Assembly (NCBI RefSeq): GCF_964204645.1
Contig: NC_134029.1
Span: 15,308,950-15,372,949 of the forward strand
Direction of reading: 5' to 3'
DNA: 64,000 bases
Origin: Tubulanus polymorphus
Taxonomy: Eukaryota; Animalia; Nemertea
The notes below the pieces were generated by a model. The model saw nothing but the letters and a program-made list of their open reading frames with translations. It had not been told where the DNA came from and ran no database searches. Position 1 is the stretch's first letter. The number at the start of each line of letters is the position of its first letter. Shown one piece after another: positions 1 through 64,000 of the stretch. The translations under genes and the position numbers were made by a program.

Positions 1-92
1 GCCAGCACACAGATCACATTGTTCAATGGGGTTTGGTCCAGGACTCACGAGATTTTCAACAACACGGAAGTAACGTGTAATAAATGATGACT

Positions 93-1080
93 CAAATTCA
101 AATTCAAATCAATTTATTCATCATAAAAAACAGACAAGTTTGTTGATGATACATGAATTAAAGGATTACAATGTGACACATTTAACATGATAAAATATTG
201 ATTATATACATAATGAAAAACCGACGTAATACTTTCAAATGAGGTTAACGCAAATAACAATTTACATTATCATTATCATTATCAATCAGATGTTGACAAT
301 TCTACGAGTCGTATTAATATGACACTATTGTTTAATTAATTATTTAATACATTGATTGGTGTATTTCGCCACATTCAGTAAATCACTACCAGTACTTATT
401 TGGTTATTAAAAACAGCTGACAATTCTTCAAGATTATTTATATTTATCATATACTTATCACGTGGAATGGAAAATTTATTGCACCTAAACAGGAAATGTT
501 CTTCATTTTCTACTAATTGACAACTTGCACAAAGACGATCATTGGGCTCTAGACCTAAATATCTCCCTTTTTCAATCATAAGTCCATGCGAAGAAGTCCT
601 CAATTTGCAAACAGATGATCTCATAGAAAAGTTTTTAATACATATTCAGTATTTTTCCAGATAGAAGCCTTTTTTGATTTTGTTATAGAAGATGTATCTG
701 CTGTATGATTAATGTCGTTAATTTCGGATTTCCAATAGGCTATAAAATGATTTTGTAATGACACTTTTACCAGTTTAATATTTCCTCTAAAGCTATCCCA
801 AATATGCGAGAGCTGCAATATACACAGAAGTTCTTTAATACCTGACTGATAATTGTTAGGCTTATCTATATCACCTATACTATCCAGGAATGATGTATGT
901 ACAAGCGATTCATTTTTTGATGAGCTCATAATGGAGCACCAATATTTCACAACTGAAGATAAAATGGCTATATACAGAGGAAATTGTCCTAGGTCCCCTA
1001 ACATAGGGAGAACAGGAGATCTCCTGTTTATACCTAAAATTATGCGGTAGAACTTCATTGACTTGACTTGAATTGCATGA
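93..1080 (-). mobile_element. 5'-truncated non-LTR retrotransposon 3' end (ORF2 C-terminus with CCHC zinc knuckle, RTE-X/CR1-group-like)
   Basis: ORFs 621-1091 (KFYRIILGINRRSP..MLGDLGQFPL) and 340-624 (LRTSSHGLMIEKGRY..RLCASCQLVENEEHFLFRC) match the usual LINE ORF2 C-terminal pattern. On the - strand an AATAAA is followed by a (TTGAAT)n tail at ~93-118. Confidence 0.75.
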
Positions 1081-1532
1081 CTACCTACCACCCCTCATTA
1101 TTGTTGGAAAACTAAACGTTCGGCACTGACTAAAAATTAGTAATAACATTTCAGAAAAAATTTTAACTTAGGTTCTATCTCATTTTTATTTTACAATTGC
1201 GATTGGTATAATTTTTTTTTAAACGGCCGTTAAGGCTTCATGTTTCGTCTGCAATTCACTGCAAATAGTTACGCAACTACGCACATTTCAGTGTTTTTGG
1301 CAGCTGTACACTCAATCGGTACCGTTCGTGACTAGCTTCACTGCGGAATTATCATTAATTAACATCGCCATATCACATTATCAACTTATATTGCGCCTTA
1401 AAACCCTAACAGCCGAAATAATTGAAATGCACACACGATTTATATCATTGAAAATTGAGAGAGTGGCCATGTTTGTGTTTGCTGGTTCGCGTAAATCCCG
1501 CGCGGTGGCGCAACCGCGCGGAGTGGGCCGAT
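1081..1532 (-). repeat. Interspersed repeat family R1 (~450 bp, class unknown)
   Basis: The GC-rich head CCGCGCGGTTGCGCCACCGCGCGGGATTTACGCGAA..AACATGGCCAC and the body GCAGTGAATTGCAGACGAAACATGAAGCC recur at 8815-8880 plus 22100-22325, and at 36031-36400. Confidence 0.75.
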
Positions 1533-2532
1533 ACGTCCAGTAGTAGTCCAGTGATTTACCCACTGTGCCATAGAACGTAACTGCAGGGTGGATGAAATTT
1601 GATTTACAAATGGCCTAGCCTCACCTAACCCAAACTCTATTCTTTCACGCATGCGCGTTTGCAGATCATAGGAACTCACGTACGGCGTTTGTAGGGAACT
1701 CACGAAAGGTTAACCTGTGGATATCACCGTACAGTCACGTACGGGTAACAACTTCGTACTTAAAATGGCAATGGCTACTATATAACAGGCCTATAGACAA
1801 ACAAATACCGGTAGGCTTTCTTAGCTTCCAAACTTCACAACCGAACCAACTGACCAACCAGTATATTCTAGTCCCAGTACGCACCAACCGGCACAGGCCT
1901 AACACTGTTTGTCAACTGTGTGTACCGTAGTAGGCTATCGATAATCACCTGATACTTTTCTATCGTTTGTTTTCTCTCTGAGACGAACGTAATTCTAGTA
2001 GCCACCCGCGACTCAACGACCTTCATTTAAACTAGATCAATTTAAAATTTATTCATTGATGCTTTTGGTTACATGAACTGATCAGCAATATATAATTAAA
2101 TTAAATAACCGGATTGACAAGAAATCAATAATATAAAAGAGGTAACAAACAAATGCCCATAAACCTGTCAGTCTCGCGAACGCCGGGCTCGTAAACTCTT
2201 TGACTCGAACCCGCTGAGCAAAAAATTCATAGAATTGACTTTGGAATTGATGGTGGAGAAGAGCGGGAATAATTCGATAGTTCTTCCTCAAAAAGAAGAG
2301 AGAAAAGTCGGAAGAAAACACAACATGGCTACTAATTGGACGGGGCCAAATTTCCGATGTTTACGGCTCGACAGTGCCTTTATAACGTGGATTTATCAAA
2401 ATTCCCATGCAGTATCTGGAGATTGAAGTGAGCCGAAGGATATCATACGGATTGTATCGGCAACAGCGGTAAGGTAAGGAAGCCTTTACACTTTCAACAA
2501 AAACTGTGTGGAAAAGGGAAAAAGAAAAATAA

Positions 2533-5500
2533 ATATAGCTGCAAAGCAGCGATAACGGGTTTCTGCCTTGCTGGATAAGGAGCACCATCTAGGGGTCAGC
2601 TGATAACATGGCTATATTGATCCACATGAGATACTACGCAAAAAGTTCTAATGTACCAAGGTTAGGGGAAATGACACTGAGAATAACAAAGATACGGTAC
2701 TTTAACCGTGCCCAAGTTGCCGGTTAGCGTACTATAGAATTACAATCGAAAAAACTGATGCTAGAATGAGTTTTCACCATTAACGCCCCCTAGTGGTTAG
2801 AATAGGAACTAATTATGTCAGGAATTCGTTGTACAGGTACGTGTATATCACTTTTCATAGAAATCCCTTTATCCGCTTAGTAGATATCAATTAAAAGGCA
2901 TTTCCAGCAGCTTGTAGGTGGCGCTCCTAGAGAACCAAATGAGTTACCTACTTAAACCATACATCAATACACGTGTCTTGTAAAGGGCTACTAACCACAC
3001 ATTCAAACAACGATTCTATTGGCAACGGTTAAGAACCTAGGAGCAGAAATCGTTGTTTTCACAGTCCCCTGGTTGTAGTTACTTAAACTAATCACGCAGG
3101 TTGCCATATTACACACATTTCTATGTACTTATACCAAGTTTTGTGATGTGCATAATAATCAGACCGCATTACATGCGAAAAATGGATGCTTAAATGAGTT
3201 TTAAAAATTTACGCCCCCTTGTGGTTAAAATAGGAAGTAATTATGTGAGGGGTTCTTTGTATTTAGTAACGAGGTACATGTGAATCAATTTTTATAGAAA
3301 TCCATTCACACGCTTAGTCGATATAGATGAAAATGCGTTATCCAGCATTTTATAGGTGGCGCTACTGGAGAACCATATGAGTTACATAGTTATGCCATAT
3401 ATCAATACAAGCGTCTTCGCAAGGGCTACTGATCACTCGTAGCAACCACGATTCTCCAACGGTTAAAGAACTAGGAGCAAAAATCTCATTAAAAAATTTG
3501 GGGGCCCATTTTTGAGCCCGTAGAGCCCAAACGGTTAATCGTAGATATGGCGTGCCAATGACTTTTTTAACCTCCGGGCTGTTATGAACAACTTTCGTGC
3601 TCGCCCGAAGCTGAAAAGTCAAAGACAAAAAATTTTCTCACGCAGTAACTTTTCGATGTCATAATTTTCAAACGTAAAGCACGCCCTGGTGGGTGTACGG
3701 GGTCCCAAATCAAAGATCCCTTCGACCTACCTCAAGGTACCTGTGTTCCGTACATCTCACGAAAGTTTCAAGTAAATCCGTCAAGGAATATTGTAATGCT
3801 AGCAGAAGAATATATTCATCCAGGCTCTCGCGTATCGATAGCTGCATTCATTAGCTCTATCCAGGGAAGTTACTGCAAGGATGCTATTGCTTGTACGTAC
3901 GTATATGCGGCTCAAACAAGGCTATAAAAATTCCTCAGTTGCGTTCACTCGAGAATGACCTATTTCAACGGCAAAACAATCGTCTCGTAGAGTGATAAAA
4001 ATACTTTTTACTACTGATCTAGAACAGGGCTCTCTATCACTGTATATGCGGATACGCACTCAAATACACGTACTGCGGCACTGTGGGAATAAGACACGTA
4101 GGCAATACACATACGTAGATGGATACTGTTTGAATCGGGCTCAAATTTCGATGTTTAGAGGCTCACAGTGAGTAAACAGTGGCATTCTGATTAATATTAT
4201 ATACAGCATTTGTCAATGCAGCATAATACTTGTGATACAGAATGGTTTCGCCGACAGTGGAAGTAAGTTGCAGTTGTTTTTATCCTTTCAGTAAGATCCA
4301 GTGTGAAAAAGAATATAATAATATTAATAAATATAGCTGCAAAGCAGCGATAACGGGCTTCTGCCTTGCTGGATACAATATCGTTCAAGGGTGCGTGCAA
4401 ACATTTCACCGAAAGTAGCGCCACCTAGGGGTCAACTTATGACATGGATATGTTGACCCACAAGGGCTACTACGCGCATAGTACTTATGTACCAAGTTTA
4501 GAGGAAATCGAGAATAGCGAAGATACAGTATTTTACTTTTCCCTAGTGGCAGTTGTATGAACTAATTTTGGCGGTTTGCGTACTTTCCTTATGTATATGT
4601 ACTCACACCAGGTTTTTGTTTAGGTCTATCATAAAATGACTGAATTACACGTAAGGAAACGGATGTTGGAATGAGTTTTCGAAATGTACGCGCCCTACTG
4701 GTTAGAATAGGAACTTATAATGTGAGGGGTTCGTTGTATCTCATATCCAGGTATACGTGTATCAATTTTCATAGAAATCCCTCTATCCGCTTAGTAGATA
4801 TGAATAAAAATGTATTTCCAGCAAAATGTAGGTGGTGCTCCTGAGGAACCATATAAGTTACCTACTTAAACCATACATCACTTCAAGTATCTTGAAAAGG
4901 GCTGCTAACTACACATTGTAACCTCGATTCTATCGCCAACGGTTAAGGACCTAGGACTAAAATGGTAGTTTTCACAGTCCCCTGGTGGCAGTTGTATGAA
5001 CTATTTATGCAGGATGGCATATTACACACATGTCTTTGTACTTATACCAAGTTTTGTGATTTTCACAATAAACAGACCGCATTAAATGCGAAAAATGGAT
5101 GCTGAAATCGATTTTTCAAAATTTACGCCCCTAGTGGTTAAAATGGGAACTAATCATATGAGGGGTTCGTTTCGTTTAGTAACCAGGTACATGTGTGTCA
5201 ATTTTTATAGAAATCCATTGATGCCCTTAGTCGATATAGATGAAAATGCGTATTCCAGCGTCTTATAGGTGGCGCTACTGGCGAACCATATGAGCTACAT
5301 AGTTATACCATACATCAATACAAGCGTCTTCGCAATGGCTACTGGTCACTCGTTGCAACCACAATTCTATCTCCACCGGTTAAGGAGCTAGGAGCAAAAA
5401 TCTTTGAAAAATTTTGGGGCCCATTTTCGAGCCCGTAGAGCCCAAACGGTTAATCGCAGATAGGGCGTGCCAGTGACGTTTTTAGCCTCCAGGCTGTTAT

Positions 5501-6096
5501 GAACAACTTTCGTGCTCGGCCGGAGCTGAAAACTCAAAGACAAAAATTGTTCTCACACTAACTTTTCGATGTCAGAATTTTCAAAAGTAAAACGCCCCCT
5601 GGTGGGTAAACGGGGACCCCAATCAAAGATCCCTTCGACTTACCTCAAGGTACCTGCGATCCGTACATCTCACGAAAGTTTCAAGTAAATCCGCCAAGGA
5701 ATATTGTAATGCTAACAGAATATAGCCATCCAGGCTCTCGCGTATAGATACCGTAGCTGCATTCATTAGCTCTATCCAGGGAAGTTACTGCAAGGATGCT
5801 ATTGCTTGTATATGTGGCACAAAAAATTCCTCAGTTGCGTTCACTCGAGACTGACCCCATTCAGTGCGCCACATATATATAAAGATACTAAAAAACTACG
5901 GATCTAGTACACACGCTCTATCACTGCTTATAGGGACACTGACACAAACAGACGCACTGACGCGCTGTGGGAATGACACGTAGGCAATACACATACGTAG
6001 ATGGATACTGTTTGAATCGGGCTTAAATTTCGATGTTTAGAGGCGCACAGTGAGTAAACAGTGCAATTCTGATTAATATCACGTACAGTATTTGTC

Positions 6097-6136
<40 letters not shown>

Positions 6137-6354
6137 GTAATAATAGTAATAATAGTAATAATAGTAATAATAGTAATAATAGTTAGTAATAATAGTAATA
6201 ATAGTAATAATAGTTAGTAATAATAGTAATAATAGTAATAATAATAATAATAATCAGCAGGAATACAATAGGGTTTCTGCGAAGGCAGCAGAAAACCCTT
6301 ATAATAATCACGCGAATCTCAATAGGGTTTTCTGTGAAGAAACAGAAAACCCTA
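2533..6354 (+). mobile_element. Head-to-tail dimer (units ~2533-4330 and ~4331-6354) of a ~1.8-kb non-autonomous element, Helentron/HINE-like
   Basis: Both units start ATATAGCTGCAAAGCAGCGATAACGGG(T/C)TTCTGCC, containing the palindrome GCTGC-AAA-GCAGC. Each has internal sub-repeats. Unit 2 ends in an (AAT)n/(AGTAAT)n microsatellite and GGGTTTCTGC..GCAGAAAACCC stem-loops (6267-6354). No ORF. The Helentron classification is inferred from this architecture. Confidence 0.6.
6098..6254. repeat. (AAT)n/(AGTAATAAT)n microsatellite
   Basis: Directly visible. Confidence 0.95.
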
Positions 6355-6478
6355 AATATTTTAGGAACAGATTATTTTGATGATAAACCTCAACAAGTAA
6401 AAATACCAGCTTCAAAAACTATTTCTATTTCAAATAAACCTTACATGGAAAATGTTAGAAATTATATTGATTCACTTA
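6355..6478 (+). pseudogene. Isolated ~125-bp fragment of the Polinton pPolB N-terminal region
   Basis: ILGTDYFDDKPQQVKIPASKTISISNKPYMENVRNYIDSL closely matches VLGKDYFDDKPQKVKKPTSKTKSISNKPYMENVRNYIDSL in ORF 53031-53684. Confidence 0.9.
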
Positions 6479-7059
6479 AGAATTCATTAATTCAAAAAAT
6501 CATAAAAAAGCCCTTCGAAATTAGTAGAAACTGTGTATACAGTAAGCCCTCAACAGAGGTGACGTCAGGAACACCCATGCTCACATCTAGATAACAGTTA
6601 GCATGTGCTGAAATTGCCGATTTATTAGTCGTATTGCAGGAAACGACTGGAATGATAATCAGTAGCATATTTATCACTTGTGAAAATATTACTTCATAGC
6701 AAAAGTATGACACGATATTCTATTTGATTGAATCCTTCATTGCAAAGGACACGTGTTCCAAGTTCACCATCTTTAAATTCCAAACTTTTATTTTTTCCAT
6801 TCCAGAAATTTTATAACTATGCCTTCGCGTTCTAAGAAATCGACCCTCTAAACCTTCGACCTTCATTACATGTGACTCATTTACAATATTCGAGATATCA
6901 ACAATTTCGAAATTATGTTCTTGTGATACAAAGGAATTCAGTTGGTTGTAATTAGTTGGAAAACTATTCCGATTCGATTTTTTGTCTTTTTTTACTAAAA
7001 CATCCTAAATCGATTCGACGCTATGGATTTAGTTACAGCGCATCATCAAATACATCGAA

Positions 7060-8660
7060 AGACCAACCGATGACCTCTCGTAACCTCTGTTACCTTTTGA
7101 CATACAGACATTTCATTCGTTCCTTGTTCTGTATTCGCTAGATGGCACGAGTATACGATATTCCTCAGTCCAGACTTCTGTACGTAACCATGCCTCGCCT
7201 GCTGATAAGCGATGGCTAACCTGACCTCGGCCACTAGGCTAATCGAGACGTCTGCGTGTGCCGTTTTCAGCAGTGTCACAGTTGCTATGCAACTATAGTA
7301 ACTATTGGATTAGAATACATTATCAATAGATTTAGCTACACAACAATCATTTCCCTAGTTTTTTGAGAAAAATATTAATACATGTTTTCGTTTTTAGCGG
7401 GTTATAATATTTGCGGAAAATTTAATACTTAACAGAAAATAGGCGACTATTAGGATTTAAGTGATTTGGACGGTGGGCAGACGCCGATTTATTTGACATG
7501 TCACATTTTTAATCTTGTTGATCGCGTTTTCAACAGGGTCGGGTTTCGGGTTTCACGAAGGGGGATTAAGCCCCCTCAATCCGGTTAATTGGTTAATTCA
7601 AATTTACATTTTGAAGCTAATTTTTGATGCCCATTTCACAAACGCAGATATCTAATATAACTAAGGAGATGACGAATCAGAGTAAATCGGCTAATTCGCA
7701 TTTGTTACTACAAATATTGCCTAAATACTGCACTCTTTTTGAAGCGATACTCGCACGCAAACAACGCCAAAACTGAAATAAGTTGACGATGCCAGTATTG
7801 AAGATAATTACTTCGAACGCACTTTCAACATACATACCACAAAACAATCTGTGCATAATTAGCGACTGGGCTGGTCATTTTATGAATGATAGTTACTTCA
7901 CCGTATAGGACTAATGTACTTTGGGAAACTAATTAGGAATTAACTCCGAAGGTAATTACAACTAATTCACTTTTCCCTTATTAGCGATTGTGAAAGAGAT
8001 TTAATCAGCGAATTAACTAACTAATTAATTAAGCATTTTTCATCCCAATTATCACATAAACCAGACCCAGGGTATTAATCCAATTGGCTGCGTGAATAAC
8101 TATGGACTCTAAAACGAAATGCCATGGAATATTTAGCTCGCTTTTATCGAAATGATGACGTAGTTACGTTGATGGATGTCAGAGTCTGGCAGTGATCCAA
8201 ATAAAAAAGTTGCCGTTGTTAGAATTAAAAACTTTACGAGGATTTCGCTTATTTCACAAAACACCCAACAAATAAAGAAAGAGTTTAACACGTGTAATAT
8301 ATTTCATATATACATTCATTAATATCCACAGCTACATTACAAATGTCGCAACTTAGTGACGTAGCTTACAGCTGCTGGGTGGCTGAGTTCAGGTTGCCGC
8401 TCGCGGTCAGCAGACATGGTTACGCAATCATGTTTAGACGTCTGGGTTGGTTTGCGCCATCACGTGGCGATTTGTTGTCCAGGTCGAGGTCGAGGCTGTT
8501 TATCATCAGCAGACGAGACGTGGTTACGTTAAAATGTCTGGACTGCAGAATAGCGTATACCAGCGCCACCTGGCGAATAAGTAACGACAAACGAATCAGA
8601 CAATTCAATAGGTAACAACCCTCTGGGGAGGTCGTGAGAGGTCGCCTATCAGTTATTTTG
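7060..8660. repeat. Diverged inverted repeat pair (~7060-7235 and ~8480-8660), probably an old TIR element
   Basis: TATTCGCTAGATGGCACGAGTATACGATATTCCTCAGTCCAGAC..CGTAACCATGCCTCGCCTGCTGAT aligns with the reverse complement of 8480-8580. Confidence 0.55.
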
Positions 8661-8976
8661 AGGTAATCGGTACCCTCTCATTTTTAAGAAGAGATCCAAG
8701 ATCTACACAGATCAATAACAAGACGAATAGTACTATATAGGTTAACTATTTATTTGACGCACGAGATTGCGCTGCTAATGAAAAGAAGCTCCATCAGGTG
8801 AATGATCGGTCGGGTCCCATTCCGCGCGGTTGCCCCACCGCGCGGGATTTACGCGAAGCAGCAGGAACAAACATGGCCACCATTTGAGTAATTGGAAAAT
8901 GACGTTTTCAGGCCAGAGGACGGGAGGACGACACATCACTCATCACCAGAAGTAATTCCCCCCCCCCCCCTGATAA

Positions 8977-9305
8977 ATGGGAGACAGAAAAGGATTCTTA
9001 TCGAAAATAAATAACAGAATAAAACCAGCAAAAAAAACCAATTTGAAATAAAAAAGTTAGTTGATGTTACAAAAGAAATTGAACATAAAATATTAAAATT
9101 AGAAAAGATAAAAACTAAATATGGAGAGAAAGTATCAACAAATTTAAGTTACTGTAATGTAAGTACAACGCGAGAATTCAAAGTATTTTTACCTGATCAA
9201 TAGGTTTCATTGAGTACAGAGGAATTAAAAGATTTAGAAGGATTTAAAATAATCTATCATGGAAAAAATGAAGACGGTCATCATGATTTATGAATTGTTG
9301 ATTAA
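8977..9305 (+). pseudogene. Polinton A terminal small gene (~105 aa, TKYG..FKVFLP motif), disrupted
   Basis: Homologous to 38523-38850 and 37002-37322; contains stops and frameshifts. Confidence 0.7.
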
Positions 9306-10439
9306 ATAATAAAATAAAATAATTAAGAAAATAAATTGATAAAGAATAAAATGATAAAAATAATAAAACAATAAGATTAATTATATATCTAGAATCCGAA
9401 ATGACTTATCTGGACAATTTAATTGCTCCTCATAGATAGACAAAAGTAGTGAGAGATTTAATTGACTCAAAGTAGAAATATTGTTCAATGAATTAATTTT
9501 TTTCGCTGTTTTTCTAAAATATTAATCCATTTTTTTTATTGTGAATTTTGCAATTTCAGAAGTATTTTCATTTTAATAGTAGTAGTTTCAGAATTATGAA
9601 CAACACAAATTTCATTTGATTTTTTATACCAAATAAATCCAATCAAAATGAATACAATTACAAATCCAGTTGTAAAATATAAATATTTATCAAATATTCT
9701 AATATTAGAAGGAGTAGAAATAACAATATTTTCACCATTATTATTAACATTTTCATTATTTATTTTTTCTTTTTATCTTATTTAAATTCTTTTGATTTAA
9801 TTCTTTATTGGCGAGACCATTCATTTTGTTTCTGAGTTTTTTCTTAACAGTTAATTCCTTCAATTCTTCCACCTCGCTCATATATTATAGAAAAATTTTT
9901 ACTTTCAATATTTGAATATGTTATAACTCCAGTTGATAATAATGTCATAAATCCACCTAATTGAAATGATAAATATTCAATCCATTTATTCAATTCAGTT
10001 ATAACTTAATAATCATTTTTTAAATCGGAATTTTCATCTTCAATTGGGTGCATATAATTACATAATTTACTATTACCTTTTAGTACATTTTCTGATATCG
10101 CATCATTAATTCTTGCTATTCTCGCAGTCTCAAAATCTTAAATAATAATAATAATTTTGTCTGATTTCATTGTATCTAATTCATTATAAGTTAAATTTTT
10201 ACTAATAAAACTTTTACATTTCCCAGATGCTATTGATATTTCTAAGTGATGTTTGCAATAAAGATAATATTCATAATTTATTATTTGTAGTAATATTATT
10301 TAAAGCACCATTATCATCTGGTGTTAATTTTGTTTCTGTTATACCTAAATTATCCAAAGTTTTTTCAATTGGGATATCACTATTTTCAGATTTTATTTTC
10401 TTTTCACCACCCATTTTTATAACAAAAAATTAGTTGTGT

Positions 10440-10730
10440 TGTTGCAACTAGAATTCAACTAGAATGTAACTAAAATCAAGCTAGTTGAAATATTATTGTT
10501 TTTATTTATTTCTTGTTGAATCTTATTTGATTTTTGTTTCAACTACCATCAACTAGAATTCAACTAGAATGTAACTAGAAATATACTAAATTAACAAGCT
10601 AGTTGAAATATTATTGTTTTTATTTATTTCTAGTTGAATTTTATTTGATTTTTGTTTCAACTACCATTAACTTAAATATAACTAGAATGTAACTAAAAAT
10701 GTAATAGATTAACAAGCTAGTTGAATTTAA
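10440..10730. repeat. Polinton intergenic array of AACTAGAATTC/AACTAGAATGT units with CAACTAG..CTAGTTG palindromes (copy A)
   Basis: Directly visible; homologous array at 40795-41058. Confidence 0.85.
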
Positions 10731-11160
10731 ATAAATTCATATTTAAATGGGTTTTGTAATCGAAATAGTAATTTTGATCTTTTATTATTTTTCAATTTAT
10801 CCATTTATTCATTATGTAAATCATGTGGAATAATATCATTTCCTCAAGTGCATTTTTCATTGATTTTCTATCTTTATAATCGAATGATACTAAAAATCTA
10901 ATGTTTTCTCTAAAATCTTTAACAATTGAATTATATTTTTGATTTAAAACCCACGTTGTTATCCCAAAATGTCTACCAGAAAAAGAAAAAAATAACATAA
11001 TTCACTTTCTCTTACTTTTGAATCATGTAAATTAGCACAATCATCTATAATGAATTTGTTCCTTAATAAATATCAATTGCTATTTTAATACAATTATCTA
11101 AATTTTCTTTAACTGTTTTAGGATCTAATACAATAAATTTATTATCTGTAGTAATATTTC
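10730..11160 (-). pseudogene. A32-like packaging ATPase, C-terminal remnant (copy A)
   Basis: FSGRHFGITTWVLNQKYNSIVKDFRENIRF in ORF 10792-10998 is nearly identical to copy B. The Walker A half has been lost by deletion. Confidence 0.8.
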
Positions 11161-11930
11161 TTGTTGAGTATTGAAATCTATATATTTTTCTAACCACTTC
11201 GATTGATTAAATTCAATATATCTATGTACTTTCTTTAATGTCAATCCTTGTTTTAGATAAAATTTTAACATTCTATAATGAACAATTTAATTATATTTAT
11301 TACTTTGTGTTAATATTAATTTTTCTGTAAAAACATGGTCTTTCGATTTTATTTTTTTTCTGGTATTCACTTAGATAACTATCATCTACGGCTAAATGTT
11401 CTGGGCAATAAGGTAAGTTTTTTGTTTTAAACTTTATGTTATCGGGATATTCTAAATCAACTACAGAGAAATAACAAATTGGTGCATCATCTTTTTAAAC
11501 GCATAATTGCACTTTCCCAATCAGTTTTTCATCATTTTCAACTTCTGTAAATTTTTGTATGGTTGAGGTTGCATCATTGCCCAACCATATAAATTATTGG
11601 TGTCAATATATAATAATTTATATTCATCATTTACTTTAAGATATCTATCTCCCATAACACCACTAATTCCACCTCTAATTGATTTTTCAAATAATAAAAC
11701 CATGTTTCGTTCTTTTAATAAATCTAATTCTACATTTGTATATTTTAAACCACATTGCCAGGTTAAACCAGGACTTGAATAACAATAACAAGGATCAACA
11801 TTAAAATGATTTAAATTAACTTCTTTAAATTTTTCAAATATATCAGCCAATATCATAACATCTGATTTTAAGTATAAATCTACTAATTCACCATGATTTT
11901 TCATCTTAAAATGATTCCAAATATTTAATG

Positions 11931-13037
11931 GTTTATTTCAAACTCCATCTTTCACGTACTCAGCATGTTGTCATTGGCAGCAGCAAATCTGCTGGTCGTG
12001 AACTTCGCTACGGAGTCCCTCAAGGTTTGGTCCTTGGGTCTCTTCTGTTCTCAGTGTATATTCTACCACTAAAGGATGTAATCAAGTCGTTCAAAGTCGG
12101 AACGCACGGCTTTGCTGATGACAAGCAGATCTACACGCTTCTGCCCATATCTGAACAGCATCAGTTGCATGAAAAAATATATCATGCAGAGTCGTGTCTC
12201 GTTGCCATCAATGGATGGTACGCTGATAACTCTCTTAAAGCGAATCCGACCAAAACTGAAGCAATTCTCTTTGGCACTTTACAGCGTCTATCATCGGTTG
12301 TCATTGTGTCTATAAATGTTGACGAAGTTGATATTCCTATATCCCAACAGCCAGTCAGGAACCTTGGAGTAATGTTTGACTCACAGCGCTCAGGTTAACT
12401 CTATTCTCAAGAGTGGCTATTACCATCTTCGTAACATAGCGTCAGTGCGGAATCAACTAACTCAATCGTCAGCCAAATCGCTTATTCAGGCCCTGGTCAT
12501 ATCTCGGCTGGATTATTGTAATAGTCTCCTTGCTGGTGTTAGTAGTTAAAATGTCAACAAACTTCAGCGCTTACAGAACTCCTGTGCTCGTTTGATATGC
12601 AGAACACCTCGCTGCGACCATATCACGCCAATCCTTGTGCAACTACATTGGCTCCCTGTTTCAGCTAGGATCGACTTCAAAGTTCTGTTGCTTACCTACA
12701 AATCACTCACCTACCAAGCTCCTGATTATCTCTTTGAACTATTAACCACCTACAAACCGTCCAAAAACCTCCGTTCGGTTCAGCAGCATCGACTTCTCGA
12801 ACGTCGTTATAACTTGTCAACATTTGGATCCATTGCGTTCTCTGTTCACGCTCTGTCACTTTGAAACTCTCACGAACTATCTAGATGGTTATCTCTCGAC
12901 CTCAATAGCTTCAAGACCCATCTCAAAACAACTTTGTTCCATGCAGCATACCATTAACTCTCGGAAAGCGCATTTGAACTGTCAAAGGATACTTGCGCGT
13001 TATAAATGACAATTATTATTATTATTATTATTATTAT
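11931..13037 (+). mobile_element. 5'-truncated L2/CR1-group LINE inserted in Polinton A pPolB
   Basis: RT motifs YGVPQGLVLGSLLFSVY and FADDKQIY, then VRNLGVMFDS, SRLDYCNSLL and HITPILVQLHWLPVSARIDFKVLLLTYK. (ATT)n tail at 13012-13037. Compared with copy B, ~26 bp of target appears deleted rather than duplicated. Confidence 0.9.
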
Positions 13038-14118
13038 TACTCCTCTTTTAATTCATCAATAATAATAGTTTTAATAATTCTGTTACATTAAAATCATCGT
13101 GTATTTTATAAAATGAATAAGGGAATTGCACCTATATATCTCAATAATTTAAAATCTTGTTCATTTGGTTAATAATGTCGAGTTATTACTAAATCATTAT
13201 CAACTAAACTTTTGCTAAATTATCTAATGAGCTTGCTTAAAATCTGTAAGAATCTAAAAATCTAATGCAACCAAATTGAAAGCAATGTACTTTTCAGATA
13301 TCTTAGCTAATAGTTTAAATTCATATTTTCATACATTTAAATCATTTATAGCATTATATTCTTCTATTTCTTGATAAATTGCGCCTAACTTTCCTGATAA
13401 TTATTTTATAAATAAGTAGGTATCATATCCTGATAAATTATGAGATAATATTGGTACGAAATATACTTTTTTAGCTTGTAAATTAAAATCTTCATGAGTA
13501 GCTCCTCGATATTTTGAATTTAAATGATCATGATCTTTAACTTTTTTATCAAATGAATAAAAACGTTTTTTTACAGTAACAACAATGAGTTGCATAATTA
13601 AAATCAACTTCATCTTCTTTAGTCATAACTATTCTTTTTTTGGATAAATAATGGTGCAAAATCACTTTCTAATTTAATTATTTTATTACAAAATTCATTT
13701 ACTACATCTTCACCTCTAAAAGACATATTGAATTTCATATAATTCAGGATAATTAGATTTTATATAAATTCCATAAGCAGCAGCTCTTTGATGAAATTTT
13801 TAATTGTATTTATGATTGGTGGGTTTTGAATTATATCTTCATTTAATTCATTTCCTTATCCATTGATTTTAATAATTGCTCTTTGTTATATATTTCTTTT
13901 CTATCTTGATCAGTTATTTCTTTATTCAACGATTCAAAATCCCCATAATTTACAAATGGCACTGTATTTTTAAATTTATGATCAGTAAATTTCAATTTAT
14001 AATCTTTTTTTCTGTTGGTATTATTGATTTGCAAACGTCTTTACTATCACATAATTCATTATGTTTTAGTAATGTATTTTCAGTTATAAATTTAGATTAA
14101 CTTTTTCTACATATTTTA

Positions 14119-14256
<138 letters not shown>

Positions 14257-14566
14257 ATGACTGTTGGAATCACTTTCTGTTTTAAAGAATAAATGTATTT
14301 GTTTCAACCACATATAATGTTCATTTTCATCTTTTTTGTAATATAACAAATCTAGAACATTTTCATCATCATAATATTCTGTTAAATATAAAGCTTCTAA
14401 TGTATAATCTTTAATGTTTTCACCTTTTGTATCTGGTAATTCGAAAACATTTATTTTCAAATTATTAACTTTTTCTATTTTAGGAATCATTTTTATAGTT
14501 ATTGGATATTGATCAATTTTATATAATGTTTCATATTTCCGATAATCTGTTATTCTATAAACATGT

Positions 14567-14700
14567 ATAGTATAGTATAGTAGTTTATTTGTCACCATCA
14601 ATATGTACAAGATTAATAATAACAATAGTAAATTACAAACAATGAGGTGACAGGAGCCTGAACAGAGCCATAAAGGCTGTATATCCAAAAGGATGTTCAG
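14567..14700 (-). mobile_element. 134-bp retroposed 3'-end insertion with 6-bp TSD ACATGT
   Basis: ACATGT at 14561-14566 and 14701-14706. The - strand ends AATAAA-CTA-(CTATA)n. Removing the insert restores pPolB PTEEHVYRIT. Confidence 0.8.
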
Positions 14701-15614
14701 ACATGTTCTTCTGTTGGATGTAAGCAACTTATAATTGTCCATAGAAAACATTTATTATCTTCATTTTGAACATTTATTACTGCTTTTGTTGTAAATGGTA
14801 ATTTAATATAAGATGATGCTTTAATATCCTTTTCTGTTGTAAAGTATGAATCATTTTTAAACATTGTATTACTTTTTGATGCTTTATTCCTTTTTGTATT
14901 ATAAATCTTAAAATATAATTTCATTCAATGTTAAACCAGAACCCTCAAAATATCTTTCTTCAATATGACGTTTAAAATCATTAAATGTTTTTTCTAATTT
15001 CTCTTTTATTTGTGTTTTTGAAATTATTTCTTCGGAAAGTGTTTGAATATTATGCTCCATTTCTTTCTTCCGATTTTATAAAACTTACCAGAAATACTAA
15101 TTTTTGGATATTCAATATACTTTGGATTTATAAATAGATTGGATTAATTATGGATATTCTGTTACAAGGTCCATTAATTTTTCCATTATTTCAATATAAA
15201 TTCTATAATCTTCTATTGTTGATCCTTTAAAAAATCTAAATATAATAGCTGCCGGTCTAATTTTGCTACGTAATGTTTCTAAAATTTCAATTGTATCTTT
15301 TATTTCTAGTGAATCGATATAATTTCTAACATTTTCCATATAAGGTTTATTTGAAATAGATTTAGTTTTTGAAGCTGGTTTTTTTACTTGATGAGGTTTA
15401 TCATCAAAATATTCTGTTCCTAAAATATTTTTATTTAAATTTTGTTTGTGTTTTTTTATGGTTCGAGATGTCTTTTATAATTCCTTTTTGCTATAAATTC
15501 ATTACAAACTTCACATTTCATTTCGTCTTTTTTCATATCATTTAATCGTTCTTTTCTTTCATTTGAATCTTCTGGTGTTTCAAAATCTATAACATCTTTT
15601 ATGATTTTCAGTTT

Positions 15615-15969
15615 TGTTAAAGGCACATGCCTCGTTGACCATGGTTAGTGTCATTCACGGTCCTGACCACCGTGATCTGATTTTACAATAAGTTTGTACC
15701 TGCTGCCCTTAAGGCTTTCAGTGCCTGTCCAGTAATCCGGCACTATTTTAACGATAGAAACTTGTATGTGTAACTCGAACCTGCCTATATAAACCCTGTA
15801 TACTATGTCACCTCACTTCACTATTTTGGTAGCAATACATAATGCTAGATGTACATTAAAAGTTTGGTTGTTCTTGCTGATGTTTGTTCCTGGCTGGTGC
15901 TGCATTCTACTTCGTCAATATTCGCTGTTTGCTGTCTACAATCGCAAAAGTGTGGCTTTACCGCCAACA
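15615..15969 (+). repeat. 5' LTR (TGTT..AACA, 355 bp)
   Basis: Direct repeat of 21798-22086 with roughly 11 differences in ~280 bp by eye. Contains a TATATAAA box and an ATTAAA signal. Confidence 0.92.
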
Positions 15970-15974
15970 TTTAT

Positions 15975-15992
15975 TGGTCCCTCGAGCCGGAT
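15975..15992 (+). promoter_or_regulatory. Primer-binding site complementary to the tRNA-Tyr 3' end
   Basis: TGGTCCCTCGAGCCGGAT, 5 nt after the LTR. One mismatch to TGGTCCTTCGAGCCGGA, the complement of the eukaryotic tRNA-Tyr 3' end. Confidence 0.8.
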
Positions 15993-15999
15993 GTCCGTA

Positions 16000-18900
16000 C
16001 CTACTGATTTGAACCGAAGGCAGCAACAACCACGATTTTTACGATGGCAGACGGCGGAAGCAGCAAGCCCATGGATGTTCTAAAAGCCTTGAAATGAGAG
16101 CGAAAATCCCACAAATCTCTTTTCAAGAGAAGATGCAACACTGGTGATGATATCGTTGATGTGAAAGGAAGCCGACGTGAGCTGCGTGAGTAACTGTTGC
16201 AGATTGATAAGACCGTAGGAGAAATCCACGCAATCAATGAGAGATATGTCGCGATGTTGACTACTGACCAGGAGGTTGCTGAAGCAGATAGTTATATGGC
16301 TGAAGTTGAAATCCGTCATTTCTAAAACCATACGAGAAAATTTAGTTTCAAAACTGAATGATGGTACATCAAGTATCTCAAAGGCGAGTTCTACAAACTC
16401 CACGTGCTCTAAGACCGCTTATGTTAAAGCCAAGCTGAAAGTCCTGCAGCTTACTCAACTGAAAAACAGATTGGAACAGGAGAAAAAAAGAGCAAGAACT
16501 CCGTAGACGTCGTCTGCTCCAAGAAGCCGAAGATGCAGCTGAAGATGCAGCACTTGAAGCAAGTTTGATGAGAAGTGGAATTACTCCGCTAGAGGAAGAG
16601 CGTATGCATGACTTTGATGATGTCGTAGAAGCTTATACCACTCATGACCCGCCACTAGCTACCGAAACTATTAGACTGCTCCAGCCTCTAGATGTTGACA
16701 ACAGCTCCAGAAATCGCCACGGAAACGACCGAAACGTTGATGATACCCGAAATCGCCATGGAAACGTCCGAAACTTTGATGATACCCGAAATCGCCATGG
16801 AGACGACCGAGACTTTCGACGCCATCAAAGCGATGACCGAAATAATGATGACACCTGCAACTGCCAACTAGACTACCGAGATGATGACGATGACCGACGT
16901 TTTGCTCGACGAAAACCGCCGCAGAGAGCAGTACAAACATCGCCATTTTCAAAGTCGCTGCCGAAAATCAAGCTACCCGTTTGAAGGAGATTCAGCTGAA
17001 TGGCCACGATGGAATTCTCTCTTCCGAGCCCTGACCAGCCAAGACTGACGGATGTTGAAAAGATGACCCACTTACAATCAAGTGTTGGTGGTACTGCCCT
17101 TCAATTGATCTCTGGTATGCTTTATGATGGACGACAGTACAAGGATGCGATAAGAGCACTTCAGGACCGATTCGGGAAGGAAGAAGACATCGTTGATGCC
17201 TGCTTATGAAACGTGTTTGACCATCCACCAGTCAAGTTTCATGACACGACGTCCCTAGAGAGATTTCAAGGCATGGTGCACGCAGCTGTGACGACAATAG
17301 ATACGCTTGGATACATTGGTGACATGACGAGTGCCGAAAACCTAAGAAGAATGATTCAGAAATTACCAATAGAATTGAAGAGAGATTGGGGTAAAGAAGC
17401 TGTGGCGTTAGAGGTCAACGGAGGACGTCCAAACCTCCGACGGCTGGATGAATGGCTGTCGCTACAAGTGCGCATAAGTCTCAGCTATGCAGAAACAATT
17501 CCTGTGAAAACACTTGATGTCACTTCGCAGTCACCTCGGCAGAAATATGGTTTTTCTAGAACACTGAACCTCACTGGTGTGGAGGAAGAGCCGTCCAACA
17601 CTGAAAAAAATCCGATGTCTGCCCCTGTTACCAAGGACGCCACCTGTTGGAGGACTGCCCAAGTTTCAAGAGGAAGACTGCGAATGAGAGAGCCATTTAC
17701 GCCGGTGAAAATGGTCGATGCTTTGCTTGTCTCCGACAAGGTCACAGATCAAGACAATGCAAGTACCGGAAGCCATGTGGTATCACAGATTGCAAGTAAA
17801 GACACCATCCACTACTTCACAATAGCGAACGTGTATTTCCTAGACCACTGGAAATGACAAAGTCCGACAGTAAACCTGTAACTTCGTCGGGTCCTGGAAA
17901 TACAGCGGTCCGCGATAGTCATGCTGTCTCAACTCAGTCCGGTGGTGTAACCTTGCTACAGATCGTTCCCGTAAGAATTCGCGGTAATGATGTTTCCTGT
18001 GATACATTTGCCCTCCTCGACCCTTGTTCGCAGACGTCGTTATGTACCGACAACCCCACAGAAAGGCTTAAATTAACTGGTGAAAGAAAACTCCTACGTC
18101 TTGGTAATGCTGAATCAAGTGGTAATCCGAAATCTATGCTGCAGCTGAAGCTCTACCTGACTCCGCTGGCAGATGGTGCAGCTGATAAGAAGATTCAAGT
18201 AGACGAAGTATGGTTGATCCCACGTCTGAACATTTCCATGCCGCAGGTTCGAGGCAAGAACAAGCCAAGATGCCTCCACCTAGATGATATCTCCATTCCT
18301 GCTGTCGATCATGGCCAAGTGGAGGTTTTACTTACGGCCAATGTGATCGAAACTATGATACAACATGACGTCCGAATTGGTAGCCCTGGTCAGCCTATTG
18401 CCATTAAGACTGATTTTCGTTGGGCTATAACGGGTCCTACAAGAATGGTTACAGAAGCTAATCGAAATGTCCAGTATCTGAAGTCGATGTCATGAAGTCG
18501 ATGTCCGACGAAGATGAATTTGACGAGATAATCCAAGAATGGTGGACTACCGATGACTTTGGGACAAAATACGACAAGCCGATAGCTGAATCCAAAGAAG
18601 ACATCCGTGCATTGAGTATCCTGAAGTCTAGAACAAAAAGGATTGATGGTCAAGACCGCTACGAGACAGCTCTGGGAGAAAGATTACACGTCACTGCCAA
18701 ACAAAAGATTGATGGCTATGAAGCGCTTGGTATCTACAGAGCAAAACCTGCGTCGACATCCTGACAGAATTGAAGCATACAACAACACTTTCAAAGACTA
18801 TATCGCCAGAGGGTTTGCGCGAAAGCTGAGTCCAGAAGAAGCTGCCAAACCTAACCCGAAACGCTGGTTTTTACCTCACCATGCAGTCGTGAATCCAAAT

Positions 18901-21720
18901 TAAGGCAAGCTCAGAGTTGTGTTTGATGCTGGAACCACGTGCCAAGGGAAGTCGCTGAATAGTGAACTGTTAACCGGTACGGATTTGCTTCAGAATCTGA
19001 GTGGTGTGTTGATACGTTTCCGTAGCGATTATGGCTGATGTAGAGAAAATGTATCACCAGGTGAATGTTGTGAAAAAAAATCAAGTCGCACTGAGTTTTC
19101 TTTGGCGTGATATGAACACCGACTGTGAACCTGACGCCTACCAAATGTTGGTCACTATTTTTGGCGCAAAGTGCACCCCGGCAGTGGCGAACTATGCTCT
19201 GAGAAAAGCTGCTGAAGAAAACTGCCAAGAAGATGATCCCCTATCCGTAGCTGCGGCCAATGCTGTGATGTCCAATTTCTACATGGATGATTTTCTCCGA
19301 TCTGAGTTTGACGTTTACCAAGGCAAACAGATGCAAGCCATGGTTACAGAACTGGTGGCCAGAGGTAGTTTTCTTCTGACGGAATGGCAAAGTAATTCCA
19401 GGGAACTGTTATCCAGCATACCCGACTCAGAAGTTGCCTGCAAGCTTATTTGTACGGATGACAAGTTGCCTACTGTTAGGGCACTTGGTGTGCTTTGGAA
19501 TGCTGAAAACGATGCTCTCATTGTGAAAGTTCCGACAGCAGATGGTCCTACAACGAAGCGTGGTCTTCTAAGCAAAGCCTTGTCACTATTCGACCCGTTT
19601 GGTATGGTTGCACCGTTAACATTAACAGCCCAGATCCTTGTGCAGCGCCTTTGGGCTGAGAAGATATCCTGGGATGAAGAGTTGACAGGACCAGATCTTG
19701 TCGTCTGGCAGGCTTGGTTAGAACTACAGTTCATTAGTCGGCTACAGATACCGAGATGTCTACAGATGTTCGACCCCGTCCACCGTGAACTTCATGTGTT
19801 CTGTGACGCATCGGAGAAGGCGTTTGGCGCAGTTGCTTACATGAGACTGGTGTCCAATACTGGTGAAGTTCGACTATCATTTATGATGTCCAAGACCAGG
19901 GTAGCTGTTGAAAAAGAAGTCAATTGTCAGAATGGAGATGCAAGCTGTGGTCTTAGCTATTAGGCTAGCCAAGAGTCTGAAGGCTGAAGTTACGTTTACT
20001 ATAAATGAAACCATGTTCTGGAGTGACAGCCTGATCGTTCTGGGTTACATTACCAACGAAAGTCGACGTTTCCATTCGTTCATTGCTAATAGAGTTGCTG
20101 AGATTTGTGATGAATCAACTCCCGACCAATGGTCCCATGTTCCAGGTGTACTGAACCCTGCTGATGTCTGCTCTCGAGGTGCGTCTACCTCTGAACTGGC
20201 TGCTGATAAAAGATGGCTGAGCGGTCCAGAATTATTGTTGGATCCAAAGGATTAGCCTCACCAAGACGAACATGCGACTCCACTGCAAGAAGACGACCCA
20301 GAGGTAAAAAGAGTAGCTTATGATATCGAAGCTATGGTGATCCAAGTCTTACCCGATGCAGCTAGATTCACGTCGTGGATTCGTTATCCGCGTATTGTTG
20401 CTTGGGCCAGCCGCTATATCCAGAATCTGAGACGAATCGAAGAAAGCAGAATTATTAGTTCTACGAGATGTCCAAGCCAGAGTTTACCCGTCAGAGGTTG
20501 AAGCCCTGCGAGAAAAGAAGCCATTACGAAAAAGCTGTGTCCTCCATTTAACGCCGGTGCTCGATGATGATGGTCTACTCCGTGCAAGAGGGCGCTTAAT
20601 CAATGCTCCGGTGAATTTTGATGTTAAACATCCGATAATCCTGCCGACTAAATACGATGTCACTAGGTTGGTACTTTTTAATCAGCACTACAAACTATTT
20701 GACGCCGGTGTTGAGCATACGCTTAATGAGATACAACAGCTGTATTAGATACCCAAGGCCAGATCAAGAATCCGGAAGCTGATTTATGACTGCAAGCTGT
20801 GCAAGAAAAGACGAATAAAGCCAACTCCGCCGTTGATGGCTGATCTTCCGGCCACAAGATTTGAAAGAAGTCATCCCTTCTGTTGTACTGGTATCGATTA
20901 CTTCGGACCTTTTAGTGTCACGGTAAGCGTTACGGTATCTTGATAACTTGTTTGACCACCAGGACTGTCCACCTAGAAGTTGCTGATACCCTTGATACTG
21001 AGAGTTTCCTGTTAGCGCTCAGACGTTTTATTGCAAGAAGAGGAAATCCGATTATCATCTACTCGGACAATGGTACGAACTTCAGGGGAGGCGAGCGAGA
21101 GCTTCGAGATTCCTTAACCAAATGGAACCAAGAGCAGATCACCGATGAGTTAACTCAACGTGGTGACCAATGGCGTTTCAACCCACCTGCCGCCAGCCAC
21201 ATGGGTGGCATATGGGAAAGAATGGTGCAGTCTGTAAAACGAGCACTCAAGACTGTCCTTGGTAATCAAACTGTCGGAGAAATTGAGTGTCTGTTGAACA
21301 GCCGACCGCTTACCTATGTCAACTCCGACGTAAACGAACCTGAAGCGCTAACTCCGAACCACTTCTTGTTAGGTAGAAGCAGCGTTCATCTACCTCCAGG
21401 TGTCTTCACCGACGATGACCTGATAAGACGAAAGAGATGGCGGCAGGCCCAAATGATTTCCGACCATTTCTGGAAGAGATATCCCGACGCTGATTGCGCG
21501 TAGCAAATGGAAAGAAGAATCTCGAAACCTTAAAGTAAATGATGTAGTGCTGGTAGTCGATAACAACACTCCTCGTGGTTTGTGGCCGTTGGCTCGTGTA
21601 ATCAAAACTTTTCCGGAACCTGATGGCAGAATGAGATCCGTGGAAAACCAAGATGGGAACTTATCGAAGACCTTTTACAAAAATATGCGTTCTGCTGGAA
21701 CACGATGATGATGGTGATAT
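16000..21720 (+). pseudogene. BEL/Pao gag-pol polyprotein (Gag, protease, RT, RNase H, integrase), many frameshifts and stops
   Basis: ORF fragments 16565-16984, 17000-17857, 17854-18495, 18643-18903, 19031-19963, 19908-20255, 20557-20748 and 20940-21503 are in canonical BEL/Pao domain order. Confidence 0.9.
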
Positions 21721-21797
21721 TTCGTTTTGAACATATGAACGTTTGATTTGTCTACCGACTATGAACGTTATTTTCCCTGCTCCGCTTCTGGGGAGGA

Positions 21798-22086
21798 TGT
21801 TAAAGCCACATGCCTCGTTGACCATGGTCAGTGTCATTCACAGTCCTGACCACCGTGATCTGATTTTACAATTAGTTTGTACCTGCTGCCCTTAAGGCTT
21901 TCAGTGCCTGTCCAGTAATCCGGCACTATTTTAACAATAGAAACTTGTATGTGTAACTTAAATCTGGCTATATAAACCCTGTATACTATGTCACCTCACT
22001 TCACTATTTTGGTAGCAATACATAATGCTAGATGTACATTAAAAGTTTGATTGTTTCTTGCTGATGTTTGTTCCTGGCTTATGCTG
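21798..22086 (+). repeat. 3' LTR, truncated by ~70 bp; preceded by polypurine tract GGGGAGGA (21790-21797)
   Basis: Similarity to the 5' LTR stops near 22086; the terminal AACA is absent. Confidence 0.88.
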
Positions 22087-22881
22087 TCCCGATCGAACAT
22101 ATCAATTTGCGTAGTAACATAACTAACTATTTGCAGTGAATTGCAGACAATACATGAAGCCTTAATGACCGTTTTCTAACACATTTATATAAGGTAATCA
22201 TAATGTAAGATAATAATGATTTACTGCTTTAGTTGAAATTATGGCCATTTCTGAAATTATGTTACTAATTTGTAGTTAGTGCGGAACGCTTGGGTTTAGA
22301 ACAAGAATGAGGGGTTGTAGGTAGTTATGATTCACCATATGTTAATTCCGTGTTGTTGAAAATTTCGCGAGAATCGCGCACAAAATACTAGCAATAAATT
22401 CCGAATATCATACATATTTTTTGTACCGGTACATAATTTATCCGCTTTAAAGTGCCGATAAACAATTGCATGTTTACGATCAGTATGTCTGGCCGCGATG
22501 GCTGTCTGGGACGCGATTTTTAGCAAGAGAGTTTTCGCCATCTTGTTTGCAGTGCGCATGCCCCCCATTCTGGTAAACGCAATCCAATCGTGTGCACTAC
22601 GCTCGCTGTATCTGCGTTCGCGGCACTCGAAAAAAACGGCATCAAATAGCCTACTGGAACCCGCCAACCTTGGCACCTTTTCCACAATTTTACATCTGCA
22701 TGATTAAATCATTTTCAGACACCGCACTGAAACACAAAGACACAACTTCAATTAATCACGCTTTAATTTCAAAATGATAACAGCAAACATGTTGATTATA
22801 AATCACTTAATATTTCAGAATGTTGCCCAAATACGATACCGTAATGTATTCATTATGTTTAGTAAAATTCTTTTTACCCAG

Positions 22882-23103
22882 ATACACGCAAGGGATATTG
22901 CTACCAACGATTCACCAATGGGGAGTGTCTAAATCCTGTTCAAATGTTGGTAACACGTTCTCAATGTTGTTGCTCAATGGGAGCCATGGTAGCAAAAGGT
23001 CTTGCCTGGGGAAAACCTCTGTGCAATGCTTGTCCGAAATATGGAACTGTCGAATTTCAAAATGTGTGCGTGAATGGTATGGGAAAAGATTCAAATGGAG
23101 AAG
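22882..23103 (+). CDS. FBN: Fibrillin exon: TB (8-cysteine) domain, TB2-equivalent
   Basis: ttacccag|..|gtatgt, 222 bp, phase 1-1. (D)TRKGYCYQRFTNGECLNPVQMLVTRSQCCCSMGAMVAKGLAWGKPLCNACPKYGTVEFQNVCVNGMGKDSNGE has the CCC and AWG signature. Confidence 0.92.
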
Positions 23104-23272
23104 GTATGTATATTTCCTTTCTAGCGGTGCAGCTGCCAGGCATGATATTTTCTCTGGTCTCCACAGCTAACGTTAGTCACGAATGAGTGAAGTACTTAGG
23201 CCAGAATCCTGCAGATTATCGACTTTGTTGGTATGAATTGATGTTCGATTAACCCTGATATAATCTGTGCAG

Positions 23273-23398
23273 ATGTTAATGAGTGTGTGGTCCAACCTGG
23301 CATATGTGTAAATGGCGTTTGCGAAAATAAACTATCTGGATACCGCTGTATATGCAACGCTGGATATGTTGCTGATATTACTGGACGGCTTTGTAACG
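23273..23398 (+). CDS. FBN: Fibrillin exon: calcium-binding EGF domain
   Basis: tgtgcag|..|gtaagt, 126 bp. (D)VNECVVQPGICVNGVCENKLSGYRCICNAGYVADITGRLCN. Confidence 0.93.
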
Positions 23399-23544
23399 GT
23401 AAGTCTCGAGTAAAGAATATCACCAAAACATAATTCTATAGAGACGTTCCTCCGCCTTACGTTTGAAAATCTTGTATTCGTGAATGTCTCTGTAATTCTC
23501 AGTCGAAAGTACCGGTAGATGTGCAGTGAACGGGCTCACATTTT

Positions 23545-26500
23545 TTGATTTGATTTGATTTATCTCACACAAATAATTAGTACAGAGATTATCACATGGC
23601 ATAATAGTTATTACAAAATGTATAGTCAGTGTAACAATAATTTATGCGAGGAATTGATGAAAGCCAGTAGGGCTCATACTAGTCCAAAATCCCTCAACAC
23701 ATACACTCGCATTCTCGCACTCATACACACACCACACATTCGTCACCAGAGGCATTCTTAAAGGTATAAATATGAATATAAATGAGACTTGAAGTCAGAA
23801 CACACAATTATTTTTAGGATTAATTAGACAAGAGCAGACTTCTGAGATTGTTTCGAAATATATTTAAATGGGGATCATTTTTCAATTCAGTTGGTTGATT
23901 GTTCCAGTATTTTGCACCTTGAATTTTAATGCTTCTAGATTTAATATTAGATTTTGAAAATTCGATGAAAAGATAATTGATTCTGCGCGTGTCGCGCCAA
24001 TTAGGCCTCGCACGCCGAAAAATGAAGAAGTCTGCGAAAAGATCAGGTAACAAATTAATAATTTGGCAGAAGGTGAAACTTCCAAGCTGATTTTTTTAAG
24101 TATCACATCATTTCAGGATTTTGAGTCTTTTAAAAATTGGCGACGTGTTTTCTAACCAGTCAGAGTGCGTTATAGTACGTATTGCTCTTTTCTGGAGAAC
24201 AACAAGAGGATTTTAATAGGTATGACCAGCATGTCCCCATATAAAATAAGCCTTTTTACAGTTTCCAGGCGCCATTTTTTTGGGTACCCACCGGGTCCGC
24301 ATTGTTGAATTTTTTGTCCCTATTTTTCTCCGGTTTAATTTTTTTATTTCGTTCATATCTCTGGATTTGATTAATATAGAAACAAAGTAAAAATATCGAT
24401 GAACTCGGCTGATAATAAACTTTTTTATGATATCACTCATTTATAAAGTTAATGCAACAATGTGCGCTGGTGAAGTTATAAACATTGATATCGTCTTCCC
24501 GATAATTCAACTTGAATTATTGCTCATCCCATTCAAAAGTTCGTAATTCTTACAAATATTAATCTACATTTTTGAAATTTTCAGGACCAATAGCCATCTA
24601 TATGTGGTCTTATATACCTTTTACCGTTTTCAATTATCTTTATTAGTTTTTTAGTAATTGCGAGTCAAACTTCCAAAACACGTTTTCCCGGGTCCCCTGG
24701 GTGCATCTTTATATCAGGAAATTTCACAATTTCACCGGTCCCTACTTTGTTGAAAATCAATTTAGTAAGTAACCATGGAAATAAGGGCACCTAGGTTTTT
24801 GAAAAATGGTTATTAAAGATATATATTCTCTAGGATTTGTCAAAATAAACAAAATAACCCAGGTGTTGCTTTAACCAGCTACCTAGGTTCACAACAGATC
24901 ATTTTGTCCAACGTGTTTCATTCGATTCCAAAACTGCACGTACGGGTATACGATTGCAAATATGAAAGTCAGACATTATGTGGCACATGTATGAGGACCA
25001 CAGTCTCAATGCTGCGTCGCATTGCCTTCGCAAATTTGCATGGCTACTTACGTGAAGTGGGCTAATACAGACCTTGTGTGATCAAAACTGACTTGGAATT
25101 CGTGCCAAATCTCAAAACAACTATCAAACACACGAGATCAATTTTGACAGAAAGTAAACGAAAGTTATGTTCCTTACTAATATATTCCAAAGTTCCAATC
25201 TTTCCAACACAATCGACTTAGCCAAATATATTCAAATTCAATTTGAAACACCTTCCAGCTCTTGTCACGTTCAGTAATAAAGATCGAACATCGAACATTC
25301 TCAAAAAAGCAAAGCCGATCCAACGGTTTGCAAGCGTCAAGTTTGACACGGCCGTGGCTGCCTCCATTTGTGTGGAGCTGCTGCTGAAAATTCAAAAATT
25401 TAAATCGGGTACCGGTATTTAACTGAAGACCGAGTGCTCGCCATTACACCATGGTATTTCTGATGGTTAACTTTTGAGCAACTGGCTCCAGAATCACCTG
25501 CCAACGGCCATATTTCATTGATGCAATATACTGTGAAACGATATAATATAGACGGGAGATCAATGAAACTTAAATGCCTGACACTAAGACTTATTTCGAC
25601 TTTTTTGACTATCTTAGATGATTGGGAGAGGGGTCCAAAAATAAGGACATTTTCCGTGGTTTAAGGCTGTGAGTAGGGTGCCCCTCGGTGTTGAAACAAA
25701 TACATCCAAAACAATTTAATTTGCAAGAGGATGAGTGTTAGATTTGTAAGTTTTAGGCGATCACTGTCTTGACAAAGATGGTAATCTTAATGGGAAGGAG
25801 CAGGGGTCCGGACTACCGACCCTCCAAACCCGTAGTCTGTCCCTGTGTTACTAGAAATATATCTCTATTTACCATTTTTTTCAAATAACTAGGTGCCCTT
25901 GTTTCCATAGTTACTGAAAATTTTGATTTTAACAATGTAGGACCGGTTAAATTGGCAAATTTCTTGATATAAATATGCACACATGATACTCTAGAAAACG
26001 TGTTTTGGAAGTTTGACTCGCAATTACTTAAAAACTAATAAAGATAATTGAAAACAGTAAAACGTATATAAGACCACATATAGATGGCTATTGGTCCTGA
26101 AAATTTCAAAAATGTAGATTAATATTTGTAAGAATTACGAACTTTTGAATGGGATGAGCAATAATTCAAGTTGAATTATCGGGAAGACGATATCAATGTT
26201 TATAACTTCACCAGCGCACATTGTTGCATTAACTTTATAAATGAGTGATATCATAAAAAAGTTTGTTTTCAGCCGAGTTCATCGATATTTCTACTTTGTT
26301 TCTATCTTTATCAAATCCAGAGATATGAACGAAATAAAAAAATTAAACCGGAGAAAAATAGGGACAAAAAATTCAACAATGCGGACCCGGCGGGTACCCA
26401 AAAAAATGGCGCCTGGAAACTGTAAAAAGGCTTATTGGCTTAATCCAAATACGAATGGACAAAACAATGGTAACAATTTTTCAAAATGTCTGGAGATAAA

Positions 26501-29330
26501 TAATTTTTCAACCGGTTAATGATGCCGATAACACGTGAAACTTTTTTTGACGCCTTATAAAACGTTACCATTATGAAACCTAAACAATGTTAACCATTCG
26601 GCGTCATTTTACAAACGACAGCCGTAAATCGATGTGCAAAACGTCACAGGTCTATATGTACACAAACAAGCTATCTGGCAAAATATTATTGACATAGATG
26701 TAGAATGGCTTCCTGTGATTATATAATGACCTATATTTGAACGTTGAAATGTTATATTGCATTGAATATCATTAGAAGACTTATCGTAATAGTAAAGGAT
26801 GTATGATTATATCAGAAGCGGCAGGCATAAATAGAAATGATAAGTAAATCGGATTATTCGGTTAAATGGCGGATGTATACACGATGCGGAAGTCTGATAT
26901 AAAAGTCAGACCCTGACGTGGGCATGCCGGTGGAATGACGAAGCTATCTAAGATGTGTGTAGGGCCGGCGTGGCTTCATCAGCGGCTACAAGCGGTTGAT
27001 ATGAAAATGTGTAAACATATAATTTCAATATTCAAACGTTTTAGAAAATATGTTTGATATTAGGAGTATGCAGGTTTCGTGAGATTAGCAATTTATAATA
27101 GCATAGCTGTCATATACGGCTCCGCGTCCTCTGATGGCATGTGTATTAGGTGACATAAGCATGTTATTTTAAGTGACAATGTCTACTTCAACCCACCCAG
27201 ACTCAAGACTCTAGGATATCGAGTGACAGCCAAACCCGTGGCCCGGGCCCGAGGACCGGGCCGGCTGGCTAGGCCACACGATATGCTCGAAGTCATGATG
27301 AAGCAGACATCAGAAGAGCTCTTTCTTCAACCATGGAGGCAATGAAGTTGCAGACCAGCTTAGAGGCATAAGTAAATGAAGTCGGTCGCAAGTTCGCGAT
27401 CAATTATTGAGAATTTTCAATAAAAAAATTTAAACCACTACTAGAGTCGAAGACCTGTATCATCTACCCGATCGCCAAATCTCATCATTCCCCAAATTTC
27501 TTAAAACTTCGATTTCAAATTTGCAATTCCACATTAGCTTAGCCCAGAAATTCTACATTTTTTTCGCAGGCGTCAAATAATTTCCTAAAATTAATTTTCT
27601 TGTTTCTAATTAAGATTGATGTGTTCCTTCCTGTTTAAATTTTGATCGAAAATAATGCCTAGAAATTTCGTAGTAACTTTCATAATTAGAGTTACTACAA
27701 AAGAAGTTGCTATCGTTAGCAAAAAAATTTAGAATCTAATAATTTAAAAGCATTAGGACAGTTGTTGATGTATACTAGAAATATTATGGGTCCTAGGATG
27801 TAACCTTGTGGAACAAGTTTAGTGGACAAGTTTAGATTCCATAATGCTCAAACTTAGATATACGGATATCAAAATTGAAGGTGTCAAATGCCTTTGACAG
27901 GTCAATAATTACTCCTGTATCAATACCCGCATCAGGGCACTAGATAAATTATTGGTAATGAGAGATAAGGCGAGTGTAGTTGAGTACTTTTTTCCTGAAA
28001 CCAAATTGGTGTTGATTAAAGAGATTTTCGAGTTTTTCGAAAAAATAGTTAAGTCTGTTATAAACGATTTTTTTCCAAAATGTTTGATATAGACGGCGAT
28101 ACGGAAATAGGAAGGTAATTACTGAATAGATTATTATTTCCACTTTCATAGATTGGAGTAACATGAGCTATTTTGAGGGCACTGGGCACTTGCCCGGAAG
28201 TAAAACAGCAATTGAATATATGACATAGAGGTTTTGAAATTATAGAAATAATCGATTTGAGTAACTTCGTACTTATATTATCAAAGCCGCTTGAAAGTTT
28301 TGACTTAAAATTAGAGACAATTAGTTCAATTCCATGAGTACATGTTGGTGAAAGGAAAAAATGTTCACATACATTTTCACCTAAATAATCTTCAAAGTTT
28401 TCTTCAGAATCTGGTATTTGAGATTCCAATGACCGCGCAACATTTACAAAATACTCATTGAAACGTTCAGAAATTTCTTGCTAATTTTTTAGAACTTTGT
28501 CATGAAGAAGAAACGAATTGATTTCTTTATCCCTGTGGTAATCCACGGCTTATGATCATTTTATTTATCACGTATAGATTTAATTGGAATACTCGTCTCA
28601 AAACAATTGTTGATAATCTTGTAAAAGTCCTCGCATGACGCTCCAGGGTCACTAAGCTCCTACACACTTTGCCAATCACTGGCCTGCAAAGAGCGGAATT
28701 TTCAGTAGTCCTTGGCTTTATATCCTGAATGAACTTAGTATTACTACTTGTATCATGTCTTTTGAAGATACCGTCAAAACTAGTGAAAATTTGGTAGTGG
28801 TTTGATATATCATCTCAGAAAACATCACTGTGAGATTGGCATTTGTCGTTAAAATTGGTCAATATATTGCCAATAACAGTCGATGTAGTGTCTGTTACTC
28901 GTGTCGGTAAATTGGTATGCGGGAGAAAAGAATTACTTTTTGCATAGTTAAAAAAAGAATTATTAAGTAAATTATCGCTATATTTACCAAAATCAATATT
29001 AAAATCACCTAATAGAATAACACGTAGCTTTTCATTGTCGACTTGGCTTACACGTTGTTTAAAGTCCGATAAAAGTGCAGCTATACTTGTATCGGGTGCA
29101 CGTTATTCAACACCGATAACAGTTTTCATCCATGATTTACATTGTGGAATCTCTGTGGAAGAGAGATTATAAAGAGAGGGTTAAAACGGAATAGTATTAT
29201 TAACCAGAATACCAACGTCTTCTCCTTTTTTTATCAAGCCTGCTCTAACGAATCGAAATTTTTCTTGGCACGTCGGATGTTAGAATGAAACACACTAAAT
29301 AAGTCATAGTAATTACAATTATAGTAAACT
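23545..29330 (-). mobile_element. Degenerate CR1-group (Crack/Daphne/L2-like) LINE ORF2, split by insertions at 24245-27590
   Basis: The 3' part 23545-24244 has IWGH, LQKRAIRTI, SIKIQGAKYWN and an (ATCAA)n tail. The part 27590-29330 has APE motifs GDFNID and PTRVT, then SSGFDNIS, VTPIYESG, NYLPISV, QFGFR, DLSKAFDT and VPQGYILGP. Confidence 0.8.
24245..26436. mobile_element. Non-autonomous DNA transposon/foldback element with ~600-bp TIRs
   Basis: AATAAGCCTTTTTACAGTTTCCAGGCGCC.. (24245-~24830) is the inverted copy of ~25853-26436. The outer ~430 bp are nearly identical. No transposase in the spacer and no clear TSD. Confidence 0.85.
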
Positions 29331-29379
29331 ATAGTAATAGTAATTACAATTTATCAGGTCTGGGATATCATGCAGAACA

Positions 29380-30667
29380 TGTACATCATTTATTGACTAT
29401 CACCGATATGAGCCTTTTTGGTTTTTTTCCTGCACTTGGAGGCGTCTGTGATTCAGATCGATCTTTTCTTTTCGTTTTATTCACAGGAGAACTGGAAACT
29501 TCAGGGTGGTTTTCAGTAGTATTCGCAGTGATCATCGTTTCGACGTTCTAGGCAACGGTTGTTTTTCCGAGTTCAAATGAATCCCTGAGTTATCTCTTAT
29601 GTTGTAAAATCTCTCTCTTAAAGCTCCGGAGGCTTTCAGAATGATATCATCATCAATGAATAGGACGTTCTGTTTGGAGCAGAATCGCTCTATGTATGAA
29701 TTAACTGCAAAGGCAACGGCATTGAATTCCTTCGCAGTATTTGCGTTCTCCTTCTTAGGGAGGATACTTGAAAGTGATGTTTTGCGGAGGGAAAGTTTTC
29801 TTGAACGTTGGCAATGGCGAAGGTAATGTTCATTTTGATAGCATCGGTATCGGACTTAGTAACTGAATATATTCGGCGGAGGCCCCAGAATGGTGGATGA
29901 CATCACTGCTACTATTTGGGTACTGGAGATCTCGCTTGTTCGAATCTCCAATAATAACAACATCAGGCTATTGGTTTCTATCGGATTTTACACTTGTTTG
30001 CGTGCTATCAGGTCCTGGGAGATTAGCTTTCTTGTTTAGCTTGGTCATTCAACAACGGGCAATCGCGTTTAAAATGATACGCGGATTTACAGTTGTGACA
30101 TAAACGATTGCTCGGTCGGCGCGGGCAATTTGAAGAATTGTGATCACATTTCAGACAGAGTTGACATATAGAGTCACAATACAATCTCACTGGAAAGTTT
30201 CCACTTTTTGCAAATGTTGACATAACGTTTGCAAGGTTACGAAGCTGGAGATACTAATTGTACCTGTAAATATCTGAGTTCCCTTTATAACACCTTTTTT
30301 CATTGATCCGTCCACGTAATCTCCGTATGTCAATAAGATCGCAACGATAAGTTTATAGTCCATTTCAATCGGAGCGTCAACTATTTTAACATTACTGTAA
30401 TCAACATCCACATTCAATAGAATTAACTTGACGATCCATGATAACGAGTTGAAGCTTTGAAAAACGATTTTTCGTTTCCTTGTCAGTAGTCGTGATTGTA
30501 CAGTTAGCGTTAGTTAACTGTATCGACAGAATTTTATTCACGTCAATTTTATAATTCGTTAGCGCATTTACTACATCAAAATGTTCTAACTTCAGCTTCC
30601 CAAACTGACTCAGGCTGAATTTAACAGAATTCTCTCTTATCAATGACGATTCTTGCACAGTATCCAT
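29380..30667 (-). pseudogene. LINE ORF1 remnant: RRM-like region, two CCHC zinc knuckles, partial SGNH esterase
   Basis: ORFs 30401-30667, 30187-30417 (DAPIEM..LLTYG..GTQIFTGT) and 30023-30223 (CQLCLKCDHNSSNC, CHNCKSAYHFKRDC). Downstream: VVIIGDSNKRDL..HSGASAEYI at ~29870-29965. Confidence 0.7.
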
Positions 30668-31129
30668 CGTCTTGCAATCATTTGGGCAACGTTTATTGTG
30701 AAAATATAACGAACACGAAATGTGTGCGCCTGACTATAAGTCGCCATATTGAGCAGCGCCGAAAAGCTCCACCGTTTTGAGTTTTAAACAAGTAATCGAA
30801 GAATGGATTGGTTTCAAGTAGTGAAGAGAACTTAACTTCACCAACCATTGTTATCGTGGGTGTTGAAATGAATTTTCATGTTAACGTTAGTAAATTTTAA
30901 CGAGAAGTTAGGTCTACAGCAGGCTCTAACCATCAAATAGCCTAGGCCATGAAACACCGATAGGCTCTGCAGATCACCTGCTTAACCTTATGTTAAAACA
31001 CACACGAAGTCCACGCAGAAACAACACAACATTCTATCTTTCTTTATACAAACCCATACTTGATAATATCATTTATTTTCTGAAGTGCTTTGAAATACCA
31101 AGACTGGTTCGATCAACGAGTTTTACTCG

Positions 31130-32910
31130 ACGGATTTACTTGAAACTTACGTGAGGTTCACCAAATGCATGTACCTTGAGGTAGTTTTCTCGGATTTTTG
31201 ATAGGGGACCCTGTTCCTACATCAGGGGGAAAAGTCAAAGGCATGGCCTATCTGCGATTAACCGTTTGGGCTCTAGGGGCTCAAAATGGCCCCAAATTTT
31301 TTTCAAGGATATGTTTGCTCCTAGCTCCTTGATCGTAAAAGATAGAATTGTAGTTGCAATGTGACGTCAGTAGCCGTTGACAAGACGCTTATATTGATGT
31401 ATGGTATAGCCATGTAACTCATATGGTTCTCCAGTAGTACCACCTATAAACTAAACGCTGGTTACGCATGTTCATCGATATTGACTAAGCGTATTAAGGG
31501 ATTTCTATAATAAATGATACACATGTACCTGGTTATTAGATACAACGAACCCCTCACATATTAAGTTCCTATTCTAACCACTTGGGGGCGTAAATTATGA
31601 AAACTAATTCTAACATCCGTTTTTCCTTTGTAGTTCAATCATGTTATAGAAATAATTAAACCTGGTGCGAGTACATAAACATACGTAAGATACACTAACC
31701 AGCAAAATTATTTCATACCACAGTCACTAAGGAATGAGAAAAATGCAGTATCTTCGTTATCGTCGACTTTATTTTGCCTAAACATGGTAGATTAGTACTT
31801 TGCGCGTAGTAGCCTATGTCGGTGAACATATCCACGATATGAGCTGAACCCTAGGTGGCGCTTCTTCAAAACAGCGGAACGTTATGAATTGATTTTGGTG
31901 AAATTTTTGCACGCCTCCTTGTACGATATTTTACCCAGCAAGGCAGAAACCCATTATCGTTATATTCATTAGGTTTTCTGCTGTTTTCGCAGAAACCCTA
32001 TTTTTATTCTACTGATTATTATTATTTGGGTTTTTCCTGCTTTCGCAGAAACCCTTTTGTAATTCTACTGATTATCACCATCAACATCATCACAATCAAT
32101 ATTATCATTGTTATTGTTAGGGTTTCTGCTGCTTTCGCAGAAACTATATGTAATTCAACTATAATAATAATGATAGTAATAGTAATAGTAATAGTAATAG
32201 TAATAGTAATAGTAATAGTAATAGTAATAGTAATAGTAATAGTAATAGTAATAGTAATAGTAATAGTAATAGTAATAGTAATAATTATTATTATTATTAC
32301 CATTATTATTAGTATTATAATTATAATTATTATTATAACTATTATTATTAATATTATTATCATTATTATTTTTCTCTTCATCACAGTGGACCTTACTGAA
32401 AGGATACAAAATATAAACTACTGCAACTTACTTTCACTGTCGGCGAAACCACGATGTATCAAAAGTATTAAGCTGCATTGACAAATACTGTACATATTAA
32501 TCAGAACTCCACTTTTTACTCACTGTGAGCCTCTAAACATCGAAATTTAAGCCCGATTGAAACAGTATCCATCTACGTATGTGTATTGCGTACGTGTCTT
32601 TCTCCCACAGTGCGTCACTGTACGTGTGTTTGTATCGGTCTCCCGATATGCATTGATAGAGCCATGTTCTAGATATGGAGTAAACACGTAAGCAGTAGTG
32701 GTATTTGTATCGCTTGTACCGTATATGTGCCAAAGAATGAATGAGGTCAGTCATCCCTCGCGTGTGAATGCAACTGAGTAATTTTCATAGCCCTGCCGTC
32801 TTGTATACACAAGCATTGGCATCCTTGCAATATCTTCCCTGAATAGAGCTAATGAATCTATACGCGAGAGCCTGGATGACTATATTCAGCTAGCATTACA
32901 ATATTCCAAC
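31130..32910 (-). mobile_element. Two partial head-to-tail units of the same Helentron-like family as 2533-6354
   Basis: 32385-32910 is the reverse complement of ~3790-4310. It is followed by a (TAATAG)n/(ATT)n microsatellite (32160-32375), three GGGTTTCTGC..GCAGAAACCC hairpins (31970-32150), then a new unit head at ~31960 running to ~31130. Confidence 0.75.
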
Positions 32911-34730
32911 ACACACATATAGTACAAATCCGCATTGTGGCTCTTTGCCCAGGCTCGATGGGGCATCGATCCCCGTGAGGCCTCTGTTCACGTGGGTCTG
33001 GTTATGGGGCCACCGTATCGTGTCACCTGACGCGGTCGATCAACTTTCAGATTTGTTGGTTGAAATCTAAGTTCCATTCACTTTAAGTGGATGCATACCA
33101 AAAAGGGTCCGTTGGGTGACTAGTCGGTGGCTCGTCCCTATTACCAGGCCCCCTGGCTGCACTGAAGAGGTTTTGATCGACTAATGATCTGCAACCATTG
33201 TTGTATATCACCCTATTTAAAATCCAGTTTCTCGGTGGGTGGTTTGTATTTGCATATCAATGTCAATTGCATATAATTGTATATCCATTTACAACGGTAG
33301 GGGGTGATGGTATAAATGAATACTATAATATTGGATAAAATGGTGATATGCGAACGACGTCTTCTTTCTTTCTTTCTTTGTGTGAGTTTTGGCAGAGTAA
33401 GTGGGGTCGATTGCACCATCCAGTTCCCGTCACATGTTATTTCCCTTGCCAGCACTCTCATGTCATTTCCATCCCGTTCCTTATATAAGTGTTAGCCACA
33501 GGGAAGGTATCACTTAGGACATGACTAGTTCCTAAGTGAAAACTAGCGTCACCTACGGATACATACGAATCACGCATTTGTTTTCGAGAATCCGTGCGTG
33601 TAAAGTGGGCGAGTAATCTTGGTGGATGTTGGTTCATAGTTTGGCTAACCTTTGTCCCACCCCACCTTTACCCATCCTACTTTGTATCATGTTTTCTCTT
33701 GTGGTATCCCATCATTTTCATCCGGTAACCGGCAAGGTAAACACGACTACTAAGATTATCAGTAGTGTTTCCCATGCCTCTAAGAGACATATACCACATG
33801 CTGATGAATGTGCTATGCAGTTAAGACGGTCATATAAGATATACGGGGATAACTATTGTGTCATCATCAGCGCCATGTTCATGTGTCAGATAAACTACGC
33901 GATGTGAAAATTCCTTCAAATTTACACTAGATGATTAGCAAAAGAAAAAGATTCATTCACACTTCCATGCGCTCTCTGACACATACAAAAATTTGAAAAG
34001 TAACTTACAGCGAAATTCATAGAATTAAGGGTATTTTTACGGTAAAAATGAAAATGGTTATCACGCACGATTTAGAAATTGGGGAAAAATATATAGTTAT
34101 AAACGAGGATAAAATAAGGGGTCAAATATGTATGAATTCTGGTTTACCTATGTTATGGGTGTTGGTTGGTAGGTAGTCTGCTAGAATTTTGATAAAATGC
34201 GGCACAAAATTTAGTGGTAATACTTACAGGGTTGTCTTGCATGATGAAGCAAGTAGAATTGATGCGCGGAGTTCAGGCCGGTAAGCTACGAATGGATGAT
34301 TAATGTGTTAACTTCTGCGTGTATTCCCGGTTTATTCCCGATCAATTGACCCATTAAAATACCCATATGCTAGTACACTATAGATAAGATTACGATATTT
34401 GCAGACATAAACTGATAGTCTGAAGATAGTCAAACACTGAAACTACTTTCGAATGCAGCAAGAAACGTTAATAAATCCCTACCGTCCAACCGTCTTTACC
34501 GTAGCAAATGAAATATGATCGAATTGGTCTAAAATCTTTTGATACTGTCGTTTTCAGGTTTTTTATTCTGTATAATATCTGATGTTCTACACTGATACGA
34601 CTATTGGTTCTGACTGTACTATACCTGGTGGTAGTGCTTGCCCACATGGTTTATAGATACACGGAAACATAGGAAAATGGTATTATATAAATTATCTTTC
34701 GTGTCATTAATTGACATAATGTGATTGTAG

Positions 34731-34856
34731 ATATAGATGAATGCTCGGAAAATCCTCGTCTTTGCCTCAATGGACACTGTCAAAATACAGAAGGGTCATT
34801 TCAGTGTGACTGTAAGACTGGCTACAAGTTTAATCCTGTGACTAAGATGTGTGACG
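34731..34856 (+). CDS. FBN: Fibrillin exon: calcium-binding EGF domain
   Basis: attgtag|..|gtaagg, 126 bp. (D)IDECSENPRLCLNGHCQNTEGSFQCDCKTGYKFNPVTKMCD. Confidence 0.93.
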
Positions 34857-34946
34857 GTAAGGATTTTAAACGGAAACAGTAAATTCAGTACAATCATTGT
34901 GCATTACTTTCTGTCTATAATTCACTTCCTTATCTATATGCAACAG

Positions 34947-35081
34947 ATATAATAGAATGCAGTAGTAATCCAGAGAGGAATCCCTGTCTGAATGGACGCT
35001 GCCAAAACACTCCTGGGTCTTATGTATGTAAATGCGATAGGCCTGGTGAGATTTTGGATCCATCCGGTAAATTATGTATCG
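34947..35081 (+). CDS. FBN: Fibrillin exon: cbEGF-type domain
   Basis: gcaacag|..|gtaagt, 135 bp. (D)IIECSSNPERNPCLNGRCQNTPGSYVCKCDRPGEILDPSGKLCI. Confidence 0.92.
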
Positions 35082-35157
35082 GTAAGTGATGTCAAATTGT
35101 TGTCTCATGCACCACCAAACACACAACTTGTTAATTCATTTTTGTCCTTGTTTACAG

Positions 35158-35319
35158 ATCAACGAAGATCAACCTGCTGGTCCAGGGTCAATAAGGGATC
35201 GAACACTTTACGGCCGGTGTGTGAAGGTGCATTGCATACTTCTATGACTAAGTCCGACTGTTGTGCTACTCTAGGTACTGCCTGGGGAAGTCCATGCGCA
35301 GAATGTCCAGAAAATATAG
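35158..35319 (+). CDS. FBN: Fibrillin exon: hybrid domain (Hyb2) N-terminal part
   Basis: tttacag|..|gtatgt, 162 bp. (D)QRRSTCWSRVNKGSNTLRPVCEGALHTSMTKSDCCATLGTAWGSPCAECPENI matches the fibrillin Hyb2 pattern TCW..CE..KS.CC..LG.AWGSPC..C. Confidence 0.92.
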
Positions 35320-36030
35320 GTATGTTTAAAAACATTTTTCCACCTAAGGTTGGACAACTGATCGTGGCCAGCTCCAGATTGAAATTGTGTGTAACGTTCA
35401 TGCAGATTTCTAGTTTTTATGGTGATATATCAAACGCTCTTTACTTGGGGCTATACTTTGCAATACATAATTCAGTAGATTTCGAAGTAAAATCCGTTCA
35501 TCCATCTAAGATATATACTATTGAAAACTTAATTTAGCTATGAAATATACATACTTTTTGACTGTTGAAATGAATGTTGATATTTAGAGGCCCACAGTAA
35601 GTAAACGTTGATAATGAGATAAATTTAATACACAGAAGTTGTCAACGCGATGTGCGACTATCGATACGTTTTGATTTCACTGGTCCTTCCAAAGTACGAA
35701 GCGAAAATGACGAAATGATCATTTTTTCCCACTTGGGACTTTAGTCCCGAGGGGGCTATTGCATTCATTTTCCGCTATCAAGGCCATTCCGTTTTCTTTA
35801 TGGTCACCAGGGGGCGTTGTAGGACAACTTAGTATTCCCATATTCTATGCAAATTTTGTATCCGTTTTATATGGCTAAATGAAAATTAGTGTTTTTGTTT
35901 TGTTTTTTATTTTTAACCCAATTTTTATTTTCATTTTCAAAGAAATATTTCTAAAATATTTTCTGCTAAGAAATATGTATAACAAAGAGTAAACAGGTAC
36001 AAAACGAAATTAATAGATTATTTCTAGACG

Positions 36031-36400
36031 CATCAGCCCCACTCTGCGCGATTTTGCCACCGCTCGGGTTTACGCGAAGCAGCAGAACGCAAACATGGCC
36101 ACACTTCGTATATTCAAAATTTAGAGAATATGTATGAATATCAATTATTCAAGCTTCGAGGCACATTGAAACTATTTACTGGGACATGGCAACGTTAAGG
36201 AATGATATTGCCGCAGTAAAGCTTGTGAGGAATTGTCGCGATTGAGTGACCAGCGGTCAAAAACATGTAAATTTGCATAATTACGTAACTTGTTGCAGTG
36301 AATTACAGACGAAACATGAAGCCGTTTACAAAAAGATTATAGCAATCGTAAGAAAAATATGAGATAGGACCTAAGTTAACATCCTGGCCATTTCTAAATT
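36031..36400 (+). repeat. Repeat family R1 copy
   Basis: Similar to the reverse complement of ~1150-1532. Confidence 0.7.
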
Positions 36401-36939
36401 TTTGGCTCGCGTTAGCCTAAATCAACGGTCTGGCCGATCGATAATCATTCGTATGCTTAATACACTACGCTCGAAGCAATTTTAGCACACTCAAATGCAA
36501 TTTCAGTAGCCTGTAATTCCACTACTAATGGCTGAATTGAACAGTTAAGCAAAAATATATTTCGTAATTGGTTTTTTACTTCACACCAGCTTGGCGAGCC
36601 ACTGGATCATTGGGACTTTATCTATTTTACTAATTTCATTGCATTCACTCCGAAGGTATAACAAGGTATTATCCAGCAAGTGCTGCCATCTCAGCCAATT
36701 AAATATCTAAAATGTCATTTGTATTATTTAGTTTTTGGTTTAAAATAGTATAAAATTGATAAAATAACCTTAAATCAGCTCGTACTGTTTCCTTGATGTA
36801 AAACATATAGTTATGTAGTATATAAATTCCTACATTCATGTCATTCATACCATTTGCACATAAGTATACATAGGTTTTCTATATTGAAAATACAATATAG
36901 TATATACTATATTTTGAAAATTTTATACAGATAGTATTG

Positions 36940-38325
36940 CAAAATCAGGATAAGAAACCAGAGGATTAGAGGACGACTCCCCTGTATTTTTTCGTAAACA
37001 AATGAGAGACAGAAAGACATTCGTGGCATCTATAAATGACAAAATAAGACCACCAAAAAACGATATGAAATTAAAAAATAAGTTGATGTTTCACCAGAAA
37101 TTGAACATAATATATCAAAATTAGATAAAATAAAAACTAAATATGGGGAAAAACAGCAAATTTAAGTTATTATAATGTAAATACAACACGTGAATTTAGG
37201 GTATTTCTACCCGATAAATGGGTTACATTGGATAATGACGAATTAAAAGATTTAAAAGGATTTAAGATAATTTATCTCTGGAAAATGAAGATGGTCATCA
37301 TGATTAAGAAATTGTAGAATGAATATATTTAAAAACAATTAGATTTATGAAAAAAAGAAAGAAGATTTAAAAACATTTAAAAAAAGGTTATAGAATTTTT
37401 TTTTTGCTTTTTACATAAATATTTGCATGATTTTTTTTTCAAGAACCCGAAATGACTTATCTAGACAATTTAATTGCTCCGCATAGATAGATAAAAGTAG
37501 TGAAATATTAAATTATAAAAAACAGAAACTTTTTTAAAGAAATTAATTCTTTTTTTCCTTTTTTCTCTAAATAGTAATCCATTTTCTTTATAGTGAATTT
37601 TGGTATTTCTTTTGTATCAGTAGTTTTTTTCCGTTTTTTACGGTGTTGGTTTCAGAATTGTTAACAAAATACATCTTGTTCGATTTTTTATACCAATTAC
37701 ATCCAATTAAAATGAGTAAAATTCCAAAACCGGTTGAATAATAAAATATTTATCAAATACCATAGGAGGAGTAGAAATAACATTATTTTCATCTTTATTA
37801 TTAACATTTCATTATTCATTTTGTTCAACTTTTAAAAAATTCTCTTTGCCTCTTTTGATTTCATTCCTAATTGTCGTCACCATTCGATTTTTTTCTATGT
37901 TCTCGGTTTTTTCTTCACAGTTAATTCTTTCATCTCTTTCATTTCGGCCATTTATTATGGCATAACTTTTATTATCAATGTTTGAATATGTTATAACTCC
38001 GTTGCTAATAATGTTATAAATCCACCTAATTGGAATGATAATTATCCAATCCATTTATACAATTCAGTCATAACTAAACAATCATTTTTCATATCGGAAT
38101 ATGATTTATCTTCATCTTCGATTGGGAGCATATAATTGAGGAGCATATATAGCGTAACCTTTTACTACATTCACTGATATTGAATCATTAATTCTCGCAG
38201 TTCCGTAAGTCTTAAATAATCAAATAATTAGGTTGGATTTCATTATATCTACTAATTCATTAAAAGTTAGATTTATACTTATAAATCATTTTCCAGAAGC
38301 TATTAATATTTCTAAGTGATGTTTT
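36940..38325. mobile_element. Polinton copy C: more diverged left-end remnant, directly upstream of copy B
   Basis: Degenerate TIR (CCAGAGGATTAGAGGACGAC), small + gene 37002-37322, then - strand homologues of B 39770-40610. Similarity stops at ~38325. Confidence 0.8.
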
Positions 38326-38433
38326 GTGCTGGGAAAGTCAGTTGGAGTCTTTAAATTTGAAAAATTGGCTGACAGTGGTCTTGAAAGCCTACATTTTTAC
38401 AGTCGGACAGAAATTATCGCCGAGTTGTTTGGC

Positions 38434-38527
38434 AGTGAGTAATTGGGAAAGTAGGCTTTCATACTAGAGGTCGAGCGGTCGAGACACCACTCATCACCAC
38501 AAGTAATTTTTTTTCCTAATAAATGGG
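38434..38527 (+). repeat. Left TIR of Polinton B
   Basis: AGTGAGTAATTGGGAAAGTAGGCTTTCATACTAGAGGTCGAGCGGTCGAGACACCACTCATCACCACAAGTAATTTTTTTTCCTAATAAATGGG; inverted match to 53963-54056. Confidence 0.9.
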
Positions 38528-38850
38528 AGATAGAAAAGCATTCTTAGCAACAATTTTAATAACAGAATTAAACCAGCAAAAAAACAATTTGAAATAAAAA
38601 AGTTACTTGATGTTACAAAAGAAATTGAACATAAAATATTGAAATTAGAAAAGATAAAAACTAAATATGGAGAGAAAGTATCAGCGAATTTAAGCTACTG
38701 TAATGTTAGTACATCGCGAGAATTTAAAGTATTTTTACCTGATAAATGGGTTTCATTGAGTACAGAGGAATTAAAAGATTTAGAAGGATTTAAAATAATC
38801 TACCATGGGAAAATGAAGACGGTCATCATGATTTAGAAATTGTTGATTAA
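38523..38850 (+). pseudogene. Small terminal Polinton protein (~105 aa, possibly OB-fold ssDNA-binding), frameshifted
   Basis: MGDRKAFL..KILKLEKIKTKYGEKVSANL..FKVFLPDKW..FKIIYHGKNEDGHHDLEIVD; present in all three copies. The fold assignment is inference only. Confidence 0.6.
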
Positions 38851-38891
38851 ATAAAAAATAAAAATAATGAATATCTAGAATCCAAAATGAC

Positions 38892-39751
38892 CTTACTCGT
38901 TTTACAAACAACTACAATCATACAGTCAAACATCTGTTACATGTTATTATAAGAGAGTGCTTCATTTGAATATTGATCGATCAAACAGGTGTTGCAATTC
39001 AACGTTGTTGTTATAGCAGTTATATAATAAGCACGCAGTACAAACAACACACACAGGACAGGAGGATACATTCTCTCTCGTGATTAAAAGGAATATTTCA
39101 ATGTTTTTACGGTAAGTTTTAGCAAAACCACCCGACTTGACTCGCAGAGTTTTTAGGGGATAAGCATCCCGTTATTGAGAGGCGCCACGAGATACCTATC
39201 CCCAAGCATTTCTACTTACACCCCTGTGACCCACACCTCGCCAATTCTCCTTCAATGGTTGACAGGAAACACATTATATTAAAGGCGCCTAATGCATTTC
39301 CTATCACCCCCTTACCCCCGAAAGGAGGATCGAAAGTCGAAACTGAAGGAGAACCACGGAGGGTGGACAAAGGTGCATTTTAGAAATGCCCCTGCAAGCC
39401 AAGCCCGGCGGCACTCCAGTGGTCGAATGAATTGCCTTATATACTTAGCTAAAACACCTAAGTAAATGTTGCTGGTGCTAAAAAATGTGAAATTTGAAAT
39501 TATAAATTATTCCGAATGAAAAGAATATAAGAATTAAAACTGATAAATGATTTATTGATTTTTAACTTAATTATGATATAATTTTTAATCAAATTAGTAA
39601 TCAATTACCATGTTAATTGATTAACAAATTCAAATTCAAATTCAAATATTCATTTTAGCATCACACCCAGTGCTGCCATCTTTCAATTTAAGAAAAAGCT
39701 AATAATAAGAAACGACTGTAATACAATATTCGAGTAAAAACAAAATAAATT
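38892..39751. other. ~860-bp non-Polinton insertion flanked by a 35-bp direct repeat
   Basis: AATAAAAATAATGAATATCTAGAATCC(A/G)AAATGAC at 38857-38891 and 39752-39786. The insert is absent from copies A and C. Confidence 0.75.
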
Positions 39752-40158
39752 AATAAAAATAATGAATATCTAGAATCCGAAATGACTTATCTGGACAATT
39801 TAATTGCTCCGCATAGATAGACAAAAGTAGTGAGATATTCAATTATTTTTTTTGCTTTTTTTCTAAAATATTAATCCATTTTTTTTATTGTCAATTTTGG
39901 AATTTCAGAAGTATTTTCATTTTTGATAGCAGTTGTTTCAGAATTATAAATATCATGAATTTTATTTGATTTCTTATACCAATTACACCCAATCAAAATG
40001 AATACAATTACAAATCCAACTGTAAAATATAGACTTTTATCAAATATTCTATTATTAGAAGGAGTAGAAATAACAATATTTTTACCATTTTTATTACTTA
40101 TTTTTTCTTTTACAGCTTTTTTATATTCTTGTATTTAATTCCTAATTGCCGAGACCAT

Positions 40159-40765
40159 TCAATTTGTTTCTGAGTTCTCGGGTTTTTCTTCACAGTTAAT
40201 TCCTTCACTTCTTCCACCTCGCTCATTTATTATAGAAATATTTTTACTTTCAATATTTGAAAATGTTATAACCCCAGTTGATAATAATGTCATAAATCCG
40301 CCTAATTGAAATGATAAATATCCAATCCATTTATCTAATTCAGTCATAACTAAATAATCATTTTTTAAATCGGAATATAATTTATTTTCATCTTCAATTG
40401 GTAATATATAATTACATAATTTACTATAACCTTTAACTACATTTTCTGATAACGCGCTATTAATTCTAGCTGTTCTCGCGGCTTCATAAATCTTAAATAA
40501 TCTAATAATTTCATCTGATTTCATTGTATCTAATTCATTATAAGTTAAATTTTTACCGATAAAATTTTTTACATTTTCCAGATGCTATTAATATTTCTAA
40601 TTGATGTTTACAATAAAGATAATATTCATAATTATTATTTGTTGTAACATTATTTAAAGCACCATCATCTGGAGTTAATTTTGTTTCTGTTATTCCTAAA
40701 TCATCTAAAGTTTTTTCAATTGGAACATCACCATTTTTAGATTTTATTTTCTTTTCACCTACCAT
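40159..40765 (-). pseudogene. Conserved Polinton hypothetical protein (~200 aa, one frameshift) with hydrophobic C-terminus
   Basis: ORFs 40553-40765 and 40159-40524 join via one frameshift. Homologues are present in copies A (9820-10415) and C (37900-38325). Confidence 0.7.
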
Positions 40766-40794
40766 TTATATAACAAAAAAATTATTTGTGATGT

Positions 40795-41058
40795 TGCAAC
40801 TTGAATGTAACTAGAATTCAACTAGATTAACAAGCTAGTTGAAATATTGTTGTTTTTGTTTATTTCTTGTTAAATCTAGTTGATTTTTGTTCCAACTACT
40901 AACAACTAGAATTCAACTAGAATGTAACTAGAATTAAACTAGATTAGCAAACTAGTTAAAATATTGTTAAATCTAGTTGATTTTTGTTCCAACTACCAAT
41001 AACTAGAATTCAACTAGAATGTAACTAGAATTCAACTAGATTAACAAGCTAGTTGAAT
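40795..41058. repeat. Intergenic AACTAG-based tandem/palindromic array (copy B)
   Basis: 11-bp units AACTAGAATTC/AACTAGAATGT nested in ~100-bp higher-order repeats, with CAACTAG..CTAGTTG inversions. Confidence 0.85.
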
Positions 41059-41640
41059 TTAAATAAATTCATATTTAAATGGGTGTTGTAATCTAAATAG
41101 TAATTTTGATCATTTAATATTTTTCAACTTATCCATAGATTCATTATGTAAATCATGTGGAATAATATCATTTTCCTCAAGTGCATTTTTCATCGATTTT
41201 CTGTCTTTATTGTAGAATAAAACTAGAAATCTAATGTTTTCTCTAAAGTCTTTAACAATTGAATTATATTTTTGATTTAAAACCCAAGTTGTTATCCCAA
41301 AATGTCTCCCAGAGAAAGCTAAATAACATTACTCACTTTCTCTAACTTTTAAAATCATGTAAATTTGCGCTATCATCTACAATGAATAATGTATTTGATC
41401 CTTTATAAATATCAATTGCTATTTTTATACAATTATCTAAATTTTCTTTTACTGTTTTAGGATCTAATATAATAAATTTATTATTTCTAGTAATATTTCT
41501 GTCATAAGTTTGATTAAATTCATATGTTGGACAAAATATTATCAAAATAGTTTTCATAAACAGTTTCTAATAAATTTAATATAAAATAAGTTTTTCCACA
41601 ATTTGTTACGCCAGAAATTAACATATAATGAGGCTCAAAT
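41059..41640 (-). pseudogene. A32-like (FtsK/HerA) genome-packaging ATPase, disrupted
   Basis: Walker A MLISGVTNCGKTY (41590-41625), IFCPT, Walker B LFIVDD, arginine-finger region FSGRHFGITTWVLNQKY..FRENI. Confidence 0.9.
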
Positions 41641-42593
41641 ATAAAAATACCCATCAACTTCTTCACCATTTAAATCTTCTAATTTATAGACATATGGTTT
41701 TGTTGTTATTACCTTTTTTATTTTATATATTTCTCTAGTAAAATTTCGATCGTATCCTTTGTCAAATATCTTTTTATACTTAGAAATTCTAACATTTTGA
41801 CCAACTTTAAATTTAGGTTCACCAAAATCATCTACAAGAAATGCTCCATATAAATTATTCCAAACAATTTCAGCATTTTCAGGTTTTCTAGCATTAATAG
41901 GTTTCATTCCAATAGAAGAATGATAAGAATTATTATATCCTTCTATCAATTTTGGTAAAACATCAATCCATTTAAAAGTATTATTTGCTGTAAAATATTT
42001 CCACATTCTTGTTCTTAATGTTCTATTAAATCGTTCAACAACTGCTGCTTTTTTATACGATTTTGTTGAAAAATGTTATGATTGTCCAAGAGTTCATGAA
42101 CAAGTGAATTATCAAACTCTTTTCCATCATCAAATTGTATTTTTTCTGGTTTTAGTTTATCATCCGAAAGAAATTTTCTTAAAAAATTTGATGTTTGTAC
42201 AGCCTCTTTTCTATCAAGTGGGAAACTCCATACATAACGACTAAAAATATCAATTATATTCAATATCCACCAATAATCATCATTATCTTTCTTAACATTT
42301 TTCATATCAATTAAATCTCCTTGCCACTGTTGATCTACATAACTTACCATAGTTTTACGAGTTTTATATTTTCTAACAATTTTTTTATGTGTTGTGTATG
42401 TTGGTTGTTCTAACATAAATTCATTTATATCTTTATATTTAACTAAATTTTGTGGGATTATCTTATCTAATTTATCTTGTTTTACTTGACGCCATATATT
42501 TTTGGTAGAAGAATAAGCAACCGAACTCTCAGGGTTGTAATATAAATTTCTTAAATATTGTTCTTTAGTATTAGGAGTTCTTTTACCGCCCAT
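41635..42593 (-). pseudogene. Polinton retroviral-like (rve) integrase, one frameshift
   Basis: LRNLYYNP, QPTYTTHK, QWQGDLIDM, IIDIFSRY, IQFDDGKEF, KAAVVERFNRTL, YNNSYHSSIGMKP, KFKVGQNVRISK, EEVDGYFY. Confidence 0.93.
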
Positions 42594-42623
42594 TTATATA
42601 TCGTTAATTTTAACTTTATATTT

Positions 42624-43825
42624 CTAATATTGAATACTATCTAATTGTGAATTTACAATATTTAATTGTGCGTCAGATATAATATAAATGTGCATTTTGA
42701 AATTTTTGTCTCCTCTTTTCTTCGCCATGAATGATTGTATTTCATCTTTAGTGTTCTGTAGTTTTTTCCCAGAACCATGTAATGAATTATCCTCTGTTGT
42801 TCTAAAATCTAACCATAATGCATATTTATTGCCGGTATAATAATCAATTTGATTAATATTACAATTTTCAAATGATTTTACTTTTTCATTCATAAAATGT
42901 TTTCTAATTTCTGGCCACTGATCTATCATTCTCATTCCTTGGCAAAATATTTTATTTGCTATTCCTTCGATAGTTATTTCTACTTTTGTTATTTCAGGAT
43001 TATAATACCTTATAATTATCTACCTTTATTGCACCATTAGAATATGTTGCAATGTTGTAAAAAATATTAATATACCTTTAATAGATCTTCTTGGGAAGTT
43101 AATATTCTCATTAATTATTTCATCATTTCCATTAATAGTTACAGTTTTAAATATTATCAATATAATCATATAATAATGAAAATCCTTGATTGTATTGAGT
43201 TTGAATTGTGCTAGCAATATTTTCATTAGTTGCTGTGTCATATTCTAAACATATATTCGATAATTTATAACCCATATCTTTAACAACGCTAGATAATACA
43301 ATTTCATTTACAGGAGCAAATGTTATCTCAAATATAATATCTTCTTGAATTGCGTATTTACATAAAGGTGCATTATTATTTATCAATTCAAAGTCTAATG
43401 GAATTTTATATTTGCTTCCATAAATCTTTTAAATCAAATTATCTGTGGCACGAGTTACTATTGCGTCATTAGCTCCTGATCCTAATTTATTATGGTTTTC
43501 TGATTAGATGCCTTGAAATATCATATTATTTCTATTTTCTTTAGTTAACCATAAATCTTTATAATGCATAAATAAATTATAATCATCAAATGAGAAAACT
43601 GTTTCTGGACCAATCTTTATAGTTAATTTTTTAATCAAATATCTCCCAACATTATCGACAACATAATTATTATCATGACCAGTTACTTTTATATCGGCTG
43701 ATAAATAAATACTATTTGGAACATAAAAAGTATTTTGTGTTAATCTAGGAATTCTAACATATAAAGTTTCATCGGGATTAATATTTGAAGGATTATGAGT
43801 AATTATATGATGTGATCTTTCTGCT
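42624..43825 (-). pseudogene. Probable double-jelly-roll major capsid protein, multiply frameshifted, start apparently missing
   Basis: About 400 codons of beta-rich sequence: HHIITHNPSNINPDETLYVRIPRL..DNVGRYLIKKLTIKIG..YKDLWL..YKIPLDFEL..FEITFAP..YKLSNICLEYD..ENINFPRRSIKGILIFF..YNPEITKVEITIEG..YALWLDFRT..HGSG. The call rests on size, position and pattern; no profile search was run. Confidence 0.7.
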
Positions 43826-45224
43826 TTACTAGCCCAAAAATAATAGCACTTACAACTGTAATTAAAAATAAAATAATATATTCAGCAGCAAAGTTAAGAA
43901 TATTACCTGCAGATTTCAATATAAAACCAACAATTGATGCAATACTTCCTGGTAAAGCTGCAGCAGATTTTTTAGATAGTTCCCATAAATATTTTGCTAA
44001 TTTCTTTAAACCATCTTTAACTTTATCTTGTATGGAATTATTATCATTCGGGGGTTTATCCGGTTTATTTGGAGTAGGAGTAGATTTTAAAGCATTTGAT
44101 ATTGCTAAACCTATTGTTGTAAATAACATAGTTACAGCTGTTAGAATTGAAAGAATTGTTATTCCTTCTAATTTAAATAATAATCTTATTCTATCTTTTA
44201 ATGATATTTTAGAATCTGGTTTTATCAACAAATCTTTAAAAATAACTTTTAATCTATTAATATTATAATCATATGATTTTAATAATAATTTAATTTCTTC
44301 TTTTTGTAATTCTAAATTATCTTTTAAATTATTAATTTCTTTTTCTAAACGTAATTCTTTTTGTCTATATTCCATTTCATCAATTACTTGACGATCAGGA
44401 TCAGACTTTAATTGTTCTATCTCTTTATTTTTATCAGTTAATTCTTTTTCTAAATTTTTAATTTTAATATCTCTTATACTTTTATCATGTGCAATTTTAT
44501 CAGATGCAAGTCTTATACTTTTAATATCTCTAATTGCTTCAACAGAAAATATATTATTTAAATCTTCTAATTCTTGATCTGTTGCATCAATTAATTCATT
44601 CGGTAAAAGTTTTTCAATTAGAACTTTATTTGATTTAAGTTTACTAGTTTTGGAAGTTATATTCTGTTCAGAAGTTGTTTCTGTTTCTGATTTCTTTTTG
44701 ATTATTTCAAATAATTCATTAATTCTTTGTTTAAATACGTCTATATCATTATCAGTTAATTCTTGTTTTATAACATCAGTTATTACATTACTATTACTAA
44801 TTCTTTTAATTCTATCTGGAGGATTTAAATCAATCAAAGTTGATTTTGCTAATATTTTGTTTTCACGCTTATAAGTGATATCAATATAATAATCACCTTT
44901 CAAATGATAATACCATTTACCATTATCTAAAAATTTTAATTTATCTGCCAAAGATCCAACGGCTTCATTTTCAATTATACGTTTTAATTTAGGTATTTTG
45001 TTTAAATTATTTAAATCTTTTTTTACTAAATCTGGGTCTAAATTTTCAGGATTTAATTGTGATTCTGCATTTTTAATATAATCAGGCAGATTTAAATTAT
45101 TATTATATTCTGGCTCATTACCATCATTATAACTTGTTTCACTGAAATCAGGTTGTTGTTCATCAGTTATACCAGGTTCATCTAAAGGATCCATTCCAAT
45201 ATCTTCTCCACCTTCTACATCCAT
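43803..45224 (-). CDS. 473-aa Polinton protein: acidic N-terminus, coiled coil, C-terminal hydrophobic/amphipathic helices
   Basis: Open ORF with heptad-rich middle, then EGITILSILTAVTMLFTTIGLAI and AAALPGSIASIVGFILKSAGNILNFAAEYIILFLITVVSAIIFGLV. Confidence 0.75.
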   Translation of the reverse strand: MDVEGGEDIGMDPLDEPGITDEQQPDFSETSYNDGNEPEYNNNLNLPDYIKNAESQLNPENLDPDLVKKDLNNLNKIPKLKRIIENEAVGSLADKLKFLDNGKWYYHLKGDYYIDITYKRENKILAKSTLIDLNPPDRIKRISNSNVITDVIKQELTDNDIDVFKQRINELFEIIKKKSETETTSEQNITSKTSKLKSNKVLIEKLLPNELIDATDQELEDLNNIFSVEAIRDIKSIRLASDKIAHDKSIRDIKIKNLEKELTDKNKEIEQLKSDPDRQVIDEMEYRQKELRLEKEINNLKDNLELQKEEIKLLLKSYDYNINRLKVIFKDLLIKPDSKISLKDRIRLLFKLEGITILSILTAVTMLFTTIGLAISNALKSTPTPNKPDKPPNDNNSIQDKVKDGLKKLAKYLWELSKKSAAALPGSIASIVGFILKSAGNILNFAAEYIILFLITVVSAIIFGLVKQKDHII

Positions 45225-45241
45225 TTATATAATTAAAAAAA

Positions 45242-46594
45242 TTAAAATTTAAAATATAATATTCCTCCTATAACAATTCCTATACAAGTTAAAGCTAATT
45301 TAGTATTTTCATGGAATTTATTATCATTATCAGTTTTAATTATATCATGTTGAATATTATCAGTTTTTATATTTTCTGATGTATTGTAATCTTTTATTTT
45401 AGAATCATTATTTAATTGAATATTATTAGTTTTAGTTTCTGTTGATTGAATATGTTTTTTATTTTTTTCACCTTCCATTAATTTTGGAGCAGTAATAATC
45501 TTTTTATTTATATCATTTAATCCAAATGAATTATTCATTGTTGCAGTTTTAATTAGATTATTATAACCGAATATATTTCCCATCTTTAGTACTAAATCAT
45601 TTGAAATAATTAATAGATTAGGTCCTATACAATAATTTAATCTAATATGTGATTTATCTAAATAATTTTGATATCTTACAATGTTTTCTGGAATCGATCT
45701 ATTTTTATCATTATGAATTGAATCTTCAAATAATACTTTAAACTGTTTCTGCGCATCGAATGAAGTGTTATCATTTCCAACTATTGGTGATCTTGTTTCA
45801 ACTTGCGCACCTAAAATACATATCAAATAAGTTCTAATAGATTGATTTATTCTTTGTATACCAGCTTTAGTAAAACCTTCGCTATTTTCTAAAATGAAAT
45901 TAACCCAACCATTATTATTTTGTTGTTGTATATTATTATAATATTTTGGTAATTCATTCCAATTAAGTGTTCTTATATCTGAATTTGTCATTATTTTTCC
46001 AAATTCTTTAGTATATAATATTCCTAATCCACCCATTGTTCCAATTTTTGCTCTAAAATCTTTATTTGAATTAATATTAAATTCATTACATATTTTATAA
46101 AACTTAGAAAAATTAATATTATTATTCAATTCAATTTTACTCCTCTTTAAATTGATTCAATTAAAATATTTTGAACCTGGTAAAGGACATTCTAATTCAT
46201 CTGATATTAATTTTATTTGAAAATAAGTATGAAATCTAAAAAGTGATAACATCAATGGTAAACTTGGTTTGTTTAAATGATCATTCCAACTTATTCCGCA
46301 TCCTGTTGTTGCGCAATAAACAGCAAAATTTAATTGGTTCTGCCAATACTTCATATTAGATTTTAATAACCATTGTTTTGCCTCATTTAAATTTTTTAAA
46401 TTAATTGTATACACATGAAATATATTTTCCATCTTTACATGAAAATTATTACTTTCAGTAACATAAATATATAAATCAATTAATGAATTTAAAACTTCAT
46501 TTCTATATGTAATATCTTTATTAAAATATTTTGCAGGAATATTATATTTAATTGATTTATTATATTGGAAAGCTTTTGGAAAACTATCTGCCAT
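45242..46594 (-). pseudogene. ~450-aa Polinton protein with C-terminal TM anchor, split by a frameshift near 46150
   Basis: ORFs 46157-46594 (YWQNQLNFAVYCATTGCGIS) and 45242-46129 (GFTKAGIQRINQSIRTYLICILGAQVETRSPIVG..LALTCIGIVIGGILYFKF). There is no separate start signal between them. Confidence 0.65.
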
Positions 46595-46610
46595 TTATAT
46601 AATTAAAAAA

Positions 46611-47036
46611 TTAATAATTTACGAATTCTTTTAATAATTTATCTTGTTCTTCAACTGTTATATGGCCATTTAAACTTATTATATAATCTAGTGTATTCTT
46701 AAATTTATTAATTTCTTTTATATTAGTTTTAATTTTTTCTTTATTACTTTTTATATTTAATTTTGAACTTATACCGGTTAAAACACTTAAACTTAATCCT
46801 AATACGCCAATTGATATAGCTAAAGGTGTTAATGGGCTGAATATTGCTAGAAATGTTATTACAGAACTAATTGTAACCGAACCACTTATAATCAAATAAT
46901 ATATAATTTTACTTTTTAAATATTTTTTCTTTTTAACTTTTAAATCACTTTCAAATTCTAATATTTGTTTCTCTAAATATATTTTTAATTTAGTTTTATT
47001 TATATCATGAGGAATAATATCAATATTATCATCCAT
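46611..47036 (-). CDS. 141-aa protein with two TM helices between coiled-coil segments
   Basis: Intact ORF; IIYYLIISGSVTISSVITFLAIFSPLTPLAISIGVLGLSLSVLTGI. Confidence 0.7.
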   Translation of the reverse strand: MDDNIDIIPHDINKTKLKIYLEKQILEFESDLKVKKKKYLKSKIIYYLIISGSVTISSVITFLAIFSPLTPLAISIGVLGLSLSVLTGISSKLNIKSNKEKIKTNIKEINKFKNTLDYIISLNGHITVEEQDKLLKEFVNY

Positions 47037-47054
47037 TTATTTAGCAAAAAATTA

Positions 47055-47477
47055 CTAATTAGTAAACTTATAAGCAACAAATATAACAATAACTGTTCCG
47101 CCTAAAATCCATATTATTTCATATTTCTGTTGTTCTTTACTCGGGGTATAATAATCTGATAATTTAGGTTTGTATAGATGTAATTTTTCTTTATTGGTTA
47201 CCGCGTTATATAAACTCATTGCATCATCAACTGATTGAAAATCTCTATGTGAAATCTTCTGATCATATAATCCTTTGTTAATATAATCCATATAGTTTTG
47301 TCTTTTTTCTCTATATTCTTCTGCTGCTGTATTATATTTCTCTAATGCTAAGTTATGTCTTTTTTGTTCTGTTAATGAACCATTTTTATCAATATGTTTA
47401 AATAAATACCCACCACCAGTAAATGCTAAAGCGTTAACAATTGCCGATCCTATAACAGTTATAACTGCAGAAGCCAT
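47055..47477 (-). CDS. 140-aa protein with hydrophobic N- and C-termini
   Basis: Intact ORF MASAVITVIGSAIVNALAFTGGGYLF..EQKRHNLALEKY..IIWILGGTVIVIFVAYKF, with a TAAATG start. Confidence 0.75.
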   Translation of the reverse strand: MASAVITVIGSAIVNALAFTGGGYLFKHIDKNGSLTEQKRHNLALEKYNTAAEEYREKRQNYMDYINKGLYDQKISHRDFQSVDDAMSLYNAVTNKEKLHLYKPKLSDYYTPSKEQQKYEIIWILGGTVIVIFVAYKFTN

Positions 47478-47501
47478 TTATTTAGTAAAATAATTATGTA
47501 T

Positions 47502-47723
47502 TTATATGGGAGGAATATATTTTTGTTTTTCTAAATAATCAATAGTTAAATTAGATAAAGTAACTGCTAATGTTAATTTTAAAATATCATTTATATCAAA
47601 TCTATCAACATTAACACTTCCCATTTTGAATAATTTTTTTAATACCATTGAATAACCAACAGTTCCAACTGATAGTAATGCTCCATTATATAATCCAGTT
47701 ATTATCCACTTATTATCACTCAT
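47502..47723 (-). CDS. 73-aa hydrophobic/membrane protein
   Basis: Intact ORF with two hydrophobic segments, tightly packed between its neighbours. Confidence 0.65.
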   Translation of the reverse strand: MSDNKWIITGLYNGALLSVGTVGYSMVLKKLFKMGSVNVDRFDINDILKLTLAVTLSNLTIDYLEKQKYIPPI

Positions 47724-47739
47724 TCATTTATCAAAAAAA

Positions 47740-48065
47740 TTACTATCTTCAAAATATTTAGTTAACTTATTTATGATTAAATCAACATTTATTTCATTAC
47801 TAGTTTCATTTGTGTATATTTATAACCCTGGTTTTAAAAATAGATGAAATCATTTATTTTTATTTCCAATATGAATTAAAAATTCTCTATGTTCAAAAGT
47901 TTTAGCCGTTATATTATGAAAAGAATTACATAAACTTATATTAACTAATTTTAAATCAACACAATTCTTAAATTCTCTATCTAATTGAACTTGTAAATTA
48001 TGTGATTTATAATTTGTAAGTTTTCTAGAATCAACAAATATTCTGTATTCTTTTAATTCTACCAT
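47740..48065 (-). pseudogene. Possible minor capsid (penton-like single jelly-roll) protein, N-terminal remnant
   Basis: IFVDSRK..HNLQVQLDREFKNCVDLKLVNISLCNSFHNI..LKPGL resembles the IDSR..L..KNV..L..NS.YNI..PG.Y start of PLV/NCLDV minor capsid proteins. Truncated. Confidence 0.5.
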
Positions 48066-48136
48066 TATTTATAACATAAAAAATTACCGCTCATCACTAA
48101 AAATTAATTTTAATAAAATTTTTCCTTAATATATCG

Positions 48137-49462
48137 ATGAGAAGATACCATTTGAAATTTGTGGTGAACTTCTAAGAAAAAGTAATATGGCTCGACATAT
48201 GAAAAAACATGGTGAAAATTATAAACCCCCTAAAATAAACTGCCCAAAATGTAATAAAATATTCTCAAGAAATTATGATAAATAACATTCAGAGAAGTGT
48301 AAAATTAATGGCGCAACGGCTAATGTTGATAGTAACGAAAGTAATAGTAATTCTGTTGAAGTTGAACCTGAAATTATTTGGAAAAGACCTTTCTTATTCT
48401 ATGACAAGGATAATATAAAAGATCATATCTGCGAGCCTTGTCGAATGAAATTTAGTCCTGAAAATATAGAAGATTGGGAGAATCATCAATTTCGAAAAAT
48501 ACATATAGATAAAATTTCTAATAAATTTGAAGCAGAATTCAATGAAAGAAAAAATAGTTCATTAGAAAAAATAAAATATGAGAAAAACGTTACAAGATAA
48601 TAAAGAAACAGTTGAAAAGTTAGAAAAACAATATAATGAATTAACAAGAAAAACATATTATTGTAAATATTGTAAATTGATTATTACAACAAGTAATTCA
48701 AATCTACATAATAGAACAATAAAACATAAAGAAAACGTAAGAAAATACCAGGAGCTTAATGAAGATCTATTACCAATAAATTATAAACAAAAATGCACAC
48801 AATGTAATTATGCGACCTTAAGGAAAGAAGGTACTGTGTTATTTTGTAATGAATGCGGATGGCAAAAGACTTTATGGGGTGAAGAAAAAACTAGAGATTT
48901 TCTCATAGAACCAAAATTAAATTATCTAGATGAAATTTTTAAAATATTTTCTATAGAATATCATACACCAGAATATAAGCAATGGCTTGAAAAAATGAAA
49001 ATAATAGAAAATGAAAATGGTGAAATAACTAAAAAAGATATTATAAAAACAATTATTCCATCAACATTTAACACAAAAGAAAAGAAAATGTATTTATATT
49101 TATTATTTAACGATTATTATGAAAAACCTTAATTAACAGAAGAAGATATGGAAAATATAAAAAAAACATTCAAACAAATATTAATGTATCATTTGGAAAA
49201 TAGAATAACAGATTCAATTAATTATGAATTCTTTTTAAATGAGATTTTAAATTATTTAAACATCGATATTATAATTCCATTTGAAGCATTAACAAACAAA
49301 AAGAAACAAAGAGCGCTATATGAAATGTGGTACAAGATAGAACTTTATTTAAATGAGAAAAATGAAATGGAAGAACCTAAACAAATTATACAAGAACGAT
49401 TAAATGAAAATGAAGAAGCCAATAGTGATTTCGAGTATGACGATACTGATTTTATGTTTTAA
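48137..49462 (+). pseudogene. Multi-C2H2 zinc-finger protein fused to a VLTF3-like (poxvirus A2) late transcription factor domain
   Basis: Zinc fingers EICG..RHMKKH, CPKC, CEPC..H..H and CKYC..HNRTIKH. Zinc ribbon CTQC..LFCNECG. ORFs 48578-49132 and 49148-49462 are in frame across one TAA: KP*LTEEDMENIKKTFKQI..INYEFFLNEILNYL..LTNKKKQRALYEMWYKI. Confidence 0.6.
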
Positions 49463-52400
49463 TGGCCATAAGGTAATGTTTTTATACCATCATCTAAAAT
49501 ATGCCTTTTATCATCAAATGGATTCAAACTAGTTTTTTCAACTTCATTAATGTACATCTCGTGATCTTCTGATCTTAAACAATTCGTTTTGTGTTTCATT
49601 ACAATTGAGTTATATAAACACTTTATATAATCTTGAAATTCTATATGTTTATCAACCACATGTTTTGTTATTCCTTTTAACTTTTTAGCTTCATGATCTT
49701 TTGTTCTGTAACTATACATTTTACTTCTTATCCCAACAAATTCAATCATTTCATCACCCCCTAATTCATCTCTAAACATACCAGGAATCTTTTTATTATC
49801 ATTGCTAAATAGTTCATGATCTTTGGGATAATTGCTAAAATCAAAATGATGTTTTAATGTTTTTAAGTCTTTTGTTATGTCATTTGTCTTGATTTTTAGT
49901 ATGTACGCATCAGTATTTTTTTGCAATTAATGGAAATCCACAGTTAAATGTACCATCTTCAGTTGATAAATCATAAACATAATCTGATGGGTTATATATT
50001 TCAAATAAATCTTTAACTTCTTCTGTTAATTCTTTTTCTACATGCCTTAAATTAAAACAATTTGGTTTAGATTTAATTAATTCTATATTCATATTAAATC
50101 CTAATTAACTGCATAATATACTTAATCCTGATGTAGCAACTTTTCATTTCTGTGCAAAGGTTATCTTTTTATTCTTCGTAAATTTTTTAGTGCCATCTGC
50201 GGGATAGAATCCAATGAAGAACTATTTTCTTAAATTATTTTTTGCATTTAATACATAATCTGGTACTATTTTTTCTTTAGTTGAAGTATTACTTTTCACT
50301 ATTGCATGAATATAGAATTCGTCATTATATTTTATAGCAAAATCTTTAGGATTATTCACATGTATTCTATAACATTGCGATGATTTCATAACATCTATGA
50401 TTTTAAATGTTTTATGTGAATAAACTTCTGCACAGAATTTCTTTATTCTTTCTAATAATTTCAAATCTTGATTGCATAAATACCAGCAATTTTGAGTGCG
50501 ATTAACATAATTATACACACCTGCTGAACCATCTCCCATAAAAAATCCTTTGATAAAATATTCTTTTTCTTCTAATGTTTCAGGTTCTATATTATAAATA
50601 TTATCAATTATTTCATCAAATGACATATGATTCATTCTTTGGAAAAATCTTTTATGTAATAATTCATCTCCAATTTATATAAATACAATAATTTTACCAT
50701 AAAAACTATTATTCATTAATTTGAAGAAATCTTTTTCAAAATCTTTTTTTTGATATGGTTCTCTGTTGAGTATTGAAATCTATATATTTTTCTCACCACT
50801 TCCATTGATTAAATTCAATATATCTATGTACTTTCTTTAATTTCATTCCTTGTTTTAGATAAGATTTTAACATTCTATAATGAACAATATAATTGTATTT
50901 ATTATTTTGAGTAAGTATTAATTTTTCTGTAAAAACATGTTCCTTCGGTTTTATTTTCTTCTGGTATTCACTTAAATAACTATCATCTACGGTTAAATGT
51001 GCTTGGCAATAAGGTAAGTTTCTTGTTTTAAACTTTATATTTTCAGGATATTCTAAATCAACTACAAAGAAATAACCAATTGGTGCTTCATCTTTTAAAC
51101 TCGCAATTGCGCTTTCCCAATCAGTTTTATCATCATTTTCAACTTCTGTTAATATAAAATTTTTATACGGTTGAGGTTGCATCATTGCCCAACCATATAA
51201 ATTATTGGCGTCAATATATAATAATTTATATTCATCATTTGCTTTAAAATACCTATCTCCCATAACACCACTAATTCCACCTCTAATTGATTTTTCAAAT
51301 AATAAAACCATGTCTGGTTCTTTTAATAATTCTAATTCTACATTTGTATATTTTAAACCACATTGCCAGGTTAAACTAGGACTAGAGTAGCAATAACAAG
51401 GATCAACATTAAAATGATTCAAATTAACTTCTCTAAATTTTTCAAATATGTCAGCCAATATCATAACATCTGATTTTAAATATAAATCAACTAATTCACC
51501 ATGATTTTTCATCTTAAAATGGTTCCAAATATTTAATGTTCTATTAAACAATTCGTCTTTCGCATACTCCTCTTTAAATTGATCATAAAATTGATCTTTT
51601 AATGATTCTGTTACATTAAAATCATTGTGTGTTTTTTAAAATGAATAAGGAATTGCACCTTTATATCTCAATAATTTAAGATCTTGTTCATTTGGATAAT
51701 AATATCGTGTGATAACAAAATCATTATCAACTAAACTTTTTGATAAATTATCTAATGAACTTGCTAGAAATCTATAAGAATCTAAAAATCTAATGCAACC
51801 AAATTGAAATGAAATATAATTTTCAGATGTTTTAGCTAATAGTTTAAAATCATGTTTTCTTAAATTTACACCATTCATAACATTATATTCTTCTATTTCT
51901 TGATTAATTGTGCCCAATTTCCTTGATAATTGTTTTATAAATAGATGGGTATCATAGCCTGATAAATTATGGAATAATATTGGTACGAAATTAACTTTCT
52001 TAGCTTGTAAATTGCAATCTTCATGAGCAGCTCCACGATATTTAGAATTTAAATGATCATGATCTCTAACTTTTTTATCAAATGAATAAAAACGTTTTTC
52101 ACAATAACAACAATGAGTTGCATAATTAAAATCGATTTCATCTTCTTCTGTCATAACTATTCTTTTATTTTTGTTTAATAATTTTGCAAAATCACTTTCT
52201 AATTCAATCATTTTGTCACAAAAATCATTAACTACATCTTCACCTCTAAAAGAAATATATTGACTTTCATATAATTCGGGATAATTTGATTTGATGTAAA
52301 TTCCATAGGCAGCAGCTCTTTGATGAACTTTTTTAATTGTATTTATAATTGGCGGGTCTTGTGTTGTGTCTTCATTTAATTCATTTCCTTTATCCATTGA

Positions 52401-53967
52401 TCTTAATAATTGCTTTTTGTTATATATTTCTTTTCTATCTTGTTCAGTTAATTCTTTATTCAACGATTCAAAATCCCCATAAATTACAAATGGAACAATA
52501 TTCTTAAATTTATGATTAGTAAATTTCAATTTATAATCTTTTTCTGTTGGCATTATTAATTTACAAAAATCTTTATTATCACATAATTCTTTATGTTTTA
52601 CTAACGCATTCTCAGTTCTTAATTTAGATAAACATTTTCTACATAGATAAATTTTATTATGGTGATCACTTTCTGTTCTAAAGAATAAATCAATTTGTTT
52701 TAACCACATATAATGTTCATTTTCATCTTTTTTGTAATATAACAAATCTATAGCATTTTCATCATCATAATATTCTGTTAAATATAAAGCTTCCAATGTA
52801 TAATCTTTAATATTTTCATCTTTTGTCTTTGGTAATTGCATTAATGCGAATACATTTATTTTTAAATTATTAACTTTTTCTATTTAAGAAATCATTTTTA
52901 TAGTTACTGGATATTGATCAATTTTATATAATGTTTCATATTTCCGGTAATTTGTTATTCTAAAACTATGTGTAATATCTTCTGTTGGATGTAAGCAACT
53001 AATAATTGCCCACAGAAAACATTTATTATCTTAATTTTGAACATTTATTACTGCTTTTGTTGTAAATGGTAATTTAATATAAGATGATCCTTTAATATCC
53101 TCCTTTTCTGTTGTAAAGTTTGAATCATTTTTAAACATTTTATTACTTTTTGATGTTTTATTTCTTTTTGTATTATAAACATTTAAATCTAAAAATATAA
53201 TTTCATTCAATGTTAAGCCAGAACCCTCAAAATATCTTTCTTCAATATGACGTTTAAATTCATTAAATATTTTTTCTAACTCCTCTTTTATTTGTGTTTT
53301 TGAAATTATTTCTTCAGAGAGTGTTTGAATATTATAATCCATCTTATCTTCTGACTTTAAAAAACTTACTTTCCCAGAGATACTAATTTTTGGATATTCA
53401 ACATCTGTTATCAAATCTAGTATTTTTTCTATTATTTCATTAAATTTACTATAATCTTCCATTGTTGTACCTTTAAAAAATCTAAATATAATAGCTGCAG
53501 GACCAATTTTACTACGTAATGTTTCTAATATTTCAATTGTATCTTTTATTTCTAGTGAATCAATATAATTTCTAACATTTTCCATGTAAGGTTTATTTGA
53601 AATGGATTTAGTTTTTGAAGTTGGTTTTTTTACTTTTTGAGGTTTATCATCGAAATAATCTTTTCCTAAAACATTATTACTCAAATGTGATGGTGTTTTT
53701 GTGATTCGAGATGTCTATTATAATTCCATTTTGTTATAAATTCATCACAAACTTCACATTTTATTTCATCCACATTCATATCATCTAATCGTTCTTTTCT
53801 TTCATTTGTATTATCTAGTGTTTCAAAATCTATTACATTTTTTATATGATTTGCAGTTTTTTCATATCGTGATATTTGGGATTTATCGATGTATTTTTTA
53901 CAATATTGGCAATAAAATTGATTTTTATTAACATTATTATTTTCTGGCTGGTGTTCATTACCCCCAT
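49459..53967 (-). pseudogene. polB: Protein-primed family B DNA polymerase with N-terminal C2H2 fingers, endonuclease VII-like insert and an intein remnant
   Basis: EGSGLTLNEI, GSSYIKLP, VINVQN*DNKCFLW, YGDFES, CCYC..VRDHDH..YRGAAHEDCNL, FHNLSGYD, RFLDSYRFL, KGAIPY, YLKSDV..LADIFE, RGGIS, YIDANNLYGWAM, FFKLMNNSFYGK, TDAYI, KKIPGMFRDE, FVGIRSKMYS, KKLKGI, LNPFDDKR, TLPYGH. Confidence 0.95.
49915..50674 (-). mobile_element. Intein with LAGLIDADG (DOD) homing endonuclease in pPolB; N-terminal splicing region deleted, several stops
   Basis: One reading frame gives IGDELLH..FIKGFFMGDGS (block C)..VPDYVLNA (D)..FFIGFYPADG (E)..GLSILCS*LGF (H)..YVYDLSTEDGTFNCG (F). Removing one A from an A7 run gives LIAKN|TDA (block G Asn, then Thr +1 of the polymerase DTD motif). 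Confidence 0.88.
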
Positions 53968-54056
53968 TTATTAGGAAAAAAAAATTACTTGTGGTTATGA
54001 GTGGTGTCTCGACCTTCGACCTCTGGTATGAAACAACACATTTCCTATTACTTACT
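53963..54056 (-). repeat. Right TIR of Polinton B
   Basis: Reverse complement AGTAAGTAATAGGAAATGTGTTGTTTCATACCAGAGGTCGAAGGTCGAGACACCACTCATAACCACAAGTAATTTT..CCTAATAAATGGG. Confidence 0.9.
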
Positions 54057-55208
54057 TTCCTTTTCAAAGTTGTTAAAGTTCAGACATATGTGCGATATGT
54101 AAACTGTCACTGATAGATGAAAACAAAAACAACTTTGTTAACAATCGTTGTTTATTTCTGAATGCAAATTCCTCACTGAACAAATTGATGCAATAAGGTA
54201 GATCAACCTAGTTTTAACGAAATTATGGATCAAAACGCCCAAGGAGAGCATGTGCGAAAGACTAGTTCATGTAACTGCCACCAGGGGCTTTTGAAAGAAC
54301 CATATTATCGGTTACGTAGCCATTCTGGAACATCAATCACAGGCGCTCGCAGATGTGCTTGGGATACAGTTCCTGGGGTTTCTGATAGAGTATTTGTGTA
54401 TTGCGTGGTTATTCTACAATAAATCAGAGAAAAAACGTCGTGACTCTTGCTACTGATACGTTTAAGTAGATAATGGCCGCTGGCTCCACACACAGCGATC
54501 TCACAAAGCACTCCACAAACTTCGTTTATCAATCTAAAATAAAACTTTTTACTTTATATGACACTTACTAGTTATACATCCTATTATTCCATGCGACTGT
54601 CAGTCACTGTCAATTTGTGAAACGTCTATAGTAATATAAAAGAAAAGGTAGTTGACGAAGCATGAGCGTAAAGGAAAAACTTTACAGGCGTTGAAACGGC
54701 AACACTAGGTCACCGAACGTCGTACAACCGTTGAGTGACGTCATGACGAAATCCTGCTTTATTTGAATATAAAAGGGGAAACTTGTAGCAGGTGCCCGTG
54801 TGGATAAATGGGAATAACGTCCGCTCGCACGGATTAGTCCCAAAAACATCCGTGCGAACGGATTAATCAAAATAACGTCCGTGCGAACGGATTAATGTAA
54901 ATTTATTTTAAATTTATACACACATTTTTTTCGATCTCTTGTGGTAAAGTAGGTCTTAAAAATAAACTATGGTCTAACTTTGTAATAAAATGTCCCATAA
55001 ATTTTTCCAAATGGAACCGATTGTTCAGGGATCTTTTTATCTAATGATGGACCCACATTGCTGAAATACACATGAAATGAGTTTGCAATTAAGTAAAATC
55101 TGTTACTAACTTATTATTGATTTCAAGTTTTTCGGATTATCTTGATTTTTGTTATTGTTTAATAGAATTTTAAGGATCACCCAAGTTTTATTTAGTATTA
55201 TTCCCTAC

Positions 55209-57849
55209 CGGTTCCTGAACTTCGCTGAAAAAGCTGAAACACTGAAAAGCTGAAACGCTGAAATAAAAACGCTGAAATTTCAGGGAATTTCCGAAAAACG
55301 CCGAAATTTCAGGGAATTCCCGAAAAACGCTGAAATCGTGCAAGGTACCGACAATACACGTTTTGAAATTCTTTCCGGGCCGGTGTCCGCTGCCGAGTCC
55401 TGAACCGTCTTTTAGACTCTATCTTCGGTTACAGAGACATGCCTTGAGGTCGTCGTCAAGTTCGACTTGATCGATTGCGGATTGCGTGGATTGTTAGATG
55501 TTTTTTGTTTTATGCGCATATACCGGTACGATCTAACAATGAAATTATCACTTCATTTGAATAAATTCTTAATTACAGTAATATTAATTCTCAATATTTT
55601 TTCTTATATTTGGTGATTTCTTCCAACTTATCATTGCCAAGTCTCATACAAAAGTAGTAGCTGAATGAAAGTACAGCTAGTAAGGCTGAACCTGATAACC
55701 CAAATTAAGTGCTATCATGGAACTTATGACTACTTTGATTCTATTTTGGTGTGAATAAAGGTTCAACCGTCATAGTATACTGTACTTAGCATTACTACGA
55801 TTGGGTGCCATATTTCTACAATCTCTTCAAGGAAGGAGTCGTGGAGTGTCTTTCGTTCCCGGGTAGGCATCCTCGCTTGCTAGGAGACCAGTATCGCTCC
55901 CAAACTCGCTTCCACCTGCCCCCTGGCCTCACGACGCGCGATTTCATTACCGGCGTTTTAGCGAATGACGTCATATATCAACACGCGACAATACTTCCGT
56001 TTTCGCTGATTGGTCCATTTACCGGGAAATTCCATAGATGCCAAATGTCGTTTGTAACAAGCGCTGTGATTGGCCCGACCTGATTCTGGTCGGCTAGTAA
56101 CGACTCGAGGTCAAGCGGTTCGGAGAACAGCTTTAGTGTAGTGGGTTCGAATCCCTTGACAGGTGAAGATGCCGGGTAGGGTACGGGGTAAAACCTGGTT
56201 TACTTTCTCTGTCTACTTGCTGGAGACTACTATCTGCAATGTATTGCAAGTTTTTATTTGTCTGGCTTATGAGAGTCGAACAACGTTTTCCCATACACAG
56301 GCTTGGCTTTAGTACTAGATGAAGGCTAGGCACTGCACATTGTGGATTGACTGGAACTCTAAACTCACAAAATTAAACGAGTCAACAAGAAAGATCCAAT
56401 AATTTGACGTTTGTCTAATTATATTATTTAACAGCTTAAAATAATACTTAACACATTGTAAGAATACACAAAAGAAATCAGTTCTTACATTATATCAGAA
56501 TCAATAGTTCGCTTAACTCGGGCTTGAATTCTGGTTCCATTGCTTTATATTCTAATGAAATTCACTAGCATACCTTAGAATATTGCTTAGCTTAAGATAA
56601 AAAATTTGGTACCAGGAAAACGGGGAAGTAAAGTGGGTGTACTGTACATCCCCAATTGACTTATTTCTCTCTGGTTGAATCAAGTTATTACTGAAATAGC
56701 ATTCGAATAGCCATTTTGTTTTTAAAAATTGTGTCGTTCAGCTATCCTGCTGCAAATTTCGCAGTTCAAGTTAACTAGTGCCATCTGATTTCTCAGTATC
56801 TCAAATTTGCACATTCTTAGCCCGAGTCTAAAAATAGAAAAAAAGTGCATTTAAAGTAGGAAATAAAAGAATAGTGGCTAACACACTCTGGAGATATAGC
56901 CTATGGGGTGGGCCTAGTTTGAAAGCGCTGAGGTCCGAGGGAACAGCACTTAGTAAATAAATACTGAAATCAAACTTACAAAACACCCAATACTTGAGAT
57001 GATGTACTTGACAAGAAGTGTGTCCAGCTGAGCAAATCAACTTTATCTATGACTCCTCCTTTTATAGATACCGTAGTAGTCTAAAAATAAGAATCGGTAC
57101 ATTTTTCTAACAGTCGGTATGTCATTTAAAAAAAAAAAACCTATTAACACAGCAAATAAATTACAGTTGTTGAATGGTTTGCCCGATTTAGATTAATTGG
57201 TTGACGCTAATTAGTATGACCTATAAGTAGGGGCCTACTGCATGTCATTGGCGTCAATCCATTCCATTCCACGGTGAATTAAAAAGAAATTTAGTTAGAT
57301 CCCTTTTGTCCAAAAGCTGCATCATTTATATAACTAGCTGTCAAATTTAATTTACCTCCTTCAGAGAATACCATAGTCCATCGCCCATCAACGTGTTGAC
57401 AAAAGAAAAGTTGCTTATAATCCTGTTTTATACATGAACGATAGAAGTAAACCATATTCTTGGAATATTGAGCATAGTGTTTAAGTTGGCTTGCACGGTT
57501 TGTGAATGGGTTTTCCTCATCATGCTGCCTGTATGCATTAAAAATCCGGATTTCAAGCGAATTAATTTGTTCAACAAGTGGCCCTCTAGAAGTATACTCC
57601 ACACATACTGCCCATGCATGTCTCTGTAACCGAAGGTGGAGACTAAAAGACGGTTCAGGACTCGGCAGCGAATACCGGCCCGGAAATTATTTCAAAACGT
57701 GTATTGTCGGTACCTAGCACGATTTCAGCGTTTTTCGGGAATTCCCTGAAATTTCGGCGTTTTTCGGAAATTCCTTGAAATTTCAGCGTTTTTTTTTCAG
57801 CGATTCAGCGTTTCAGTGTTTCAGCTTTTTCAGCGAAGTTCAGGAACCG
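55209..57849. mobile_element. Non-autonomous Mutator-like (MULE) DNA transposon, ~235-bp TIRs, 10-bp TSD
   Basis: CGGTTCCTGAACTTCGCTGAAA.. (55209-55442) is inverted at 57616-57849. Perfect TSD TATTCCCTAC at 55199-55208 and 57850-57859. TIRs contain GCTGAAA sub-repeats. The superfamily call is inferred from TSD and TIR length. Confidence 0.85.
56100..56200 (+). mobile_element. Possible tRNA-derived SINE head inside the MULE
   Basis: B-box GGTTCGAATCC at ~56144, preceded by a weak A-box-like GGTCAAGCGG. No complete cloverleaf. Confidence 0.3.
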
Positions 57850-58729
57850 TATTCCCTACTAGTGTTTAAATGCATTAATATAGAAATTATTTTTGCCTGT
57901 TAACCAATCTATTATATAAGTTTCTGTAATGAGTAAATTTTGAGTTTGAATCTTCGGTTTTGTTTACAATATAACGTTTATATAGAGATTCTGCACGCTT
58001 CAATGATTTTAATAAGCCTTTAGTCATCGATGGATGAATTTAGTTTTGTGTTTTGAAATCTTTCTGCTGACTATAGGGACACATTCATTATAGAGAGTTT
58101 TGAAATTAGAATGGAATTTAGAAAATGCTGTTCTGGTATCCGTTAAAGAACCAATTACTAACTACACACTAATTAATGGGACAAAAGAATAAGATTGCAT
58201 ACAGTCAACAAATTTAGTAGGAGATAAGTTTGTATACATTAGGTTTATGTTGAAATCACTCATAATGAAATATTTCTTATTGGTTTCTGTTCTAATCATG
58301 GAGAAGTTCAAGGTCCTCTTGAAAATTAGTTAAGTCATTATCTGTCCTATATACTACTCCAATACTAAGTCCTTTTGAAAGTTCTATAAAAAGGGGTTCT
58401 AAACTATCATATTTTACAGTCAAATAATCGTTTACATATATTGCTACACCTCCACCAGCTCAAGATTGATTACCTCTACTGAAAAATATACTATTAAAAC
58501 CGTTGATTTTGTACATTTTTGTACATGGACGAATTATCATCATTATTAGACGTCCGAGTTTCACAGAGTTTAATGATATCAAATTCACAGTTAAATGTCT
58601 GGTATGAAGTATGAAAACTATCAAAATTACTATTACAACTTCTAATATTTACCTGCAGCATGGAAATCTTTTTGAATTGATAACATAAGATATATTATTT
58701 GTACCCTCTTATTTTAACGGTTTTATCAG

Positions 58730-58774
58730 GGTTATGTGCCAAAGGCTATGAACATGATGGGAGTAGATGTATTG
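58730..58774 (+). CDS. FBN: Fibrillin 45-bp exon completing the hybrid domain
   Basis: tttatcag|..|gtgagt, phase 1-1. (G)LCAKGYEHDGSRCI supplies Cys 7-8 of Hyb2 (compare FBN1 ICGKGYSRIKGTQC). Confidence 0.88.
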
Positions 58775-58857
58775 GTGAGTAATTATTAATTCCCTATGGA
58801 CAGAAGATCATGCATCTAAGGTAAATATTGAAACATTTTTCATTCTCAACGTTTCAG

Positions 58858-58983
58858 ACATAAATGAGTGCAATTTATACCCGGAAGCGTGTAAAGACGG
58901 CCGATGTGTAAACAATATAGGGTCCTTTTTATGCCAGTGTCCTCCGGGATTCAGACTTGATGCATCAGGCACCAAATGCAAAG
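58858..58983 (+). CDS. FBN: Fibrillin exon: calcium-binding EGF domain (cbEGF10-equivalent)
   Basis: gtttcag|..|gtaaaa, 126 bp. (D)INECNLYPEACKDGRCVNNIGSFLCQCPPGFRLDASGTKCK. Confidence 0.93.
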
Positions 58984-60344
58984 GTAAAATAGGCACAATG
59001 TGAATATAATCAAGTTTTGATTCATAATTTATTAATTTCCGTTTTGACGTAATGGTAACATACTGTCATGCAACCTCCAGAGATAAACTTTATCTTAATA
59101 CTGCAAAGGGCGTTAAAGATCGAGGTGTCCTATTCATCAAAATGATCATTACGATCTCATTCAATAGATAACTAACTCACATACCAAAACAAAATAAATT
59201 TTAATTCATTTGAGGTAATTTTTCGGTATGAACTGAACTTGAATCAATGTATGGTTTTGGATGAATAATAGTTGCTCGATTTGTCTGAGCGCACACTATT
59301 AACTATAAATCAACGTGCACTCTACACTACGGCAGCATCCTGACGTCAATTATATTTTATCAGGCCAGCCGTAAGCTGAGCCTATTACTATACAAATGGA
59401 GCGAATTAAAATGACATGGTTTCCAGAGTAAAGGCTCTTTGACTGTACAACTGAGCATATATTCATACAAATCAATCATTAGAGCATTATCCATTCTCCA
59501 ACCCCTATGAAGCTGAATTTTGAAAGAGGGTCTCGTTGAAATTTATAAGAGCTTATAAGAAATTTATTAGAGCTTATAAGAAATTTATAAGAAAGCAAAG
59601 ACACCACAGACACCTTTGACACCACAGACATCAGCAGGCGATCACGTGAACCCACGGTATCGTCTACCGTATTAATTCCGGGTTTTATTTTAAGATCTAA
59701 AACTATTTTAATCGTATTACTATCGATTTCTGTGAACTCTTTAGTTGATTTGGTTTTTGGGAGGAATATTTTCATTTGCACTACAGAATATATCATTAAC
59801 AATTGTGCAAAGTCCGCGAAAAATAGCTTTTTCTCAAATCGGATGGATGACCTTGATATGCTAATTAGCCATGTTCTCAAACTGAATATTCAATCAAATT
59901 TTATTCTGCAAAAAATACCAAACCTAATTCAATTTTACTACATGAAAAGTAGCAATCCAATTCAATTTTGTTTTATTGAGTTAGTTTCAGAAAATTAAAT
60001 TCTATTCCGCATTCAAATCAATACGACCAAAGGAAAAGATTTATCTGGGGTATTTGTTCCTGCCAGCTCCAGTCGCTGTCTGTGCTACTTATGAAAATAA
60101 CATTGAATTGTGTTAGCCTGGGATTGACAAGTCTATGAGCTGGCAGTGTATCTGGACGAATTTACCTTTACAGAATGCAATATTTGTCATTTTATGAAAA
60201 GCTGACAGACTTGCCATAGTGCCCCTTGGGGCTCTTGTTTTTTGTAGCTCCCAAAACATAATTATTTTAAATGAAATTGATTTTCTTTGTGACCATTCAC
60301 ACACAAAATAATTTATGTTTTATTTACCATTCATCATGTTCACC

Positions 60345-60592
60345 ATTTTTTCGATTGCGGCCATTTTTCTGCGTGGAAAAATCACACAGAAAAATAATAT
60401 ATATTTATATTTACCATTTTTTCTCGATGGCGGCCATTTTTCTGGGTGAATAAATCACACAGAATAAATATTTATATTTATACCATTTTCTCGATGGCGG
60501 CCATTTTTCTGCGTGAAAAAAATCACACGGAAAAATAATTTATATTTATATTTACCATTTTTCTCGATGACGGCCATTTAACTGCGTGGAAA
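60345..60592. repeat. Minisatellite, ~70-bp unit, ~3.5 copies
   Basis: TCGATGGCGGCCATTTTTCTGCGTGGAAAAATCACAC..TATATTTACCATTTT is repeated. Confidence 0.85.
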
Positions 60593-62290
60593 TATCTTGG
60601 TCCCCACAGAACAGAGAAATCGGAAAAAATCTTGGGAATTTTGAAATGATAATTCCCAGTTTTTAAATATTTCGAAATTGGAAAAAAAGTCCTCATATTA
60701 GGGAAATATTTGGGAAATTCATTACATTTATCGTATTGCTTTTGCCGAGGGCAACTTTCTTCGACGATTTCGCTTGGGACTCACCTTTATCAACCAGTCA
60801 CCACTTAAATGTTGACAGTAGCACGATGGGTGGTTGAGATTCATTTGGGAAAATTAAAAAATTACCCATGAAATATCTGGAAAAAACTTGGGAATTTTGA
60901 ATTCATATAATTGTGGGAACGATGAAATATTCTTGTTTGCGAAATAGCCGCTTGCAGTTTCCTCCACGCACGGTGTTGCCGACACATTCCGTGGCAAAGT
61001 TTTACGTAACTAGTCATTACAGATAACAGACCAATGGACAAGGCTTTCAAAGAACACCTTCACTCGTTGAACATTGATGAAAGGATCATCGATAACTTAG
61101 AAAAAGTGAAGGTTAGGTACAAAGTCATAGGCCTATCCTATTGTTTCCTTTTTCGCCATAGGCATGTAACCAGACACAGCGCTGTAACAATATGATCGAT
61201 TTTTTCTTCGCGAAATTTGGACGATTTTAGATCATGTGGTTATGAAAGTGCTGAAGCGTCATTTCGAATTACGGGTTATGTTTTACCTTTAAATTACAAA
61301 CGTAAAATTAATTAGGTCACGATTTTATATAATTGCGAAATATCGTGAATTAGGTTTCATTAATTACAAATTATATTTTACGTTTTAAGAATTGAAAATC
61401 ACGTATTTCGTTTTGCGAATTACAAATTATATTTTCATAATTGAACCTGTCAATATCGCAACAAATGTATTCCCGTCCACTAGCACCTCTGCAAACACTT
61501 CAGTCCATAATGAAATAGATGCGAAAGAAGTTCTTGTCATTCACAATGTGAATATTGTCTGTAGTCGTATTTAGCAACTCAGATATTCTACACTGCTCCC
61601 TTGAAATAAAACGGATTTTAGACGAAAAGTAAGAGGTCGGCGCAGGAACAGGGGTAATCCTTGACGCGTTCGGTGCTTTTTGCTAAAGGTTTTATATTCA
61701 GAACACTGTCGGTGACGAAGTTCGAGTGCCTTTTATACGCCACGATTTTATCGAGAAAAATTGATGGCTCATGCACCAATAAAAATAAAGGGCTATGAAG
61801 AAAGTGGACATTTGGCGGTAAAATTGGCACCGCCATTTTGTGAAAGTTTCACGTATGGCTATCCTATGTCTAACCTCGAGGACTCATTCTTTGGTTATGT
61901 ATACGTATCTGTGAGGGAAACTCTCAAATCGGCGATAAAGACATGTCAAAGGACTCGACAAAGAACAACTTGCCTATTTCCTACGGTTTTGCACTGGAAG
62001 TGATATTCTGAGCGAGGGAAGCATTTCGATCACTTCTAGTCACATAGCCGAAATTTGCAAAACCATCGGTCATGCATGTGGTAAAACCCGGGAACTTCCA
62101 GATGAATTTGAACACTATGCTGAATAAAATTAAATGTTTAACAAACCTTTTGCTGGTGGGATCAAAGCCCAGTTATGGGATATGGACATGGTGTATACGT
62201 ATGATATATAGAAATAAAACGAAATCGAAATTTAAGAATTATACTTTTTTTAAATTTAAATTCTAATTCAGTAGGAATCCATTCAATTTT

Positions 62291-63513
62291 CCGGTAATAA
62301 AATGCAATCCAGGTTAAAAATTAGACTTCGAGAAAAATGTCAATGCTTCAATTTCAACTTTCTCCGAAAGTGTATCATTATGCATTTTAAGAGTTCGAAA
62401 TGTTCGAAAAGTTATTTCATTATGCATTCTAAGAACTCGAACAGCCATCTTTGTATCTCATACGGAAACGCTTTATTCCCGAACGTTTTATTGGCGGTCA
62501 ATGGAATAGAAATGTCTTTCCATGGTATTTAAAACAAAATGATAATTTCTCAAATTTAACAATTAAAAATCGAATTTCAGTCAAATTTTAAGTTGATTTG
62601 GTTTTTGGGAGGACTTGCAACATGAAAATTTATCTTAGGTTGCAATGAATTAAAACCTGTCAGCTGCATCACATAAACACTAAGGCAGTTACTCTCCCGC
62701 CCAACCCCTACTTGGATTGTTCTAGTCACCCAAAGATAAAATTGAGTCTATACGGGGTTGAATTGACCTACTCACGCTGATCATTAACCGGTAATAAAAC
62801 GCAATCCAGGTTAAAAATTTGACTTCGAGAAAAATGTCAATGCTTCAATTTCAACTTTCTCCGAAAGTGTATCATTATGCATTTTAAGAGTTCGAAATGT
62901 TCGAAAAGTTATTTCATTATGCATTTTAAGAACTCGAACAGCCATCTTTGTATCTCATACGGAAACGCTTTATTCCCGAACGTTTCATTGGCGGTCAATG
63001 GAATAGAAATGTCTTTCCATGGTATTTAAAACAAAATGATAATTTCTGAAATTTAACAATTTAAAATCGAATTTCGGTCAAATTTTAAGTTGATTTGGTT
63101 TTTGGGAGGACTTGCAACATGAAAATTTATCTTAGGTTGAGTGGAATCGCTTTCTCGCCCCAATGAAGGCATATGCTTGGATTACAAGTTCATTTAAATT
63201 TCATTCAGTATAAACCTTCAATCAGCCAAAAACCTTTGAATCCAATTCAATCCAATTATATTCGGCAAAATCGCCCAGTCCAATGCATATCAATTCTTTT
63301 TCCCACCAAATGTACAATTCACTTCTAATTCGGCTGGATGATAATTTCTAAAATTTGCACGCCTTGCAATGAATTAAAACCTGTCAGCTGCATCACATAA
63401 GCACTAAGGCAGTTACTCTCCCGCCCAACCCCTACTTGGATTGTTCTAGTCAGCCAAAGATAAAATTGAGTCTATACGGGGTTGAATTGACCTACTCACG
63501 CTGATCATTAACC
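62291..63513. repeat. Recent local duplication A-B-A'-spacer-B'
   Basis: A 62291-62642 matches A' 62788-63139. B 62643-62789 matches B' 63367-63513. Both pairs are nearly identical. Confidence 0.85.
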
Positions 63514-63609
63514 CCCAAGCTATCTTTTAGTCAATTAAAATAGTGGGTGCAACATTTTTCTTCAGATCCAAGGTAAAATTTGGATAAACAAGGTTGCCCC
63601 TCAGTAGTA

Positions 63610-63751
63610 ATAGGGAATATGTTGTTCTGGATCAAAGGTCGAACGGTCGTGTGAGTAAAAAATTAAAATAAATCCTCGCAAGCTCGAATTTATTTTGATT
63701 TTTTACTCACTCGACCATTCAACCTTTGATCTAGAACAACATATTCCCTAT
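63610..63751. repeat. ~140-bp imperfect palindrome (MITE-like hairpin)
   Basis: ATAGGGAATATGTTGTTCTGGATCAAAGGT.. and ..ACCTTTGATCTAGAACAACATATTCCCTAT. Confidence 0.85.
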
Positions 63752-64000
63752 CACTCTTAGATATTCATGTTTTAAAAGTGAGAGTAAAATGTTAACAGAA
63801 TAATCTAGAAAAATAAGATCGAATATAGATTTCGAATGATAAATTCTTATTTTTAACATAAAAAGTGTGAGTAAAGTGTGAGTGAAATAATTCATATTTA
63901 AAACAGTGAATATTTATATTTATATGAGTTAGATTCTAATTTTTAAGCATAAAAAGTGTGAGTAAAGTGTGAGAGAAATAATTCATATTTAAATCATTGA

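What the first reader, a model, noticed from the sequence alone, without database searches (positions are those of the whole stretch)
49915..50674. Homing-endonuclease intein in a Polinton polymerase integrated in an animal genome
Seen: between motif B (KLMNNSFYGK) and the polymerase C-terminus lie ~250 codons that are not polymerase. They contain two LAGLIDADG motifs (FIKGFFMGDGS, FFIGFYPADG), a block D-like VPDYVLNA and block F YVYDLSTEDGTF. After removing one A from an A7 run they end LIAKN|TDAYIL, i.e. terminal Asn and Thr +1 at the catalytic D-T-D, with Lys replacing the usual penultimate His. The intein N-terminus and roughly 100 upstream polymerase residues are deleted at ~50677-50692, so this copy is dead. 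Known: the same pol-c site hosts inteins in archaeal and giant-virus (e.g. Mimivirus) PolBs, and self-splicing inteins are essentially unknown from animal nuclear genes. Inference: an intein crossed from RNA-primed PolB into a protein-primed PolB and entered a metazoan germline, where it could home among Polinton copies. I cannot verify whether this has been reported.
Basis: partly seen in the sequence, partly recalled or inferred. Interest (0 to 1): 0.9.

Follow-up and report, generated by a model that had tools for sequence, protein, structure and literature searches.

The report
Homing intein in animal Polinton polymerase
A virus-like Polinton element lodged in an intron of an animal gene carries the broken remains of an intein, a protein segment whose intact relatives likely cut themselves out of the element's DNA polymerase and likely copy themselves into intein-free sister elements, and I found no earlier report of such a parasite in this polymerase class or in animal chromosomes.

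Summary
Confirmed. Window 49915-50674 (minus strand) is the C-terminal ~70% of a LAGLIDADG intein at the catalytic YxD|TD site of a Polinton protein-primed polymerase (pPolB). The element (38434-54056) lies between fibrillin-type exons of an animal gene. This copy is dead: three stops, a frame break and a ~195-codon deletion. Intact relatives exist (best 60% identical, E 3e-89), with Ser1, TxxH, block F Asp, terminal Asn and Thr+1; one folds like the TliVMA and PI-TkoII inteins. Near-identical intein-free alleles exist (571/577 and 169/169 extein identity). All sampled pPolB inteins form one clade (SH-aLRT 100) beside giant-virus PolB inteins, and one member sits in a second, distant pPolB class. 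Reads of the host species suggest roughly 75 intein-bearing copies among ~140. Splicing and homing are inferred, not shown. The virus-to-Polinton direction is favoured but not proven (AU p 0.32). Hosts of the intact relatives are unidentified. Penultimate Lys is ordinary here (88 of 193 giant-virus relatives). Nine literature searches found no report, and the scan's notes held no earlier intein-in-Polinton finding.

The parts
49915..50674 (-). C-terminal ~70% of a LAGLIDADG intein (end of the N-terminal Hint half, endonuclease blocks C, D, E, H, Hint blocks F and G); pseudogenised
50525..50557 (-). LAGLIDADG motif 1 (block C), acidic residue kept
50243..50278 (-). block D-like segment
50192..50221 (-). 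LAGLIDADG motif 2 (block E), acidic residue kept; an in-frame stop lies just before it
49946..49981 (-). block F (VYD motif)
49909..49922 (-). intein C-terminal junction: A7 run with frame break, terminal Asn, Thr+1 and catalytic Asp of polymerase motif C
50675..50693 (-). deletion junction: ~92 polymerase and ~103 intein codons absent
   Evidence: loose ends of other copies at 50681 and 50694
49459..49914 (-). pPolB C-extein
   Evidence: tblastn 59% to P0002 residues 1537-1689
50693..53714 (-). pPolB N-extein in pieces (stops and frame breaks), with motifs A and B
   Evidence: 51% to P0002 602-1083
41635..42593 (-). retrovirus-like integrase, in two frames
   Evidence: Pfam rve 8e-11
42624..43881 (-). 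probable major capsid protein, in pieces
   Evidence: Pfam Capsid_N E 0.002, below cut-off
41110..41669 (-). probable packaging ATPase, in three pieces
   Evidence: Walker A, Walker B and GRH-like motifs read by eye; no Pfam hit
38434..38527 (.). left terminal inverted repeat (begins AG)
   Evidence: 95 nt, 86% to the right arm
53963..54056 (.). right terminal inverted repeat (ends CT)
34727..35318 (+). host exons upstream of the element: calcium-binding EGF and TB domains (fibrillin-type)
   Evidence: Pfam EGF_CA 1.7e-12, TB 1.4e-10
58854..58976 (+). host calcium-binding EGF exon downstream of the element; single-copy
   Evidence: Pfam EGF_CA 1.9e-12; single-copy depth, identical 1572-nt contig in run X1

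Best explanation
This is a decayed copy of a LAGLIDADG intein sitting at the catalytic YxD|TD site of a Polinton protein-primed DNA polymerase in an animal chromosome, and its intact relatives likely splice themselves out of the polymerase and likely spread by homing into intein-free sister Polintons. Shown: site, anatomy, decay of this copy, intact relatives, precise empty alleles, one pPolB intein clade next to giant-virus PolB inteins, a member in a second pPolB class, many copies in the host species. Inferred: (1) intact elements make a 1,500-1,700-residue precursor that undergoes class-1 splicing (Ser1 acyl shift, Thr+1 attack, Asn cyclisation), which is the only way to restore the D-T-D active site; (2) the freed endonuclease cuts motif-C DNA of empty copies and repair copies the intein in, the dozens of Polinton copies in one nucleus supplying targets; (3) the intein entered once from a giant virus, then co-diverged with one pPolB subclade through repeated loss and re-invasion, and jumped once more into the other pPolB class.
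For: Intact pPolB+intein proteins P0002, P0039, P0051, P0054, P0055 and partial ones. Of 16 full-length pPolB inteins: Ser1 16, block B TxxH 15, both LAGLIDADG Asp 16, block F Asp 16, terminal Asn 16; Thr+1 in 15, Ala in P0158. Pfam Intein_splicing above cut-off for P0003 and P0039. Model of P0163 pLDDT 93.7; top Foldseek hits are all endonuclease-bearing inteins (7qsu E 7e-18, 2cw7, 1dq3, PI-SceI). P0018 vs P0021: a 339-residue insert, exteins 571/577 and 169/169 identical. P0039 cluster: of 15 listed members, 13 span the site, 7 filled and 6 empty; differences pile up within 10 residues of the site (8-9 of 20, against 2-8 of 500 upstream in five of six empty alleles, 23 of 500 in the sixth), as co-conversion or escape from cutting would give. 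Intein trees: pPolB clade 1.0 (139 rows) and 100 (52 rows), sister to 15 giant-virus-type inteins at 92. The shared C-terminal pattern finds 57 loci, 56 in RNA-primed PolB and 1 in pPolB. Extein tree: filled and empty alleles interleaved in one 34-tip subclade of 166 (0.998). P0051 exteins barely align with P0002 while the inteins are 46-48% identical. Read depth about 76 times single-copy over the intein and 143 times over the exteins.
Against: No splicing or cleavage was observed. The window copy cannot splice or home. No intact copy was shown in the host species, only reads that map to the surviving part and leave it at the deletion edges. Hosts of the intact relatives are unnamed; only P0164 has a hint (a clam-symbiont bin). 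The AU test does not reject giant-virus inteins as one clade apart from the pPolB inteins (p 0.324, three long-branch phage outgroups that did not group together), and the sister-group support fell to 82 there. Intein and extein trees are largely congruent within the main subclade, which vertical inheritance with loss also explains. P0051 rests on one protein from one 5.3-kb contig. No target-site duplication was found at the element's ends.
Confidence: 0.85

Rival explanations
1. The intein is real and splices, but it only rides along with the Polinton lineage; homing happened in the past or in free viral stages, not among copies in animal chromosomes, and empty alleles come from precise loss or co-resident lineages.
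For: Broad congruence of intein and extein trees. In the P0039 cluster the intein differs between copies somewhat more than the exteins do (5-14 of 346 vs 7-17 of 1191), which is not what a very recent sweep would give.
Against: Both endonuclease acidic residues are kept in 16 of 16 intact inteins. Filled and empty alleles occur at ~99% extein identity in two separate clusters, with differences clustered at the site in one. P0051 needs a jump between Polinton classes.
Confidence: 0.25
2. The transfer ran the other way, or both lineages drew the intein from an unsampled third source.
For: AU p 0.324; the root is not secure.
Against: Hundreds of diverse giant-virus-type inteins surround one compact pPolB clade; the rooted tree places it inside them (31-row branch at 97); the intein is confined to one subclade of pPolB plus one stray.
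Confidence: 0.1
3. The insert is a non-splicing, domesticated Hint/nuclease domain, like the HNH and VSR inserts known in pPolB.
For: Polinton pPolBs do carry fixed endonuclease inserts (PMC10748475, passages).
Against: It splits the catalytic D-T-D motif, keeps all splicing residues, and precise empty alleles exist.
Confidence: 0.03
4. The segment is a free-standing endonuclease gene or an assembly chimera with giant-virus DNA.
For: The window copy has lost its N-terminal junction, and no listed read or contig was seen to span that junction.
Against: The C-terminal junction is exact; relatives are in-frame fusions; the segment is present at about 76-fold single-copy depth in raw reads of the host species; GC is the same in intein and extein (0.246 vs 0.245).
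Confidence: 0.02

Closest known systems
pol-c allele inteins of archaeal and giant-virus RNA-primed PolB (Mimivirus PolB intein, PMC549080)
   Same: Same YxD|TD site, Ser1/Asn/Thr+1, two LAGLIDADG motifs, ~340-350 residues; 39% identity between P0002's intein and the Mimivirus one (P0106).
   Different: Host protein is a protein-primed PolB of an integrating element; the site has drifted (YMD, YSD, ASD); it is inherited in animal chromosomes in many copies.
Intein-bearing viral-like DNA polymerases on nuclear scaffolds of Klebsormidium, Tetrabaena and a labyrinthulid (PMC10710043)
   Same: An intein reaches a eukaryotic nucleus inside an endogenous virus polymerase.
   Different: Those hosts are algae and protists; the paper's text and two supplements do not mention Polinton, Maverick, animal or metazoa.
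HNH and VSR endonuclease inserts in Polinton pPolB (PMC10748475), proposed as intein relics (PMC11161782)
   Same: Endonuclease domains within Polinton polymerases.
   Different: No Hint domain or splice junction is described for those; here a complete Hint + LAGLIDADG intein with empty alleles interrupts the active site.
Hedgehog Hint domains of animals
   Same: Hint fold in an animal genome.
   Different: Hog-Hint autoprocesses without ligating exteins and has no homing endonuclease (PMC7765530, passages; established knowledge).

Membership tests
Class-1 intein | In-frame insertion with a precise intein-free allele | tested here: met
   P0018 vs P0021, P0039 vs P0286; the window copy itself is out of frame
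Class-1 intein | N-terminal Ser/Cys and block B TxxH | tested here: met
   Ser1 16 of 16, TxxH 15 of 16 in intact relatives; deleted in the window copy
Class-1 intein | Block F Asp, terminal Asn, Ser/Thr/Cys at +1 | tested here: met
   window and relatives (Ala+1 in 1 of 16)
Class-1 intein | Hint profile or fold | tested here: met
   PF14890 above cut-off in P0003, P0039, below it in six other pPolB inteins; fold match of P0163; no hit for the truncated window copy
Class-1 intein | Protein splicing activity | not testable with these tools
   needs a bench assay
pol-c allele inteins | Inserted at PolB motif C YxD|TD and related to other inteins at that site | tested here: met
   site as in PMC549080
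LAGLIDADG homing endonuclease | Two motifs with acidic active-site residues | tested here: met
   I-DmoI fold matches
LAGLIDADG homing endonuclease | Cleavage of the empty allele | not testable with these tools
   only indirect signs
Polinton/Maverick | Protein-primed PolB | tested here: met
   51-59% to P0002, which carries PF03175; window pieces alone give no PolB profile hit
Polinton/Maverick | Retrovirus-like integrase | tested here: met
Polinton/Maverick | Terminal inverted repeats with AG...CT ends | tested here: met
Polinton/Maverick | 6-bp target-site duplication | tested here: not met
   flanks differ; the copy is old and a partial third copy abuts its left end
Polinton/Maverick | Capsid, packaging ATPase, protease genes | tested here: inconclusive
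   weak capsid hit, ATPase motifs by eye, no Pfam hit, no protease recognised
Animal nuclear locus | Flanked by spliced metazoan gene exons, single-copy in the same species | tested here: met
   TB and cbEGF exons on both sides. That TB+cbEGF marks animal fibrillin-type genes is established knowledge

The most novel reading that the evidence does not exclude
A giant-virus intein colonised the protein-primed polymerase of Polintons, has since jumped between the two Polinton polymerase classes, and is a living homing gene drive among Polinton copies in the germlines of several animal lineages: the first self-splicing, homing intein family resident in animal chromosomes.
Probability: 0.5. Interest if true: 0.88.

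Novelty: new variant of a known kind. Interest (0 to 1): 0.76.

Why it matters
Surveys place eukaryotic inteins in fungi, algae, protists and giant viruses, not animals (PMC5784728, PMC7765530, PMC10710043; passages). This family gives a route into animal chromosomes and an unusual arena for homing: tens of filled and empty targets inside one nucleus rather than two alleles. The jump from RNA-primed to protein-primed PolB, and again between pPolB classes, is intein movement across very distant homologues, and implies that giant viruses and Polintons once shared a cell. It also gives a concrete case for the conjecture that Polinton polymerases are invaded by inteins (PMC11161782). Natural intact inteins and matching empty alleles make splicing and target cleavage directly testable in vitro.

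Tried and rejected
No whole genome is held for this window, so copies could not be listed by locus. The search for related loci found nothing with the window segment in viral contigs, one distant phage intein with the alignment, nothing with P0002 in metagenome contigs, and nothing in prokaryote genomes by pattern or alignment. The second Polinton copy in the window (about 8885-15615) lacks the whole stretch that would hold the site, so it is neither filled nor empty. No RNA holder listed. Run X5 (share 0.05) is not used as evidence. The 50%-cluster search returned mostly intein-free pPolBs: 4 of 149 new rows hit the intein profile, three of them giant-virus-type. Rows left out: near-duplicate inteins, 72 of 193 RNA-primed PolB inteins by dereplication, six rows without the extein core, including P0051 and P0004. 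The idea that penultimate Lys is special was rejected. Outgroup rooting was weak. NCBIfam gave only a weak hit to an intein-bearing model.

Full report
Observation. On the minus strand, polymerase motif B ends at 50693. After six codons ending in a stop, a frame of 252 codons (50674-49919) carries two LAGLIDADG motifs, a block D-like stretch, block F and the intein C-terminal strand. It has three stops, and the frame breaks in the A7 run at 49916-49922; the neighbouring frame reads N-T-D-A-Y-I-L into the polymerase C-terminus. Read with X at the stops, the segment passes the Pfam LAGLIDADG_3 cut-off but has no Hint hit, and matches the PI-PkoII/TkoII intein weakly (E 0.017).

Setting. The polymerase belongs to a 15.6-kb element bounded by 95-nt inverted repeats (38434-38527, 53963-54056; 86%) with AG...CT ends and no target-site duplication. 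It carries an rve integrase, a weak capsid hit and ATPase motifs read by eye; all are broken. TB and calcium-binding EGF exons lie on the plus strand on both sides, so the element is in an intron of a fibrillin-type gene; that this architecture is animal is established knowledge. A contig of run X1 matches 1572 nt around the downstream exon without a difference, so organism A is the window's species.

Intact relatives. The first protein search gave 10 hits among 1008 candidates: three pPolBs (60, 44, 48% identity) and seven RNA-primed PolBs of giant-virus type (29-39%). Searches with P0002's intein gave 570 and 140 hits, 120 listed each. Among 304 proteins then held, a motif search found 212 full-length inteins: 193 in RNA-primed PolB, 16 in pPolB, 3 unclassified; all began with Ser and were followed by Thr. 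Five more pPolB inteins were delimited separately. In 16 dereplicated full-length pPolB inteins the splicing and nuclease residues are conserved (block B pattern missed in 1, Ala+1 in 1). Against P0002 and P0351 the window lacks 92 polymerase and 103 intein residues. The closest relative is the fragment P0172 (71% over 160 residues), which also ends K-N|T-D-A. An AlphaFold model of P0163 (78 rows, pLDDT 93.7, pTM 0.92) matches endonuclease-bearing inteins best.

Empty alleles. P0021 equals P0018 minus exactly the 339-residue intein (571/577 and 169/169). In the 136-member P0039 cluster, on contigs of up to 1 Mb, 13 of 15 listed members span the site: 7 filled, 6 empty. Exteins are about 99% identical upstream (95% in one), yet 8-9 of the 20 residues around the site differ. 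This fits co-conversion by homing or selection for uncuttable sites; I cannot tell which. In two other clusters all listed members that span the site were filled (4 of 4, 3 of 3).

Trees. All 18 pPolB inteins, the window's included, form one clade (FastTree 1.0, 139 rows; IQ-TREE SH-aLRT 100 for 13 of 52 rows), sister at 92 to 15 giant-virus-type inteins that include Mimiviridae sp. ChoanoV1. A DNA pattern for the shared C-terminus found 42 metagenome and 15 viral loci, some the same contigs; 56 are RNA-primed PolB and one (L035) is pPolB. With three phage inteins as outgroup the clade nests among giant-virus inteins, but the outgroup did not hold together and the AU test did not reject the alternative (p 0.324). 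In a tree of 166 pPolB cores, filled alleles fall in one 34-tip subclade, interleaved with empty ones, with branching much like the intein tree. P0051 is the exception: a pPolB with a strong PF03175 match whose exteins barely align with P0002, but whose intein sits next to the P0002/window branch. That points to a second jump, into the other pPolB class of PMC8502044 (class assignment inferred from the Pfam score; one protein only).

Host species reads. In raw reads of run X6 (12% sampled) mean depth was 196 over five intein bins, 369 over nine extein bins and 2.6 over six single-copy bins, about 76 and 143 copy-equivalents. These are rough: thresholds differed (85 vs 95%), the baseline is thin, and related families add to extein depth. 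Contigs leave the window's sequence at 50681 (3 in X1) and 50694 (1 in X2), the two edges of the deletion, so other copies continue differently there. At many listed places nearly all reads differ from the window, so this copy carries private decay. Whether an intact filled copy exists in this species was not shown, and no listed piece spanned the deletion junction.

Hosts of relatives. They are unnamed. Many copies on long ENA contigs suggest eukaryotic chromosomes (inference). P0164 is filed under a Thiodiazotropha symbiont bin from Ctena on a 2.5-kb contig; that Ctena is a clam is recalled, and host carry-over is my inference. No prokaryote genome contig matched.

Mechanism. Because the insert splits D-T-D, an intact element can only make an active polymerase by splicing, which explains the conserved splicing residues. 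The conserved nuclease residues, coexisting empty alleles and site-centred differences suggest homing among copies. Both steps are inferred from established intein biology. This copy does neither.

Literature. Nine searches of the held library showed no paper describing a Hint-containing intein in a Polinton or in a protein-primed PolB. Read as passages: PMC11161782 (one sentence suggesting that pPolB endonuclease inserts stem from intein invasions), PMC10748475 (HNH, VSR; 'intein' 0 times), PMC12220804, PMC3671162, PMC7765530 (inteins mostly limited to prokaryotes and unicellular eukaryotes), PMC5784728 (257 inteins in 231 eukaryotes, none listed for animals in the passages seen), PMC549080, PMC10710043 (passages and a term search of 2 supplements), PMC8502044, PMC11131425 and PMC7544198 ('intein' 0 times each). 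Subscription journals, Repbase, InBase and most supplements were not seen and may hold a mention; automatic Pfam tables already mark the Hint domain on P0002 and P0039. The scan's notes held no intein-in-Polinton finding; two unchecked notes report a group I intron in a flatworm Polinton, a parallel that I did not test, and a third supplied the id PMC8502044.

Verdict. A real, decayed member of an apparently undescribed intein lineage: known chemistry and known allele site, new polymerase class and new genomic home. Interest 0.76.

Noticed in passing
window 8885-15615: Second, internally deleted copy of the same Polinton family (84-91% identical); it lacks about 41500-50759 of the main copy and is interrupted by a LINE-like reverse-transcriptase fragment (about 11960-13040) and a (TA)n run.
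   Followed up: partly
window 36987-38324: Third, more diverged partial copy of the element's left end (75-79%) directly upstream of the main copy.
   Followed up: no
window 15615-22055: BEL/Pao-like LTR retrotransposon with 258-nt direct repeats at 96% identity (ORFs), in the same host gene.
   Followed up: no
P0009: A related intein sits at the motif B site of a giant-virus-type PolB while its motif C site is empty, a non-allelic position for this intein family.
   Followed up: no
P0390, P0410, P0417: Polymerases with two related inteins about 50-200 residues apart.
   Followed up: no
P0005: Giant-virus-type PolB with a dihydrofolate reductase domain inserted between exonuclease and polymerase parts (PF00186, E 9e-60).
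   Followed up: no
P0282, P0284: Empty alleles with D-C-D in place of D-T-D at motif C, possibly variants that escape cutting.
   Followed up: no
window 55209-57849 and 24245-26436: Two non-autonomous-looking DNA transposons with long inverted repeats (234 nt at 95%, 497 nt at 96%).
   Followed up: no
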